Source of the DNA: Prorocentrum cordatum
Taxonomy: Eukaryota
NCBI GenBank assembly: GCA_963575745.1
Contig: CAUYUJ010000331.1
Span: forward strand, 62,001 to 115,272
Length of the DNA: 53,272 nucleotides
Reading direction: 5' to 3'
Of the stretch, positions 1 through 53,272 are shown piece by piece. The notes below the pieces were generated by a model. That model searched no databases. It was not told the origin of the DNA and saw only the letters and a program-made list of their open reading frames with translations. The position numbers were made by a program, and so were the translations under genes. Each line of letters begins with the position of its first letter. The first letter of the stretch is position 1.

Positions 1-2055
1 TCGCGCTCTTGATATACCAGCCGATATCATTGTGCCGATGATTGAACCCATGATTGATAATCAGTGTGTGGCCAGCTTCGAGGGCATCGAGGCATCTTCA
101 GCTGTCTATTGGGACAAATCTATTCGAACGGGAGGAGTGGAGGGGCCGATGATTTTTCTAGCAGTATCTATTGTACTCTGGAGAGATGTGATTGGCAGGC
201 GGAGGCAGGATACGCAGTACGGTATCAAGTTGGAAAATGATGAGCGCATGTTCAACGGTGAGCGTATGACCCACAGTTTCTGGGCAGATAATCTCTTATT
301 GTATGCGACGACTCGCTCTGACCTCGAGCTGATGGTGCGTGACATGAGTATCCCGCTGATGAATGCAGGAATGACCTGCCGTCTTGTGATCCTCTCTCGG
401 GGCCCGAGAGGTGGTCCTGCCGCGTGTTCAGTCGTTTGAGATCCTGGGAGCCACTCTGGAGGAAACCTGGAAGGACCACTCGGATTCAGAGGCCATGCTC
501 CAGAAAGCCCAGAAGGTATTCTTTTGGGAAATCGCCTATTATCGCTGTTCTGGCATTGATTTGGCTGAGGGATTTCCTCGCTATCAAGCTAAAGTGATTG
601 CTGCATTATTATTCAACTGCGAGGGCCGAACGCCCGACTATTCCACCATTGCTGCTGTTCACCCCTTTGAGGGGAGACGCCTGGCGTTGATGTCAGGTCT
701 ACGCAAGCGGAGAACTGAAGGATGGTCTGAGTTTCAACGTAGGCGATACAAAGTTGGACGGCAGAGGTTTGTTGAGCTTGGATTTCGAAGTGCGGTGCAG
801 ATATGGATATTTCGTTGTTGGGATTGGGCCAAGGATGTCTCAGTTGCTGCAAGCATTCGTATGGGGAGGTACACAACACACACAGTGGAGGAGGAGGTGG
901 AGACGGTACCAAATCGGCGTCAGAGAAAAACTCGGGCGATGGCGGCGGCGGCGGCTTCTCAAGTATCCCAGATCTCCCAGATGTCGAGTGGGGGTCGTCG
1001 GCGGACAACGGATGATCAGCCTGCCATACCTGAGGAGTCGAACATCTCACGTGAATGGATGATATCTAGGCTGGCCATGCTACATGGAAGGGGGAGGTGG
1101 ACGGAACATCGGGACACATGTATTCTGGCGTTGCCTGCAAAAGATAGGAAGCATCTCACACGCATGAGCATGGGTGCACCCGCCCGTGGACATACTGTAT
1201 GGGATTGGTGTTTGTGCGATCTCTTTGGTTGTGAGTGGTACCTCTCGTTCGACAGCTCCGCTGGGCCCCGCGAGAAATATTGCAAACATCTGCTGACTGT
1301 GATTGGCATGCAACACTTGTTCGAGTTATTTGTTTTACCCAGGCCACCTGGTGTGAGGCACGCGAAGGCGGAGGAGAAGGTGGAGAGAGAGATGAATGAG
1401 AGGATTCGCAAACGTATTGCCGCTAATTTTGAGAATGAAACGGAGTGGAGGTGTGAAAGTATTGAACGTCTTGGGATGGAAATCTTGGGAGATAGTAAGA
1501 CGGTCGTTAACTGGATGTGTGGTGAGTGGCAGATACGTAACAAGCAGTATGTACGACTGGTGGGAACACTACAAAATACTCTATCGATGCTGTATGGATG
1601 GGGGACTGACCTCACCTGCATCGGGACATAATCTGTATAAACATTTCTTTCGCGAGGGCAATGAACGCGCGGGTAGATTGTCGTGGGAGGCCAGAGGTGG
1701 CCAAACTATTACTCGCTGGTTTGCATATGATCAGTTCCTCAGTACTCGTAAGACTGCTCTCCGCGGTGCATTCGATGGGGGTGTCATTAATGAAGGATGT
1801 GGAGGCAAGTGGCGGCTTCAGATTGGCGTAGTAGGTAGGGGTTCCAGCGTGCAGGTTGATTTTCCCATCTCCTCCTCCTCCTCCTCCTCCTCTTCCTCCT
1901 GCATCAGCTCGCAGAGCTTCCATTGGCACGATGTGGCCGAGGAGGCGATGAGCTTGCCTCCAGGTAGCACGGCAACCTGCTGCGAACTAGCTGCCTGCGC
2001 TGCCCTGACGAGAGCTGCTGCTAAGGTGGCGTGCGCCCTGCTGCGACCTACCTGA
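1..2055 (+). pseudogene. Frameshifted LINE ORF2 (RT C-terminal half, thumb, permuted RNase H)
   Basis: ORFs 32-439, 411-1631 and 1396-2055 are consecutive pieces homologous to the intact ORF2 at 9650-13600: LGDSKTVVNWMCGEW vs QGDSLLVINWLCGKW; HFFREGNERAG vs HSFREWNQKAD; AFDGGV vs GFDGGV; TCCELAA vs TDTELSAA. A (TCC)n expansion lies at ~1869-1900. Confidence 0.88.
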
Positions 2056-2133
2056 GAAGGTGGGGGCTAAGTTTCACTGTTCCGCCGATTCGAATTCGGA
2101 TTCTAGTGGCGGACCGCAAACCGCAAAAAAAAA
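1..2133 (+). mobile_element. 3' part of a decayed non-LTR retrotransposon (LINE family A); runs off the left edge of the window
   Basis: RT motifs DKSIRTGGVEGPMIF and HSFWADNLLLY (281-292), an RTE-like thumb region and RNase H motifs. A short 3' UTR ends GGACCGCAAACCGC plus A9 (2125-2133) and abuts the hairpin target motif. Confidence 0.9.
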
Positions 2134-2164
2134 CCAAGGTTGACGGTTTACCGCCGGCTCCCAG
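2134..2164 (+). mobile_element. 3' half of the hairpin terminus of a Helitron2-like element (target of LINE family A)
   Basis: CCAAGGTTGACGGTTTACCGCCGGCTCCCAG followed by T. An uninterrupted version of the motif lies at ~4896-4953. Confidence 0.85.
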
Positions 2165-4953
2165 TTTTGAATTTTATTGGATTATTCTAAATGAATGTCC
2201 TAGAATTTGACAAGTCGTTAGAAAGCTCGCATTTTTCCCCCCGCATTCGATCTCATTCCCGCTCGCCATCTTAATCTCAGCTCGATCGGGTACATATAAC
2301 TATCAAAAAGCGCTCAGGCGGGATCAGCTGTCGAGAGTCGCTGTCTCTCATAAAAATCAAATGCAAATAATGATTTGCAGCTCTGGTAGCAGGCCGCTCG
2401 CGCGCCATAGAGCTCTGAACACGCAAAGCAGCGCTCGTATAACGACAAAAGAGTGTTCAGCTTGACAACTTCCATAAAGGAATTTGGGTGTTTTTATGCG
2501 GCGTGTTGCAGATGAGCTGTCTTTGGCACATGAATCGTAAGGGAGTCATCAGAAGCGCTAGTCTCAAGTATCTAGATGCCCGACCTGGGTCTGCTACCTG
2601 AGCTGGGTCAGAAAAATTATTTGTGTTCTGCAAGATTGTTCAGATGGTGATGGTTTTCTTGACTAAACTCGCTGCAGATAAGCCAGAGTTGTTTGTCACA
2701 GCGATCGAAAGGAAATATCATTCGAATCTCTAGTCGAATGTATCTAGGTGCCCGAACTCGGTCTGCTTCCAGAGTTGGACGCAAAAAACAATTCGTAATC
2801 TACTAATTATTCCAGAGATAACAATGCCTTTCTTGATCCTCCCCTCCTTCTCTTCCTGCTGCTCCTCCTCCTTAGTCCTCCTTCTCTTCCTCATTCTCCT
2901 CCAGTCCTCCTCCATGGGACCGCGCCCTCGCGCGCGCGGCATGCGAGATTGCCGCGCCCGCATTGTGCGAGGAAGCTCTACGAGTTCCCGGCGGTAACCT
3001 TGGTTCACCGCCGGCTCCCACTTTTGCATTTTTTTCTCGGCTTCACTTCGATATCTTGAAATGTCAACAATTCGTTAGAGCTTTAGTATTTCTTCTCCTC
3101 ATATTCGATATTATTCCCGCTCGCCATCTCAATCTCAGGTCGATCGGGTACCTATTACTGCGAAACAGCATCCAGGCGGGATCGGCTGTTTAGTGTCATA
3201 TTGGCAGGTGCTGTCGGTTTTATGTACTTAACTCCAGCTGTGGGAGAGCTACAGGGCTGGCAGGCACATCTAATCCATCTACAATCGTCAGGTGCGTAAG
3301 TCTCAAGTATCTAGATGTCTGAACTCGGTCTGCTACCAGAGCTGGGTCTGCGAACTATTCGTACTCTGCAGATGAGCTACATAGTTTGGCACAACAATCG
3401 CAAGATAATCATCGGGCGCGCTAGTCTAAAGTATCTAGACGCCCGAACTCGGTCTGCTACCAGAGCTCGGTCCGAAAAGATATTCGTACCCTGCTAAATT
3501 CTTAAGGATGATGGTAACCTTCTTGAGATAACTCGAGCTGCAGATGAGCTACAGAGCTGTTCGGCACAGCAATCGGAAGGAAATCATCAGACGCGCGAGT
3601 CTCAAGTATCTAGATGCCCGAACTCGTTGCGCTTCCAAAGTTGGAACCCGAAAAACTATTCGTAGTCTATTTGTTCAGAGATGACGATGCCTTTCTTTAT
3701 CCTTCGCCTCCTTCTCCTCCTCCTCCGTCCCCCCCATCCTTCCCTTCCTCACCTCCATCTCCTTCCTCCTCACTGCTTCTTCCCTTTCAGTCCTCCTCCA
3801 TGAAACCGCGCCGTCGCGCGCGCGGAATGCGAGATTGCCGCGCCCGCATTGCGCGAGGAAGCTCTTGATTTTCCGAAATTCATTCATTCGTTAGAGCTGC
3901 ATTTCTCCCCCCCATATCAGATCTCATTTCTGCTCCCCATGTCAATCTTAGCTCGATCGGGTACATATTACTGCCAAAAAACACTGAGGCGGGATCGGCC
4001 CTTCAGTGTTCTCTTGGCAGGTGCTGTTTCTGAACTTAACTCGAGCTGCAGATGAGCTACAGAGCTGGTAGGCACACCTAATCGATCTAGAGTCATCAGG
4101 CGCCATCGCTCCAAGTATCTAGATGCCCGTTTTGAGTCTGCTACCAGAGCTGGGCCCGGACAACTATTCGTACTCTGCTAAGTTTCTTGGAGATGATGAT
4201 GAGCTTCTTGATTCAAGTCGAGCACTAGAAGAGCTTCAGAGCTGTTCGGGACAGCAATCGAAAGGACATGAGCAAGCGCGCGAGTCTAAAGTATCTAGAC
4301 GACTGAACTCGGATTGCTCCCGGAGCTGGGTCCGACAAACTATTCCTGCGCTGCTACTGTTTGAGAGATGGTTATGTTTTTTTTATTGACCTCGAGCTAA
4401 ACATTAGAGACAGAGCTGTTTTCACAGCAATCGAACATACATCATTAGAAACGCTAGTCTAAAGTATCTAGATGACGCAATTTGGTCTGCTACTAGAACT
4501 GGGTCTGACAACTATTCGTACTCTGCTAATTTTGTGGGAAGGTCTTGGTAACTTTCTTCAGATAACTCGAGCTGCAGATTAGCTGCGTTCCTGTTTGGCA
4601 CAGCAATCGGAAGGAAATTATATGACGCGCTAGTCTCAAGTATCTAGGTGCCCGAACTCGGTCTGCTTCCAGAGTTGGAACCAAACAACTACTCGTATGC
4701 TGCTAAGTATTCCTGAGATGACGATGCCTTTCTTGATCCCCCCCCCCTTCTCCTCCTTCCGCTCCTCCTCCTCCTCCGCCTCTTCCTGCTCATCCTCGGC
4801 CTCCTTCATCTCCTTTCTCCTCACTTCTGCCTCGCCTCCAGGCCTCCCCCATGAGACCGCCCCCCCCCGAGATTACCGCGCCCGCATTGCACGAGGAAGC
4901 TCTACGAGTTCCCGGCGGTAACCAAGCTTGACGGTTTACCGCCGGCTCCCAGC
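2165..4953 (+). mobile_element. About three older, diverged copies of the long (L) non-autonomous element, with internal ~178-bp repeats and pyrimidine-rich tracts
   Basis: Reverse-complement homology to the L family at 30-53 kb (CCCGCTCGCCATCTTAATCTCAGCTCGATCGGGTAC; GAACTCGGTCTGCTACCAGAGCTGGGTC). 3' termini GGAAGCTCTACGAGTTCCCGGCGGTAA...ACCGCCGGCTCCCA at ~2971-3020 and ~4896-4952. Confidence 0.8.
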
Positions 4954-5465
4954 GCCTTTTTGCTATCCGGGTTTTAGACCACGCGTGTAAAACCCGAAGA
5001 ATAGATTTTGCAAGTTTTGAAGCTCACATTCGAGTACGTTTTCCCTTGTTTTCTGGGCACTGATTTGGTGTGTTGAGTGCTCTACCGGGGCCCCGGCGTT
5101 AACCTGGTTGACTCGTTACCGCCAGCTTCCAGTTGGCCCAGGGCGGACAATGTGATGACCTGGCGTCGGTTTTCCGAAGATTGAGAGAGTTCGCTTTGGG
5201 AACCAGTATTTGTCTCGCGTGAACCTGGTTGACGGTTCACTGCCGGTTTCCAGTACCTCGTAGAGCTCTGCGGCATCGATGAGCTAGAGGAATTCCGGCG
5301 CGGGGCGGAGCTAGTTGGCCCACCCGGCTCGGGCGAACAATGTGGGAAATGAGCAAGAGAAGTTCCGCGCGGGATGGAGCTAGTTGGCCCGCCCGGCCCG
5401 GGCGGGCAACGTGGCAACCTGGGGTCGTTTTTTGAAGATTGTGAGAGATTTGGCAATTCGTTTCG
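4954..5465 (+). mobile_element. Fragments of short (S-type) elements, plus orientation
   Basis: Degenerate hairpin ends at ~5085-5132 and ~5220-5253, then the 5' terminus TACCTCGTAGAGCTCTGCGGCATCGATGAGCTAGAGGAATTCCGGCGCGGGGCGGAGCTAGTTGG from 5254. Confidence 0.7.
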
Positions 5466-5619
5466 GAAATCCAGATTCTTATTCCCTCTAGTCGATCATG
5501 GCGCGCTTCACGGTGCAACTCTCAGGGCTGTAGCTGCAGCGCAGCTCTCGAAAATTAGGAGGGACCGTCGGCGATCGGGATGTGTTTTCCAGATAATGAA
5601 GCGTTCGTGGACTTAACTG

Positions 5620-6039
5620 AAGCAGGAAGCCAGCTACACAGCTGCAGTATTTCCTGCATCTGTCGCAGGTCAAGGCACGTCAGCCTGTCGAATGCTGAGG
5701 TCCCTAGCTGTTGTACTACTATCACAACACTTGGCGGAATCAACTTCGTATAAACACTGAGAAAATACATGTTTGCAGTTTGGAACTGAGTTTGTCGTGA
5801 GATTTCTCGTCGCATTCTGAGCAGTACTCCGCGCGTCAGGGTGTCGCTCGGACTTGTTGTCGCACACTGTGTATTCGGATGCCTTGGCCACCCTGGCTCG
5901 GCACGACTGGCATGGTTCTCTTTTTCGGCCTCGTTTGGAGTGTCTGACGTCACGTGCTCACGTGACGGGGTCCTTGTTAGTGGGACCGTGCAGGCGTGTG
6001 ACGGAGGATGGATGTGGGGCGGTCTTGCCGCTGCGATCC

Positions 6040-6083
<44 letters not shown>

Positions 6084-6243
6084 AGTGCTTTCTCTTGGTG
6101 ATGCCTGCCCCTGCGGGCTCGGCAGGGCCATGTTGCAGATGCCTCAGCCACCCTGGCTCGGCAGTGTTGCTGTTTTTCTTGGCTCGTTTGGAGCCCGCTC
6201 GCTGCCCCATTGGGGCCCGACCGCGAGACCGCAAACCGCAAAA
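5620..6243 (+). mobile_element. Unclassified retroposed segment (SINE-like or LINE 3' UTR) ending in the family A tail; 5' boundary approximate
   Basis: Ends GACCGCAAACCGCAAAA (~6227-6243), matching the family A tail at 2112-2128. No recognisable coding content. Contains (CT)n. Confidence 0.45.
6041..6081. repeat. (CT)n microsatellite
   Basis: About 20 perfect TC units. Confidence 0.97.
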
Positions 6244-8202
6244 CAAATGATCAAAGTTCCTTATCCACAGTCGTGGCGACAGATCCTCATCTCTTTTATG
6301 CCGAAGATTCCAAGGATTCTGAATCTAAAAGATGGTCGTTTGCTTTGTATGCAGAATAAGGCTTCCAGATGGTTCAGCTCCTGTACTGTTCTTCTGGCGG
6401 ATGACCATGTTGAGAGAAACGGTGTTTTTCGTCGTATTGGGTTGTATGGTTTCCAGGAGCATGGACGTACACATGATATAACAGCTAGCCTCAAACACAT
6501 AGGACAACATGCTGCTAACTGGGGGAAAGGGGGAACACCTGGCGAACGCAGACGTCCTTCATGCGTTCGACCACTGCACGGTGGCCAATGTCAGGCGTGG
6601 GTTGGATCATGCTGCTGTGCCTTTGTGTATGTACAGTATGCTCTACTTAATCCCCTGTGTGAGTGTGTCGGTATGTTTGTTCTGATGGAATTGAGGTGTT
6701 GGAGGTGGAGTGGGCAAGTGTATGCGGACGGGAGGGCCTGAGGGCCCCTTGGCTTTCAATCTTATCGTTGCCGCCATGTGGAGTTCTACGATTCGTGAAC
6801 GGGACGTGTTAGGATTAGGTTATCGTATTGAGATTGCTACTTGTTCGACTAATTGTGCTTCGATTATTAATCGTTTCCTTTGGGCAGATAGCTGTTACGT
6901 TCTGGCTCGGAGTCGGGGGGGAACTCACTCGCATGCTACACGGTCTAACTATACATCTACATAAATACGGTATGAGATGGAAGGAGTCCAGTATTCTATA
7001 CATGGTGTTCGGTGCTGTTCTCCCGCGTTACGCTGAAAGGGGAAATACCACAGTCAGCGGACCTTGTTCTCTCGCTGGGGACGGAACGTTCTGGAGTCTA
7101 TTGTTTCAGGAGGGTGACGGAGATGGAGGTACTTGGGGTTCACATAAGCTCATAACTACACGTGAACGAGCACCGAGAGTATCGATCAGGCTCGGAGGGC
7201 CTTCTGGGGACAGGCAGCCTTCTTTCGCTCCACGGCCATTCCGCTGAAGGATAAATACGAGAGATACGCGCAAAGAGTTCAGAGTATCTGGTAATTCGTC
7301 GCAGAAGGTTGTGCTGTATTCTTCTCCCTTGGGAGCTTTGCATATCTTTGAAAGTAAATGTTTGGCTGTCATGTGTCGTTGTGCACGGGGGGAGCAGGAC
7401 GCGTATCAGGAGTGGAATACGAAGAGGTATGAGACAGCAACACAGAAGTTTCATGATGCACAGTATGCGAGTATTGTACATAAGTTCCTCCATGTGCACT
7501 GGCTGTGGGCTATCGACGTTGCTAAATTTGCCCGCAATCTGCTGACGAGTCAGGAGGCGCTCGAGACAAATTCGACACGGGCGTGGAGAGATTCTCGTTT
7601 CTCATGCCTGGCGTTTCGCCGGTTGTGGGATAGAATGAGAACTGACTCAAGGGAGGTTCTCAGATGTTGGAGGAAATGGAAAGAGGCCAGCGCTTCAACT
7701 GGCGCCGGCGGTGAGCCGTCAACCTGGTCACCGCCGGGAACCTCGTGGAGCTACTCCCACGCGTTACGTGCTCAGAGTCGAAAGAGAGAGCTTCTCAAAG
7801 CAATTCTCGAAAAATTGACCATTATTTTTTTTCATGTCGACATGAAGTTGGTTCCCCCAAATGTTCTGATTGTAAATTTGCGCCTACAGAGCTCATATTG
7901 AGACGCAGAGGCCCTCATAGTCTTTTCCAAGTGCGAAAAAACTGCTTTCTCAAAAAAAAATGGCCAAATGTCTCTCACATCTAAGCAAAACCGACCAAAA
8001 GTTGTCACAGTGTCCCTTCTGCTCGGGTCGACCAACTAGCTCCACCCCGCGACGGAAGTCCTCTAGCTCATCGATGCCGAAAAGATCTACGAGGCACGAC
8101 ATCGTGGGGGCAGGAAAGGCTCGGGCTTCGATCTTGGTATCGCTCTTTGGAATCGTTGCACGGTCTATCCTGGTGCGAATCGTTCGTCGGGAGCTTTGAA
8201 CA
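6244..8202 (+). pseudogene. Decayed internal ORF2 fragment of LINE family B, interrupted at 7699-8096 and cut off at 8203 by S elements
   Basis: Translations match the intact ORF2 across several frameshifts: PYPQSWRQILISFMPK, GLYGFQEH, RTGGPEGPLAFNL, FLWADSCYVL, RAWRDSRFSCLAF. After 8096 it resumes with RHRG..QERLGLRSWYRSLES and GSFEH. Confidence 0.92.
7699..8096 (-). mobile_element. Complete 398-bp S1 non-autonomous element (Helitron2-like) inserted in LINE coding DNA without a TSD
   Basis: Starts on + as A|CTGGCGCCGGCGGTGAGCCGTCAACCTGGTCACCGCCGGGAACCTCGTGGAGCT and ends GATCTACGAGGCA. LINE homology is continuous across the two flanks. Confidence 0.85.
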
Positions 8203-9395
8203 CTGGCGCCGGCGGTGAACCTTCAACCTGTCACCCCCGGGAACCTCGTAGAGCTCCTTGTATCCGTAAGAAAGCTCAGGGTCAAAGCATAGAGCTCTGG
8301 GAGCTTTTCTAGAAAAATGTCAAATTGAGATTTTTCGGAGTCAACATCAAGTCGGTTCCGGGAAGTGAACTGGTACTAAAACTGGCTCCAGAGAGCTGAG
8401 CTGCTCAGGGAACAGAGTTTATATGCCAATGCTCGGCGTGAAAATCTGCTTTCTCAAAATCAATTGTCAAATATCCTTCAAATCATAGCAAAACCAACCC
8501 AAAGTTGTCACACTATCCTTTCTGGTCGGGTCGGCCAACTAGCTCCAGCCCGCGCCGGAATTCCTCCAGCTCATTGACTGGCGCCGGCGGTGAACCGTCA
8601 ACCCGGTCACCACCGAGAACCTCGCGGAGCTCCTCCCTCGCGTAAAGTGCTCAGAGTCGAAAGAGAGAGCTTCTCGAGGCATTTCTCGAAAAAATAAAAT
8701 TCATTTTTTTTATGTCGAGATGTAGTTGGTTCCGCCAAGTGTTATGATTGTAAATTCGCGCCTACAGAGCTCATATCAAGACGCAGAGGCCCTCATAGAC
8801 GCTTACAGGTGCGAAACATCTGGTTTCTCAACATGAATGGTCAAATGTCTTTCAAATCTTGGCAAAACCACCCAAAACTTGCCACATTGTCCTTTACTGT
8901 CCGGGTCGACCAACAAGCTCCACCCCGCGCAAAAATTCCTCTAGCTCATCGATGCCGAAGAGCTCTACGAGATACTAGCTCCACCCCGCGCCGGAACTGG
9001 GAGCCGGCGGTAAACCGTCAACCAGGTTACCGCCAGGACCGTCGTAGAGCTCTCCAACGTAATAGTGCTCAGACATCGATTATATAGCTTATGTGAAGAG
9101 TGACCTCAGAATAATTCAATTCAAAATAATATTCAGTGTAGTATGAAGATTTTCCATCAAGTTTTGTGTTTACATTGGAACTCGAGATCTAGACATTGAA
9201 TAGCGCGTCGTAACCTACTACATGTGCAGAGAAAAACTCGAATAATGTATTTTCCTTGAAGCTGTTCTCAAATGCATGAGACCATTATCATTTTTGCAAA
9301 TTAAATCCGACGGCGAACGGTTCCTCCACGTTTTTTCATAGCAATATACGGACTGAGGATTTAACTGGCGCCAGCGGTGAACCGTCAACCTGGTC
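8203..9395 (-). mobile_element. Nested S-type elements (hairpin ends at 8203, 8578, 8997, 9365)
   Basis: Repeated A|CTGG(G)CGCCGGCGGTRAACCGTCAACC...ACCGCC termini and a shared ~350-bp body. Confidence 0.82.
9385..9395. repeat. Left copy of the 11-bp target-site duplication TCAACCTGGTC
   Basis: Identical to 15276-15286. Removing the LINE and one copy restores the hairpin GCGGTGAACCGTCAACCTGGTCACCGCCGGG. Confidence 0.92.
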
Positions 9396-9649
9396 TTTTG
9401 CGTCTTTGCTGGGACCGTCTTGGCCACTGAGGCCAGGTCCAACAAAGTCTCAGGCAAAACAGAGCCTCTTATTCATCACGCAAGCAGTCAGCTCTTATAC
9501 CACACAGCGAAGCTGAAGGAATAAAGAGAATCACATGCCGCAATGACACAATCAAACGCAAAGAACACACAGATAATCGAGGAAGTCAGTGAGCAGCGAA
9601 GCTGCAGGAATATACAAGACACAGAAAAGAAGAAACAATGTGTGTCAAA

Positions 9650-12600
9650 TCACTGCGAATGATCAAAGAAGGTCTGCACAACCTGTGGGAGCACCTCGCA
9701 TATGCGCTCCGCCGCCGATAGCTCCGTATCTGTAACAGTGGCGCTCGGTGGTAGACACCAAGCCGCAAGATACACATCCTTGAAAATGATGTCGGTCCGC
9801 GAGAAGATATACTTGTTTCGCAGACCAATCTGTATCCATGCACCACAGGCACTTCCGCGGCTACAAACTCCCCCATCAAAGCCGGCTTTGATAAGGCAAG
9901 GAATATAACACTGAGATTCAAAGTCGTTGAGGTAAACGAAATCGGCGTACACATGGCCCTGACGGGCCTGATGGGTCAGTAAGTCTGCTTTCTGGTTCCA
10001 TTCCCGAAACGAATGAGAGAAGAAGTCACGGCCGGCCTCTGGAGGCCTCACCAAGTAAGTTTCCTGCATTTCGTCCAACTTATTAATCAGAGTATCCACC
10101 CTTTTCTGATATACCTGAGCTAATACTTTCCATTTCCCGCAGAGCCAGTTAATAACAAGCAGTGAGTCCCCTTGGATGTCCAGTGGTATCCCATCTGTAT
10201 CGAGGTCCCACTGTGTACAACGCATATTATGCAACGCAATACGTTTGCTGAGGCGATCCCTATATGCTGGTGTATCCTCCCGATCCTGACCGATATGAAC
10301 CCCTCCATCCTCATCCAAGTTCAAGAATACAGGCACCCCTGAGGACGCCAACCCTTTACACTTCTTTTGGAAGTACTTCAACATAGCACTAGAACAAACA
10401 TTAGCAGCGAAGTCCATGAAATGCTCAAAACTTCCAGCAAAGAACTCCCACCAGGATAAACCGTAAAACGATTCCAATGAATAATACCACGGACGGAGTC
10501 CGACGCTCTCCTGTCCCCCCCGATGCCTTTTCATAGAGCTGGCCTCCTTCCAGTTTCCCCAACATCTGAGAGCCTCACTTGGATCCGTCCTCATTCTATC
10601 CCACAGTCGGCCAAACGCCAGACATGAGAAACGAGAATCTCTCCAAGCTCTCATCGAGTTCGCCTCCAGCTCCCCCCGATCTGTGATCAGCCTGTGTGCA
10701 AAGTCCTGGATGTCAATTGCCCATATCCAATGCACTCTGAGAAACTTCTGCACAATGCCCACGAAGTGAGCATCATGAAATTTTTGTCTCGCACGTTCAT
10801 ACCTCCTCGTATTCCATTCCTGGTAACTTTCCCCCTCCCTCCGTATACAGCGAGACATTACAGACAGGCACTTGCCCTCAAAGATATGAAGGGCGCTCAA
10901 TGAACTTGAATCGACCGTGCATCCTTCCGCCGCGTAGAGCACAATACTCTGAACTCTCTGAGCATACCTCTCATACTTATCTTTCAACGGGATGGCCGTG
11001 GAGCGGAAGAAGGTCGCCTGCCCCCAGAAGGCCCTGCGAGCACAGTCAATACGAGCGTCCAAATCATGATGTTCATTCACATGTAGTTCAGAACAAATAT
11101 AAGCCCCCAGCACCTCCATCTCCGTCGTCCTTCTAAATCGATACACTCCAGACGCCTCCGACCCCACCGAGAGAGCAAGATCAGCAGTGTGAAGTATTTC
11201 CCCTTCCACATCTCGCGGCGGCTCGACCCCGAACACCATATACAATAGGCTGGATTCCTTCCATCTCATTCCATAATCATGTAACTGTGTAGTTAGACCG
11301 TGTAACATGCGTGTGAGTTCCTCTCGACTCCGAGCCAATACATAACAGTTGTCAGCCCAAAGGAAATGATTAATAATCGAAACACAGCTAGTCGAGCCAG
11401 TCACATACTCAATACGATAACCTAGTCCTAGTACGTCCCATTCTCGAATCGTGGAGCCCCACATAGCAGCAACGATGAGATTGAAGGCCAACGGTCCCTC
11501 GGGCCCTCCCGTCCGAATACATTTGTCCCACCTAACCTCCACCACCTCAATCCCATCATAATAGACAGTGCCTACACATTCGCACAAGGGGTCAAGTAGA
11601 GCATACTGTAGGTAAAGGGGTACATCCGCATGATCCAACCCGCGCCTGACATTGGCCACCGTGCAGTGATCGAACGCCTGAAGGACATCAGCGTTCGCCA
11701 AGTGTGCCGTTTCCCCTTTTCCCCATTGTGCAGCATGTTGACCTATGTGTTTGATGCTAGCCGTGATTTCGTGTGTACGACGGTGTTCCTGGAAACCATA
11801 CAACCCAATATGACGAAACACTCCTTTTCTTTCAATATGACCCTCAACCAAGAGAACAACACAGGAACTGAACCATCTCGAAACAGCATTCTGCATACAC
11901 AGCAAACGTCCGTCTTTTAACTTAGTGATCCCTGGAGTTTTTGGCATAAAAGAGACGAGAATCTCACGCCACGACTGAGGATACGGAATCGTGAGCTTGA
12001 TGATTTTATCGAACAACTTCTGGATCGCTCTGAGAGCACACCACGGCAAGCTCCTTAGAATCTCGCACGGTATCCCGTCTGGCCCAGTAGCCCTCTGGGT
12101 CTTCAGCCGAGCTCGTGCTCTGAGAAGCAGCGCCATACTAATTCCCACAACTGATGTGGAACGTATCTCATGTACAGCCCTCATCCTGATCTCCTCCATC
12201 ATACTGTTGGTGGAATTGCGTATCTCTTCGGACGACACCTTGCAACGAACGAACTTGTCGAGCTCCTCCTTCCACTCCTCACGGTCCTCCGTCTCCCTCC
12301 CATCCACCACTAAATGTTTGATAGTATATCTGACCTTTCTTTTTGTTGGGGGACATCTGCACATAATCATATCACGTCGATAACCTCTGCGTAGACGATT
12401 AGCCTCATTCTTTAACCTCCTCAACCTCTCCACTTCCTCCTTCGGACACATCTTAACCTCCTCCTCCGCTCTTGTGAGCTGCACCGGCCTGGACGGCTCT
12501 CTCTGTCTTCTCGCACCCGTGGTGGAGTAGTCCACCGTCGGTGACAAGTACGCCTCCAGCATAGTACTCTCCAGACCCTGTGGACAGGTCACAGACGGAC

Positions 12601-13600
12601 ACCTTGAAAAGGCAGCACCGCCTAGATACGAATCCACATGCTGTCGAGCCTGATGCTCATCAGCCCAAGTCGAACACTTGTATCCGACCAGAGACGGCCT
12701 AGACTTCTGACCAGGCTGGGGGTCAGGGCGACGAACAATCACGTTCCCAGGGTCAGTGAAACTCGCCGTGATGATTGCGTGATCGGATAATCTACTGAAC
12801 TGCTTCTTCCCACCCCTCTTGAAACACCACTTCACCTCCAGATCCGAGAACTCCCAACGGTGAGGGACCATTAGGTAATCCAGGACCCTCTTCGAAGTCA
12901 GAAACTTGTTCTCCCCCCACGACTCCCAGGTATGCCTCCTAGTACAGAAAGTGTTGGCGGCCTTCAGTCCATGCGATTCCATGAACTCTAACAGCAGCTC
13001 CTTCAGCCTCCTCCTCCGACTCCTCCTTTCAATCTGCTGTGTACCGTCTCCTCCTCTCTCCCACCTTCTGTCCGTACGAGTACCTTCCTTTCCAGTAGCC
13101 TCATACTCCTCCCCATTATACGTAAATCTGCATCCAGGCGGAATCTCCACGTTTGCATCTAGCAGAACACAAAAGCTGGCCTGAGGAAACTTAGTGCGGA
13201 GAACATTGCGAGCACGACCGATCTGCTCATATACCTCCGCAGCAATCTCAACACAATCCTCCACATGAGGGTCTGGCAAATACGCTGACACAATAATGAG
13301 TGGTGACTTCTCTGACCCAAAGACACCGATAACGAACCTCGTGAAACAAGTGAAAAACATACGGACGGCAGCCGCCCAAGATCTGTCGAAGATGAGAGCT
13401 GCCTTACTACACGAACTAGTTTTGATGCGCCACCCCAAGCGTTCAAATTCCCCGTGCACTAGGTATTGAGTTTCCTGACATGCAAAGAGCCCACCACATG
13501 CCCTCATATGATGGAGAATCTCAGCACATTTGAAATGAGCCTCCCCTGCTTTGTTCAGGTTCCAGCTCGCTAAGCGTATGCCTCGGACGAGGCGCCGCAA
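9650..13600 (-). CDS. LINE ORF2: APE endonuclease, reverse transcriptase and C-terminal RNase H-like domain (1316 aa); no ATG ahead of the first APE motif
   Basis: APE: SWNL, CQET, SAYLP, LDAN, HTW, LDYL, SDH. RT: ATGPDGIP, YGFQ, ADVLQAFD, IRTGGPEGPLAFNL, FLWADN, EVLG. Thumb: RIDCARRAFW, VQSIVLYAAEG. RNase H: GDS, HSFREWNQKAD, FDGG, TEL. Confidence 0.95.
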   Translation of the reverse strand: MRRLVRGIRLASWNLNKAGEAHFKCAEILHHMRACGGLFACQETQYLVHGEFERLGWRIKTSSCSKAALIFDRSWAAAVRMFFTCFTRFVIGVFGSEKSPLIIVSAYLPDPHVEDCVEIAAEVYEQIGRARNVLRTKFPQASFCVLLDANVEIPPGCRFTYNGEEYEATGKEGTRTDRRWERGGDGTQQIERRSRRRRLKELLLEFMESHGLKAANTFCTRRHTWESWGENKFLTSKRVLDYLMVPHRWEFSDLEVKWCFKRGGKKQFSRLSDHAIITASFTDPGNVIVRRPDPQPGQKSRPSLVGYKCSTWADEHQARQHVDSYLGGAAFSRCPSVTCPQGLESTMLEAYLSPTVDYSTTGARRQREPSRPVQLTRAEEEVKMCPKEEVERLRRLKNEANRLRRGYRRDMIMCRCPPTKRKVRYTIKHLVVDGRETEDREEWKEELDKFVRCKVSSEEIRNSTNSMMEEIRMRAVHEIRSTSVVGISMALLLRARARLKTQRATGPDGIPCEILRSLPWCALRAIQKLFDKIIKLTIPYPQSWREILVSFMPKTPGITKLKDGRLLCMQNAVSRWFSSCVVLLVEGHIERKGVFRHIGLYGFQEHRRTHEITASIKHIGQHAAQWGKGETAHLANADVLQAFDHCTVANVRRGLDHADVPLYLQYALLDPLCECVGTVYYDGIEVVEVRWDKCIRTGGPEGPLAFNLIVAAMWGSTIREWDVLGLGYRIEYVTGSTSCVSIINHFLWADNCYVLARSREELTRMLHGLTTQLHDYGMRWKESSLLYMVFGVEPPRDVEGEILHTADLALSVGSEASGVYRFRRTTEMEVLGAYICSELHVNEHHDLDARIDCARRAFWGQATFFRSTAIPLKDKYERYAQRVQSIVLYAAEGCTVDSSSLSALHIFEGKCLSVMSRCIRREGESYQEWNTRRYERARQKFHDAHFVGIVQKFLRVHWIWAIDIQDFAHRLITDRGELEANSMRAWRDSRFSCLAFGRLWDRMRTDPSEALRCWGNWKEASSMKRHRGGQESVGLRPWYYSLESFYGLSWWEFFAGSFEHFMDFAANVCSSAMLKYFQKKCKGLASSGVPVFLNLDEDGGVHIGQDREDTPAYRDRLSKRIALHNMRCTQWDLDTDGIPLDIQGDSLLVINWLCGKWKVLAQVYQKRVDTLINKLDEMQETYLVRPPEAGRDFFSHSFREWNQKADLLTHQARQGHVYADFVYLNDFESQCYIPCLIKAGFDGGVCSRGSACGAWIQIGLRNKYIFSRTDIIFKDVYLAAWCLPPSATVTDTELSAAERICEVLPQVVQTFFDHSQ

Positions 13601-13603
13601 ACG

Positions 13604-15001
13604 TCACTGCCTACGATTCACTTCCTGAAGTATATCATTCATGGGAACCTTCAGCGCCGGATAAAAAGAAACAATACGAGCCCATGCATCAGCATGAAGA
13701 ACCCAAGCCCCTGTGGTATTCGTATACGTCGCAAAACAGACGGGTCGGAAATTCGTAACAGCTTGAGTCCAAATCTGACTTCTCGGTGGCCCCACCTCCC
13801 CACGGATCTCGATTTGAACATGAGCCGAGGTCATACTACGCCAAGTCCCACAGAAACGAGCAACCGCTTTCACATGATCACGCTTCCAGGGTGCACACTC
13901 CACTAACGTACGAATCTTTCTGGGATCGATTGGCGTGTCCATATCATGAGTGAGAACATCGGCATCTGGATACGTATAACCTGGGGGCGGGGCAATGCGG
14001 TCGGCGGGTTCCTTACAGACCATATCCATCCATTTCTTTATTCTCCAAAGAGTGTCCCGTGGTGTCCCTTCTTTGAAACCGACCTTCACACTGCCGTACA
14101 TATATCTTCCTCCGTTTAAACGTTCAGTTTTATCTTTATCGTAAGCATTCCTTTCCTCCCCCTGAAGTGTCCCAATCATATTAGATATTAACTGTGCCGC
14201 ATCTGCCCAGGGTATCATTTGATTTCCCCGATTTACTTGATTCGACCAATCCGTAACCCACCCTTTCAGCTCGAGATAAGTTGGTGTGAACTGGCTCGAT
14301 CGCTCCTGTTGCACGCGAGGGAACGAACCTCCACCACCACCAGAGGAGCCACCAGGGCCCACACTAGTCGAAACCGAAGCTGCAGGAGATCCAGCCAAAA
14401 TTTGCTTAACCTGTTTCTCCAAAATCTCTGTCCGTGCATCTGATTTGTCCATTCTCTCCGTATGCAACTTGAGTGTGTCATCCACTCTTTTGATGTCCGT
14501 CTTCGTCGATTGAACAACATGGATGAGATCCTCATGGGCATCCTCCGTTTTCCAAACATGCTTCATCATCATCTGTTTGAATGGATCCTTCTCCTTTTCT
14601 AACATCACTTTCCTCTCCTCCTCAATCTCTGTTCCACGTGCACGTTTGGATCGAGTCTCACCATCCCCAGTCATCGCGGCATCCGCCGCTGCTGCAACAT
14701 GAGTCATATCTTCAAGAATATTACCGTTCAATCCGTATTTATCTAACCAGCTCCTATCGTCCTCACGTTGACGTTTGTTTGATGCTGCCTCCAGTGCCTG
14801 CAGATCTTTCTGATCCCACGGCTGGTATTCCTCAAGGTAATCAAAGTTGACTCTCTCGTCCTGGTAGTCTTCTGTGGGTATGTCCAGATTCCTTTGACGC
14901 CGAAACCACTCCTCAGTACTTTCACCCCAATGCTCGAGTCCTATCTCTCTCCTCAATGCCAGCTGAGCCTCAGGACTGTCGGACGACGTGATTGTCAACA
15001 A
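13604..15001 (-). CDS. LINE ORF1, probable coiled-coil nucleic-acid chaperone; start uncertain (TTG at 15001, first ATG at 14707)
   Basis: 465 open codons directly upstream of ORF2 and inside the TSD-bounded unit. Heptad-like segment DIKRVDDTLKLHTERMDKSDARTEILEKQVKQIL, a Gly/Ser linker, then a globular-looking region. Function is inferred from position. Confidence 0.8.
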   Translation of the reverse strand: MLTITSSDSPEAQLALRREIGLEHWGESTEEWFRRQRNLDIPTEDYQDERVNFDYLEEYQPWDQKDLQALEAASNKRQREDDRSWLDKYGLNGNILEDMTHVAAAADAAMTGDGETRSKRARGTEIEEERKVMLEKEKDPFKQMMMKHVWKTEDAHEDLIHVVQSTKTDIKRVDDTLKLHTERMDKSDARTEILEKQVKQILAGSPAASVSTSVGPGGSSGGGGGSFPRVQQERSSQFTPTYLELKGWVTDWSNQVNRGNQMIPWADAAQLISNMIGTLQGEERNAYDKDKTERLNGGRYMYGSVKVGFKEGTPRDTLWRIKKWMDMVCKEPADRIAPPPGYTYPDADVLTHDMDTPIDPRKIRTLVECAPWKRDHVKAVARFCGTWRSMTSAHVQIEIRGEVGPPRSQIWTQAVTNFRPVCFATYTNTTGAWVLHADAWARIVSFYPALKVPMNDILQEVNRRQ

Positions 15002-15257
15002 CGGTCAACAAGGACACGTCGAACGACGTGATAGTCAGTAACTACCACCCGTTCAATAAGAGGTAAAGAATGCTGACAGACAATGAACAGCAGTGCAGCA
15101 CACCAGAGAATCTCAATACCACGAAGAAGAATATAGCGTACAATACAAGAGATGTAGAGTAGCAGACAAAAACCTCGAGGGAACCCAGGCAAGCCGGGCT
15201 CACACCCCGAGGCCAGGGCTCGCTAGAACGTCTGGAGGTTCCCCAGGCAGAGACGTT

Positions 15258-15265
15258 CTTGAGCC
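15258..15265 (-). other. Possible relic of the dinoflagellate spliced leader (GGCTCAAG) at the LINE 5' end
   Basis: The minus strand reads AGAACGTCTC-GGCTCAAG-AACGTCTC. GGCTCAAG is the 3' end of DinoSL (DCCGTAGCCATTTTGGCTCAAG). Only 8 nt, but in the expected place and orientation. Confidence 0.55.
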
Positions 15266-15275
15266 GAGACGTTCT

Positions 15276-15652
15276 TCAACCTGGTCACCGCCGGGAAACT
15301 CGTAGAGCTCCTTTCACGCGTGAGAGAGCTCAGAGTCGAAAGAGAGAGCTGCTCGAGGCATTTCTCAAAAATTGAACATTGATTTTTTTCATGTCGAAAT
15401 GAAGTTGGTTGCTCCAAGTGTTTCGGTCGTAAAAGTGCGCCTAGAGAGCTCATATTAAGACGCAGAAGCTCGCATAACCTTTTACAGGTGCGAAAAATCT
15501 GCTTTCTCAAAATAAATGGTCAAATATCCTTCAAATATTCGCAAAACCACCCAAAAGTTGCCACTTTGTCCTTTCGGGTCGGGTCGACCAACTAGCTCCA
15601 TCCCGCGCCGGAATTCCTCTCGCTCATCGCTGCCGAAGAGAACTACGAGGCA
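15276..15652 (-). mobile_element. Remainder of the S1 element hosting the LINE (includes the right TSD 15276-15286)
   Basis: TCAACCTGGTCACCGCCGGGAAACTCGTAGAGCTC, the S1 body and the terminus GAACTACGAGGCA. Confidence 0.88.
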
Positions 15653-16035
15653 CAGGCGAACGCACCACAACCTAATCCACGTTAGAAAAATAGTGGTTTC
15701 CAAAACGGATTTTGAAATTCGAACCGGCGGTAAGCCGTCAACCAGGTAACCGCCGGGGCCCTCGTAGAGCTCTTTTCTCGCACGGCGCTGCTCAATGCAC
15801 ACAAAGGAACCGTCTGGAGCAAGACCCAAAAAACTCGAAAAATCATGTTTTCACGTTTTATCTAAAGACGGTTGCTCCAAGTGTTTTGATGGTAATACTG
15901 CACCTACAGACCTAAGAATTTAACGGGCAGACGCGGCATAACCCACTACAGGTGCGAAAAATCGAAAAATCTTGTTTCTCAAAATGAATGGTCAAATAGC
16001 TTTGAAATGTTCGTAAAACCACCCAAAAGTTGTCA

Positions 16036-17108
16036 CTGGGCGCCGGCGGTAAACCGTCCACCTTTCTTACCGCCGGGGGACTCGTAGAGCTTCTTGACAA
16101 TGTAAAATGTCGAAAAAATTGTGGAGAACGAATAGTTTTTCAGCCCAAGCGATTTCAGACCTCTCGATGCAACAGCCGAACGCCCCCGATGCTTCTGGAT
16201 TGTCTTCTGCACGAGCTCTGTAGCTCTCCTACAGCCCGAGTTACGTGCGTAAATCGACAGCACCTCTCAAGATGACTCGAACAAAACGAACAGTTTGGCA
16301 AACCCAGCTCGAGCATCAACGAGTTCAGACCTCTTAATGCGACAGGCGGACGCGTCTGATGTCTCCGAATCGATTCCTGTGATTACCAGCCCTGCAGCCC
16401 CCCTACAGCCCGAGTTAAGTGCAGAAAACCGACAGCACCTCTCAGGATGACTCGAACAATACGAATAGTGTCGCGGACCTAGTTCGGCAGCAGACGGAGT
16501 TCCGAGCTCTGGGTTCGACAGGCGGACGGGCCTGATGTCTTCAAAATCGATTCCTGTGACCACCAGCACTATAGCCCTTCACAGCCCGAGTTAAGTGCAG
16601 AAACCGACAGCATCTCTCAAGATGACTCGAACAATACAAATAGTTTCGCGATTCTAGATCGGGCAGGAGACCGAGTTGAGAGCTCTGGATTCAACAGACA
16701 AACGGGAATGATGATTCTGAATCGGTTTCTGTAAGTCTCAGCTCTGTAACTGTCCCATAGCTCAAGTTAAGTACAGAAAACCGAGAGCGCCTGTCAAGAT
16801 GACTCGAATAATACGAATAGGTTTGTGGACCTAGCTCGGCTAGCAGACCGACTTCAGACTTCTGGATGCAACAGACGAACGCGCCTGATCATTCTGAATC
16901 GATAAGGTGTGCTTACCAGCTCTGTAGCTGTCCTGTGTCTCGAGTTAAGTCCAATATACCGGCAGCGCATCAAGATGACTCCAAACGGCCGATCCCGCCT
17001 GGACACTTTTTGGCAGTAAAAGGTACCCGATCGAGCTGAGATCAAGATGGCGAGCGGGAATAAGATCGAATATCACGGGAAAAAATGCTAGAGCTCTAAC
17101 GAATGGTT
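16036..17108 (-). mobile_element. L-family element with ~178-bp internal units, truncated at the rDNA fragment
   Basis: CTGGGCGCCGGCGGTAAACCGTCCACCTTTCTTACCGCCGGGGGACTCGTAGAGCTTC, the repeat units, then the conserved GGTACCCGATCGAGCTGAGATCAAGATGGCGAGCGGGAATAAG block. Confidence 0.82.
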
Positions 17109-17109
17109 G

Positions 17110-17439
17110 AAGACACAAAGACGATGACTAAATGGTTCTATTCGACCCGTCTTGAAACGCGGACCAAGGAGTCTAACATATGTGCGAGTCCACGGGTGGT
17201 AAACCTGCTGGCGCAGTGAAAGCGACTGCTGGGATCTTTGCACCAGCAACCGACCAATCAATTGAGAGAGGTTTGAGTATGAGCATATCTGTTAGGACCC
17301 GAAAGATGGTGAACTATGCCTGAGAAGGGCAAACTCAAGGGAAACTCTGATGGAGGCTCGTAGCGATACTGACGTGCAAATCGTTCGTCATACTTGGGTA
17401 TAGGGGCGAAAGACTAATCGAACCATCTAGTAGCTGGTC

Positions 17440-17470
<31 letters not shown>

Positions 17471-17509
17471 TTGAACAGTTTTATCAGGTAAAGCGAATGA
17501 TTAGAGGCA
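17110..17509 (+). rRNA. Isolated fragment (pseudogene) of nuclear LSU/28S rRNA, D2 end through D3, dinoflagellate-like
   Basis: GACCCGTCTTGAAAC(G)CGGACCAAGGAGTCTAAC, GACCCGAAAGATGGTGAACTATGCCTGA, GGGGCGAAAGACTAATCGAACCATCTAGTAGCTGG, CCCTCAGGATAGCTG and GGTAAAGCGAATGATTAGAGG. Neither flank is rDNA. Confidence 0.93.
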
Positions 17510-17669
17510 GCGCTGGCCGTCAGCAGGAGAAACTCCCGCTCAGCCTTTTCCCGTCGCAGGACTCTCCCGCTCAGTGATTTCCTCCCCAGAGGACTTCCAC
17601 GCCTGGGTTTTTTCCGCCCACACGACTTCTCCCGAAACGAAGAGCTACGCCATAGCTTTATCGGCTTGG

Positions 17670-17866
17670 GACGGGCCAGGCCGGAGGCCTGGCCCTGGCC
17701 GGAGGCCCAGGCCGGAGGCCTGATGGCCGGAGGCCAGGATGGTGGCGGCCGGAGGCCGGTCACCACAGCTCCCGGCGCGCCGGCGACATGCGCGACATGG
17801 CATGTCGCGCGACATGCGCGACATGAGCGACATGGAGAGGCCTGCGAGGCCTGCGAGGCCTGCGAG
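17670..17866. repeat. GC-rich short repeats (GGCCGGAGGCC-like; GCGACATG; GAGGCCTGC x3)
   Basis: Directly visible tandem motifs. Confidence 0.7.
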
Positions 17867-17889
17867 CCCAGCGCTGGCGTAGGCTTTAA

Positions 17890-20800
17890 AGCAAAACAGC
17901 GCTTGCTGGGAGCGTTCGCGCGGGCTTGCATCGCGAATAAGCGTTTGGAGCTTGGGTGCGCCGCGCGCAGCGCAGTACGATCGAAGGAGGGCCGAATCTG
18001 CGAACCTCTGCTGAAAGTTGAAGCCCAAACAGCCACGCACGCAATTGCCACACACCCACGCGACACGCAAGCGCGCGCACTGTGAGCACCGCACGACGCA
18101 CACACCACGCGCAGACGTTGTCGCGCATGTCGCGCGCCCGGGCGCGCGCGCACAGTCGCGCTCGCGCCCGCACCGCGCCGGGCACCGCGCTCGCGCCCGC
18201 TGCGCGTTCGCGCCCGCTGGCGCACGCGTGCGCGCGAGCAAGACCCGCACCTCGCAATCGCGCGTGCTGCTTGTGGCACGCAAGCGCATAGCATTCCCAC
18301 TGCGCCACGCGCACACCACACGCACTTGTCGCGCATGTCGCGCGCACGCGCGCGAGGGCGCGTTCGCGCGCGCGGCGCGGCGCGCCCGACACGTGTCTAC
18401 ATCGCGCTTGTGCGAGCGCGCGCGCGCCCGTTGCGCGCGCCCTCGACTCTGCCACTCGCGCCTGCAGCCGCGCGAGATCGGAGGAAGAGGTCGCACATAT
18501 CGCGCATGCTGCGCCTGTTCGCGCTCGAGGGCGGCAACTGCGTCCGAACAGCCACGCACGCAAACAGCTACACGCGCACGGACACTCCGCTGATGTCGCG
18601 CCAGCCCTTCGCGCGCGACTGCTGCGCGTGGCTCTCGTCCCCAGCGCAGCGCGCGCGAGATCTACCATGTGGAAGTTGCTGCTTCTCAAATTGCGCGCGC
18701 GCGCGTGCGCGCCGCGTCTGCGTGTTTGCGCGCGCGCTGCACGCGAATCAGGCGTCGCGCGCGAACGCGCCCTCAACGCACGGGGGTGGACGCCTGCAAC
18801 GCGGCAACCTCGCGTGCGCGCGAGAAGGGTTCGCGCACGCTGGCGCGCACACGAGCGCGCGCACATGCGCGCACGGCCCTGCTCACGCGCTCGCACGCGC
18901 CGCACACGCACATGAGCTGCGCGTAAAGCAGTGTGCATGATATGCAAGCGGTCGGGGCGATGCGCGTGTGGCTGTTGCGTCTTTGGCTGTTCCGACCTTG
19001 ATTTCCAGCGAGGGTGCGCAGATGCGGCCACAGCGCGCAGGCACGTCGGCGCATGCGCGTTTAAGGCGAGTGCAGAGGCGTGCTCTCGAGTGCGCGCGGC
19101 GGCGCGTGCGCGCCCACAGCGCGCTCGCGCGTATGTGGGAAACTCCGGCGAGCCCAGCAAGCGTGCGTGCGCGCAGCTCGCGTGCCGGAAGCGTGTGGGC
19201 ATGCATGTCCGCTGCTGGCTTGCCACTCGCGTGCGCGCGAGATCGAGGGAACTGCAACTTCGACATTGCCATGTCACGCATGTGGCGCCTGCCCGCGCTC
19301 TGGAGTCGCACCTGCGAGTCCCCGCTGGGACTTGAAGTCGCACAGCCACGCAGAACGCGCGCGCAAGCCAGCGCGCGCGTACTATGCACACCGCACAACG
19401 CGCACACACACGCACACGTCGCCTGTGTCGCTCTCGCGCGCTCGCGTTCGCTCGCGCGGCCCGCCAGATACGTGTTTGCAGCGATTGTGCCCACGCGCGC
19501 CCGCGCCTACGCTCGGCGCGCGCTCGCGCTTGCAGGGTGCGCGAAATCTGAAGTCGCACATGTCGCGGGCATGTCGTGCTTGCGTGCGCTCGGGAGCCGC
19601 ATCTGCGCACGCCCAATGGCAATAGGAGTCAGAACAGCCACGCATGCAACAGCCACGTGCGCGCGCGAGCGCGCGCACGCGCACGCGCTCACACTCCACG
19701 CTCACACACACAGCGCGCGACAAGCGCGGCATATGCGCGTGGTGTGCGGTGCAAGTGGTGTGCGTGTTTGTGTGTTGGAAGTGTCTATTTTCATGCGCGC
19801 GCGTGCGGTGTGTGTGCCTGTGCGTGTGCGGCAGATGCGCTTTCGCGGCGCGCGCACGAGTTTGCCACACGTGCGCGCATGCGCGCGCTCTCATGCGCAC
19901 CCCCGCGGTCGGTGCATGCGCGTTTGAGGCGCGTGCCCCGGCGTGCGCGCCGCTGGCGCGCGCGTGCGCCGCGCGCCTGCACCGCGCGTGCGAGGAGCGC
20001 CGCGCGCGTGCCCGCCCTTACATGGCAGATTCCGCGCACACTGCGGCACGCGCGAACGCGCACGCAAGGGAGGCGCGCGCACACAATCGCTGCAGACACG
20101 TGTGTCGCGCGCGCGCACGCGCAGGGCAGGCGCGACATGCGCGACGTGTCCGCGCGGTGTGCGCTCGCCGCGCCCGCGCGTTTAGCTCAGCGTGCGTGGC
20201 TGTTCGGACTTCACTTTGCAGCGAGATGCGCAGATGTGACTGGGAGCGCGGACGCGCGCGACAGGCGCGATATGTGCGACCTGTTCCTCCGATCTCGCGC
20301 TCGCTGCGGGCGCGTGGGTCAAGCGCGAGGGCGCGCGCAGCGCAGGCGCGCGTTCGCTCGCACACGGGCGCAGCAGGCATGTGTCGGGCGCGAACGCGCG
20401 AACGCGCTCCGACTGCGCGACCGAGCCCCGGCGGCACGCGCGCGCGACATGCAGTTCGCGCGAACGCGCCGCGTGCTGTTCGGAGCTCAATTTCCAGCAG
20501 GGATTCGCAGATGCGGCCCCAGAGCTCGGGCACGCGCGGCGCGACATGCGCGACATGGCAAGTTTGAAGTTGCAGTTACCCCGATCTTGCGCGCACTCAG
20601 CAGGCGCGCACCAAGCGCAGGCGCGCACGCGCGCGAGCGTGCGCTACAGTCACGCATCTGGAGCCGCGCGCGCGAGTGCGCCCCCGCAGGCCGGCGGGGG
20701 CGCCGCACATGGCGCGTTCGCGCGCGCAGCGCCAGATATCGGTCTGCAGCGCCCATGCAAGCGCCCACGTTACTGCGCTGCGCACGCGCTCGCGCTTGCC

Positions 20801-21804
20801 GCTGCGAGCGAGACCAGGGGAACGCAAACTTCAACATGGCCATGTCGCACGTATCGACATCGCGACTGCCCGCGCTGCAGAGCCGCATCCCTGCTGGGAG
20901 TTCCATTCCGAGCAGCCACGCACGCGTGCGCGCGCGAGCGCGAGCATACCGTGCGCACCGCACCCCACCCGCACACCACGCGCAGATGTCGTGCACGTCG
21001 CGCGTGCGCGCACGGTCACTGCGCGTCCACGCAAACTGCGTGCCAGGCACATGTCTGCAGCGCGCGTGCGCGCGAGCGCGACCTGCGCTTCGCAAGTGAT
21101 CCCACGCGCTGCTTGTGGCGCGCGCGCAAACCATTCGCACCGCACCACGCGCACACCAGACGCACAGATCACGCATGTCGCACGCACGTGCCGTCGAGGC
21201 TCGTGCGCGGTTGAAGGGCGTTCGCGCGTTCGCTCCTAGCGTGTCTACTGCGCGCGTGTGCGAGCGCACGCGCGCCTGCGCTGCGCGCGCCCTCGTGCTT
21301 GACCCTCGCGCCCGCAGCGAGCGCGAGATCGGAGGAACAGGTCGCACATATCGCGCCTGTCGCGCGTTGCCGCGCTCCCAGTCACATCTGCGCATCTCGC
21401 TCGAAACTGAAGTCCGAACAGCCACGCACGCTGAGCTAAACGCGCGGGCGCGTCGGGCCGCACGGACACGTCGCGCATTTCGCGCCTGCCCTGCGCGAGC
21501 GCGCGCCAAACACGTGACTGCAGCGATTGTGCGCGCGCGCCTCCCTTGCGTGCGCGATCGCGCGTGCCGCTCGCGCCCAGCGCAGTGTGCGCGGAATCTG
21601 CCATGTTAAAGTTGCTGGCGCCTGCGTGTTTGCGCGCGCGCGCTGCGCGCGCCTGAGACGCCACGCGCGCGAGAGCATGCCAGAGCCCAAAACGCGCATT
21701 CATTGACCGCTGCAACACATGAGCGCGCGCACATGCGCGCACGAGTGGGGCACAGGCGCGCGCGCGCGTGGCGCAAGCGCATTTGCCGCACACGTGCGCA
21801 CTCA

Positions 21805-21854
<50 letters not shown>

Positions 21855-21874
21855 CACACACACACACACGCACG

Positions 21875-21943
<69 letters not shown>

Positions 21944-23349
21944 GCGCACGCGAGCGCAACACACATAAACACGCACACACAGAAATTCACGCGCGCGCGT
22001 GCGCGTGAGCGTGTGTGGCGCAGATGCGGCCCCCAAGCGCAGGCGCGGCTCGCGCCATGTGCGACATAGCATGTTGAAGTTGCTGTTCCTGAGATCTCGC
22101 GCCCGCTGCGCGGGCGCGAGCGGCACAGCGCGCGCGATCGAGTGCGCAGCGCATCTGGGGGGTTGCGCGAGCGAACGCGAGCGCGCGCGACATGAGCGAC
22201 ATGTGCGTGTGTGTGTGCGTACGCGCGCGCTGGCGCGTGTCGCGCTGCTGTTCGGAGCTCAATTTCCAGCAGGGATTCGCAGATGCGGCCCCAGAGCGCG
22301 GGCACGCGCGGCGCGACATGCGCGACATGGGAAGTTTGAAGTTGCGGTTGCGCCGGCGCGGGCGCCGCCCACGGCGCGTTCGCGCGCGCAGCGCCAGATA
22401 CCTGTCTACAGCGCCCATGCAAGCGCGCACGTTACTGCGCTGCGCACGTACTAGCGCTTGCCGCAAGCTCGCAGTGTAGAACGCGCGAGATCCGAGGAAC
22501 GCGAACTTCAACATGGCCATGTCGCACGCATCGACATCGCGACTGCCCGCGCTCGAGAGCCGCATCCAGGCTGGGAGTTCCATTCCGAGCAGCCACGCAC
22601 GCGTGCGCGCGCGAGCGCGAGCATACCGTGCGCACCGAACCCGCAGACCACGCGCAGATCGCGCATGTCTCGAGCGCGCGCGCACGCAACACGCGCCAGC
22701 GCGCGCATACACACGCGCACATGTCGCTCATGTCTCTGGCGCGCGCTCGTGTTCTCTCGCGAACCCCCCAGCTCGCTCGCGCAAGCCCTCAGATGCGCTG
22801 CGCACGCGATCGCGCGTGCCGTGCCGCTCGTGCCCCACGCAGCGCGCGCGAGATCTGAGAAACAGCCACTTCAACATGCTTTGTCGAGCATGTGTCGCAC
22901 GTGCGTGCGCTCGAGGGCCGCATCTGCGCATCCCCACTGGCAACAGGGATCAGAACAGCAACGCGTGCAACGGCCACGCACGCGCTCACCCCACGCTCAC
23001 ACGCACGCGCTCGACAAGCGCGGCACGTGTGTGTGGTGTGCGTGTGTGCGCGGGCAGGGAAGGCACGCGAAGCGGCGGAGGGGAAGGGGAGGGGCGGGAG
23101 GCACGATAGGGTGGCCAGGCAAGGGGGATGGAGCGGCAGCCGCCCAGCACCGCGCGGTGCACGTGGTGTGCGCCCTCGCGCGCCCGCGTGTGTTTGTGTG
23201 TGTGTGTGCGTGTTTGCGCTCGCGTTCGCGTGTGCGTGTGTTTGTGTGTGCGTGTGTGTGTGAGTGCGCGCGTGTGCGGAATATGCGCTTGCGCCACGCG
23301 CGCGCGCCTGTGCCTCACGCGCAAGCGCATGTGCGCGCTCATGTGCACC
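17890..23349. repeat. Alternating purine-pyrimidine, CpG-saturated repeat domain built from modules in both orientations
   Basis: Continuous CG/CA/TG alternation. Inverted pair ~20019-20410 and ~21222-21606. Direct pair ~20470-20990 and ~22240-22660. Confidence 0.88.
21811..21941. repeat. (CA)n microsatellite with a few CG interruptions
   Basis: About 130 bp of CA repeat. Confidence 0.97.
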
Positions 23350-23479
23350 ACAGGCTCAGATTGCTATTCTGGGCCCGCTCGGGGGAGCGCCAAAACAGGC
23401 TCCGATTGCCATTCTGGGCGCGCCTGCTCAGGAGAGCGCCAAAACAGGCTCAGATTCCTATTCTGGGCGCGCTTGCTTG

Positions 23480-23566
23480 GGATGATTGGTCAGGCGCTGT
23501 AAACCATGGCAAAATATTTTATACATGTGACTCCTCAGTAGAGAAGTGTAAAGGTTTAAACGACCG
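23480..23566. repeat. AT-rich block duplicated at 24700-24786 (offset 1220), closing each 49-bp array
   Basis: TAAACCAYGGCAAAATATTTTATACATGTGACTCCTCAGTARAGAAGTGYAAAGGTTTAAACGACCG occurs in both places. Confidence 0.9.
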
Positions 23567-23668
23567 AATAATTCTGTAAACCTGTTTGAAAAGATTTTTG
23601 CCATGGTTTAAAGCCATGGAGAGATTTGGTGAGGTTTAAAGAAAAGCTCGTGTAGAGTACCGGGTTGT

Positions 23669-23820
23669 CCGGGACTCTTCCAGGTGTGTTCCGGGACTCT
23701 TCCAGGTGTGTTCCGAGACTCTTCTGGGCGCGTTCCAGGACTCTACCAGGTTTGTCCCGGCACTCTTCCGGGTGTGCTCCGGGACTCTTCCAAGTGTGTT
23801 CCGGACTTTTCCGGGTCTGC
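23669..23820. repeat. 22-bp minisatellite CCGGGACTCTTCCAGGTGTGTT, about 7 copies
   Basis: Units start at 23669, 23691, 23713 and onward. Confidence 0.9.
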
Positions 23821-25526
23821 TCCGCCGAAACAAGGCTCAGGTTGCAATTCTGGGCACGCCTGCTCGGGAGAACGCTGACACGGGCTCAGATTGCTATTCC
23901 GGGCGCCCGTGCTTCAGAGAGCGCCGAAACAGGCTCAGATTGCTATTCTAGGCGCGCCTGCTCGGGAGAGCGCCAAAACAGGCTCAGATTGCTATTCTGG
24001 TCGCGCCCGCTCGGGAGAGCGCCAAAACAGGCTCAGATTGTCATTCTAGGCGCGCCTGCTCAGTAGAGCGCCAATCCAGGCTCAGATTGTTATTCCGGGC
24101 GCGCCCGCTCGGAAAAGCGGCAAAACAGGCTCAGAGTGCCATTCTGGGCGCGCCTGCTTGGGAGAACGCCAAAACAGGCTCAGAGTGCTATTCTGGGCGC
24201 GCCTGCTCGGGAGAACGCCAAAACAGGTTCAGACTGCTATTCTGGGTGCGCCCGCTGGGGAGAGAGCCAAACCAAGCCAAGATTGATATTCTGGGCGCGC
24301 CTGCTCAGGAGAGTGCCAAAGCAGGCCCAGATTGCTATTCTGGGCGCGCCCGCTCAGGAGAGCGCCAAAGCAGGCTCAGATTGCTATTCTGGGCGCATCC
24401 GCTCGGGAGAGCGCCAGAACAGGCTCAGATTGCTATTCTGGGCGCGCCTGCTCGGGAGAGTGCCAAAGCAGGCTCAGATTGCTATTCTGGGCGCGCCCGT
24501 TCGGGAGAGCGCCAAAACAAGCTCAGATTGCTATTCTGGGCGCGCCTGCTCGGGAGAGTGCCAAAGCAGGCTCAGATTGCTATTCTGCGCGCGCCCGCTC
24601 GGGAGAGCGCCAAAACAGGCTCCGATTGCCATTCTGGGCGCGCCTGCTCAGGAGAGCGCCAAAACAGGCTCAGATCCCTATTCTGGGCGCGCCTGCTTGG
24701 GCTGATTGGGCAGGCGCTTTAAACCACGGCAAAATATTTTATACATGTGACTCCTCAGTAAAGAAGTGCAAAGGTTTAAACGACCGCCATCATCTGCAAA
24801 ACTTTTCCGCCCCGTCTTAGACTCTGGCGGGACCTGGCGCGCGCGCGGCTGGCACGCGCGCGCGTCGCTCGTGCGCGCGCTTGCACCGCGCCTGCGCGTG
24901 TATGGCGCTCTCACGCAAGCGTGGCCGGCGAGCGTGCGCGCGTCCGTGCGCGGCCATGGCCCTCCGCTGGAGAACGTCGAAGTGAACGCCGTCCTGACCC
25001 CACCGTTCATTCAGCGATGCAGATCATAATGTGCACGCAGCAGAAAAAATCCGCCATGCTGCGCGCCTTCGTGCGGATTACCTTTAAGCCCCCACTCGCG
25101 ATGCCCGATGAAGGTCGCGAAGTTGTCAAGATTTTATAAATGACTCCACGCTGGGCGGTGATGATCGCAGAGATCTTCTCCTTCTGCAGAGCCGATCCGA
25201 GCCTGGCCCTTGTCGTTGGCGATCTTGGCTCTGGCCTCGAACTTCGCCCGGATTGCCTCGGACCAAAGGTGTTTTTATCGAAACTCTACAAGCTCACCTC
25301 CACGAGGATGTCTTGAAGCTTGAAGGTGAGTCCCTCCAGCTTGCCTTTCTGGAGCGCCTGGATCTTTAGTTCTGCGAGCTGCTTCACAGCTTCGCCCATT
25401 CTGGCCACGTCCCGACGCCTGCCTTCTGGAGCCGAGCGGGCGGGTGGTCCAGCGTGGGCGCACCTGGTCTGCTCTGCACCTTGAGTGCGAAGACCACCTG
25501 TGCCGGCGAAACCTTCCCGTCGATCG

Positions 25527-26490
25527 CTGGCAGATCCTTGGGGAACGCATCAGGAACACAGGAGCAACGGAGTCGATCCTACAGATCCTCGCGGGAAGCC
25601 TGGGGGACGCCCAGGGAACCGAGCCGATTCTTGGCAGACCCCTAAGAAGCGCTTAGTTCGGTAACGCCAAGTGAGCCGAGTCGTTCTGTGGCAGATCCTT
25701 AGGCGACGCATAGGGGAAGCCTAGGGAACTGCATCAATCCTTGGCAGATCTCTAGGAGGCTCCTAGGGAACGCTTAAGGAAACGCTGGCAGATCCTTTGG
25801 CCACGCCTACGGAACGCCGAGGGAGCCGAGTCGATCCCTGGCCAGACCTAGGCGTCGCGCAGGCAGGGGATGCTTGGGGAAGGTAGAGGGAATGCCGAGG
25901 GACCAAGTGGATCCATGGCAGATCGCAAGGGAACGCCTAGGGAACGCCTGGGAAACGCCGAGGGACTGAGTCGATCCGTGGCAGATCCTTAGAAAACGCT
26001 GGAGGACCCCCTCGGAAACCTAGTCGATCCCCTGGAAGATCCCTAGTGGACGTCTAGGGACGGAGTCGACCCTGGTAGATCCCTAAGGAACGCCTCGGGA
26101 ACGCCGAGGGAAGGGAACGCCAAGGGAACCCCCAGGGTTCCGAGTAGATCCCTCGCCGATCCCTGAGGAACGCCTAGGGAACGCCTAGGGATGCGGCTGG
26201 ATCACTGGCTGATGCCTAGGGAACGTCTAGGCAACCAAGTGGGTCCCTGGCAGATCCCAAGGAAACGCATCGGGAACGCCGAGGGAACCTAGCCCAGCAC
26301 TGGCAAATCCTTAAACCGAGTCGATCCCGAGTCGATGCCCCTGGCAAATCCCGAAAGCAAGCTAAGGCACGTCGAAGGAAACGAATGGATCCCGGGCAGC
26401 TTAGGGCACAGAGTCGACGCATGGCAAAATGAACGCTTAGGAACGCTTAAAAAACGGCTAGAGGACGCAAGGGAACGCCTACGGAACCCA
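25527..26490. repeat. Degenerate satellite of GGGAACGCC(T/G)A and GAGTCGATCCCTGGCAGATCCCT submotifs
   Basis: These submotifs recur roughly every 50-60 bp over ~1 kb. Confidence 0.8.
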
Positions 26491-28571
26491 AAAGTTGCCA
26501 CATTGTCCGCCTCGGCCGGCTGGGCCAACTAGCTCCACCCCGCGACGGAATTACAGGCAGACGCGGCTGATGTCTCCCAATCGATTCCTGTGAAGACCAG
26601 CCCTGCAGCCTCCCTACAGTCCGAGTTAAGTGCAGAAAACCAACAGCACCTCTCAAGATAACTCGAAGAATACGAATAGGTTCGCGGACCTAGTTCGGGC
26701 AGCAGACCGAGTTCCGAGCTCTGGATTCGACAGGCAGACGCGGCTGATGTCTCCCAATCGATTCCTGTGACCATCAGCACTGTAGCCCTTCACAGCCCGA
26801 GTTGAATACAGAAAACCGAGAGCACCTCTCAAGATGTCTCGAACAATACGAATAGTTCCGCAATAGATTGGGCGACAGACCGAGTTCAGAGCTGTCATTC
26901 AACAGGCGAACGCGACTGATGATTATCAGCTCTGCAGCTGTCATACAGCTCGAGTTGTGAGTGCAGAAAACCGAGAGCGCTTGTTAAGATCACTCGAATA
27001 GTACGAACAGTCTGCGAACCTAACTCGGCTAGCAGACCGAGTTCAGATCTCTAGATGCAACAGACGAACGCGCCTGATCATTCTGAATCGACAAGGTGTG
27101 CTTACGAGCTCTGTAGCTGCCCTGTATCTCGAGTGAAGTCCAATATACCGAGAGCGCGTGGTGAACCGGCAACCAGATAACCGCCGGGAGCTTCGTAGAG
27201 CTCTGTTCTCGCGCGGCGCTGCTCGAAGCACACGGGAAAGGCTTTCTCAAGCGTGCAGAAAAATGCTCGAACCTTGTTTTTCATTCTGTATCTTCTTTCA
27301 TGAACCTTGCTAGCCAGACTCAGTTCAGATTTCGGTCCGAGAGAAAGCGCCGGGTGATACTGGATGGTTATGTATGCGTACCAGCTCTGTAGCCATTCTA
27401 AAACATAACACCGACAACACCTATGAAGATGACTCGTATAATGCGAGTAGTGTGCAGCTCTAGCTCGGGTAGCAGACCGAGTGCACACCTCTTGATCGAA
27501 TATACGAACGCTCCTGACGATTCTGAATCCATTTCTACAAGCAGCAGCTCTGTAGCTGTCCTAAATCTCGAGTTAAGTGAAACCGTAAACGCGTGTCACT
27601 TGCTCTTTTGTTGCGCAGCGCTCCTCAGAACACATGAAGGAAGCTTCTAAAGCGAGAGCCGAAAAATTCGAAAAACTGGGCGCCGGCGGTAAGCCGTCAA
27701 CCTGGTTACCGCCGAGGACCTCGTAGAGCTCTTTTCTTGCCCAGCTCCTCGGAACACGTGAAGCAAGCTGAAGCGAGAGCCAAAAAACTCCAAAAAATCG
27801 ATCGCATACAAATAGCTTTGCGGACTTAGCTCGAGAAGCAGACTCTGTTCAGAGCTCTAGATGCTACAGCCAAACGCCCTTGATGATTCTGTATCGGTTT
27901 CTGTGCGTACCACCTCTGTAGCTGTGCTACAGCTAGAGTTAAGTGCAGAATACCGACAGCGCCTCTAAAGAGAACATGAGAAATACGAATAGTGTTGTGG
28001 ACCTAGCTCGACTAGCACAACGAGTTCAGGCCTCTCGATGCAACAGACGCAAGCGCCTGGTGATACTGAATCAGTTTATGTGCGTACCAGCTCTGTAGCT
28101 CCTCTGAATCTTGAGTTGAGTACAGAAAACCGGCATCACTGGTGAAGATGACTTTTACGGACCTAGCTCGAGTAGCAGACCGAGTTCAGGCCTCTGGATG
28201 CAACAGGCGAACGCGCCTGATCATTCTGAATCGGTTTCTGTAAGTATCAGCTCTGTAGCTCTCGAAATCTCGAGTTAAGTACAGAAAACCGTGAACGCGT
28301 GTCAAGATGACTCGGAACGCAGTTGGTTCCAGCAAGTCTTTTGATAGTAATATTGCAGCTACGGACCTGAGAATTTAACTGGCAGACGCGGCATAACTCA
28401 CTACACGTGAGAAAAATACCGGCTCTGAAAATGAATTGTCAAATATCTTTCAAATCAAAGCAAAAACGACCCAAGGTTATCACATTGTCTCTTATGGTCG
28501 GGTCGGCCAACTAGCTCCACCCCGCGCCGGAATTCCTCTAGCTCATCGATGCCGAAGAGCTCTACGAGGTA

Positions 28572-30155
28572 ATTTTGGACTGCCAACGTGAAGTCGGTCC
28601 CTGGTTTCGCTCGGGAGAATTGTTCGACGGAATGAACTAAGAATTTGTGGGGTAACTTCTGTAATGCCAAGCTTCGCTCTGCGCAAATAGCAGCCCAAAC
28701 GAATTGTTAGAACTGCAAAATCGGCTGAGCCAGGCCGCGGAAGGTATGATCGCGTCCCTTTTCGACATTTCGCCAACTAGCTCCACCCTGTCGCCGAATT
28801 CCTCTAGCTCTTCTACCATCAGAGCTCTACGAGACACTAGAAGTGCAAGCAGACGCCTAAGAGAACTAGCAGTGCAAGCCGATAGCTTCTGATGGAAATG
28901 TCTGCAAAACTGGAAAATTGCATGTTTGGACTGCCAACATGAAGTCGGTCCCTGGCTTCGCTCGGGAGAATTTTTCGACGGAATGAACTAAGAATTTGTG
29001 GGGTAACTTCTGTAATGCCAAGCTTCGCTCTGCGCAAATAGCAGCCTGAACGAATTGTTAGAACTGCAAAATCGGTTGAGCCAGTCTGCGGAAGGTATGA
29101 TCGCGTCCCTTTTCGACATTTCGCCAACTAGCTCCACCCTGTCACCGAATTCCTCTAGCTCTTCTACCATCAGAGCTCTACGAGGCACTAGAAGTGCAAG
29201 CAGACGCCTGAGAGAACTAGAAGTGCAAGCAGATAGCTTCTGGTGGCATTTTCTGCAAAACTGGAAAATTGCATTTCTGGACTGCCAACGTGAAGTCGGT
29301 CCCTGGCTTCGCTCGGGAGATTTGTTCGACGGAATGAACGAAGAAATTGTGAGGTAACTTCTGTAATGCCAAGCTTCACTCTGCGCGAATAGCAGCCCAA
29401 ACGAATTGTTAGAACTGCAAAATCGGCTGAGCCAGGCCGCGGAAGGTATGATCGCGTCCCTTTTCGACATTTCGCCAACTAGCTCCACCCTGTCGCCGAA
29501 TTCCTCTAGCTCATCGATGCCGAAGAGCTCTACGAGGTAATTTTGGACTGCCAACGTGAAGTCGGTCCCTGGTTTCGCTCGGGAGAATTGTTCGACGGAA
29601 TGAACTAAGAATTTGTGGGGTAACTTCTGTAATGCCAAGCTTCGCTCTGCGCAAATAGCAGCCCAAACGAATTGTTAGAACTGTAAAATCGGCTGAGCCA
29701 GGCCGCGGAAGGTATGATCGCGTCCCTTTTCGACATTTCGCCAACTAGCTCCACCCTGTCGCCGAATTCCTCTAGCTCTTCTACCATCAGAGCTCTGCGA
29801 GGCACTAGAAGTGCAAGCAGACGCCTGAGAGAACTAGAAGTGCAAGCCGATAGCTTCTGATGGCATTTTCTGCAAAACTGGAAAATTGCAGTTTTGGACT
29901 GTCAACGTGAAGTCGGTCCCTGGCTTCGCTCGGGAGAATTTTTCGACGCAATGAACTAAAAATTTGTGAGGTAACTTCTGTAATGCCAAGCTTCGCTCTG
30001 CGCAAATAGCAGCCCAAACGAATTGTTAGAACTGCAAAATCGGTTGAGCCAGTCTGCGGAAGGTATGATCGCGTCCCTTTTCGACATTTCGCCAACTAGC
30101 TCCACCCTGTCGCCGAATTCCTCTAGCTCTTCTACCATCAGAGCTCTACGAGGCA
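28572..30155 (-). repeat. Five tandem copies of a ~266/351-bp unit sharing the S-type 5' terminus; includes a 968-bp offset duplication
   Basis: Complete unit 28837-29187 runs CTAGAAGTGCAAGC...GAGCTCTACGAGGCA. Near-identical ORF artefacts recur at offsets 351 and 968. Confidence 0.88.
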
Positions 30156-32400
30156 TCACGGTTCTGTGGTTTCCAGGCAAAAGAGCTTCCCTCAAGTCTT
30201 TCGATAGGAATACTGCAGCTACCGACCTGTAAACTCGCGCCGGCGGTGAACCGTCAACCTGGTCACCGCCGGGAACCTCGTAGAGCTCCTTGCATCCGTG
30301 AGAAAGCTCAGGATCAAAGGGAAAGCTTCTGGGAGCTTTTCTACAAAAGCTTGAAGTTGAGATTTTTTGGAGTCAACATGAAGTCGGTTCCTCCAAGTGA
30401 ACTGGTACTGAAAATGGCTCTAGATGGCTCAGCTGCTCAGGGAACAAAAGTTAAATGCCAATGCTCTGAGTAAAAATCTGCTTGCTCAAAATGAATTGTC
30501 AAAAATCTTGCAACAAATTGCAAAAACCAAAAGTTATCACTTTATCCTTTCTGGCCGGGTCGACCAACTGGCGCCGGCGGTGAACCGTCAAGCTGGTCAC
30601 CGCCGGGAACCTCGTAGTGCTCCTTTCACGCGTAAGAGTGCTCAGAGTCGGAAGGGAGAGCTTCTCGAAGCATTTCTCGGAAAACGGAAAAATTGATTTC
30701 TTTCGTGTCGACATAAAGATAGTTGCTCCAAGTGTTCTGGTAATAAAAATGCGCCTACAGAGCTCATACTAAGACAGCGAGGCCCTCATAGTCGTTTACA
30801 GGTGCGAAAAATCTGCTCTCAAAATGAATCGTCAAATATCTTTCAAAAAATTGCAAAAGCACCCAAAAGTTATCACTTTGTCCTTTCTGGCCGGATCGAC
30901 CAACTGGGCGCCGGCGGTAAACCGTCAACCTTTCTTACCGCCGGGGGACTCGTAGAGCTTCCTGACAGTATATAGTGTGGAAAAAAATCCAGAGAACGAC
31001 TAGTTTTCAGCCCAAGCGATTTCAGACCTCTCAAGATGACTCTAACAAAAAAACAACCGAGTATCAGACCGAGTTCAGACCTCTCAATGCGACAGGCGGA
31101 CGCGTCTGATGTCTGCGAATCGACTCATGTGATTACCAGCCCTGCAGCCCCCCTACAGCCCGAGTTAAGTGCAGAAAACCGACAGCATCTCTCAGGATGA
31201 CTCGAATACAATAATTTCGCGGACCTGTTTCGAGCAGCAGACCAAGTTCTGAGCTCTCGAATCGACCAACGAACGCGTCTGATGTGTGCAAATCGATTTC
31301 TATGACCCGCAGCACTGTAGCCCTCTCCCAGAACGAGTTGAGTGCAGAAAATTGAGAGCACTATTCACGATGATTCGGACAATACGAATAGTTTCGCGAA
31401 CCTAGCTCGGGCAGCAGGCCGAGTTCAGAGCTCTCGATACAACAGACAAACGCGCCCGATAATTCCCAATCCATTTCTGTGACTATAGGCTCTGTAGCTG
31501 CCCTACAGCTCGAGTTAAGTACAGAAAACCGAGAGCGCTTGTCAAGATGACTCGAATAATACGAATAGATTTGCGGACCTAGCTCGGCTAGCAGACCGAG
31601 TTCAGACCTCTAGAGTCAAGACGCGAACGCGCCTGATGATTCTAATGCGATGGATGTGCTTACCAGCTCTTTAGCTGCCCTGCAGCTCGAATTAAGTACA
31701 AAATACCCACCACGCGTATCAAGTTGACTCGATAATACGAATAGGTTTGCGAACCTAGCTCGGCTAGCAGACCGAGTCCAGACCTATGGATTCAACAGGC
31801 GAACGCGCCTGATAATTCTGAGTGCGATAGGTGTGCTTACCAGCACTGTAGCTGCCCTACAGCTCGAGATACCGACAACGCGTATGAAGTTGACTCGAAT
31901 AATACGAATAGGTTTGCGGACCTAGCTCGGTTAGCAGACCGAGTTCAGACCTATGGATTCAACAGGCGAACGCGCCTGATGATTCCGAGTGCGATAGTTG
32001 TGCTTAACAGCACTGTAGCTGCCCTACAGCTCGAGTTAAGTAGAAAATACCGACAACGCGTATCGAGATGACTAGAAACGGCCGATCCCGCCAGTGTGCT
32101 TTTTGGCAGTAAAAGGTACCCGATCGAGCTGAGATCAAGATGGCGAGCGGAAATAAGATCGAATATCACGGGAAAAAATACTAGAGCACAAACGAATTGT
32201 TGAATTTCGAGAACAAAATTTTCAACCGACCAAAAGTTGTGAAAAGTTCAGTTCTTTTTTTTCGAGCCAACTAGCTCTCCAGCGCGCCGGAATTACTCTT
32301 AAGCTTCCAGCAACTAGCTTAGGGAAGCTCTACGAGTCACTAGCTCCACCCCGCGCCGGAATTCCTCTAGCTCATCGATAACGAAGAGCTCTACGAAGTA

Positions 32401-32797
32401 CTGGCCCCGGCAGTGAACCGTCAACCTGGTCACCGCCGGAACCTCGTAGAGCTCCTTGCATTCGTGAGAAAGCTCAGGATCAAAGCGAGAGCTTCTGGGA
32501 GCTTTTCTACAAAAACTTCAAGTTGAGATTTTTCGGAGTCAACCTGAAGTCGGTTGCTCCAAGTGAACTGGTACTAAAAATTGCTCTAGAGGGCTGAGCT
32601 GCTCTGGGAACAAAGTTTATATGTTAATGCTCGGAGTAAAAATCCGCTTTCTCCAAATGAATTGTCAAATATCCTTCAATTTTTCGCAAAACCACCCAAA
32701 AGTTACCACTTTGTCCTTTCTGGCCGGGTCGGCCAACTAGCTCCACCCCGCGCCGGAATTCCTCTAGCTCATCGATGCCGAAGAGCTCTACGAGGCA
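32401..32797 (-). mobile_element. Complete 397-bp S2 element
   Basis: Hairpin end, inverted repeat CCTCGTAGAGCTC / GAGCTCTACGAGG and terminal A on the + strand. Confidence 0.82.
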
Positions 32798-34061
32798 CTG
32801 GGCGCCGGCGGTAAACCGTCAACCTTTCTTACCGCCGGGGGACTCGTAGAGCTTCCTGACAACATATAATGTCGAAAGAAATTACACAGGAAAAATAGTT
32901 TTTCAGCCCAGGCAATTTGAGACCTCTCGGATACAACAGCCGAACGGCCCCGATGCTTCTAGATTGTCTTCTGCACGAGCTCTATAGCTCTCCTAGAGCC
33001 CGAGTTACGTGCGTAAATCAACAGCACCTCCCAAGATGACTCGAACAATACAAATAGTTTGGCAAACCTAGTTCGAGTATCAGACCGAGTTCAGATCTCT
33101 GCATGCGACAGGCGGACGCGTCTGATGTCTCTGAATCGATCCCTGTGATTGCCAGCCCTGCAGCCCCCCTGCTGCCGAGTTAAGTGCTGGAAACCGACAG
33201 CACCTCTCAGGATGACTCGAACAATACGAATAGTTTCGCGGACCTAGTTCGGGCAACAGATCGAGTTCAGAGCTCTGGATTCCGCAGGCGAACGCGCCTG
33301 ATGTCTCCGAATCGATTCCAGTGATTACCAGCCATGCAGCCCCCCTACAGCCCGAGTTCAGTGCAGAGAACCGACAGTATCTCGCAAGCGACTCAAACAA
33401 TACGAATAATCTCGCAGTTCTAGATCGGGCAGCAGACCGAGTTCAGAGCTCTGGAGTGATCAGACAACGGCCACTGATGATTCCGAATCGGATTCTGTAC
33501 GTATCAGCTATGCATATGTCCTGCAGCTCGAGTTAAGTACAGAAAACCGAGAGCGTCTGTCAAGATGACTCGAGTAATACGAATAGGTTTGCGCACCTAG
33601 CTCGGCTAGCAGACCGAGTTCAGACCTCTAGGTTCGACAGGCGAACGCGCCTGATCATTCTGCATCGATTAGCTGTGCTCACCAGCTCTGTAGCTGTCCT
33701 GAACCTCGAGTTATCTTGATAAAACCGACAGCGCATATCAAGATGACTCGAAACGGCCGATCCCGCCTGCCTGCTTTTTGGCAGTAAAAGGTACCCGATC
33801 GAGCTGAGATCAAGATGGCGAGCGAAAATAAGATCGAATATAACGGGAAAAAATACTAGAGCTCTAACGAATTGTTGAATTTCGAAAACAAAATTTTCAA
33901 CCGACCAAAAAACACCAAAAGGTCCGTCGAGATTTTTCTTGCCAACTAGCTCTCCAGCGCCCCGGAACTTGTAAGCGTCCAAAACCCGGATCGCGAAGCC
34001 AGGCGCGGAGCGCGAAGCGCTCCAAAACGCCGCACGGGGACCTCTGCCGTGCCGCTTGAAA

Positions 34062-34456
34062 CTGGCGCCGGCGGTGAACCGTCAACATGTCACCGCCGGG
34101 AACCTCGTAGAGCTCATTTCACACGTAAGAATGCTCGGAGTCGAAAGAGAGAGCTTCTGGAAGCATTTCTCGAAAAAAAAAAAGTTTTTTTTTCGTGTCG
34201 ACATGAAGATGGTTCCGCCAAGTGTTTTGATAGTAAAAGTACGCCTACAGAGCTCATACTAAGACAGAGAGGCCCTCATAGTCGCTTATAGGTGCGAAAA
34301 ATCTTCTTTCTCAAAATGAATTGTCAAATATCTTTCAAAAAATTGCAAAACTACCCAAAAGTTATCACTTTGTCCTTTCTGGCCGGCTCGACCAACTAGC
34401 TCCACCCCGCGCCGGAATTCCTCTAGCTCATCGATGCCGAAGAGCTCTACGAGGTA
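34062..34456 (-). mobile_element. Complete 395-bp S1 element inserted into a U element
   Basis: Flanks GCCGCTTGAAA | CGATGCGCGG rejoin to match the uninterrupted U copy (GCCGCCTGAGACGATGCGCGG at ~37551-37571). Confidence 0.85.
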
Positions 34457-37400
34457 CGATGCGCGGGACGCTGGAAACCTCGCAGGGGACGCTTGCAGGG
34501 GCGCCGTTTACGATGCGTTGGGCCCTGCAAAGCGCACAAGGAAGATCTGCCTAGGAGCCTGGAAGAACTGGCGCCGGCGGTGAACCGTCAACCTGGTCAT
34601 CGCCGGGACCCTCGTAGAGCTCCTTGCATCCGTGAGAGAGCTCAGAATCAAAGCGAGAGCTTCTGGGAGCTTTTCTACCAAAACTTGAAGTTGAGATTTT
34701 TTCGGAGTCAACGTGAAGTCGATTGCTCCAAGTAAACTGATACTGAAAATGGCTCTAGAGGGCTGAGCTGCTCAGAGAACAAATTTTATATATCAATGCT
34801 CGGAGTAAAAATCTGCTTTCTCAAAATGAATTGTCAAATATCTTTGAAATCTTAGCAAAACCGACCAAAAGTTACCACTTTGTCCTTTCTGGCCGGGTCG
34901 GCCAATGGCGCCAGCGGTAAACCGTCAACCTGGTCACCGCCGGGAACCTCGTAGAGCTCATTTCACGCGTAAGAGTGCTGAGTGTCGAAAGAGAGAGCTT
35001 CTGGAGGCATTTCTCCAAAAAGAGAAAAAATGTTTTTTTTCGTATCGAAATAAAGATGGTTCCGCCAAGTGTTTCGATAGTAAAAGTGCACCTACAGAGC
35101 TCATACTAAGACAGAGAGGCCCTCATAGTCGTTTACAGGTGCGAAAAATCTGCTTTCTCAAAATGAATTGTCAAATATCTTTCAAATATTTGCAAAACCA
35201 CCCAAAACTGGGCGCCGGCGGTAAACCGTCAACCTTTGTTACCGCCGGGGGACTCGTAGAGACAACATATAATGTCAAAAAAATTACACAGAAAACTATT
35301 TTTTCGGCGATGACGAAAAATACGAATAGTTTTGCAAACCTAGCTCGAGTATGAGACCGTTCAGACCTCTGCATGCGACCGGCAGACGCGTCTATTGTCT
35401 CTGAATCGATTCCTGTGATTACAAGCCTAACAGCCCCCCTACAGCCCGAGTTAAGTGCAGGAAACCGACAGCACCTCTCAGGATGACTCGAACAATACGG
35501 ATAGTTTCGCGAAGCTAGTTCGAGCAGCAGACAGAGTTCGGAGCTCGGGATTCGAAAGGCTGGCGCGCCTGGTGTCTCCGAATCGATTCCAGTGGTTACC
35601 AGCCATGCAGCCCCCCTACAGCCCGAGTTAAGTGCAGAGAACCGACAGCATCTCTCAAGATGACTCGAACAATACGAATATGTTCTACGATTCTAGATCG
35701 GGCAGCATATCGAGTTTAGAGCTCTGGATTCAGACAACGGCCAATAATGATTCTGAATCAGATTATGTACGCATCAGCTCTGTAGCTGTCCTGTAGCTCG
35801 AGATAAGTACAGAAAACCGAGAGCGCATGTCAAAATGACGCGACTACTACGAATAGGTTTGCGGACCTAGCTCGGCTAGCAGACCGAATTCAGACCTCTG
35901 GCTTTGACAAACAAACGCGCCTAATGATTCTGGATCGATTAGCTGTGCTTACCAGCTCTGTAGCTTCCTAAAGCTCGAGTTATCTTGAGAAAACCGACAA
36001 CGCGTATCAAAATGACTCAAAACGTAGTAATATTCACCCGATCGAGCTGAGATCGAGATGGCGAGCGGGAATAAGATCGAATATCACGGGACAAAATACT
36101 AGAGCTATAACGAATTGTCAAATGCCGAGAACATAATTTTCAACCGAGCAAAAGTTGTCAAAAGTTCCGTCGAGATTTTTCGAGCCAACTGGGCGCCGGC
36201 GGTAGACCGTCAACCTTTCTTACCGCCGGGGGACTCGTAGAGCTTCCTGGAAAATATATAGTGTGGAAAAAACTGCAAAGGACGACTAGTTTTTCAGCCC
36301 AAGCGATTTCAGACCTCTCAAGATTGTTCTCACCCAAAAAACAAACAGTTTTGCAACCCAGTTCGTGTATCGAACCCAGGCGGGCGCGTCTGATATCTGC
36401 GAATCCACTCGTGTGATTCCCAACCCTGCAGCTCCCCTACAGCCCGAGTTTAGTGTAGAAAACCAACAGTATCGACTCGAATAATAGAATAGTTGTTTCG
36501 GACCTAGTTCGAGCAGCAGACCGAATTTCGAGCTCTGGAATCGACCAACAGACGCGCCTGATCTGTGCAAATCGATATCTGTGACACGCAGCACTGTAGC
36601 CATCCCCCGGAGCAGTTGAGTGCAGAAACTTGAGAGCACTTCTCAAGATGATTCGAACAATACGAATAGTTTCGCGAACCTAGCTCGGGCAGCAGGCCGA
36701 GTTCGGAGCTCTCGGTTCAATAGACACACGCGACTGATGATTCCCCATCGATGTCTGTGACAATGAGCCCTGTAGTTGCCGTACAGCTCGAGTTAAGTAC
36801 AGAAAACCGAGAGCGTCTGTCAAGATGACTCGAATAATACGAATAAGATTGTGGACCTAGCTCGGCTAGTAGACCGAGTTCAGACCTCTGGATTTGACAG
36901 ACGAACGCGTCTGATAATTCAGAATGCGATAGGCGTGCTTACCAGCCCTGCCCTACAGCACGAGTTAAGTACAGAAAACCGAGAGTGCATGTCAAGATCA
37001 CTCGAGTAATACAAATGGGTTTGCGAACCTAGCTCGGCTAGCAGACGAGTTCAGACCTCTGGGTTCAACCGGCGAACGCGCCAAATAATTCTGAATGCGA
37101 TACGCGTGCTTACCAGCTCTGTGACTGCCCTAGAGCTCGTGTTAAGTACAAAAATACCGACAACGCGTGACAAGATGACTCGAAACGGTCGATCCCGCCG
37201 GGACGCTTTTCGGCCTTCAAAGTTACCCGATCGAGCTAAGATCAAGATGGCGAGCGGGAATAAGATCGAATATGAAACCAAATTTTCAACCGACCAAAAG
37301 TCAGCAAAAGGTCCGTCGAGATTTCCCTTGCCAACTAGCTCTCCAGCGCTCCGGAATTACTCTTAAGCTTCCAGCAATAACCTGCTGATGAAAGCTCTAC

Positions 37401-40400
37401 GAGTTACTAGCTCTGGGGCGCGCCGGAATTACTCTTAGCTTCCAGCAATACCTTGCTAAGGAAAGCTCTACGAGGTAGTTATCACTTGTAAGCGTCCAAA
37501 ACCCGGATGGCAAAGCCAAGCACGAAACGCCGCACGGGAATCTCTGCCAGGCCGCCTGAGACGATGCGCGGCAGGCTGGAAACCTCGCAGGAGACGCTTC
37601 CAGAGGGCGCCGTTTACGATGCGAAGCTCTGCCGAAGCGCTTCCCGCACCCTAGAGGCACGCGTATTGGGAAACGCCAGGAAGCCACGCTCCCGGACCCG
37701 ATGCCGGTTCCGGCAACCTGCTGCGGGGATCGTGGACCGGCGGAGATGGGCGTCTGCTCCTCACCACCCACCGCCAGCTTCTTTTCTGAAACCCTGAGCT
37801 CTCGAAAGGTTCTATCCGGGAACTTTCTCCTTTCTGGCCGGGTCGACCAACTAGCTCCACCCCGCGCCGGAATTCCTCTAGCTCATCGATGCCGAAGAGC
37901 TCTACGAGGTACGATGCGCGGGACGCTGGAAACCTCGCAGGGGACGCTTGCAGGGGCGCCGTTTACGATGCGTTGGGCCCTGCAAAGCGCACAAGGAAGA
38001 TCTGCCTAGGAGCCTGGAAGAACTGGCGCCGGCGGTGAACCGTCAACCTGGTCATCGCCGGGACCCTCGTAGAGCTCCTTGCATCCGTGAGAGAGCTCAG
38101 AATCAAAGCGAGAGCTTCTGGGAGCTTTTCTACCAAAACTTGAAGTTGAGATTTTTTCGGAGTCAACGTGAAGTCGATTGCTCCAAGTAAACTGATACTG
38201 AAAATGGCTCTAGAGGGCTGAGCTGCTCAGAGAACAAATTTTATATATCAATGCTCGGAGTAAAAATCTGCTTTCTCAAAATGAATTGTCACATATCTTT
38301 GAAATCTTAGCAAAACCGACCAAAAGTTACCACTTTGTCCTTTCTGGCCGGGTCGGCCAATGGCGCCAGCGGTAAACCGTCAACCTGGTCACCGCCGGGA
38401 ACCTCGTAGAGCTCATTTCACGCGTAAGAGTGCTGAGTGTCGAAAGAGAGAGCTTCTGGAGGCATTTCTCCAAAAAGAGAAAAAATGTTTTTTTTCGTAT
38501 CGAAATAAAGATGGTTCCGCCAAGTGTTTCGATAGTAAAAGTGCACCTACAGAGCTCATACTAAGACAGAGAGGCCCTCATAGTCGTTTACAGGTGCGAA
38601 AAATATGCTTTCTCAAAATGAATTGTCAAATATCTTCAAATATTGCAAAAACCACCAAAAATGGGCGCCGGCGGTAAACCGTCAACCTTTGTTACCGCCG
38701 GGGGACTCGTAGAGACAACATATAATGTCAAAAAAATTACACAGAAAACTATTTTTTCGGCGATGACGAAAAATACGAATAGTTTTGCAAACCTAGCTCG
38801 AGTATGAGACCGTTCAGACCTCTGCATGCGACCGGCAGACGCGTCTATTGTCTCTGAATCGATTCCTGTGATTACAAGCCTAACAGCCCCCCTACAGCCC
38901 GAGTAAAGTGCAGGAAACCGACAGCACCTCTCAGGATGACTCGAACAATACGGATAGTTTCGCGACGAAGATAGTTCGAGCAGAAGACAGGACAGCAGAG
39001 TCGGAGCTCGGGATTTCGAAAGGCTGGGCGCCTGGTGTCTTCTGAATCGATTCCAGCGATTACCAGCCATGCAGCCCCCCACAGCCCGAGTTGAGCGCAG
39101 AGAACCGACAGCATCTCTCAAGATGACTCGAACAATACGAATAGTTTCGCGATTCTAGATCGGGCAGCAGATCGAGTTCAGAGCTCTGGATTCAACAGAC
39201 AACGGCCACTGATGATTCTGAATCAGATTCTGTACGTATCAGCTCTGTAGCTGTCCTGTAGCTCGAGATAAGTACAGAAAACCGAGAGTGTCTGTCAAGA
39301 CGACTCGAATAATACGAATAGGTTTGCGGACCTAGCTCGGCTAGCAGACCGAGTTCAGACCTCTGGATTCAACAGGCAAACGCGCCTGATGATTCTGAGT
39401 GCGATAGCTGTGCTTACCAGCTCTGTAGCTGCCCTACAGCTCGAGTTAAGTACAAAATACCGACAACGCGTATCAAAATGACTCAAACGATAGTAATATT
39501 CACCCGATCGAGCTGAGATCGAGATGGCGAGCGGGAATAAGATCGAATATCACGGGACAAAATACTAGAGCTATAACGAATTGTCAAATGCCGAGAACAT
39601 AATTTTCAACCGAGCAAAAGTTGTCAAAAGTTCCGTCGAGATTTTTCGAGCCAACTGGGCGCCGGCGGTAAACCGTCAACCTTTCTTACCGCCGGGGGAC
39701 TCGTAGAGCTTCCTGAAAAATATATAGTGTGGAAAAAACTGCAAAGGACGACTAGTTTTTCAGCCCAAGCGATTTCAGACCTCTCAAGATTGTTCTCACC
39801 CAAAAAACAAACAGTTTTGCAACCCAGTTCGTGTATCGAACCCAGGCGGGCGCGTCTGATATCTGCAAATCCACTCGTGTGATTCCCAGCCCTGCAGCTC
39901 CCCTACAGCCCGAGTTTAGTGTAGAAAACCAACAGTATCGACTCGAATAATAGAATAGTTGTTTCGGACCTAGTTCGAGCAGCAGACCGAATTTCGAGCT
40001 CTGGAATCGACCAACAGACGCGCCTGATGTGTGCAAATCGATATCTGTGACCCGTAGCACTGTAGCCCTCCCCCAGCAGGAGTTGAGTGCAGAAACTTGA
40101 GAGCACTTCTCAAGATGATTCGAACAATACGAATAGTTTTGCCAACCTAGCTCGAGCAGCAGGCCGAGTTCAGAGCTCTCGGTTCAATAGACACACGCGA
40201 CTGATCATTCCCCATCGATGTCTGTGACAATGAGCCCTGTAGCTGCCCTACAGCTCGAGTTAAGTACAGAAAACCGAGAGCGTCTGTCAAGATGACTCGA
40301 ATAATACGAATAAGTTTGCGGACCTAGCTCGGCTAGTAGACCGAGTTCAGACCTCTGGATTTGACAGACGAACGCGTCTGATAATTCTGAATGCGATAGG

Positions 40401-40750
40401 CGTGCTTACCAGCCCTGTAGCTGCCCTACAGCTCGAGTGAAGTACAGAAAACCGAGAGCGTCTGTCAAGACGACTCGAATAATACGAATAGGTTTACGGA
40501 CCTAGCTCGGCTAGCAGACCGAGTTCAGACCTCTGGATTCAACAGGCGAACGCGCCTGATAATTCTGAATGCGATAGGCGTGCTCACCAGCTCTGTAGCT
40601 GCCCTACAGCTCGAGTTAAGAACAAAATACCGACAACGCGTATCAAGATGACTCGAAACGGCCGATCCCGCCGGGACGCTTTTTGGCAGTAAAAGGTACC
40701 CGATCGAGCTGAGATCAAGATGGCGAGCGGGAATAAGATCGAATATCACG
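34372..40750. repeat. ~3.46-kb higher-order duplication (~34372-37300 vs ~37830-40750)
   Basis: Near-identical sequence and junctions. ORF artefacts repeat at offset 3455 (34493/37948, 34905/38360) and 3466 (36286/39752). Confidence 0.85.
37485..37822 (-). mobile_element. Complete 338-bp U element with its own short inverted repeat
   Basis: Flanks GTTATCA | CTTTCTCCTTTCTGGCCGGG rejoin to the S consensus GTTATCACTTTGTCCTTTCTGGCCGGG. CCCGGAT (37502-37508) pairs with ATCCGGG (37814-37820). Confidence 0.75.
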
Positions 40751-40920
40751 GGAAAAATACTAGAGCTCTAACGAATGGTGAATTTCGAGAACAAAATTTT
40801 CAACCGACCAAAAGTCAGCAAAAGGTCCGTCGAGAGTTTTCTTGCCAACTAGCTCTCCAGCGCTCCGGAATTACTCTTAAGCTTCCAGCAATAACTTGCT
40901 AAGGGAAGCTCTACGAGTTA
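39655..40920 (-). mobile_element. Complete 1266-bp L element
   Basis: Hairpin arms 39662-39671 and 39686-39695. Perfect 15-bp inverted repeat ACTCGTAGAGCTTCC (39699-39713) / GGAAGCTCTACGAGT (40904-40918). Internal 178-bp units. Confidence 0.88.
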
Positions 40921-43900
40921 CTGGGCGCCGGCGGTAAACCGTCAACCTTTCTTACCGCCGGGGGACTCGTAGAGCTTCCTGACAGTATATACTGTGGAAA
41001 AAAAAAACTCCAAAGAACGACTAGTTTTGCAGCCCAAGCGATTTCAGACCTCTGAGGATGACTCTAACCAAAAAACAAACAGTTTCGCGACCCAGTTCGA
41101 GCATCGAACCGAGTTCAGACTCTTAATGCGACAGGCGGGCGCGTCTAACGTCTGTGAATCCACTTATGTGATTCCCAGCTCTGCAGCTCCCCTACAGCCC
41201 GAGTTCAGTGCAGAAAACCGACAGTATCGATTCGAATAATAGAATAGTTTTGCGGACGTAGTTCGAGCAGCAGACCGAGTTCTGAGCTGTGGACTCTCCC
41301 AACAGACGCGCCTGATGTGTGCAAATCGATATCTGTGACCCGCAACACTGTAATCCTCCCCCAGCACGAGTTGAGTGCAGAACATTGAGAGCACGTCTCA
41401 AGATGATTCGAACAATACGAATAGTTTCGCAAACCTAGCTCGGGCAGCAGGCCGAGTTCAGAGCTTTCGGTTCAATAGACGAACGCGACTGATCATTTCC
41501 CATCGATGTCTGTGATAATGAGCTCTGTAGCTGCCCTATAGCTCGAGTTAAGTACAGCAAAACGAGAGCGTCTGTCAAGACGACGAATAATACGAATAGG
41601 TTTGCGAACCTAGCTCGGCTAACAGACCGAGTTCAGACTCTCGATTCAACAGGCAAGTGTGCCTGATAATTCTAAATGCGATAGGTGTGCTTAACAGCTC
41701 TGTAGCTGCCCTACAGCTCGAGTGAAGTACAGAAAACCGAGAGCGTCTGTCAAGACGACTCGAATAATACGAATAGGTTTACGGACCTAGCTCGGCTAGC
41801 AGACCGAGTTCAGACCTCTGGATTAAACAGACGAACGCGCCTGATAATTCTGAATGCGATAGGCGTGCTCACCAGCTCTGTAGCTGCCGTACAGCTCGAG
41901 TTAAGAACAATATACCGACAACGCGTATCAAGATGACTCGAAACGGCCGATCCCGCCGGACGCTTTTTGGCAGTAAAAGGTACCCGATCGAGCTGAGATC
42001 AAGATGGCGAGCGGGAATAAGATCGAATATCACGGGAAAAAATACTAGAGCTCTAACGAATGGTCAAATTTCGAGAACAAAATTTTCAACCGACCAAAAG
42101 TCAGCAAAACGTCCGTCGAGATTTTTCTTGCCAACTAGCTCTCCAGCGCTCCGGAATTACTCTTAAGCTTCCAGCAATAACTGGGCGCCGGCGGTAAACC
42201 GTCAACCTTGGTTACCGCCGGGGGACTCGTAGAGCTTCCTAACTCGACTTAAGTTGAGAAAACAGAGAGCACTTACTAATAATCAAACTTATAGTGAATA
42301 GTTTTTTACCTTTCAATGCGAGAGACGGACGCGTCTGATGTCTGCGAATCGACTCCTGTCATTACCAGCCCTGCAGCCCCCCTACAGCCCGAGTTAAGTG
42401 CAGAAAACCGACAGCACCTCTCAGGATGACTCCGACAATAGGAATAGGTTCGCGAACCTAGTTCGGGCAGCAGACAGAGTTCAGAGCTCTGTATTCGACA
42501 GGCGGACGCGCTTGATGTCTTCAAATCGATTTCAGTGATTACCAGCCATGCAGCCCCCCTACAGCCCGAGTTAAGTTCAGATGACCGACAGCATCTCGCA
42601 AGCGACTCGAACAATACGAATAGTTTCGCGATTCTAGATCGGGCAGCAGACCGAGTTCAGAGCTCTGGATTCGAAAGAGAATCGCGATTGATGATTCTCA
42701 ATTCGTGCCTGTAACTATCAGCTCTGTAGCTGTCCTACAGCTCGAGTTAAGTGCAGAAAACCGAGAGTGTCTGTTAAGATTACTCGAATAATACGAACAG
42801 GTTTGCGGACCTAGCTCGGCTAGCAGACCGAGTTCAGACCTCTGGGTTGGACAGACGAACGCGCCTGATCATTCTGCATGCATTAGCTGTGCTTACCAGC
42901 TCTGTAGCTGCTCTAGAGCTCGAGTTATGTTCGGAAAACCGTCAGCGCATATCAAGATGACTCAAAACGGCAGATCCCGCCACAGTGCTTTTTGATAGTA
43001 ATATTCACCCGATCGAGCTGAGTCAAGATGGCGAGCGGGAATAAGATCGAATATCACGGGAAAAAATACTAGAGCTCTAACGAATGGTCAAATTTCGAGA
43101 ACAAAATTTTCAAACGAGCAAAAGTTGTCAAAAGTTCTGTCGAGATTTTTCGAGCCAACTAGCTGTGGGGCGCGCCAGAATTACTCTTAGCTTCCAGCAA
43201 TAACTGGCGCCGACGGTGAGGCGTCAACCTGGTCACCGCCGGGAACCTCGTAGAGCTCATTTCACGCGAAAGAGTGCTCGGAGTCGAAAGAGAGAGCTTC
43301 TGGAAGCATTTCTCGAAAAAGAGAAAAATTGATTTTTTTTCGTGTCGACATGAAGATGGTTGCGCCAAGTCTTTTGATAGTAAACGTACGCCTACAGAGC
43401 TCATACTAAGACGGAGAGGCCCTTATAGTCGTTTACAGGTGCGAAAACTCTGGTTTCTCAAAATGAATTGTCAAATATTTTTCAAAAAATCGCAAAAGCA
43501 CCCAAAAGTTGCCACATTGTCCGCCTCGGCCGGGTGGGCCAACTGGGCGCCGGCGGTAAGCCGTCAACCTTTCTTACCGCCGGGGGACTCGTAGAGCTTC
43601 CTGACAATATATAACGTGGGAAAAAATTTCAGAGAACGACTAGTTTTTCAGCCCAAGCGATTATAGACCTCTCAAGATGACTCTAACAAAACAAACGAAC
43701 AGTTTTCCAATCGAGCTCGAGTATGAAACCGAGTTCAGACCTCTGAATGCGACAGGCGGGCGTGTCGGATGTCTGCGGATCGATTCCTAGGATTACCAGC
43801 TCTGCAGCCCCCCATACAACTTAAGTTAAGTGCAGAAAACCGAGAGTACCTCTCAGGATGACTCGAATAATACAACAGTTTCGCGGATCTCGTTCGAGCA

Positions 43901-46900
43901 GCAGACCGAGTTCCGAGCTCTCGGTTCGACGAACAAACGCGCCTGATGTCTCGGAATCGATTTCTGTGACCAGCAGCACTCTAGCCCTCCCCCAGCACGA
44001 TTTAAGTACAGAAAACCAAGAGCACTTCTCAAGATGACTCGAACAATACCAATAGGATTGCGAACCTAGCTCGGGGAACAGGCCGATTTCAGAGCTCTTG
44101 ATTCAACAAACGAACACGCCTGATAATTCTCAATCGATTTCTGTGATTAACAGCTCTGTGGCTGTCCTACAGATCGAGTTAAGTACGAAAAACCGAGAGC
44201 GTCTGCTAGAATGATTCGAATAATACGAATAGGTTTGCGACCCTAGCTCGGCTATCAGACCGAGTTCAGGCCTCTGGATTCAACAGGCGAACGCGCGTGA
44301 TCATTCTGAATGCATTAGCTGTGCTGACCAGCTCTGTAGTTGTTCTGAACCTCGAGTTATCTTGAGAAAACCGACAGCGCGACTCGAAACGGCCGTTCCC
44401 GCCTGCCTGCTTTTTGGCCTTCAAAGTTACCCGATCGAGCTGAGATCAAGATGGCGAGCGGGAATAAGATCGAATATCATGGGAAAAAATACTAGAGCTC
44501 TAACGAATTGTCAAATTTTGAGAACAAAATTTTCAACCGACCAAAAGTCATCAAAAGGTCCGTCGAGATTTTTCTTGCCAACTAGCTCTCCAGCGCTCCG
44601 GAATTACTCTGAAGCTTCCAGCAATAACTTGCGAAGGGAAGCTCTACGAGTTACTAGCTCCACCCCGCGCCGGAATTCCTCTAGCTCATCGATGACGAAG
44701 AGCTCTACGAGGTACTTGCTAAGGGAAGCTCTACGAGTTACTTGCTAAGGGAAGCTTTACGAGTTACTCTTGCGAGGCGCTGCGAGGATCGTGGACTGGC
44801 AAAGATGGGCTGCTGGCGGGCACCACCACCGTCCGGCGTCTAATCTAACTGGGCGCCGGCGGTAAACCGTCAACCTTTCTTACCGCCGGGGGACTCGTAG
44901 AGCTTCCTGACAGTATATAGTGTGGGAAAAAACTCCAAAGAACGACTAGTTTTTCAGCCCAAGCGATTTCAGACCTCTAAAGATGACTCTAACCAAAAAA
45001 GAAACAGTTTCGCAACCCAGTTCGAGTATCGAACCGAGTTCAGGCCTCTGAATGCGACAGGCGGGCGCGTCTGATGTCTGCGAATCCACTCATGTGATTC
45101 CCAGCCCTGCAGCTCCCCTACAGCCCGAGTTAAGTGCAGAAAACCGACAGTATCGACTCGAATGATAGAATAGTTTCGCGGACCTAGTTCGAGCAGAAGA
45201 CCGAGTTCCGAACTCTCGAATCGACCAACAGACGCGCCTGATGTGTGCAAATCGATATCTGTGACCCGCAGCACTGTAGCCATCCCCCAGCACGAGTTGA
45301 GTGCAGAAATTGAGAGCACTTCTCAAGATGATTCGGACAATACGAATAGTTTCGCGAATCTAGCTCGGGCAGCAGGCCGAGTTCAGAGCTCGCGATTCGA
45401 TAGACGAACGCGACTGATGATTCCCCATTGATCTCTGTGACAATGAGTCCTGTAGCTGCCCTACAGCTCGAGTTAACAGAAAACCGAGAACGTCTGTCAA
45501 GACGACTCGACTAATACGAATAGGTTTGCGGACCTAGCTCGGCTAGCAGACCGAGTTCAGACCTCTGGATTCAACAGACGAACACGCCTAATAATTCTGA
45601 ATGCGATAATTGTGCTTACCAGCTCTGTAGCGGTCCTACAGCTCGAGTTGAGTACAGAAAACCGAGAGCGTCTGTCAAGACGACTCGACTAATACGAATA
45701 GATTTGCGAACCTAGCTCGACTAGGAGACCGAGTTCAGACCTCTGGATTCAACAGGCGAACGCGCCTGATAATTCTGCATGCGATAGGTGTGATTACCAG
45801 CTCTTTAGCTGCCCTACAGCTCGAGTTAAGTACAGAAAACCGAGAGCGTCTCTCGAGACGACTCGAATAATACGGATAGGTTTGCGGACCTAGCTCGGCT
45901 AGCAGACTGAGTTCAGACCTCTGGATTCAACAGCCGAACGCGCCTCATCATTCTGGCTGCATTAGCTGTGCTGGCCAGCTCTGTAGTTGTCCTGAAGCTC
46001 GAGTTATCTTCAGAAAGCCGACAGCGCGTATCAAGATGACTCGAAACGGTCGTTCCCGCCGGGACGCTTTTTGGCCTTCAAAGTTACCCGATCGAGCTGA
46101 GATCAAGATGGCGAGCGGGAATAAGATCGAATATCACGGGAAAAAATACTAGAGCTCTAACGAATGGTCAAATTTCGAGAAGGAAATTTTCAACCGACCA
46201 AAAGTCAGCAAAAGGTCCGTCGAGATTTTTCTTGCCAACTAGCTCTCCAGCGCTCCGGAAGTACTCTCTAGCTTCCAGCAATAACTGGGCGCCGGCGGTA
46301 AACCGTCAACCTTGGTTACCGCCGGGGAACTCGTAGAGCTTCCAAGCTCGACTTAAGTTGAGAAAACCGAGAGCACCTATCAACATTCTGACTCATAGTG
46401 AATATTTTTTGACCTCTGAATGCGACAAGCGGACGCGTCTGATCAGACCGAGTTCAGACCTCTCAATGCGACAGGCGGACGCGTCTGATGTCTGCGAATC
46501 GACTCATGTGATTACCAGCCCTGCAGCCCCCCTACAGCCCGAGTTAAGTGCAGAAAACCGACAGCATCTCTCAGGATGACTCGAATAATATAATAGTTTC
46601 GCAGACCTGTTTCGAGCAGCAGACCAAGTTCTGAGCTCTCGAATCGACCAACGAACGCGCCTGATGTGTGCAAATCGATTTCTATGACCCGCAGCACTGT
46701 AGCCCTCCCCCAGCACGAGTTGAGTGCAGAAAATTGAGAGCACTTTTCACGATGATTCGGACAATACGAATAGGTTCGCGAACCTAGCTCGGGCAGCAGG
46801 CCGAGTTCAGAGCTCTCGATACAACAGACAAACGCGTCCGATACATCTCAATCGATCTCTGTGACTGTAGGCTCTGTAGCTGCCTACAGCTCGAGTTAAG

Positions 46901-46958
46901 TACAGAAATTACCGAGAGCGTTTGTCAAGATGACTCCAATAATACGAATAGTTTTGCG

Positions 46959-47650
46959 GACCTAGCTCGTCTAGCAGACCGAGTTCAGACCCCTGGATCC
47001 GACAGGCGAACGCGCCTGATGATTCTGAGTGCGATAGGTGTGCTTATCAGTTCTGTAGCTGCCCTGCAGCTCGAATTCAGTACAAAATACCGACAACGCG
47101 TATCAAGTTGACTCGAATACTACGAATAGGTTTGAGGACCTAGCTCAGCTAGCACACTAATTTCAGCCCTATCGATTCAACAGGCGAACGCGCCTGATGA
47201 TTCTGAGGGCGATAGGTGTGCTTACCAGCACTGTAGCTGCCCTACAGCTCGAGTTAAGTAGAAAATAGCGACAACGCGTATGAAGTCGACTCGAATAATA
47301 CGAATAGGTTTGCGGACCTAGCTCGACTAACAGACCGAGTTCAGACCTATGGATTCAACAGACGAACGCGCCTGATGATTCTGAGTGCGATCAGGGTGCT
47401 TACCAGCACTATAGCTGCCGTACGGCTCGAGTTAAAGAGCAAATATCGACAACGCGTATCGAGTTGACTCGAATAATACGAATAGGTTTGCGGACCTAGC
47501 TCGGCTAGCAGACCGAGTTCAGACCTCTGGATTCAACAGACGAACGCGCCTGATCATTCTCAGTGCGATAGCTGTGCTTACCAGCTCTGTAGCTGATCTA
47601 GAGCTCGAGTTAAGTACAAAATACCGACAGCGTGTATCAAGATAACTCGA
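46959..47650. repeat. 178-bp tandem repeat inside an L element (representative array)
   Basis: GACCTAGCTC starts at 46959, 47137, 47315 and 47493, a period of 178. Confidence 0.95.
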
Positions 47651-49140
47651 AACGACCGATCCCGCCACTGTGCTTTTTGGCCTTCAATGTTACCCGATCG
47701 AGCTGATATCAAGATGGCGAGCGGGAACTGGGCGCCGGCGGTAAACCGTCAACCTTTGTTACCGCCGGGGGACTCGTAGAGCTTCCTGACAAGATAAAAT
47801 GTCGAAAAACAATGCAGAGAACGAATAGTTTTTTAGCCCAACTCGAGTATCAGACAGAGTTCAGACCTCTCAATGCGACAGACGGACGCGTCTGATGTCT
47901 CCGAATCGATTCCTGTGATTAACCGCCCTGCAGCCCCCCTACAGCCCGAGTTGAGTGCAGAACGCCGACAGTAGCTCTCAAGATGACTGGAAGAATACGA
48001 ACAGTTTCGTGATTCTGGATCGCGCAGCAGACCGAGTTCAGAGCTCTGGATTCAACAGCCGAACGCGCCTGATTATTCTGAGTGTGATAGGTGTGCTTAC
48101 CAGCACTGTAGCTGGCCTAGAGCTCGAGATAAGTAGAAAATACCGACAACGCGTATCAAGTTGACTCGAATAATACGAATAGGTTTGCGGACCTAGCTCG
48201 GCTAGCAGACCGAGTTCAGACTTATGGATTCAACAGGCGAGCGCGCCTGATGATTCTGCGTGCGATAGGTGTGCTTACCAGCACTGTAGCTGCCCTACAG
48301 CTCGAGTTAAGTAGAAAATACCGACAACGCGTATCAGCTTGACTCGAATACTACGAATAGGTTTGCGGACCTAGCTCGGCTAGCAGACCGAGTTCAGACC
48401 TATGGATTGAACAGGCGAACGCGCCTGATGATTCTGAGTGCGATAGCTGTGCTTACCAGCACTGTTGGCTGATATCAAGATGGCGAGCGGAAATTCCGGA
48501 ATTACTCTCTAGCTTCCAGCAATAACTTGCTAAGGGAAGCTCTACAAGTTAAACCCTTTAGCTCTCAGACAGCTCCCCGGGAGAAACCCGGAAAGCAAAA
48601 AGGACACGCTCTGAAACTGGGCGCCGGCGGTAAACCGTCAACCTTTCTTACCGCCGGGGGACTCGTAGAGCTTCCTGACAATATATAGTGTAGGAAACAA
48701 CTCCAAAGAACGACTAGTTTTTCAGCCCAAGCGATTTCAGACCTCTCAAGATGACCCTAAAAAAAAAACAATTTCGCAACCCAGTTCGAATATCAAACCG
48801 AGTTCAGACCTCTGAATGCGACAGGCGGGCGCGTCTGATGTCTGCAAATCGACTCATGTGATTCCCAGCCCTGCAGCCCCTCTACAGCCCGAGTTATGTG
48901 CAGAAAACCGACAGTATCGACTCGAATAATAGAATAGTTTCGCGACCTAGTTCGAGCAGCAGACCGAGTTCTGAGCTCTGGAATCGACCGCGAGACGCGC
49001 CTGATGTGTGCAAATCGATATCTGTGACCCGCAGCACTGTAGCCCTCCCCCAGCACGAGTTGAGTGGAGAAAATTCAGAGCACTTCTCAAGATGATTCGG
49101 AGAATACGAATAGTTTCGCGAACCTAACTCGGGCAGCAGG

Positions 49141-50554
49141 CCGAGTTCAGAGCTCTCGGTTCAATAGACGAACGCGACTGATGATGCCCCATCGATGTCT
49201 GTGACAATGAGCCCTGTAGCTGTCCTAGAGCTCGAATTAAGTACAGAAAACCGAGAGCGTCTGTCAAGATGACTCGAATAATACGAATAGGTTTGCGAAC
49301 CTAGCTCGGCTAGCAGACCGAGTTCAGACCTCTAGATTCAACAGGCGAACGCGCCTGATGATTATGAATGCGATAGGATGTGCTTACCAGCTCTGTAGCT
49401 GCCCTACAGCACGAGTTGAGTACAAAAAACCGAGAGCGTCTGCTACAATGACTCGAATAATACGAATAGGTTTGCGACCCTAGCTCGGCTAGCAGACCGA
49501 GTTCAGACCTCTCGATTCAACAGGCGAACGCGCCTGATCATTCTGAATGCATTAGCTGTGCTGACCAGCTCTGTAGTTGTCCTGAAGCTCGAGTTATCTT
49601 GAGAAAACCGACAGCGCGTATCAAGATGACTCGAAACGGCCGTTCCCGCCCGTGTGCTTTTTGGCCTTCAAAGTTACCGATCGAGCTGAGATCAAGATGG
49701 CGAGCGGGAATAAGATCGAATATCATGAGAAAAAATACTAGAGCTCTAACGAATTGTCAAATTTCGAGAACAAAATTTTCAACCGACCAAAAGTCACCAA
49801 AAGGTCCGTCGAGATTTTTCTTGCCAACTAGCTCTCCAGCGCTCCGGAATTACTCTTAAGCTTCCAGCAATAACTTGCTAAGGGAAGCTCTACGCCGAGT
49901 TCAGAGCTCTCGGTTCAATAGACGAACGCGACTGATGATGCCCCATCGATGTCTGTGACAATGAGCCCTGTAGCTGTCCTAGAGCTCGAATTAAGTACAG
50001 AAAACCGAGAGCGTCTGTCAAGATGACTCGAATAATACGAATAGGTTTGCGGACCTAGCTCGGCTAGCAGACCGAGTTCAGACCTCTGGATTCAACAGGC
50101 GAATGCGCCTGATGATTCTGAATGCGATAGGATGTGCTTACCAGCTCTGTAGCTGCCCTACAGCTCGAGTTGAGTACAAAAATACCGACAGCGCGCTATC
50201 AATGACTCGAATAATACGACTAGGTTTGCGACCTAGCTCGGCTAGCAGACCGAGTTCAGACCTCTCGATTCAACAGGCGAACGCGCCTGATCATTCTGAA
50301 TGCATTAGCTGTGCTGACCAGCTCTGTAGTTGTCCTGAAGCTCGAGTTATCTTGAGAAAACCGACAGCGCGTATCAAGATGACTCGAAACGGCCGTTCCC
50401 GCCCGTGTGCTTTTTGGCCTTCAAAGTTACCGGATCGAGCTGAGATCAAGATGGCGAGCGGGACTAAGATCGAATATCATGAGAAAAAATACTAGAGCTC
50501 TAACGAATTGTCAAATTTCGAGAACAAAATTTTCAACCGACCAAAAGTCACCAA
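49141..50554. repeat. Local duplication with 754-bp offset (49141-~49800 vs 49895-~50554)
   Basis: CCGAGTTCAGAGCTCTCGGTTCAATAGACGAACGCGACTGATGATGCCCC starts at 49141 and 49895, with continued near identity. Confidence 0.85.
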
Positions 50555-53272
50555 ACTGGAGCTGGCGGTGAACCGTCAACCTGGCCACCGCCGGGAACCT
50601 CGTAGAGCTCCGTCCACGCGTGAGAGTGTTTAGAATCGACAGAGAGGGCTTCTGGAAGCATTTTGCGAAAACGGCAACATTGATTTTTTTCATGCTGATA
50701 TGCAGTTGGTTCCGCCAAATGTTTTGATAGTAAATGTGCGCCTACAGAGCTTATATTAAGACGCAGAGGCCCTCATAATCGTTCACAGGTGCGAAAAATC
50801 TGCTTTCTCAAAATAAATTGTCAAATATCTTCCAAACGTTAGCAAAACCGACCAAAAGTTGTCACATTGTCTCTTCTGGTCGAATCGACCAACTGGGCGC
50901 CGGCGGTAAACCGTCAACCTTTCTTACCGCCGGGGGACTCGTAGAGCTTCCTGACAATATATAATGTGGAAAAGAATTTCAGAAAACGACTAGTTTTTCA
51001 GTCCAAGCAGTTATAGACCTCTCAAGACTCTAACAAAACAAACGAACAGTTTTCCAATCAAGCTCGAGTATGAAACCGAGTTGAGACCTCTGAATGCGAC
51101 AGGCGAACGCGCTCATGTCTGCGGATCAATTCCTCTGATTACCAGCTTTCCAGCCCCCATACTGCCTGAGTTAAGTGTAGAAAACCGAGAGTACCTCTCA
51201 GGATGACTCGAATAATACGGCAGTTTCGCGGATCTCGTTCGAGCAGCAGACCGAGTTCCGAACTCTCGGTTCGACGAACAGACGCGTCTGATGTCTCGCA
51301 ATCGATTCCTGTGACCAGCAGCACTGTAGCCCTCCCCCAGCACGATTTCAGTACAGAAAACCGAGAGCTTTTCTCAAGATGACTCGAACAATACCAATAG
51401 GTTTCCGAACCTAGCTCGGGTTGCAGGCCGAGTACAGAGCTCTAGACTCGACAGACGAACGCGCCTGATAATTTCGAATCGATTTCTGTGATTATCAGCT
51501 CTGTGGCTGCCCTACAGATCGAGTTAAGTACGAAAACCGAGAGCGTCTGCTACAATGACTCGAATAATACGAATAGGTTTGCGACCCTAGCTCGGCTAGC
51601 AGACCGAGTTCAGACCTCTGGATTTAACAGGCGAACGCGCCTGATCATTCTGGATGCATTACCTGTGCTGACCAGCTCTGTAGCTGTCCTGAAGCTCGAG
51701 TTATCTTGAAAAAACCGACAGCGCGTATCAAGATGACTCGAAACGGCCGTTCCCGCCCGTGTGCTTTTTGGCCTTCAAAGTTACCCGATCGAGCTGAGAT
51801 CAAGATGGCGAGCGGGAATAAGATCGAATATCATGAGAAAAAATACTAGAGCTCTAACGAATTGTCAAATTTCGAGAACAAAATTTTCAACCGACCAAAA
51901 GTCACCAAAAGGTCCGTCGAGATTTTTCTTGCCAACTAGCTCTCAGCTCCCCGGAATGCGCCGGTGGTGACGAGGGAGGGTCAACGGTGTCCCTATGTGC
52001 TCCTCGTAGAGCTCCTTCCACTGGTAAGATTGCTGAGAATCGACATATAGTCAAAAAATAGAGATTTTTCGAAAATAATAATTTTTGATTTTTTCCAATG
52101 TTCATATTCGCCTGGTTCCCGGAAGTCAACTCCTGCAAAAATGCATCAGCAGAGCTGAGCTGCTGTCAGAGAGAAGTTTATATGCCAATGCGACGCGCAA
52201 AAATCTGCTTTTTAAAAATGAATTGTCAAATATCTTTCAAAAAATTGCAAAACCACCCAACAGTTATCACTTTGTCCTTTCTGGCCGGGTCGACCAACTA
52301 GCTCCACCCCGCGCCGGAATTCCTCTAGCTCATCGATGTCGAAGAGCTCTACGAGGTATTACTCTTAAGCTTCCAGCAATAACTTGCTAAGGGAAGCTCT
52401 ACGAGTTACTAGCTCCACCCTGCGCCGGAATTCCTCTAGCTGATCGATGCCGAAGAGCTCTACGACGTAAGGTCCGTCGAGACTGGGCGCCGGCGGTAAA
52501 CCGTCAACCTTTCTTACCGCCGGGGGACTCGTAGAGCTTCCTGACAACATATAATGTCGAAAGAAATTGCACAGAAAAAATAGCTTTTCAGCCCAGGCAA
52601 TTTGAGAGCTCTCGGATGCAACAGCCGAACGCCCCCGATGCTTCTAGATTCTCTTCTGTACGAGCTCTGTAGCTCTCCTACCTTCCGAGTTACGTAAATC
52701 GACTGCACCTCTCAAAATGACTCGCACAATACGACCAGTTTTTGCAAACCTAGTTCGAGTATCAGACCGAGTTCAGACCTCTGCATGCGACAGGCGGACG
52801 CCTCTAATGTCTCGGAATCGATCCCTGTAATAACCAGCCCTGCAGCCCCCCTGCTGCCGAGTGAAGTGGAGGAAACCGACAGCACCTCTCAGGATTACTC
52901 GAACAATACAAATAGTTTCGCAGACCTAGTTCGGGGAACAGACCGAGTTGGGAGCTCTTGATTCGGCAGGCGAACGCGCCTGATGTCTGCGAATCGATTC
53001 CAGATTACCAGCTATGCAGCCCCCCCTACAGGTCGAGTTAAGTGCAGAGAACCCACAACATCTCGCAAGCGACTCGAACAATATGAATAGTTTCGCGACT
53101 CTAGATCGGGCAGCAGATCGAGTTCAGAGCTCTCGATTGGCCAGACAACGGCCATTGATGATTCCGAATCAGATTCTGCACGTATGAGCTCCATGGCTGC
53201 CCTACAGATCGAGTTAAGTACGAAAAACCGAGAGCGTCTGTTACAATGACTCGAATAATACGAATAGGTATG

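Follow-up and report, generated by a model that had tools for sequence, protein, structure and literature searches.

Do two different LINE families insert at the same nucleotide of the terminal hairpin of another transposon, and what brings them there? The question is raised by a stretch of 53,272 nucleotides from Prorocentrum cordatum (GCA_963575745.1 CAUYUJ010000331.1:62001-115272), called here the window, in which LINE families A and B both end in the hairpin of a repeated element named S. We consider it probable that a target-specific APE LINE lineage integrates at one position in the core of the 3' subterminal hairpin of S, and that this lineage takes in A, B, and a third family found in metagenome contigs.

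Family B lies within an S element. With coordinates corrected by junction reading, the features are:

9364-9395, minus strand: 3' part of the host S element, with a TSD copy GACCAGGTTGA (in sense) at 9385-9395, followed by CGGTTCACCGCTGGCGCCAGT
9396-15275, minus strand: LINE family B, full length (5880 bp)
9396-9399, minus strand: B tail, AAAA
9400-9649, minus strand: B 3' UTR
9650-9652, minus strand: B stop codon
9653-13603, minus strand: B coding region, 1317 aa
13604-13606, minus strand: in-frame TGA
13607-15004, minus strand: B N-terminal ORF, 466 aa
15005-15275, minus strand: B 5' UTR
15276-15286, minus strand: second TSD copy GACCAGGTTGA (in sense)
15287-15651, minus strand: 5' part of the host S element
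within 15287-15651, minus strand: left stem arm of the host S, CCCGGCGGT
15299-15309, minus strand: 3' subterminal inverted repeat of the host S, GAGCTCTACGAG
near 15638-15650, minus strand: 5' subterminal repeat of the host S, CCTCGTAGTTCTC, beyond the S body

Both junctions can be read directly. In LINE sense (the caret marking the junction), the 3' one is ...CAGCAAAGACGCAAAA^GACCAGGTTGA CGGTTCACCGCTGGCGCCAGT and the 5' one is ...CTCTACGAGTTTCCCGGCGGT GACCAGGTTGA^AGAACGTCTCGG..., with the exact 11-bp TSD on both sides of the element. When the left flank, one TSD copy, and the right flank are put together, they rebuild a normal intact hairpin like the others in the window. The junction and the TSD of the original prediction are therefore confirmed, with new coordinates: the insertion of B splits the 3' hairpin of an S element of ~400 bp.

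The remaining LINE features of the window are the following:

1 to ~2131, plus strand: 3' part of LINE family A, with frameshifts; the window begins within its RT region (tblastn with the B protein)
2132-2165, plus strand: right part of an S hairpin and S 3' terminus (AACCAAGGTTGACGGTTTACCGCCGGCTCCCAGT), joined to the A tail
6130-8206, plus strand: B2, a second B-family copy with 77% nucleotide identity to B (blastn, tblastn)

LINE-like coding sequence is found only at 2-1989, at 6130-7694 with 8108-8206 (B2), and at 9662-13942. B2 is 5'-truncated and interrupted by S elements; since it also lacks a 3' end, A and B hold the only recognizable LINE 3' junctions in the window, as had been claimed. 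Residues 1127-1762 of the B protein match positions 11-1989 in three pieces by tblastn, and with 26-29% protein identity over this shared part, A and B are deeply different families.

The A junction reads ...CCGCAAAAAAAAA CCAAGGTTGACGGTTTACCGCCGGCTCCCAGT. The 3' UTR of A ends in ...GGACCGCAAACCGC and is followed by an A-run at 2125-2133, and because of this run the join is ambiguous by a few bases, with the element ending anywhere from 2131 to 2133. If the last two A's are counted as target (AACCAAGG, as in the uninterrupted copies), the join falls between 2131 and 2132, which is the position used by B. The string at 2132-2165 is identical to uninterrupted copies, for example the one from 4919 onward. 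The 5' end of A is outside the window, and A is read here from its 3' junction. A contig of X1 (record 2), from another sequencing run, crosses this junction, covering 1909-2157 with 12 differences; that it ends at 2157 would be compatible with A being present in several copies whose hairpin variants part soon after this point. A contig of X8 over A stops within the A-run and is silent on the join.

A and B are thus joined in the same orientation and at the same nucleotide, within the ambiguity of the A-run, in different hairpin variants, which upholds the shared position first noticed. Under a simple uniform model, the chance that one insertion falls in any hairpin and another repeats its position and orientation is 7.5e-6; in models of the same kind it is 3.8e-5 with a slack of +-2 nt and 5e-4 with insertions confined to S DNA. 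The motif itself is abundant: GGTTGACGGT, with up to one mismatch, has 37 copies in the window against 2.43 expected, a number reached in none of 100 shuffles. The left arm is intact in 33 of these copies, two carry a LINE tail, one has an internal deletion, and one is a chance match inside B. The commonest hairpin variant of the window, AAGAAAGG, holds no LINE here. Two other hairpins were considered as insertions and rejected: the one at 5207-5253, a candidate third insertion without the left arm, appears to have lost ~30 nt internally at a GTGAA repeat, and the one at 2974-3020 is a variant that has lost its loop.

With 37 motif copies in 53 kb, and repeat arrays being prone to misassembly, the shared position could be a coincidence or an assembly artefact of a repeat-dense region. 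Against this, the chance values of the uniform models span only 8e-6 to 5e-4, the TSD is exact, and independently assembled run contigs cross the A junction (X1) or show a B-type junction, so that we see this explanation as extremely improbable.

Two further junctions were found at this place. Contigs of two organism-labelled runs, aligned over 1600-9800, join position 9027, inside a hairpin variant of the AACCTGG type, directly to 9396, the tail of B; among the matches listed, the joint is carried by two contigs of X3 (side of 30 letters) and one of X15 (side of 23), and by none of X8 or X1. It places another B-type insertion, in a third hairpin variant, within 1 nt of the common position; the support is weak, with sides spanning 23-30 letters and a likeness of 80%. 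The other comes from a metagenome search that required the tail-plus-hairpin pattern and could yield positives only. Among its 22 loci, L016 and L020 hold the same sequence in two metagenomes, reading ...CAAACAAAAAA CCAAGGTTGACGG..., and just upstream of the junction a decayed LINE C-terminus matches residues 1306-1454 of the homologue P0003 (36% identity, E 2.7e-8). By this similarity, L016/L020 represent a third LINE lineage joined at the same hairpin place. The A and B proteins gave no tblastn match at E<=1e-3 against the 22 loci, and the LINE nature of L016/L020 is seen through P0003 only. A flank-blind sampling of JGI metagenome contigs with the C-terminal 288 aa of B returned 94 pattern matches, 0 of them confirmed by tblastn. 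All four junctions seen (A, B, the run-contig joint, and L016/L020) lie at the site, on three hairpin variants, and two of the four were obtained by a search or alignment in which the hairpin was required.

The junctions of A, L016, and the run contigs are known from the 3' side alone, and a right half-hairpin may be carried along by 3' transduction. It could be, then, that one or a few ancestral insertions into hairpins were followed by read-through, with the progeny carrying "tail + right half-hairpin" as their own 3' end, and that B is a single true insertion in a motif-dense region. Such an origin would fit with B being the only element known from two flanks, with the common right-half variant of A and L016 (...CCGCCGGCTCCCAGT), and with the noticeable part of the region that the S motif occupies. 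However, A, B, and the L016 element belong to separate lineages (26-36% protein identity or no detectable similarity), and therefore each would need its own founding insertion at the same nucleotide. In addition, B-type tails occur on two different hairpin variants, and the hairpin-derived part always ends exactly at the S terminus, with different sequence beyond. We regard inheritance of the half-hairpin as highly unlikely.

The hairpin has a stem of 10-12 bp and, as DNA, is predicted to fold with an energy of -12 to -14 kcal/mol. Across 77 distinct hairpins, collected in the window and at 16 metagenome loci, the core is nearly invariant and the 7-bp outer stem covaries, being perfect in 38/77 and with one mismatch in 25/77, with four different perfect stem types; with shuffled stem partners, perfect stems numbered 12.4 on average and 20 at most. 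Related elements in other organisms keep this core, and their outer stem changes in a compensating way. Since the core is near-invariant and the outer stem covaries, it is the core that offers a stable target. Neither viral contigs nor contigs of prokaryote genomes gave a match to the hairpin pattern. The site is not in the loop: the cut falls within the left arm of the stem, where the variable outer part meets the conserved inner core, and it is the 11-bp TSD that extends into the loop.

A palindrome of this kind could also attract insertions by its structure, extruding as a cruciform, stalling replication, or being nicked by the rolling-circle transposase or repair enzymes, with any LINE using the break or structure and no dedicated endonuclease specificity involved. 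The stability of the stem, the location of the site within it, and the presence of three deeply different LINE lineages there, which could reflect a property of the DNA and not of each enzyme, are in line with this. On the other hand, the TSD of B is clean at 11 bp and its tail is short and defined, which would be the outcome of two staggered cuts by an enzyme. Four junctions on three hairpin variants share one position, as far as the A-run lets it be placed, and the endonuclease encoded by B has all catalytic motifs. A purely structural cause thus appears unlikely to us, and we favor integration by a sequence-specific endonuclease. The enzyme domains of B are these:

12749-13576, minus strand: APE-type endonuclease domain, about residues 10-285 of the 1317-aa ORF (motifs, Pfam matches of homologues, fold)
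11258-11803, minus strand: reverse transcriptase core (Pfam RVT_1, E 4.9e-6, 26.8 bits, just below the cut-off of 29.6)

In a multiple alignment with relatives, the endonuclease shows the motifs WNLN, QE, YLPD, DANVE, NTF, LDY, and SDHA, and all catalytic motifs are in place. The sequence of B itself has no Pfam EEP match, and a profile of the domain against PDB sequences gave nothing useful; Exo_endo_phos is found in the homologues P0132 (24.6 bits) and P0029 (23.6 bits; cut-off 24.5). The AF2 model of the domain (pLDDT 70, pTM 0.75) has as its top Foldseek matches the R1Bm endonuclease (6a42/2ei9; E 4e-8 to 5e-8, TM 0.53-0.71), followed by that of TRAS1 (1wdu, E 8e-8) and then by APE1 and the L1 endonuclease, over which R1Bm and TRAS1, the two site-specific LINE endonucleases of solved structure, are only marginally ahead; about 50 chains of LINE or cellular AP endonucleases match at E better than 1e-6. 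For the reverse transcriptase, the homologues P0002 and P0003 (33-36% identity) are above the RVT_1 cut-off, 792 relatives are found at E<=1e-3, and a weak match links it to PDB 8c8j, entered as "RNA-directed DNA polymerase" (E 0.016). Marks of target-primed reverse transcription are the 11-bp TSD and AAAA tail of B, the A9 run of A, and the 5' truncation of B2. B is therefore an APE-type LINE, having the endonuclease, the downstream reverse transcriptase, and TPRT-type insertion marks, and the endonuclease assigned to it earlier stands on motifs, homologue Pfam matches, and fold matches.

The label "RTE-like" is not supported. The RTE clade has a compact single ORF of endonuclease and reverse transcriptase, without a long N-terminal region or C-terminal domain. 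In B, the 466-aa N-terminal region is in frame with the main ORF (the relative P0007 has W at the TGA of B), more than 400 aa lie behind the reverse transcriptase, ending in a conserved C-terminal domain of ~230 aa, and the endonuclease is nearest to R1Bm/TRAS1. The motifs GDS, E.N..AD, and FDGG of the C-terminal domain are invariant in 6 relatives, in an order unlike that of RNase H. Its AF2 model (pLDDT 76.5) has no RNase H match by Foldseek or by VIA-align (best Z 5.0), and in an hhalign comparison with P0130 for RNase H the reverse transcriptase alone aligned.

The target S also occurs elsewhere in the window:

7695-8099, minus strand: complete S element of ~405 bp inserted in B2, no TSD visible
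27148-53272, minus strand: head-to-tail array of S-type elements in a single orientation

The array contains many S-type elements with internal tandem repeats of ~177 bp, a conserved hairpin ending each of them. Another S array begins at 8203, within B2, and together with the complete copy it bears out that S elements sit inside a B-family copy. Helitron2/Helentron-HINE elements enter T-rich or TT sites and leave no TSD. Compared with B as the empty-site relative, the flanks of S in B2 are not repeated, with a T on both sides; the LINE copies differ there by a few bases. The 5' subterminal inverted repeat of S, CTCGTAGAGCTC, is located 2-3 nt from the 5' ends, its 3' partner GAGCTCTACGAG directly precedes the palindrome, at 44 nt from the 3' end, and the palindrome ends 7-8 nt before the terminus ...CGCC(C)AGT. 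Excerpts of PMC3627910 and PMC4067079 describe for Helitron2/Helentron-HINE elements a 5' subterminal repeat 0-4 nt from the 5' end, with its 3' copy upstream of the palindrome and 20-60 nt from the end, and a palindrome 8-35 nt from the terminus. By its ends, S matches the non-autonomous Helitron2/Helentron-HINE type. The window has 96 stop-to-stop ORFs of >=110 aa; of the 45 scanned with Pfam, none matched Rep or helicase, and because no such gene was seen there, we infer the rolling-circle nature of S from its ends only. To that extent the proposed target, the 3' hairpin of a rolling-circle-type element, agrees with our results.

We suggest that the AP-endonuclease-like domain would recognize the conserved inner core, ~RACC(W/AA)GGTTGACGGTT, and nick the bottom strand across from ...CGGCGGT^RACC..., releasing a 3' end that would prime reverse transcription at the short ...CGCAAAA tail of the RNA. 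A top-strand cut 11 bp further on (GGTTGA^CGG) would produce the 11-bp TSD. As the insertion parts the 3' inverted repeat and left stem arm of S from the right arm and terminus, the S end should be disabled. A broader scenario is plausible, though slightly less likely than not: in dinoflagellate-type genomes, an old and diversified clade of LINEs would be specialised to parasitise Helitron2/HINE-like rolling-circle elements, with an endonuclease that would read a stretch that S cannot change, the hairpin core being needed by its replication machinery. Each insertion would kill one transposon end, in a long arms race in which S also inserts into LINEs, and the lineages, now at ~25-35% shared protein identity, would have retained their site specificity.

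Target-specific LINEs are natural models for site-directed DNA insertion, and most of the targets known for them belong to the repeats of the host, among them rDNA, telomeres, genes for snRNA, tRNA and the spliced leader, and microsatellites. If our reading is true, the functional hairpin of a rolling-circle transposon would be a new class of target, and one genomic parasite would specialise on and disable another, in genomes whose repeat biology is poorly known. A small defined target of ~16 conserved bases, apparently read by several naturally diverged endonucleases, would make these LINEs a convenient system for how APE-type endonucleases gain sequence specificity. A full-text literature search, judged at abstract level, found no description of LINEs aimed at Helitron-type hairpins, and "transposons" are named among LINE targets in a portion of PMC4640811.

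In comparison with Helitron2/HINE elements of the DINE-1 type, as outlined in excerpts of PMC3627910 and PMC4067079, S is alike in repeat placement, palindrome, and central tandem repeats, may be alike in insertion without TSD, of which one datable case is seen, and differs in its long head-to-tail arrays and in a rolling-circle nature deduced from its ends only. The endonucleases of R1Bm (28S rDNA) and TRAS1 (telomere repeats), of the R1 clade of Bombyx mori, are the top structural matches of the modelled B domain, and these LINEs share with B a multicopy and dispensable target. Their targets, however, are host repeats and not a transposon, sequence identity to the B endonuclease is only 16%, and the B reverse transcriptase has only a weak RVT_1 match. 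The closest precedent is Tx1L of Xenopus laevis (Tx1 clade), according to the parts of PMC1950540 cited here an APE LINE with a highly sequence-specific endonuclease that integrates into the DNA transposon Tx1D. As in our case, the target of an APE-type LINE is inside another multicopy transposon. Here, however, it is the subterminal hairpin of a Helitron2/HINE-like element instead of Tx1D, at least 3 deeply diverged lineages share the site, and the B endonuclease model is slightly nearer to R1Bm/TRAS1 than to L1-type endonucleases.

The window, an array of repeats, holds three pieces of LINE retrotransposons, besides an isolated rRNA fragment:

Window start to ~2131, plus strand, LINE A, cut by the window start
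6130-8206, B2, a third LINE piece with 77% nt identity to LINE B, without its 3' end
9396-15275, minus strand, LINE B, with both junctions read directly
17164-17775, plus strand, isolated LSU rRNA fragment (Rfam LSU_rRNA_eukarya, model positions 666-1454, 273 bits)

No further LINE-like coding sequence was found in the window. The rRNA fragment is followed by a G+C-rich stretch (64-70%) of ~7 kb, in which both strands have long open frames and which gave no Pfam match.

LINE A and LINE B both end in the 3' subterminal hairpin of S, a repeat element of ~400 bp (longer in units with internal tandem repeats of ~177 bp) whose units lie head to tail, in a single orientation, throughout the window from 27 kb onwards. 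The motif GGTTGACGGT, allowing at most one mismatch, has 37 copies in the window against 2.4 expected, and at 33 of these sites an intact hairpin has it as its loop region: CCGGCGGT-RA(C)C...GGTT-YACCGCCGG. Upstream of this hairpin lies GAGCTCTACGAG, and downstream of it CGCC(C)AGT, beyond which the sequences differ between copies. The reverse complement of the upstream repeat, CTCGTAGAGCTC, is found in every unit at 2-3 nt from the 5' end, while the 3' partner is located 44 nt from the 3' end, directly upstream of the palindrome, which stops 7-8 nt before the terminus. The same end structure, including the central tandem repeats, is described for Helitron2 and Helentron-associated non-autonomous elements in the excerpts of two papers (PMC3627910, PMC4067079). 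The ORF/Pfam scan found no Rep/helicase gene within the window, so we infer from the ends alone that S is a rolling-circle-type element. Two S 3' ends on the plus strand were considered as insertions and rejected: 5207-5253 is a decayed copy in which the inverted repeat and the left stem arm were lost (~30 nt, at a GTGAA repeat), and 2974-3020 is a decayed copy with the loop core deleted.

In the sense orientation, the 3' junction of LINE B reads ...CAGCAAAGACGCAAAA followed by GACCAGGTTGA CGGTTCACCGCTGGCGCCAGT, and its 5' end is directly preceded by ...GAGCTCTACGAGTTTCCCGGCGGT GACCAGGTTGA. The TSD is exact, with 11 bp at 9385-9395 and 15276-15286, which corrects the coordinates first proposed for it. 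The left flank, one TSD copy and the right flank together restore a normal hairpin, indicating that LINE B went into S and not S into LINE B. For the LINE-hairpin junctions as a whole, inheritance of half-hairpins through 3' transduction would be another origin, which we consider quite unlikely. The first 26 nt of LINE B (15250-15275, minus strand) read AGAACGTC TCGGCTCAAG AACGTCTCTGCC, with the same 8-nt body start on both sides of a leader-like stretch. In this stretch, 9 of 10 letters agree with the dinoflagellate spliced leader at its 3' end; chance alone would give ~4.6 such matches per window (10-mer, one mismatch), but this one falls at the LINE B 5' end.

LINE A ends in ...CCGC and nine A's (2125-2133), followed by CCAAGGTTGACGGTTTACCGCCGGCTCCCAGT. 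Since uninterrupted hairpins of this variant read GGT AACCAAGG, the join fits the position of LINE B, after GGT, if two of the A's belong to the target; the A-run leaves an ambiguity of a few bases, and the 5' side is beyond the window. The two LINEs have 26-29% protein identity over the region common to both, and are therefore separate families rather than copies of one event. B2 is broken twice: at 7695-8099 by a complete S without a visible TSD, and from 8203 onwards by an S array. The original prediction, that two different LINE families were inserted at the same nucleotide of another transposon's terminal hairpin, that theirs are the only LINE 3' junctions in the window, and that S elements in turn sit inside a B-family copy, is thus borne out, for LINE A within the ambiguity of its A-run.

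Under a uniform model, the probability that an insertion lands in a hairpin and that another hits this position in the same orientation is 7.5e-6; it rises to 3.8e-5 with a slack of ±2 nt, and to 5e-4 if insertions are confined to S DNA. LINE insertion at the S hairpin is a real feature, and chance or artefact is a very improbable explanation of it. Contigs from public sequencing runs were compared over 1600-9800, where S repeats dominate. A contig of run X1 spans the LINE A junction to 2157, with 12 differences from the LINE A of the window. Other contigs, from two runs labelled with the organism (two of X3, side 30; one of X15, side 23), link 9027, in the hairpin of the neighbouring S (AACCTGG variant), straight to the LINE B tail at 9396, one letter fitting either side; no such joint was found in contigs of X8 or X1. 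This would be a separate insertion, since a B-type tail is at the same place on a different hairpin variant, although the joint is weak (80% likeness, short sides).

JGI metagenome contigs were scanned at the protein level for the LINE B C-terminus, and nothing was found. A second scan, with a pattern demanding an A-run at most 6 nt from the hairpin core, returned 22 loci, 18 of which are uninterrupted hairpins of related element families in other organisms, with AAAA by chance in the left arm, and two (L003, L021) lack the hairpin context. The remaining two, L016 and L020, have identical sequence in two metagenomes and read ...CCCGCCCAAACAAAAAA CCAAGGTTGACGGTTTACCGCCGGCTCCCAGT. Upstream of their A-run, a decayed frame matches residues 1306-1454 at the C-terminus of P0003 (36% identity, E 2.7e-8), a full-length relative of the LINE B ORF with 33% identity to it; the decayed frame shares the motifs LTHRAREGD, GLRG.FDGGV and TDAELSALEGLLEAA. 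Judged by sequence, the same hairpin site is occupied here by a third LINE lineage. It adds one independent event with no denominator, since a search requiring the hairpin finds positives only. Upstream of the decayed C-terminus, L016 also has an open frame of 452 aa (507-1865, minus strand), with no Pfam match and no similarity to LINE A or LINE B, which may be another gene carried by the LINE or else a part of the ORF that has shifted.

To describe the target, 77 distinct hairpins, taken from the window and from 16 metagenome loci, were compared; L003 and L021 had been left out beforehand, and six of 83 distinct strings were dropped (three LINE junctions, one deletion variant, one truncated and one degenerate copy). 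Conservation is 90% or more throughout columns 21-37 (GGTTGACGGTTTACCGC), with one column excepted. The 7-bp outer stem varies between families yet keeps its complementarity, with four perfect types (CGAGCGG/CCGCTCG, CCGGCGG/CCGCCGG, CGCGCGG/CCGCGCG and CGCCCAG/CTGGGCG): 38 of the 77 hairpins have a perfect stem and 25 a stem with one mismatch, while random re-pairing of the arms gives a mean of 12.4 perfect stems and a maximum of 20. The LINE cut falls exactly where the variable outer stem gives way to the conserved inner part, and the TSD spans the left inner arm, which is conserved, together with most of the loop. This would offer a stable target to a sequence-reading endonuclease. That the palindrome is used for its structure, not its sequence, seems to us rather unlikely. 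In ten of the loci (L004, L005, L007, L011, L013-L015, L017-L019), short elements of other organisms form head-to-tail arrays with the same hairpin core, ACCWGGTTGACGGTTTACC, different but complementary outer stems, and different termini (...CATACAT, ...CAAGT). By sequence comparison, S-like elements are a widespread family whose end signal is conserved.

LINE B is nearly intact: a single TGA (13604-13606, minus strand) stands between its N-terminal ORF of 466 aa and an in-frame ORF of 1317 aa. At this codon the relative P0007, 74% identical over 273 aa, has a tryptophan and reads through. The family probably encodes one polyprotein of ~1780 aa, the window copy carrying one disabling (or read-through) stop. 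The 1317-aa part is highly divergent from curated families, with a weak RVT_1 match and one close relative by word search; a full HMMER search gave 792 relatives at E<=1e-3. AP-endonuclease (APE) motifs are present in its N-terminal 300 residues, and two homologues match Pfam Exo_endo_phos. The AlphaFold model of this endonuclease (pLDDT 70, pTM 0.75) resembles, in order, the R1Bm/TRAS1 endonucleases, then cellular AP endonucleases and the L1 endonuclease. All full-length relatives share the C-terminal 228 aa (9653-10336, minus strand) as a conserved domain, in which GD, E.N..AD and DGG are invariant and the motif order is unlike RNase H. Comparison of the confident model of this domain (pLDDT 76.5) with solved folds gave no RNase H match and no clear match (best Z 5.0). 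The lineage had been called RTE-like, a label that the ORF layout, the endonuclease model matches and the conserved C-terminal domain do not support for LINE B.

We consider it likely that these junctions come from a target-specific APE LINE lineage aimed at the S hairpin. Its endonuclease would recognize the hairpin core, ~RACC(W/AA)GGTTGACGGTT, and nick the bottom strand opposite GGT|RACC; the ...CGCAAAA tail would be the priming place of reverse transcription, and a second nick, on the top strand, would follow 11 bp further, at GGTTGA|CGG.

In the full-text literature, judged by titles and abstracts and apart from Repbase reports and subscription journals, no paper was found that describes LINEs targeting the hairpins of Helitron-type elements. 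Target-specific APE LINEs are known from the Tx1 and R1 clades, with transposons among the target classes listed in the excerpt of PMC4640811, and the precedent is Tx1L in Tx1D, as given in that of PMC1950540. Compared with this pair as described there, the target here is the functional hairpin of a putative rolling-circle-type element; this type of target, the host group, and one site common to lineages ~25-35% identical in protein would be what is new.

Follow-up and report, generated by a model that had tools for sequence, protein, structure and literature searches.

A triad of three aspartates is taught as a universal feature of reverse transcriptases (RTs), and mutation of the second aspartate of motif C (YxDD) serves as the standard 'RT-dead' control. 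In the present study, we analyzed a window of 53,272 nucleotides from Prorocentrum cordatum (contig CAUYUJ010000331.1, positions 62,001 to 115,272), in which a LINE-type retrotransposon encodes an RT with WADN at this motif. The locus raises the question of whether this Asn is damage or the natural state of a working enzyme. Our analysis indicated that the element is probably an autonomous, recently inserted LINE of the endonuclease type, whose RT belongs to an old Asn clade and most likely still polymerizes by a two-metal mechanism. On sequence comparison, this RT clade is large and old, with Asn in place of the second Asp of YxDD (D-N instead of D-D) and Trp as the preceding aromatic residue.

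The element was bounded by a perfect target-site duplication (TSD), and joining its flanks gave the uninterrupted neighboring repeat unit, as found at 8553 onward, so that the empty site was restored. Its parts were arranged in the order of 5' UTR, ORF1, ORF2, and a 254-bp 3' UTR ending in ..GCAAAA. No terminal repeats of the element were found among the direct repeats that would represent LTRs, and no long poly-A tail was present at its 3' end, where the sequence before the TSD was ..GACGCAAAA. Since dinoflagellate LINEs have been reported without poly-A (PMC5890265), the missing tail does not bar LINE membership. The perfect TSD and the open ORF1 and ORF2 look like marks of recent mobility, which fits what the sequence-only reading had proposed, namely a perfect TSD and a lineage that still retrotransposes. 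The coordinates of all features are listed in the table.

Table. Features of the element and related copies, in window positions.
Feature	Position	Strand	Details and basis
Full-length LINE-type retrotransposon	9396..15275	-	5880 bp; bounded by TSD; ORF calls
TSD at the 3' end of the element	9385..9395	.	11 bp, TCAACCTGGTC on + strand
TSD at the 5' end of the element	15276..15286	.	identical 11 bp
ORF1	13604..14707	-	367 aa, ends in TGA (13606-13604); ORF list, Pfam
Codons from ORF1 TGA to first ORF2 ATG	13508..13603	-	32 sense codons that share the reading frame of ORF1 and ORF2
ORF2 from first ATG (P0001)	9650..13507	-	1285 aa; ORF list, Pfam, HMMER, alignment
RT fingers and palm	11108..12145	-	ORF2 residues about 455-800; Pfam, profile, model
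Motif A, NADVLQAFD	11669..11695	-	sequence, alignment to L1
Motif B, IRTGGPEGPLAF	11483..11518	-	T666 replaces Gln of RQG; sequence, alignment
Motif C, WADN	11348..11359	-	D719 (= L1 D702), N720 replaces L1 D703; sequence, alignment
RNase H-like C-terminal domain	9653..10210	-	motifs and secondary-structure elements circularly permuted; moderate support
Family A copy of a related LINE	11..1989	+	cut by the window start, at least 2 frame changes
Decayed copy, same family as the intact element	6196..8206	+	52-70% aa identity in pieces, stops, frame changes

The assignment of IRTGGPEGPLAF and WADN to RT motifs B and C was based on a HMMER alignment to human LINE-1 ORF2p (8c8j), which placed RTGGPEGPLAF on RQGCPLSPLLF and NADVLQAFD on SIDAEKAFD. 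W717, A718, D719, and N720 are encoded by TGG GCT GAC AAC (11359-11348), exactly the letters and coordinates given in the sequence-only reading, and N720 aligned with D703 of FADD. The upstream motif that had been noted in place of RQG was likewise found, with T666 at the Gln position. In motif A, D607 matched L1 D600, Q610 was located at the K603 position, and F612 matched the steric gate F605; the roles of the L1 residues are described in PMC10830420. Two aspartates of the triad, D607 and D719, and the steric-gate Phe are present in P0001, the third position of the triad being N720, and T666-G667 stands in place of the motif B Gln-Gly (RQG or LPQG). In the AlphaFold model, residues 717-720 were located at a beta-hairpin turn and D607 at a strand end.

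The fold of the RT was supported by several comparisons. Pfam RVT_1 (PF00078) matched residues 569-750 of P0001 with 26.9 bits, which is below the gathering cut-off of 29.6 bits, and the cut-off was passed by the relatives P0008, P0027, and P0037 (32.3, 41.4, and 46.3 bits, respectively). A profile comparison with the PDB yielded L1 ORF2p (8.6e-10) and R2 (3.1e-7). The AlphaFold model of the RT contained the complete fingers-palm-thumb fold (pLDDT 93.4, pTM 0.90), and its best Foldseek matches were R2 (8gh6, E 1.7e-16) and L1 ORF2p (8c8j, E 2.6e-16), with TMq values of 0.62-0.65. These sequence and model comparisons indicated that the RT domain of ORF2 is of the non-LTR type. A protein cluster search returned generic RVT_1 clusters only.

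In addition to the RT, ORF2 comprises an endonuclease-like N-terminus and an RNase H-like C-terminus. Pfam gave no match for residues 1-286; among the relatives, the endonuclease scores were 20.5 bits for P0037 (Exo_endo_phos_2, cut-off 27.4) and 31 bits for the D-D relative P0155. QETQ, DANVE, LDY, and SDH were conserved in the alignment of ORF2 with its relatives, and the codons upstream of the ORF2 ATG translate to ..ASWNLNKAG.., which is read as a putative first endonuclease motif; in our reading, the four conserved stretches and SWNLNKAG are putative endonuclease motifs. The RNase H type 1 fold has the order b1-b2-b3-aA-b4-aB-aD-b5-aE, with DEDD residues. All four RNase H motifs were found in the C-terminus of ORF2 in a permuted order, and the elements of the model were likewise permuted. 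RNase H1 chains aligned with the first half of the domain only (Z 3.8-4.3, 21-28% identity), and Foldseek matched the domain to 3aly with a probability of 0.98 over only 83 columns and returned no match over its full length. The top Foldseek matches, CsgG and PelC (TM 0.2-0.27), were judged meaningless, and the likeness to HcgF, RlmH-like, and CinA (top of VIA-align, Z 5-6) reached only the level of a common arrangement. For ORF1, no Pfam family was found above threshold and none with E <0.08; the DNA methyltransferase domain, a trait of SymbioLINE-Dnmt, was absent by Pfam. Elsewhere in the window, a Pfam search of 495-1631 and of the long ORFs in a GC-rich block (17-24 kb) gave no families.

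We then considered the relatives of the RT, using a set of 155 sequences that consisted of P0001, 5 matches, and the best 150 of 17717 profile matches (P0004 twice); the following counts refer to this set. Motif C was covered in 138 sequences, of which 95 were D-N, 39 D-D, 2 D-S, 1 N-N, and 1 E-D, and the form WADD was found in 23 of the 138. The motif A Asp was kept in 143/144 sequences, and A, F, and D of AFD were each at least 90% conserved. The D-N proteins included many full-length ones of about 1100-1480 aa. Across the 6 closest full-length proteins (28-56% identity), W717, A718, D719, N720, T666, G667, and D607 were invariant. The alignment thus bore out that Asn is natural and lineage-wide. 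The motif B site was T in 28 and Q in 108 of 141 sequences. When both sites were covered (n=135), the combinations were Q with D-N in 65, T with D-N in 24, Q with D-D in 38, and T with D-D in 1, so that 24 of the 25 sequences with T were also D-N.

Trees were built with FastTree and a short IQ-TREE search (LG+G4). The 118 rows used had residues in both motif columns and at no fewer than 280 of the 447 profile positions, and the two motif columns themselves were left out of the tree building. The D/N state required 3 changes on the FastTree tree, compared with a mean of 32 after shuffling (0/500 shuffles as low), and 4 changes on the IQ-TREE tree; because the rooting was assumed, gain and loss of Asn are not distinguishable. 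A second word-based homologue search with the 118-row alignment yielded 35 proteins and no further D/N switches. Over a tree length of 66-87 substitutions per site, Asn did not change. Since the D/N state changed just 3-4 times, Asn appears to be old and held by selection, and the sequences support the view that selection has conserved it throughout a large old family and that it is not damage.

The proposal that WADN and RTGG co-vary was upheld in part. A simple pairing was contradicted by the 65 Q and 24 T sequences with D-N, whereas all changes at the motif B Gln, 14/14 in one analysis or 11/11 in another, occurred on the Asn background, which accounted for 68% of the tree length. In a branch-length test that assumes an even rate across the tree, P was about 0.004 for the 14 changes and, by our own arithmetic, about 0.014 for the 11 changes. 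On these alignments the pattern is one of nesting, the Gln having been replaced repeatedly and only on the Asn background. In motif A, K/R was found at the L1 K603 position in 34/38 D-D rows versus 9/80 D-N rows, and two residues before the catalytic Asp in 25/38 D-D rows versus 0/79 D-N rows. These motif A differences comprised only 3 independent contrasts, with which the sign test (median p 0.5) cannot reach significance, and an independent-pairs test, in which D-N was compared with Lys/Arg in motif A and with Gln in motif B, had 2-3 usable pairs and no power. The D-N row P0021 was nested among D-D rows and keeps K in KAFD.

The family A copy carries WADN at 281-292 (TGG GCA GAT AAT) and IRTGG at 122-136, and the decayed copy carries WADS at 6881-6892 (..GAT AGC) and MRTGG at 6722-6736, AGC being one A-to-G transition from AAC. 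Both motif C forms had been noted before and were verified; the accompanying statement that family A has WADN independently was wrong in evolutionary terms, since the family-A-like P0005 and P0007 and the intact copy grouped in a single, well-supported clade of 9 sequences, each of them with T and D-N. The decayed copy is truncated, and an alignment of its 3' end with that of the intact copy accordingly revealed no common 3' UTR. The entire element was spanned by contigs in two DNA runs, and 161/459 and 1048/1917 contigs were at least 99% alike. Among the 40 variants listed of 170 found between copies, 21 of the 33 coding variants were synonymous (chance expectation 22%), three synonymous changes lay in motif B, and none fell in the WADN codons. 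Purifying selection, a check suggested by the sequence-only reading, is thus indicated by the mostly synonymous variants. The nearest named relatives of the element were Prorocentrum cordatum proteins, including P0173 and P0178 (93% identity, WADN and RTGG). At the RNA level, contigs of two poly-A metatranscriptomes (X14, X18), libraries that may contain DNA, covered only 9396-11355, the 3' third of the element, and ended just before the WADN codons.

Based on these results, the WADN RT is presumably an active enzyme. D607 of motif A and D719 of motif C would be the carboxylates that hold the metals in the usual two-metal DNA polymerization, and N720 would keep the hairpin geometry and make an uncharged, weaker contact with metal A or with a nearby third-ion site. 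The lost negative charge may be balanced by the lost motif A Lys/Arg (Q610 here), and the altered pocket may leave the Gln position of motif B, T666 in this element, less constrained. By analogy with Ty1 D211N, the metal preference or speed would be expected to be unlike that of D-D enzymes. A stronger version, which we put forward only tentatively, is that the Asp-to-Asn change, the loss of the motif A Lys/Arg, and the freed Gln form a coordinated rebuild of the active site leading to a different metal-ion regime. Such an enzyme would have a weaker third-ion site and depend on Mn2+ or high cation levels, and this regime might suit the cation-rich, nucleosome-poor dinoflagellate nucleus. If true, the rebuild would break the rule that every RT has Asp at this position.

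An alternative explanation is that the second Asp is dispensable, that drift fixed D-to-N a single time before it became entrenched, and that the element encodes an ordinary Mg2+-dependent LINE RT, whose metal use, speed, and fidelity are unshifted and whose Asn is not truly coupled to motifs A and B. With so few D/N changes (3-4), the motif A and B associations could indeed reflect shared ancestry; in addition, RQG is kept by most D-N enzymes (65 of the 89 with Q or T, among the best 150 of 17717 matches), and P0021 combines D-N with the K of KAFD among D-D rows. However, a single transition (AAC/AAT to GAC/GAT) would turn Asn into Asp, and the lack of drift from Asn over the whole tree length therefore points to selection for Asn itself or to strong entrenchment. 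The restriction of all 11-14 motif B Gln changes to the Asn background also argues against neutrality, as does the reported effect of the equivalent substitution on rate and metal preference in Ty1, poliovirus polymerase, and HIV RT. We therefore consider a neutral Asn rather unlikely.

Two further explanations would deprive the DNA-encoded Asn of a catalytic role. The WADN RTs might be dead or crippled and copied in trans by D-D LINE enzymes, ORF2 being kept for endonuclease activity or RNA binding only. This would agree with the report that Ty1 D211N is unable to transpose (PMC2148107) and with the presence of D-D relatives in the same protein family (WADD in 23/138, best 150 of 17717). It is nevertheless very unlikely in our judgment, because the whole RT is conserved across the clade, including the other two catalytic Asp, AFD, the motif B glycines, and the fold (pLDDT 93); D-N is the majority state (95/138, best 150 of 17717), with many full-length proteins; and the copies show a synonymous bias that extends into motif B. 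Moreover, in the window, it is the decayed copy, no longer under selection, that has lost the Asn. Alternatively, A-to-I editing at the first base of the AAC/AAT codon could restore Asp in the protein. Changing the first base of the codon from A to G would suffice, and the RNA contigs leave 11348-11350 uncovered; none of the runs, which give this site no RNA cover, listed an A-to-G difference there. Yet Asn is kept by two codons (AAC at 11350-11348 and AAT at 290-292), each of hundreds of diverged lineages would have to retain an editing site, and GAC would return to the DNA when edited templates are copied. Asn is also read in all proteins predicted from many public assemblies, some of which may be transcript assemblies. 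Editing is accordingly the least credible of these explanations, and we give it hardly any weight.

An RT of an old Asn clade that most likely still polymerizes is of interest beyond this locus. An evidently mobile D-N LINE clade offers a natural system for the role of this residue with respect to metal A, the third-ion site, pyrophosphate release, and translocation, and opens the question of how an active site compensates for the loss of a residue. Motif filters that require YxDD, as well as Pfam thresholds, will discard D-N LINEs or mislabel them as dead. D-N enzymes might also prove useful as tools. Retroposed host genes have been a subject of study in dinoflagellates (PMC12014239). In the literature searched, with subscription journals and Repbase outside its coverage, we found no published description of a D-N RT.

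Among known systems, human LINE-1 ORF2p (8c8j, 8sxt, 8uw3, 9hdo) and R2 (8gh6, 9dou) resemble the element in its putative endonuclease-RT architecture with two ORFs, in the RT fold, in a TSD at insertion, as expected of target-primed insertion, and in having Asp in motif A, Phe at the steric gate, and Asp at the first catalytic position of motif C. The element differs from them by WADN for FADD or YADD, Thr for the Gln of RQG, and Gln for L1 K603, at about 15% identity, and it ends in an RNase H-like domain and lacks a long poly-A tail. The dinoflagellate LINEs named SymbioLINE (de Mendoza et al. 2018, PMC5890265) are reported to combine Exo_endo_phos, RVT_1, and RNase_H, an architecture that the element probably shares, and they resemble it in their dinoflagellate host, TSDs, conserved UTRs, and absence of a poly-A tail. 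SymbioLINE transcription is described as 3'-biased in the same report, and the RNA contigs on our element are likewise 3'; in contrast to SymbioLINE, ORF1 of the element has no Pfam match to a DNA methyltransferase.

For the active site itself, the birnavirus polymerase VP1 provides a natural case, with ADN at the tip of its motif C hairpin and an Asn that is reported still to bind an ion (PMC3121795, PMC3394715). VP1 is likewise a right-hand, RNA-templated polymerase with Ala-Asp-Asn in motif C; however, it is an RNA-dependent RNA polymerase with a permuted C-A-B motif order and an unrelated sequence. According to PMC3394715, viral polymerases and HIV RT lose some or all of their activity when this Asp is substituted, unless Mn2+ is supplied, and the residue is 'invariantly' Asp in all RTs; the D-N LINE clade, as read from its sequences, contradicts this RT-wide invariance. 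The closest experimental counterpart is Ty1 D211N, the identical substitution at the identical position (second Asp of YXDD). As reported in PMC2148107, and as the sequence-only reading had correctly stated, the mutant keeps polymerization and loses transposition: the RT polymerizes processively without that carboxylate, with kpol down 223-fold and Mn2+ preferred, and RNase H suppressors bring back only 5-10%. Ty1 D211N was engineered in an LTR element, whereas in this LINE clade the Asn is natural and conserved, and the elements have evidently spread.

The sequence-only reading had placed WADN and RTGG in the reverse transcriptase (RT) of an intact LINE, and both positions were reproduced in the frame of its ORF2 protein, P0001 (W717-A718-D719-N720 for motif C, and I664 to F675 around motif B). 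The Pfam RVT_1 model scored 26.9 bits on residues 569-750, under its cut-off of 29.6. Against human LINE-1 ORF2p (8c8j), phmmer gave a clear alignment that placed RTGGPEGPLAF on RQGCPLSPLLF and NADVLQAFD on SIDAEKAFD, and a six-sequence profile matched L1 ORF2p at 8.6e-10 and R2 at 3.1e-7. ORF2 residues 440-960, modelled by AlphaFold with a 118-row alignment as input, reached a pLDDT of 93.4 and a pTM of 0.90; the top PDB matches of the model were R2 (8gh6, 1.7e-16) and L1 ORF2p (8c8j, 2.6e-16), with TMq of 0.62-0.65. In the predicted structure, residues 717-720 formed a beta-hairpin turn and D607 a strand end, the positions expected of motifs C and A. Because an excerpt of PMC10830420 gives D600, D702 and D703 as the L1 triad and F605 as the steric gate, these placements mean that D607 corresponds to L1 D600, F612 to F605, D719 to D702 and, where the two proteins differ, N720 to D703, Q610 to K603 and T666 to the Gln of RQG. 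Using P0001 as the tblastn query, we found two further copies in the window. When re-read from the sequence, family A carried the WADN and the decayed copy the WADS previously described; the latter, the sole visibly decaying copy in the window, had lost the Asn.

Coordinates of the features in the window
Feature	Position	Strand	Remark
Full-length LINE, 5880 bp	9396-15275	-	limits from target-site duplication and restored empty site
ORF1, 367 aa	13604-14707	-	upstream of ORF2
ORF2, 1285 aa (P0001)	9650-13507	-	contains the WADN and RTGG codons
Motif C, W717 to N720	11359-11348	-	TGG GCT GAC AAC
Motif B, I664 to F675	11518-11483	-	IRTGGPEGPLAF
Motif A site	11669-11695		
RNase H-like domain	9653-10210	-	ORF2 residues about 1100-1285
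TGA between ORF1 and ORF2	13606-13604	-	next base C
TGA to first ORF2 ATG	13508-13606	-	32 sense codons
Target-site duplication, 11-bp direct repeat	9385-9395 and 15276-15286		TCAACCTGGTC
Array at insertion site	8000-9395 and 15287-16100		diverged units, families D1-D8
Adjoining unit	8553 onward		intact "empty site" for comparison
Family A copy	11-1989	+	cut by window start; spread over three frames
Family A WADN; IRTGG	281-292; 122-136	+	WADN ends GAT AAT
Decayed copy	6196-8206	+	stops, frame changes
Decayed copy WADS; MRTGG	6881-6892; 6722-6736	+	WADS ends GAT AGC
LSU rRNA fragment, 265 nt	17173-17437	+	model positions 675-954 of 3401, 261 bits
YQDD (three) and YQDN (one) strings	33736-33747, 41926-41937, 42950-42961, 47635-47646	+	12 bases each

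A word-based search returned five full-length relatives of P0001 with 63-34% identity. In the six-way alignment, W717, A718, D719, N720, T666, G667 and D607 were invariant, with overall identity down to 28%. Scoring 1.84 billion representatives with a profile built on the RT region gave 17717 hits at E <= 0.001, including 139 at E <= 1e-30. We counted motif states in 155 sequences aligned to the profile, a set that included the best 150 of the 17717 hits. In this set, the close relatives did not mostly carry D-D, which the sequence-only reading had named as part of a refuting outcome: the last two residues of motif C were D-N in 95, D-D in 39, D-S in 2, N-N in 1 and E-D in 1 of the 138 sequences covered. 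The first residue was W in 117, F in 13 and Y in 8 (n = 138). The motif A Asp was present in 143 of 144 sequences, the exception being a fragment from the decayed copy in the window, and motif B (n = 141) read QG in 107, TG in 28, MG in 2, AG in 2, EG in 1 and QS in 1.

Trees were built from the 118 rows with residues in both motif columns and in 280 or more of the 447 profile positions, after the two motif columns had been taken out. The FastTree tree contained 3 D/N changes against a shuffled mean of 32 (0 of 500 shuffles were that low), and a short IQ-TREE LG+G4 search gave 4, of which 3 were forced by well-supported branches alone. The IQ-TREE root was placed by assumption on a 14-tip (Y/F)ADD clade of ordinary elements; under this root, on which the direction of change depends, parsimony yielded one D-to-N change ancestral to 102 tips, one return to Asp in a WADD clade of 24 tips, and D-to-N changes in two further single tips. 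Asn was constant across a tree length of 66-87 substitutions per site, though Asp is one transition away. This constancy speaks for purifying selection, for which the sequence-only reading had proposed to test, or for strong entrenchment, and not for decay.

The supposed co-variation of WADN and RTGG stood only in part. Among the 135 sequences covering both sites (same set, with the best 150 of 17717 hits), Q + D-N occurred in 65, Q + D-D in 38, T + D-N in 24, T + D-D in 1 and other combinations in 7. Simple co-variation was thus not found: RTG is not needed for WADN, and the converse, RTG only with WADN, nearly holds. Replacement of the motif B Gln, to T, M, A or E and in reverse, was counted 14 times with FastTree and 11 times with the rooted IQ-TREE topology, and every change (14/14 and 11/11) fell on the Asn background, which makes up 68% of tree length (P about 0.004 for FastTree and, by hand arithmetic, about 0.014 for IQ-TREE). 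The pattern is one in which RTG is nested within D-N. We also compared D-N with D-D rows at every alignment column, and motif A was singled out. At the L1 K603 position (the x of xAFD), K or R occurred in 34 of 38 D-D rows versus 9 of 80 D-N rows, and two residues before the catalytic Asp in 25 of 38 versus 0 of 79; in a sign test, the association comprised 2-3 phylogenetically independent contrasts, too few for significance. The relative P0021, a recent D-N row, retained the Lys of motif A. Loss of Lys or Arg may compensate for the charge that went with the carboxylate, a reading we regard as a lead and not a result.

The limits of the LINE were set by the 11-bp repeat and by its outer flanks, which when fused in silico restored an uninterrupted copy of a 375-470-bp repeat unit also present nearby; the LINE integrated into this unit. 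Its 3' terminus is ..GCAAAA, and a long A tail is absent. The element is a LINE, probably of the APE type, a kind already known; in excerpts of PMC5890265, dinoflagellate LINEs have target-site duplications, conserved UTRs and 3'-biased transcription without a poly-A tail, and the duplication and absent tail are common to both.

A run search located part of the element in 20 public runs, four of which were examined in detail. In two DNA runs, contigs spanned 30 of 30 bins, and 161 of 459 and 1048 of 1917 contigs were at least 99% alike to the element. Two poly-A metatranscriptome runs gave contigs over 9396-11355 only (10 of 30 bins), ending just before the WADN codons. Recoding by A-to-I editing, which would return Asn to Asp, is hardly credible, and these RNA contigs end short of the codon. 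Among the 40 best-supported of 170 differences, 33 were coding and 21 of the 33 synonymous, against 22% expected from random change; among the 40, three synonymous differences lay in motif B and none at WADN. The closest named proteins, P0173 and P0178 ("unnamed protein product", Prorocentrum cordatum; 93% identical to the query across 63% of its length), both carry RTGG and WADN. That the RT is dead and the element mobilised in trans is very improbable, since the whole RT is conserved and variants between copies are biased to synonymous change. Entrenchment would fit the constancy of Asn, and we consider it unlikely that the residue is neutral as well, without functional consequence. Conservation and spread point to a P0001 enzyme that is probably active; more tentatively, its metal use or speed possibly differs.

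ORF1 and ORF2 share one frame, split by a single TGA, and the codons between it and the first ORF2 ATG encode ..IRLASWNLNKAGEAHF.., including ASWNLNKAG, which looks like the first endonuclease motif. ORF2 is therefore probably made either as a fusion with ORF1, through read-through of the UGA, or by non-AUG re-initiation, not from the ATG at 13507. The C-terminal RNase H-like domain appeared circularly permuted in its motifs and secondary-structure elements. GDS.. and REWNxxAD.. are normally the last two RNase H motifs, and FDGG..G.G and TDTELSAAE the first two; in 6 of 6 aligned proteins, the former pair preceded the latter. The AlphaFold model of this region (pLDDT 91) had the order b4-aB-aD-b5-aE, then b1-b2-b3-aA, and RNase H1 chains aligned to model residues 39-128 only (Z 3.8-4.3, 21-28% identity). 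The relative P0037 had sub-threshold Pfam hits, likewise permuted. Elsewhere in the window, an isolated eukaryotic LSU rRNA fragment adjoins a block of 64-70% GC (about 18-24 kb) with long ORFs on both strands, in which no Pfam families were found. The YQDD and YQDN strings fall within a strand-biased region (26-53 kb), and their recurrence may point to a repeated unit or to a further family of retroelements.

We propose that two-metal chemistry would be carried by D607 and D719, while N720 would preserve the geometry and contact metal A, or the third-ion site, more weakly. Losing the positive charges of motif A would re-tune the pocket, leaving the motif B Gln relaxed; dNTP selection should persist because F612 is retained. 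No published description of the D-N active-site variant was found in the literature searched (without subscription journals and Repbase), and an excerpt of PMC3394715 gives the second position as invariantly Asp in all RTs. The same excerpt notes that, when this Asp is mutated in poliovirus polymerase and in HIV RT, the resulting defects are suppressed by Mn2+. In Ty1, as the sequence-only reading had stated, changing the second Asp to Asn leaves polymerisation and blocks transposition: PMC2148107 describes a D211N enzyme that remains processive, with kpol down 223-fold and Mn2+ preferred, and a loss of transposition that suppressors in the RNase H domain partly reverse. In birnavirus RNA polymerases, ADN occurs naturally at the motif C hairpin apex, and the Asn still aids ion binding near the catalytic site (excerpts of PMC3121795 and PMC3394715). 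These precedents show that polymerases with this fold can function with Asn at this position. Whereas Ty1 D211N did not transpose, the P0001 element combines a natural Asn with signs of spread, and it shares a natural Ala-Asp-Asn in motif C with the birnavirus polymerases.

Follow-up and report, generated by a model that had tools for sequence, protein, structure and literature searches.

Two related families with Helitron2/Helentron-like ends, probably non-autonomous transposons, nested in a satellite-like block of Prorocentrum cordatum

The window (the whole stretch of DNA that was analyzed, 53,272 nucleotides from Prorocentrum cordatum) contains a 27-kb satellite-like block whose copies share the same two ends, and raises the question of what kind of mobile element these ends belong to and how the copies came to lie inside one another. 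Our answer is that the long (L) and short (S) repeats probably represent two related non-autonomous families of the Helitron2/Helentron (HLE2) structural type, resembling HINE/DINE-1 elements, which nest into themselves to give a satellite-like block.

Ends and paired structures of the L and S elements

The original prediction flagged 39655..40975. Within this interval, w40920-39655 (w, window position) is one complete element; w40921-40975 is part of the 3′ module of another copy, which lies immediately upstream. The flagged copy, its neighbor, and the reference S element comprise the following features:

39655..40920 (w40920 to w39655), minus strand: full-length L element of 1,266 bp, from the 5′ T to the 3′ ...CGCCCAG (sequence read)
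40904..40918, minus strand: 5′ subterminal inverted repeat ACTCGTAGAGCTTCC (element positions 3-17), able to pair at 15/15 positions with the 3′ repeat of this element
40873..40918, minus strand: predicted 5′ hairpin, the 5′ repeat pairing with the local repeat GGAAGCTTAAGAG (DNA folds)
39892..40657, minus strand: central array of about five tandem units of 177-178 bp (TRF and BLAST)
39699..39713 (w39713-39699), minus strand: 3′ subterminal inverted repeat GGAAGCTCTACGAGT, 15 nt, 4 nt before the hairpin (sequence and complementarity)
39662..39695, minus strand: 3′ hairpin with 10-bp stem CCGGCGGTAA/TTACCGCCGG, arms w39695-39686 and w39671-39662 (fold; pair counts in 33 modules)
39655..39661, minus strand: 3′ tail CGCCCAG, last base w39655, followed by T
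40921..40979, minus strand: 3′ module of the upstream L copy, head-to-tail with the flagged copy (CCCAG^TAACTCG)
34062..34456, minus strand: reference S element of 395 bp, 5′ TACCTCGTAGAGCTC, 3′ GAGCTCTACGAGG, stem CCGGCGGTGA/TCACCGCCGG, tail CGCCAG

The predicted end architecture was matched exactly by the minus strand, on which the flagged copy starts T-A-A-CTCGTAGAGCTTCC, with TAACTCGTAGAGCTTCC at w40920, and has a 14-nt 3′ hairpin loop containing GGTTGACGG. Its limits were set by junctions with different neighbors, and Logan contigs from three DNA-type runs placed other L positions against w40920. The S elements, a sister family of about 0.4 kb, are built on the same plan as the L elements (about 1.1-1.5 kb). 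Central tandem repeats are present in L as units of 177-178 bp, ranging in TRF from about 3 copies up to an array of about 19, and are lacking in S; in the flagged copy, TRF gave a period of 178 and 3.1 copies at w40110-40657, with BLAST adding unit matches as far as w39892.

The 5′ motif CTCGTAGAGCT (at most 1 mismatch) occurred 60 times in the window against 1.5 expected, a number reached by 0 of 100 shuffles. The loop core ACCGTCAACC, predicted to be conserved, was likewise enriched in the window, with 37 occurrences against 2.4 expected. Of the 27 5′ ends listed for the window, 25 are real; w1908 was removed, as was w52003, which is a 3′ repeat read in reverse. All 25 had T at position 1, followed by A (18) or G (7) at position 2 and by C (15), A (8), or T (2) at position 3. 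Among the 36 3′ modules, 33 of which were on the minus strand, the tail read AG and then T in 31; since this T was required by the search pattern, only the figure of 31/36 is informative. The other five comprised one with CCCAG followed by C and four with worn ends. The copies have exact ends, T-R-M-CTCGTAGAGCT at the 5′ side and (C)CCAG at the 3′ side. Flanking sequences differ or are unrelated, both at the 25 5′ ends and at the 31 3′ ends that are clean.

The inverted repeat was 15 nt long in L and 13-14 nt in S (17 elements listed, of which 16 yielded a repeat). It was perfect in four of the seven listed L copies and had one mismatch in two, the seventh (L_d) having been entered with a one-base offset. 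The 3′ repeat is set about 45 nt in from the element end. The 3′ hairpin, with its 10-bp stem, lies 4 nt beyond the repeat and 6-7 nt short of the end. In the 33 of 36 modules used for pair counts (three truncated in the loop were excluded), 98.3% of 290 stem cells were paired, compared with 23-61% in slid controls, and the folding energy of the 3′ module was modestly better than that of shuffles (z −1.5 to −2.1).

Both pairings had been predicted to co-vary between L and S, which proved correct to the extent of about one substitution event per pairing. One of the 10 stem pairs was compensatory (A-T in 17 modules, G-C in 10, G-T in 1, other in 1). In the inverted repeat, element position 3 was A:T in L versus C:G in S, and the inner edge read AGCTTCC/GGAAGCT in L versus AGCTC/GAGCT in S. 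The co-variation is thus genuine but consists of few events: in the stem a single pair, and in the inverted repeat one or two positions for each family. A third version of the inverted repeat, TAACTCGTAGAGCTTTT/AAAAGCTCTACGAGTTA, was found in one metagenome subfamily.

The 5′ repeat is also predicted to form a local hairpin. For the flagged copy, DNA folds gave −12.6 kcal/mol (z −3.67) for a 61-nt piece and −15.0 kcal/mol (z −3.13) for an 80-nt piece, with an inner hairpin, AGCAA-GTTA-TTGCT, whose loop bears the insertion hot spot GCAAG^TTAT described below. The hairpin was predicted as well in S, in an S variant, and in two metagenome subfamilies, that is, in 5/5 folded subfamily 5′ ends, with z between −1.4 and −3.1 for four of them; the fifth (L007) had z +0.07, its fold being no better than its own shuffles.

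Nested insertions and target sites

Three arrangements on the minus strand illustrate how the copies lie within one another:

50556..52469, minus strand: three-level nest in the order S 1-62, L 1-54, S′, L 55-end, S 63-end (BLAST parse and junctions)
40921..44766, minus strand: stack in mirror order, L 1-26, L 1-26, S 1-61, full L, S 62-end, L 27-end, L 27-end (BLAST and junctions)
36189..37477, minus strand: L inserted in an L2 variant at GAGCTAG^TTGG, with L2 1-71 at w37477-37407, L at w37406-36189, and the rest of L2 from w36188

The first of these in turn splits an outer L at positions 98/99. Stacks in mirror order, with 5′ pieces matched by 5′-truncated remainders, are what is expected of Russian-doll insertion.

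Because nested copies provide built-in empty sites, the ends and the lack of duplication could be established without a second genome. Eight nested insertions were read against the uninterrupted host sequence, and in all eight the ends were exact and the target was N^TT (G^TTGG in four cases, G^TTAT in two, T^TTTG and A^TTCC in one each). None of the eight gained bases beyond one ambiguous T, which confirms the predicted absence of a target-site duplication (TSD). Of the clean 3′ ends, 23/31 were followed by TT, and in the remaining 8 the second flanking base was other than T. The base before the insertion point is G or another base rather than the T of a T^T site; T^T would be obtained only by reading the element as ...CCCAGT, a register that the sequence also allows.

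After four segmental duplicates had been dropped, 16 independent 3′ junctions within L or S remained. All 16 were in the orientation of the host, and 15 lay at host positions 23-99, with hot spots at GCTAG^TTGG (6/16) and GCAAG^TTAT (3/16). TT sites are on offer in both orientations (113 forward and 67 reverse in L, 48 and 31 in S). By inserting into one another again and again, in the orientation of the host copy and for the most part at a small number of sites within its first 100 nt, the family members have built up the 27-kb satellite-like block. A reading of the hot spot GCTAG^TTGG as a "pseudo-3′-end" was not supported: when the 5′ region was locally aligned to the 3′ module, 216/2000 (S) and 175/2000 (L) shuffles scored as high.

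The block is tandem-rich, with 177-bp and 351-bp arrays, and contains a segmental duplication of 3.45 kb (w34.5-36.4 kb versus w38.0-39.8 kb). These features would suit an origin with no transposition at all, in which unequal crossing-over together with gene conversion gave a complex satellite its higher-order structure. We regard this as very improbable, since the break points are base-exact, the same two ends recur in every context, 5′ pieces and remainders pair up in mirror order, and the ends are found in unrelated flanks both in the window and in 10 metagenome contigs (marine and other), which carry the module in other contexts.

Junctions of the same kind occur in other data sets. In Logan contigs of runs X1, X2, and X10, the 3′ end plus T is joined to several L positions, and in one metatranscriptome contig it is joined to S position 63; in Logan contigs, circle junctions are indistinguishable from genomic head-to-tail junctions. 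Contigs of the RNA library X17 cover parts of the element, as sequence coverage only.

Four head-to-tail junctions are present in the DNA itself (w40921, 32798, 32401, and 5253). Together with the missing TSD, the strong orientation and site specificity of insertion, and targets that resemble the element's own 3′ end (AG at −2/−1 in 15/25 5′ flanks), they could point to a double-stranded circle and a Crypton-like, site-specific (tyrosine or serine) recombinase, the circle junction CCCAG^T-A-A undergoing recombination with targets like GCTAG^TT. This explanation appears unlikely to us: the core in common is no longer than 1-3 bases (AG^T), any of G, A, T, or C can precede the T in the host, the window ORFs yielded no recombinase, and an asymmetric repeat followed by a 3′ stem-loop some 8 nt short of the end is the signature of HLE2. 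Such a repeat and near-terminal stem-loop are not known as a feature of Cryptons.

Search for a transposase partner

As had been predicted, no copy with these ends encodes a transposase in the window. The 219 window ORFs of at least 80 aa gave no match to RepHel, HUH, or Pif1 at E up to 0.01, the only matches being to RVT_1 and low-complexity models. No RepHel or other transposase was detected in the 10 related metagenome contigs (1.4-6.1 kb), of which 46 of the 67 ORFs of at least 100 aa were scanned; the 21 left out lie on L005 and L006, which represent the same element locus as L004. Scans for the family in prokaryotic genomes and, with a looser hairpin pattern, in a viral collection gave 0 matches each. 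A dinoflagellate spliced-leader motif had 0 window matches at up to 3 mismatches, which has no bearing either way.

The original prediction had named an RT encoded between the family's ends as evidence against itself. Such an ORF is apparent between S ends at w15650-9365, but it was rejected as the autonomous partner because it belongs to an unrelated element nested in the hairpin loop:

9395..15275 (w15275-9395), minus strand: LINE-like RT element of 5,881 bp, outside the family (RVT_1, E 4.9e-6; junctions read)

This element interrupts the S 3′ hairpin loop and is flanked on both sides by the 10-bp duplication ACCAGGTTGA. The conserved hairpin is a LINE landing pad too, so that two unrelated mobile machineries read one small structure.

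With RepHel missing from the scanned ORFs of both the window (219 ORFs) and the 10 metagenome contigs, the proposed HUH (RepHel) mobilization is something that we infer, while the Helitron2/Helentron-like reading of the structure was upheld feature by feature. Another Rep-type transposase without a fused helicase (Replitron-like or IS200/IS605/IS91-like), working like a Helitron without being one, would agree with the lack of any helicase remnant in the window ORFs, and Rep transposons generally use hairpins and one insertion orientation and may lack a TSD (PMC10288648). We nevertheless consider it improbable, because L and S agree with the HLE2 layout point by point and their terminal repeats are inverted, not short and direct as described for Replitrons in the same source, which also argues against membership of the Replitrons, whose Rep lacks a helicase.

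Relation to known elements and proposed mechanism

HLE2 elements have inverted repeats of 12-16 nt, a stem-loop past the right repeat, and T^T insertion (PMC11417382). The repeats and the stem-loop after the 3′ repeat correspond to this, with T^T depending on the ...CAGT reading, and the lack of duplication in the eight events described above is likewise of the HLE2 type. The ends would fit the canonical HLE2 layout and the "HLE2-reverse" layout equally, these being separable by the orientation of the transposase gene.

HINE/DINE-1 elements, which are non-autonomous and associated with Helentrons in mites, mosquitoes, and Drosophila (Thomas et al., 2014; PMC4067079), have subTIRs of about 13 bp, a 5′ inverted repeat whose left arm lies within the 5′ subTIR, a 3′ stem-loop, a TT target left unmodified, very high copy number, and central tandem repeats that make up as much as half of the element. 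L and S share this plan, including the predicted nested 5′ inverted repeat (L007 being at shuffle level), with central repeats in L only. Unlike HINE/DINE-1 as described there, they have a single 5′ T and a 3′ AG rather than a terminal T run, mostly a G as the host base ahead of the insertion, an unrelated sequence, and insertion strongly aimed at the 5′ hairpin region of family members.

With Helitron2 (Chlamydomonas; Fusarium FoHeli1/2; PMC5148889, PMC11417382), they share an asymmetric TIR with a set-back 3′ repeat, a hairpin at each terminus, no TSD, and insertion 5′ of a T, but no RepHel-bearing copy of L or S was seen in the window or the 10 metagenome contigs, and the target is AG^TT versus TNAT^ in FoHeli1/2 and TTTT^ in Helitron2 (PMC5148889). 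Among dinoflagellates, a Helitron2-like RepHel element is reported from Symbiodinium microadriaticum (Heringer and Kuhn, 2021; PMC8788227), branching near the Helitron2/Helentron split.

Canonical Helitrons (Helitron1) likewise lack a TSD, carry a hairpin roughly 10 nt inside the 3′ end, and have three cut sites all 5′ of a T. Membership was rejected because Helitron1 has 5′ TC, 3′ CTRR, and insertion between A and T, whereas L and S have T-A/G-C/A and CCAG plus an inverted repeat, and the upstream base was G in 19 and A in 2 of the 27 listed 5′ ends. A TIR (DDE) transposon or MITE, for which inverted repeats reaching both ends and a TSD of fixed length would be expected, was rejected on the position of the 3′ repeat, about 45 nt inside the end, and the lack of a TSD. 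A SINE, LINE, or retrozyme, of which a TSD, a 3′ tail that is A-rich or simple, and a ribozyme or a tRNA/5S/7SL head would be typical, was rejected because there is no TSD and no tRNA was found, the sole Rfam match in the window being an LSU fragment elsewhere.

Under the mechanism that we propose, a RepHel, combining an HUH nuclease with a Pif1-like helicase and having its gene elsewhere, would nick the motif-bearing strand 5′ of the first T, peel it off up to the 3′ hairpin, and cut 7-8 nt past the hairpin at AG^T. The freed strand would then be joined into a target nick likewise 5′ of a T, which would account for the AG that closes most 5′ flanks. Recognition would rely on the terminal hairpins and repeats as signals, hence the compensatory change that keeps them paired. 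More tentatively, and with some doubt on our part, the family may home into its own copies, the transposase picking targets by structure, with AG^TT exposed in or near small 5′-end hairpins on the same strand as the donor.

The L/S family itself is new but of a structural kind already known, and it leaves the known element classes unchanged. It provides a base-exact case of Helitron2-type non-autonomous elements forming a satellite-like block by mutual insertion in one orientation at few sites, and brings a protist genome within the range of the HINE/DINE-1 body plan. If homing is true, the element's own left end would be a safe harbor, and directed self-nesting would make satellite-like, possibly centromere-like arrays. 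It would also represent hairpin-recognition targeting in a eukaryotic Rep transposon, akin to the single-stranded DNA hairpin logic of IS200/IS605.

Ends, repeats and hairpins of the L and S elements

The flagged stretch (w39655-40975; w denotes window positions) was resolved into a complete element of L, one of two non-autonomous families designated L and S, and the end of a neighboring copy.

Features of the flagged stretch, and the S reference copy
w40920 to w39655, minus strand: complete L element, 1,266 bp, sequence read
about 330 bp, minus strand: unique 5′ sequence of this L, preceding the tandem units
about five units of 177-178 bp each, minus strand: tandem units after the unique part of about 330 bp
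w40921-40975, minus strand: 3′ module of the neighboring upstream L copy
w34456-34062, minus strand: S reference copy, 395 bp

The 3′ module comprises a 3′ subterminal repeat, a hairpin with a 10-bp stem, and a (C)CCAG tail. Read on the minus strand, the complete L element starts with TAACTCGTAGAGCTTCC and ends with GGAAGCTCTACGAGT-CCCC-CGGCGGTAAG...loop...TTACCGCCGG-CGCCCAG, followed by T, while the upstream copy adjoins it head to tail (CCCAG^TAACTCG). The tandem array of the complete element occupies w40110-40657 with a period of 178, and further unit matches reach w39892 (BLAST).

The motif CTCGTAGAGCT was found 60 times in the window with at most one mismatch, compared with 1.5 expected, and the loop core of the 3′ hairpin 37 times, compared with 2.4 expected. 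The repeat and loop-core motifs thus exceed chance. Of the 36 3′ modules in the window, 33 are on the minus strand; 25 5′ ends remained once two spurious rows of the 27 listed were discarded. Element position 1 was T in all 25 5′ ends, position 2 was A in 18 and G in seven, and position 3 was C in 15, A in eight, and T in two. The tail AG was followed by T in 31 of 36 3′ modules, and since the search pattern demanded this T, only the proportion is informative. Among the remaining modules, one had CCCAG followed by C and four had worn ends. The flank started with TT at 23 of the 31 clean 3′ ends.

S follows the same plan as L, with part of the 5′ region alike at 60-67% identity (BLAST). Seventeen elements were listed for the repeat comparison, with ends assigned via the nesting parse; one had no recognizable 3′ repeat, and in the other 16 the 5′ repeat was complementary to the 3′ repeat, the matching stretch measuring 15 nt in L and 13-14 nt in S. 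Element position 3 was paired as A:T in L versus C:G in S, and the inner edge of the repeat read AGCTTCC/GGAAGCT in L versus AGCTC/GAGCT in S. In the stem alignment of 33 modules, from which three modules truncated in the loop were excluded, standard pairs occupied 98.3% of 290 cells of the 10-bp stem, versus 23-61% in the slid-partner control. One stem pair alternated, being A-T 17 times and G-C 10 times; the exceptions were a single G-T and a single mismatch. The co-variation of both pairings by family, as originally proposed, was correct, its basis being approximately one stem event and one or two repeat events. In metagenome relatives, the repeat takes another, third form (TAACTCGTAGAGCTTTT with AAAAGCTCTACGAGTTA). 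The original observation on this stretch was confirmed.

A 5′ hairpin is also predicted, in which the 5′ repeat pairs with nearby sequence. In L, this hairpin spans positions 3-48, with −15.0 kcal/mol (z −3.1) for an 80-nt 5′ piece and −12.6 kcal/mol (z −3.67) for a shorter piece of 61 nt. The same plan with unrelated loops was predicted in all five sequences folded when S, an S variant, and two metagenome subfamilies were included, and was better than shuffles in four of the five (z −1.4 to −3.1), the 5′ hairpin of the L007 metagenome subfamily being no better (z +0.07).

Nested insertions and target choice

BLAST alignments of the window to L and S, parsed together with the junction sequences, revealed Russian-doll nesting of the two families.

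Nested copies, by BLAST and junctions (element positions in parentheses; S′ and L2 are variants)
w52469-50556, minus strand: nest of S(1-62), L(1-54), full S′, L(55-end), S(63-end)
w44766-40921, minus strand: stack of L(1-26), L(1-26), S(1-61), full L, S(62-end), L(27-end), L(27-end)
w37477-36189, minus strand: L inside the L2 variant
w32400-30568: L inside S

The whole nest at w52469-50556 interrupts an outer L, separating its position 98 from position 99. Eight nested events had both flanks contiguous in uninterrupted host sequence. The host site was G^TTGG in four of them and G^TTAT in two; T^TTTG and A^TTCC (the event with the worn 3′ end) were each used once. The filled sites of all eight read host-left, T...(C)CAG, TT-host-right. 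In line with the original reading, the eight events show no target-site duplication (TSD) past one T, which is assignable to the element start, the element end, or a 1-bp duplication. The same single-T ambiguity is discussed for FoHeli1/2 (PMC5148889). In the S′ copy nested in L (w51958-52357, minus strand), the 3′ hairpin region is rearranged and the end is worn (…CCGGCGC A^TTCC); the other seven events all have a clean AG end.

Sixteen independent 3′ junctions lay inside L or S, a count that excludes four copies belonging to a 3.45-kb segmental duplication. All 16 junctions were in host orientation; 15 fell within host positions 23-99, the remaining one being at L position 188. GCTAG^TTGG, at position 63 of S and its homologous position 76 of L2, was used by six junctions, and GCAAG^TTAT (L position 27), located in the loop of a small inner hairpin in the predicted fold of the L 5′ end, by three. 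L has 113 same-strand and 67 opposite-strand TT sites, with nine in the first 100 nt; the corresponding figures for S are 48, 31, and six. Both biases, in orientation and in position, thus depart strongly from randomness. Four more junctions were exact head-to-tail contacts, and about eleven continued into sequence outside both L and S. AG, as at the element's own 3′ end, closed 15 of the 25 5′ flanks. The idea that the main hot spot is a degenerate copy of the 3′ end was dropped because the similarity was no better than shuffles, being matched by 216 (S) and 175 (L) of 2000.

The 3.45-kb segmental duplication (w34500-36400 and w38000-39800) has its borders within L copies and probably arose from unequal exchange between elements; consequently, several junctions are non-independent. 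In a 351-bp tandem array at w28574-29778 (minus strand), each unit carries an S-variant 5′ end after ACTTCTAG, so that a transposon end has been amplified within a satellite unit.

Coding content of the window and LINE-like insertions

All 219 stop-to-stop ORFs of at least 80 aa in the window were compared with Pfam at E values up to 0.01, and none was a transposase or RepHel (HUH nuclease plus Pif1-like helicase) candidate, in agreement with the original prediction that the autonomous partner is absent from the window. The sole Pfam matches were three of low complexity and one to RVT_1, which had an E value of 4.9e-6 and fell short of the gathering score. On ten metagenome loci, no RepHel was found in the 46 of 67 ORFs of at least 100 aa that were scanned, the 21 unscanned ORFs lying on L005 and L006, which represent the same element locus as L004.

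A reverse transcriptase (RT) between the element ends had been named as evidence against the proposed class, and the RT ORF between S ends was considered as the element's own gene. This was rejected, as the RT element splits the S hairpin loop with a duplication on both sides. The conflict is only apparent, the RT belonging to a LINE-like insertion with duplicated flanks.

LINE-like elements
w9395-15275, minus strand: LINE-like element, 5,881 bp, interrupting the 3′ hairpin of an S copy in its loop
w390-2164, plus strand: second, divergent LINE relative, its 5′ part running off the window

The first element is flanked by the 10-bp duplication ACCAGGTTGA (15276-15285 and 9385-9394) and has ORFs of 465 and 1316 aa with one stop between them and a weak RVT_1 match. 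The ORF at w390-1628 (plus strand) in the second is 25% identical to the C-terminal third of the first over approximately 350-390 aligned residues (E 2e-29), and the terminal A-run directly precedes the right half of a plus-strand hairpin, at the same loop position. Both RT elements are LINE-like insertions into the hairpin.

Elsewhere in the window, a 9-kb block at w17300-26300 has 60-70% GC, (CA)n, and tandem arrays of 22, 49, 53, and 63 bp, including 17.9 copies of 49 bp at w23823-24701; long overlapping ORFs on both strands of this block had no Pfam match. At its edge lies an isolated 265-nt eukaryotic LSU rRNA fragment (w17173-17437, plus strand; model positions 675-954 of 3401, 261 bits).

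Relatives and relation to known classes

The 3′-module pattern matched ten metagenome contigs, with other subfamilies, other flanks, and stacked 5′ pieces of like kind. The pattern had no match in prokaryotic genomes, nor had a looser hairpin pattern in viral contigs. Contig L008, with a low GC content of 0.38, carries one module at its extreme edge (25-73) and HMGL-like and DUF6321 ORFs in the rest; the explanation is either assembly chimerism or a copy residing in another type of genome. Parts of the window were present in 20 of the 24 public runs listed, and the family was extremely abundant in the Logan contigs of three DNA-type runs (94,615, 23,044, and 816 pieces). In these contigs, w40920, the base adjoining a 3′ end, was linked to several L positions, the joints including TAA^TTCC and CCT^TTTG sites, and in one metatranscriptome contig the L 3′ end continued into S position 63. 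Such joints prove the junctions as sequence, not circles or transcripts.

TC...CTRR ends with an A^T target characterize canonical Helitrons, and a TSD together with terminal repeats characterizes DDE elements; L and S conform to neither description. Because no tRNA was found and no Rfam family lay within the elements, SINEs and retrozymes were ruled out. L and S also differ from Replitrons, which have direct terminal repeats (PMC10288648).

The reading as Helitron2/Helentron type (HLE2) was supported by the inverted repeats, 3′ stem-loop, lack of a duplication past one T, and central repeats. HLE2 elements are described as having inverted repeats of 12-16 nt, with a stem-loop following the right one, and as inserting at T-T (PMC11417382), and their non-autonomous relatives HINE/DINE-1 as having 13-bp subTIRs, a 3′ stem-loop, TT preference, an unmodified target, and central repeats (PMC4067079). 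The L/S family matches this published structure, and it would match T-T insertion if the element is read as ending in ...CAGT. The predicted 5′ hairpin resembles the inverted repeat "nested inside the 5′ subTIR" of DINE-1 (PMC4067079) and the "hairpin at both termini" of Helitron2 (PMC5148889). Mobilization by an HUH mechanism is probable. As no transposase gene was found for L and S, their orientation is conventional, and an "HLE2-reverse" layout is possible. A Helitron2-like RepHel element has been reported from the dinoflagellate Symbiodinium microadriaticum (PMC8788227), and among the matches listed for literature naming Helitron and dinoflagellate, no title concerned such non-autonomous families. 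L/S is a new family of an already known kind, and its points of interest are the directed self-nesting and the hairpin as a target common to the family and LINEs.
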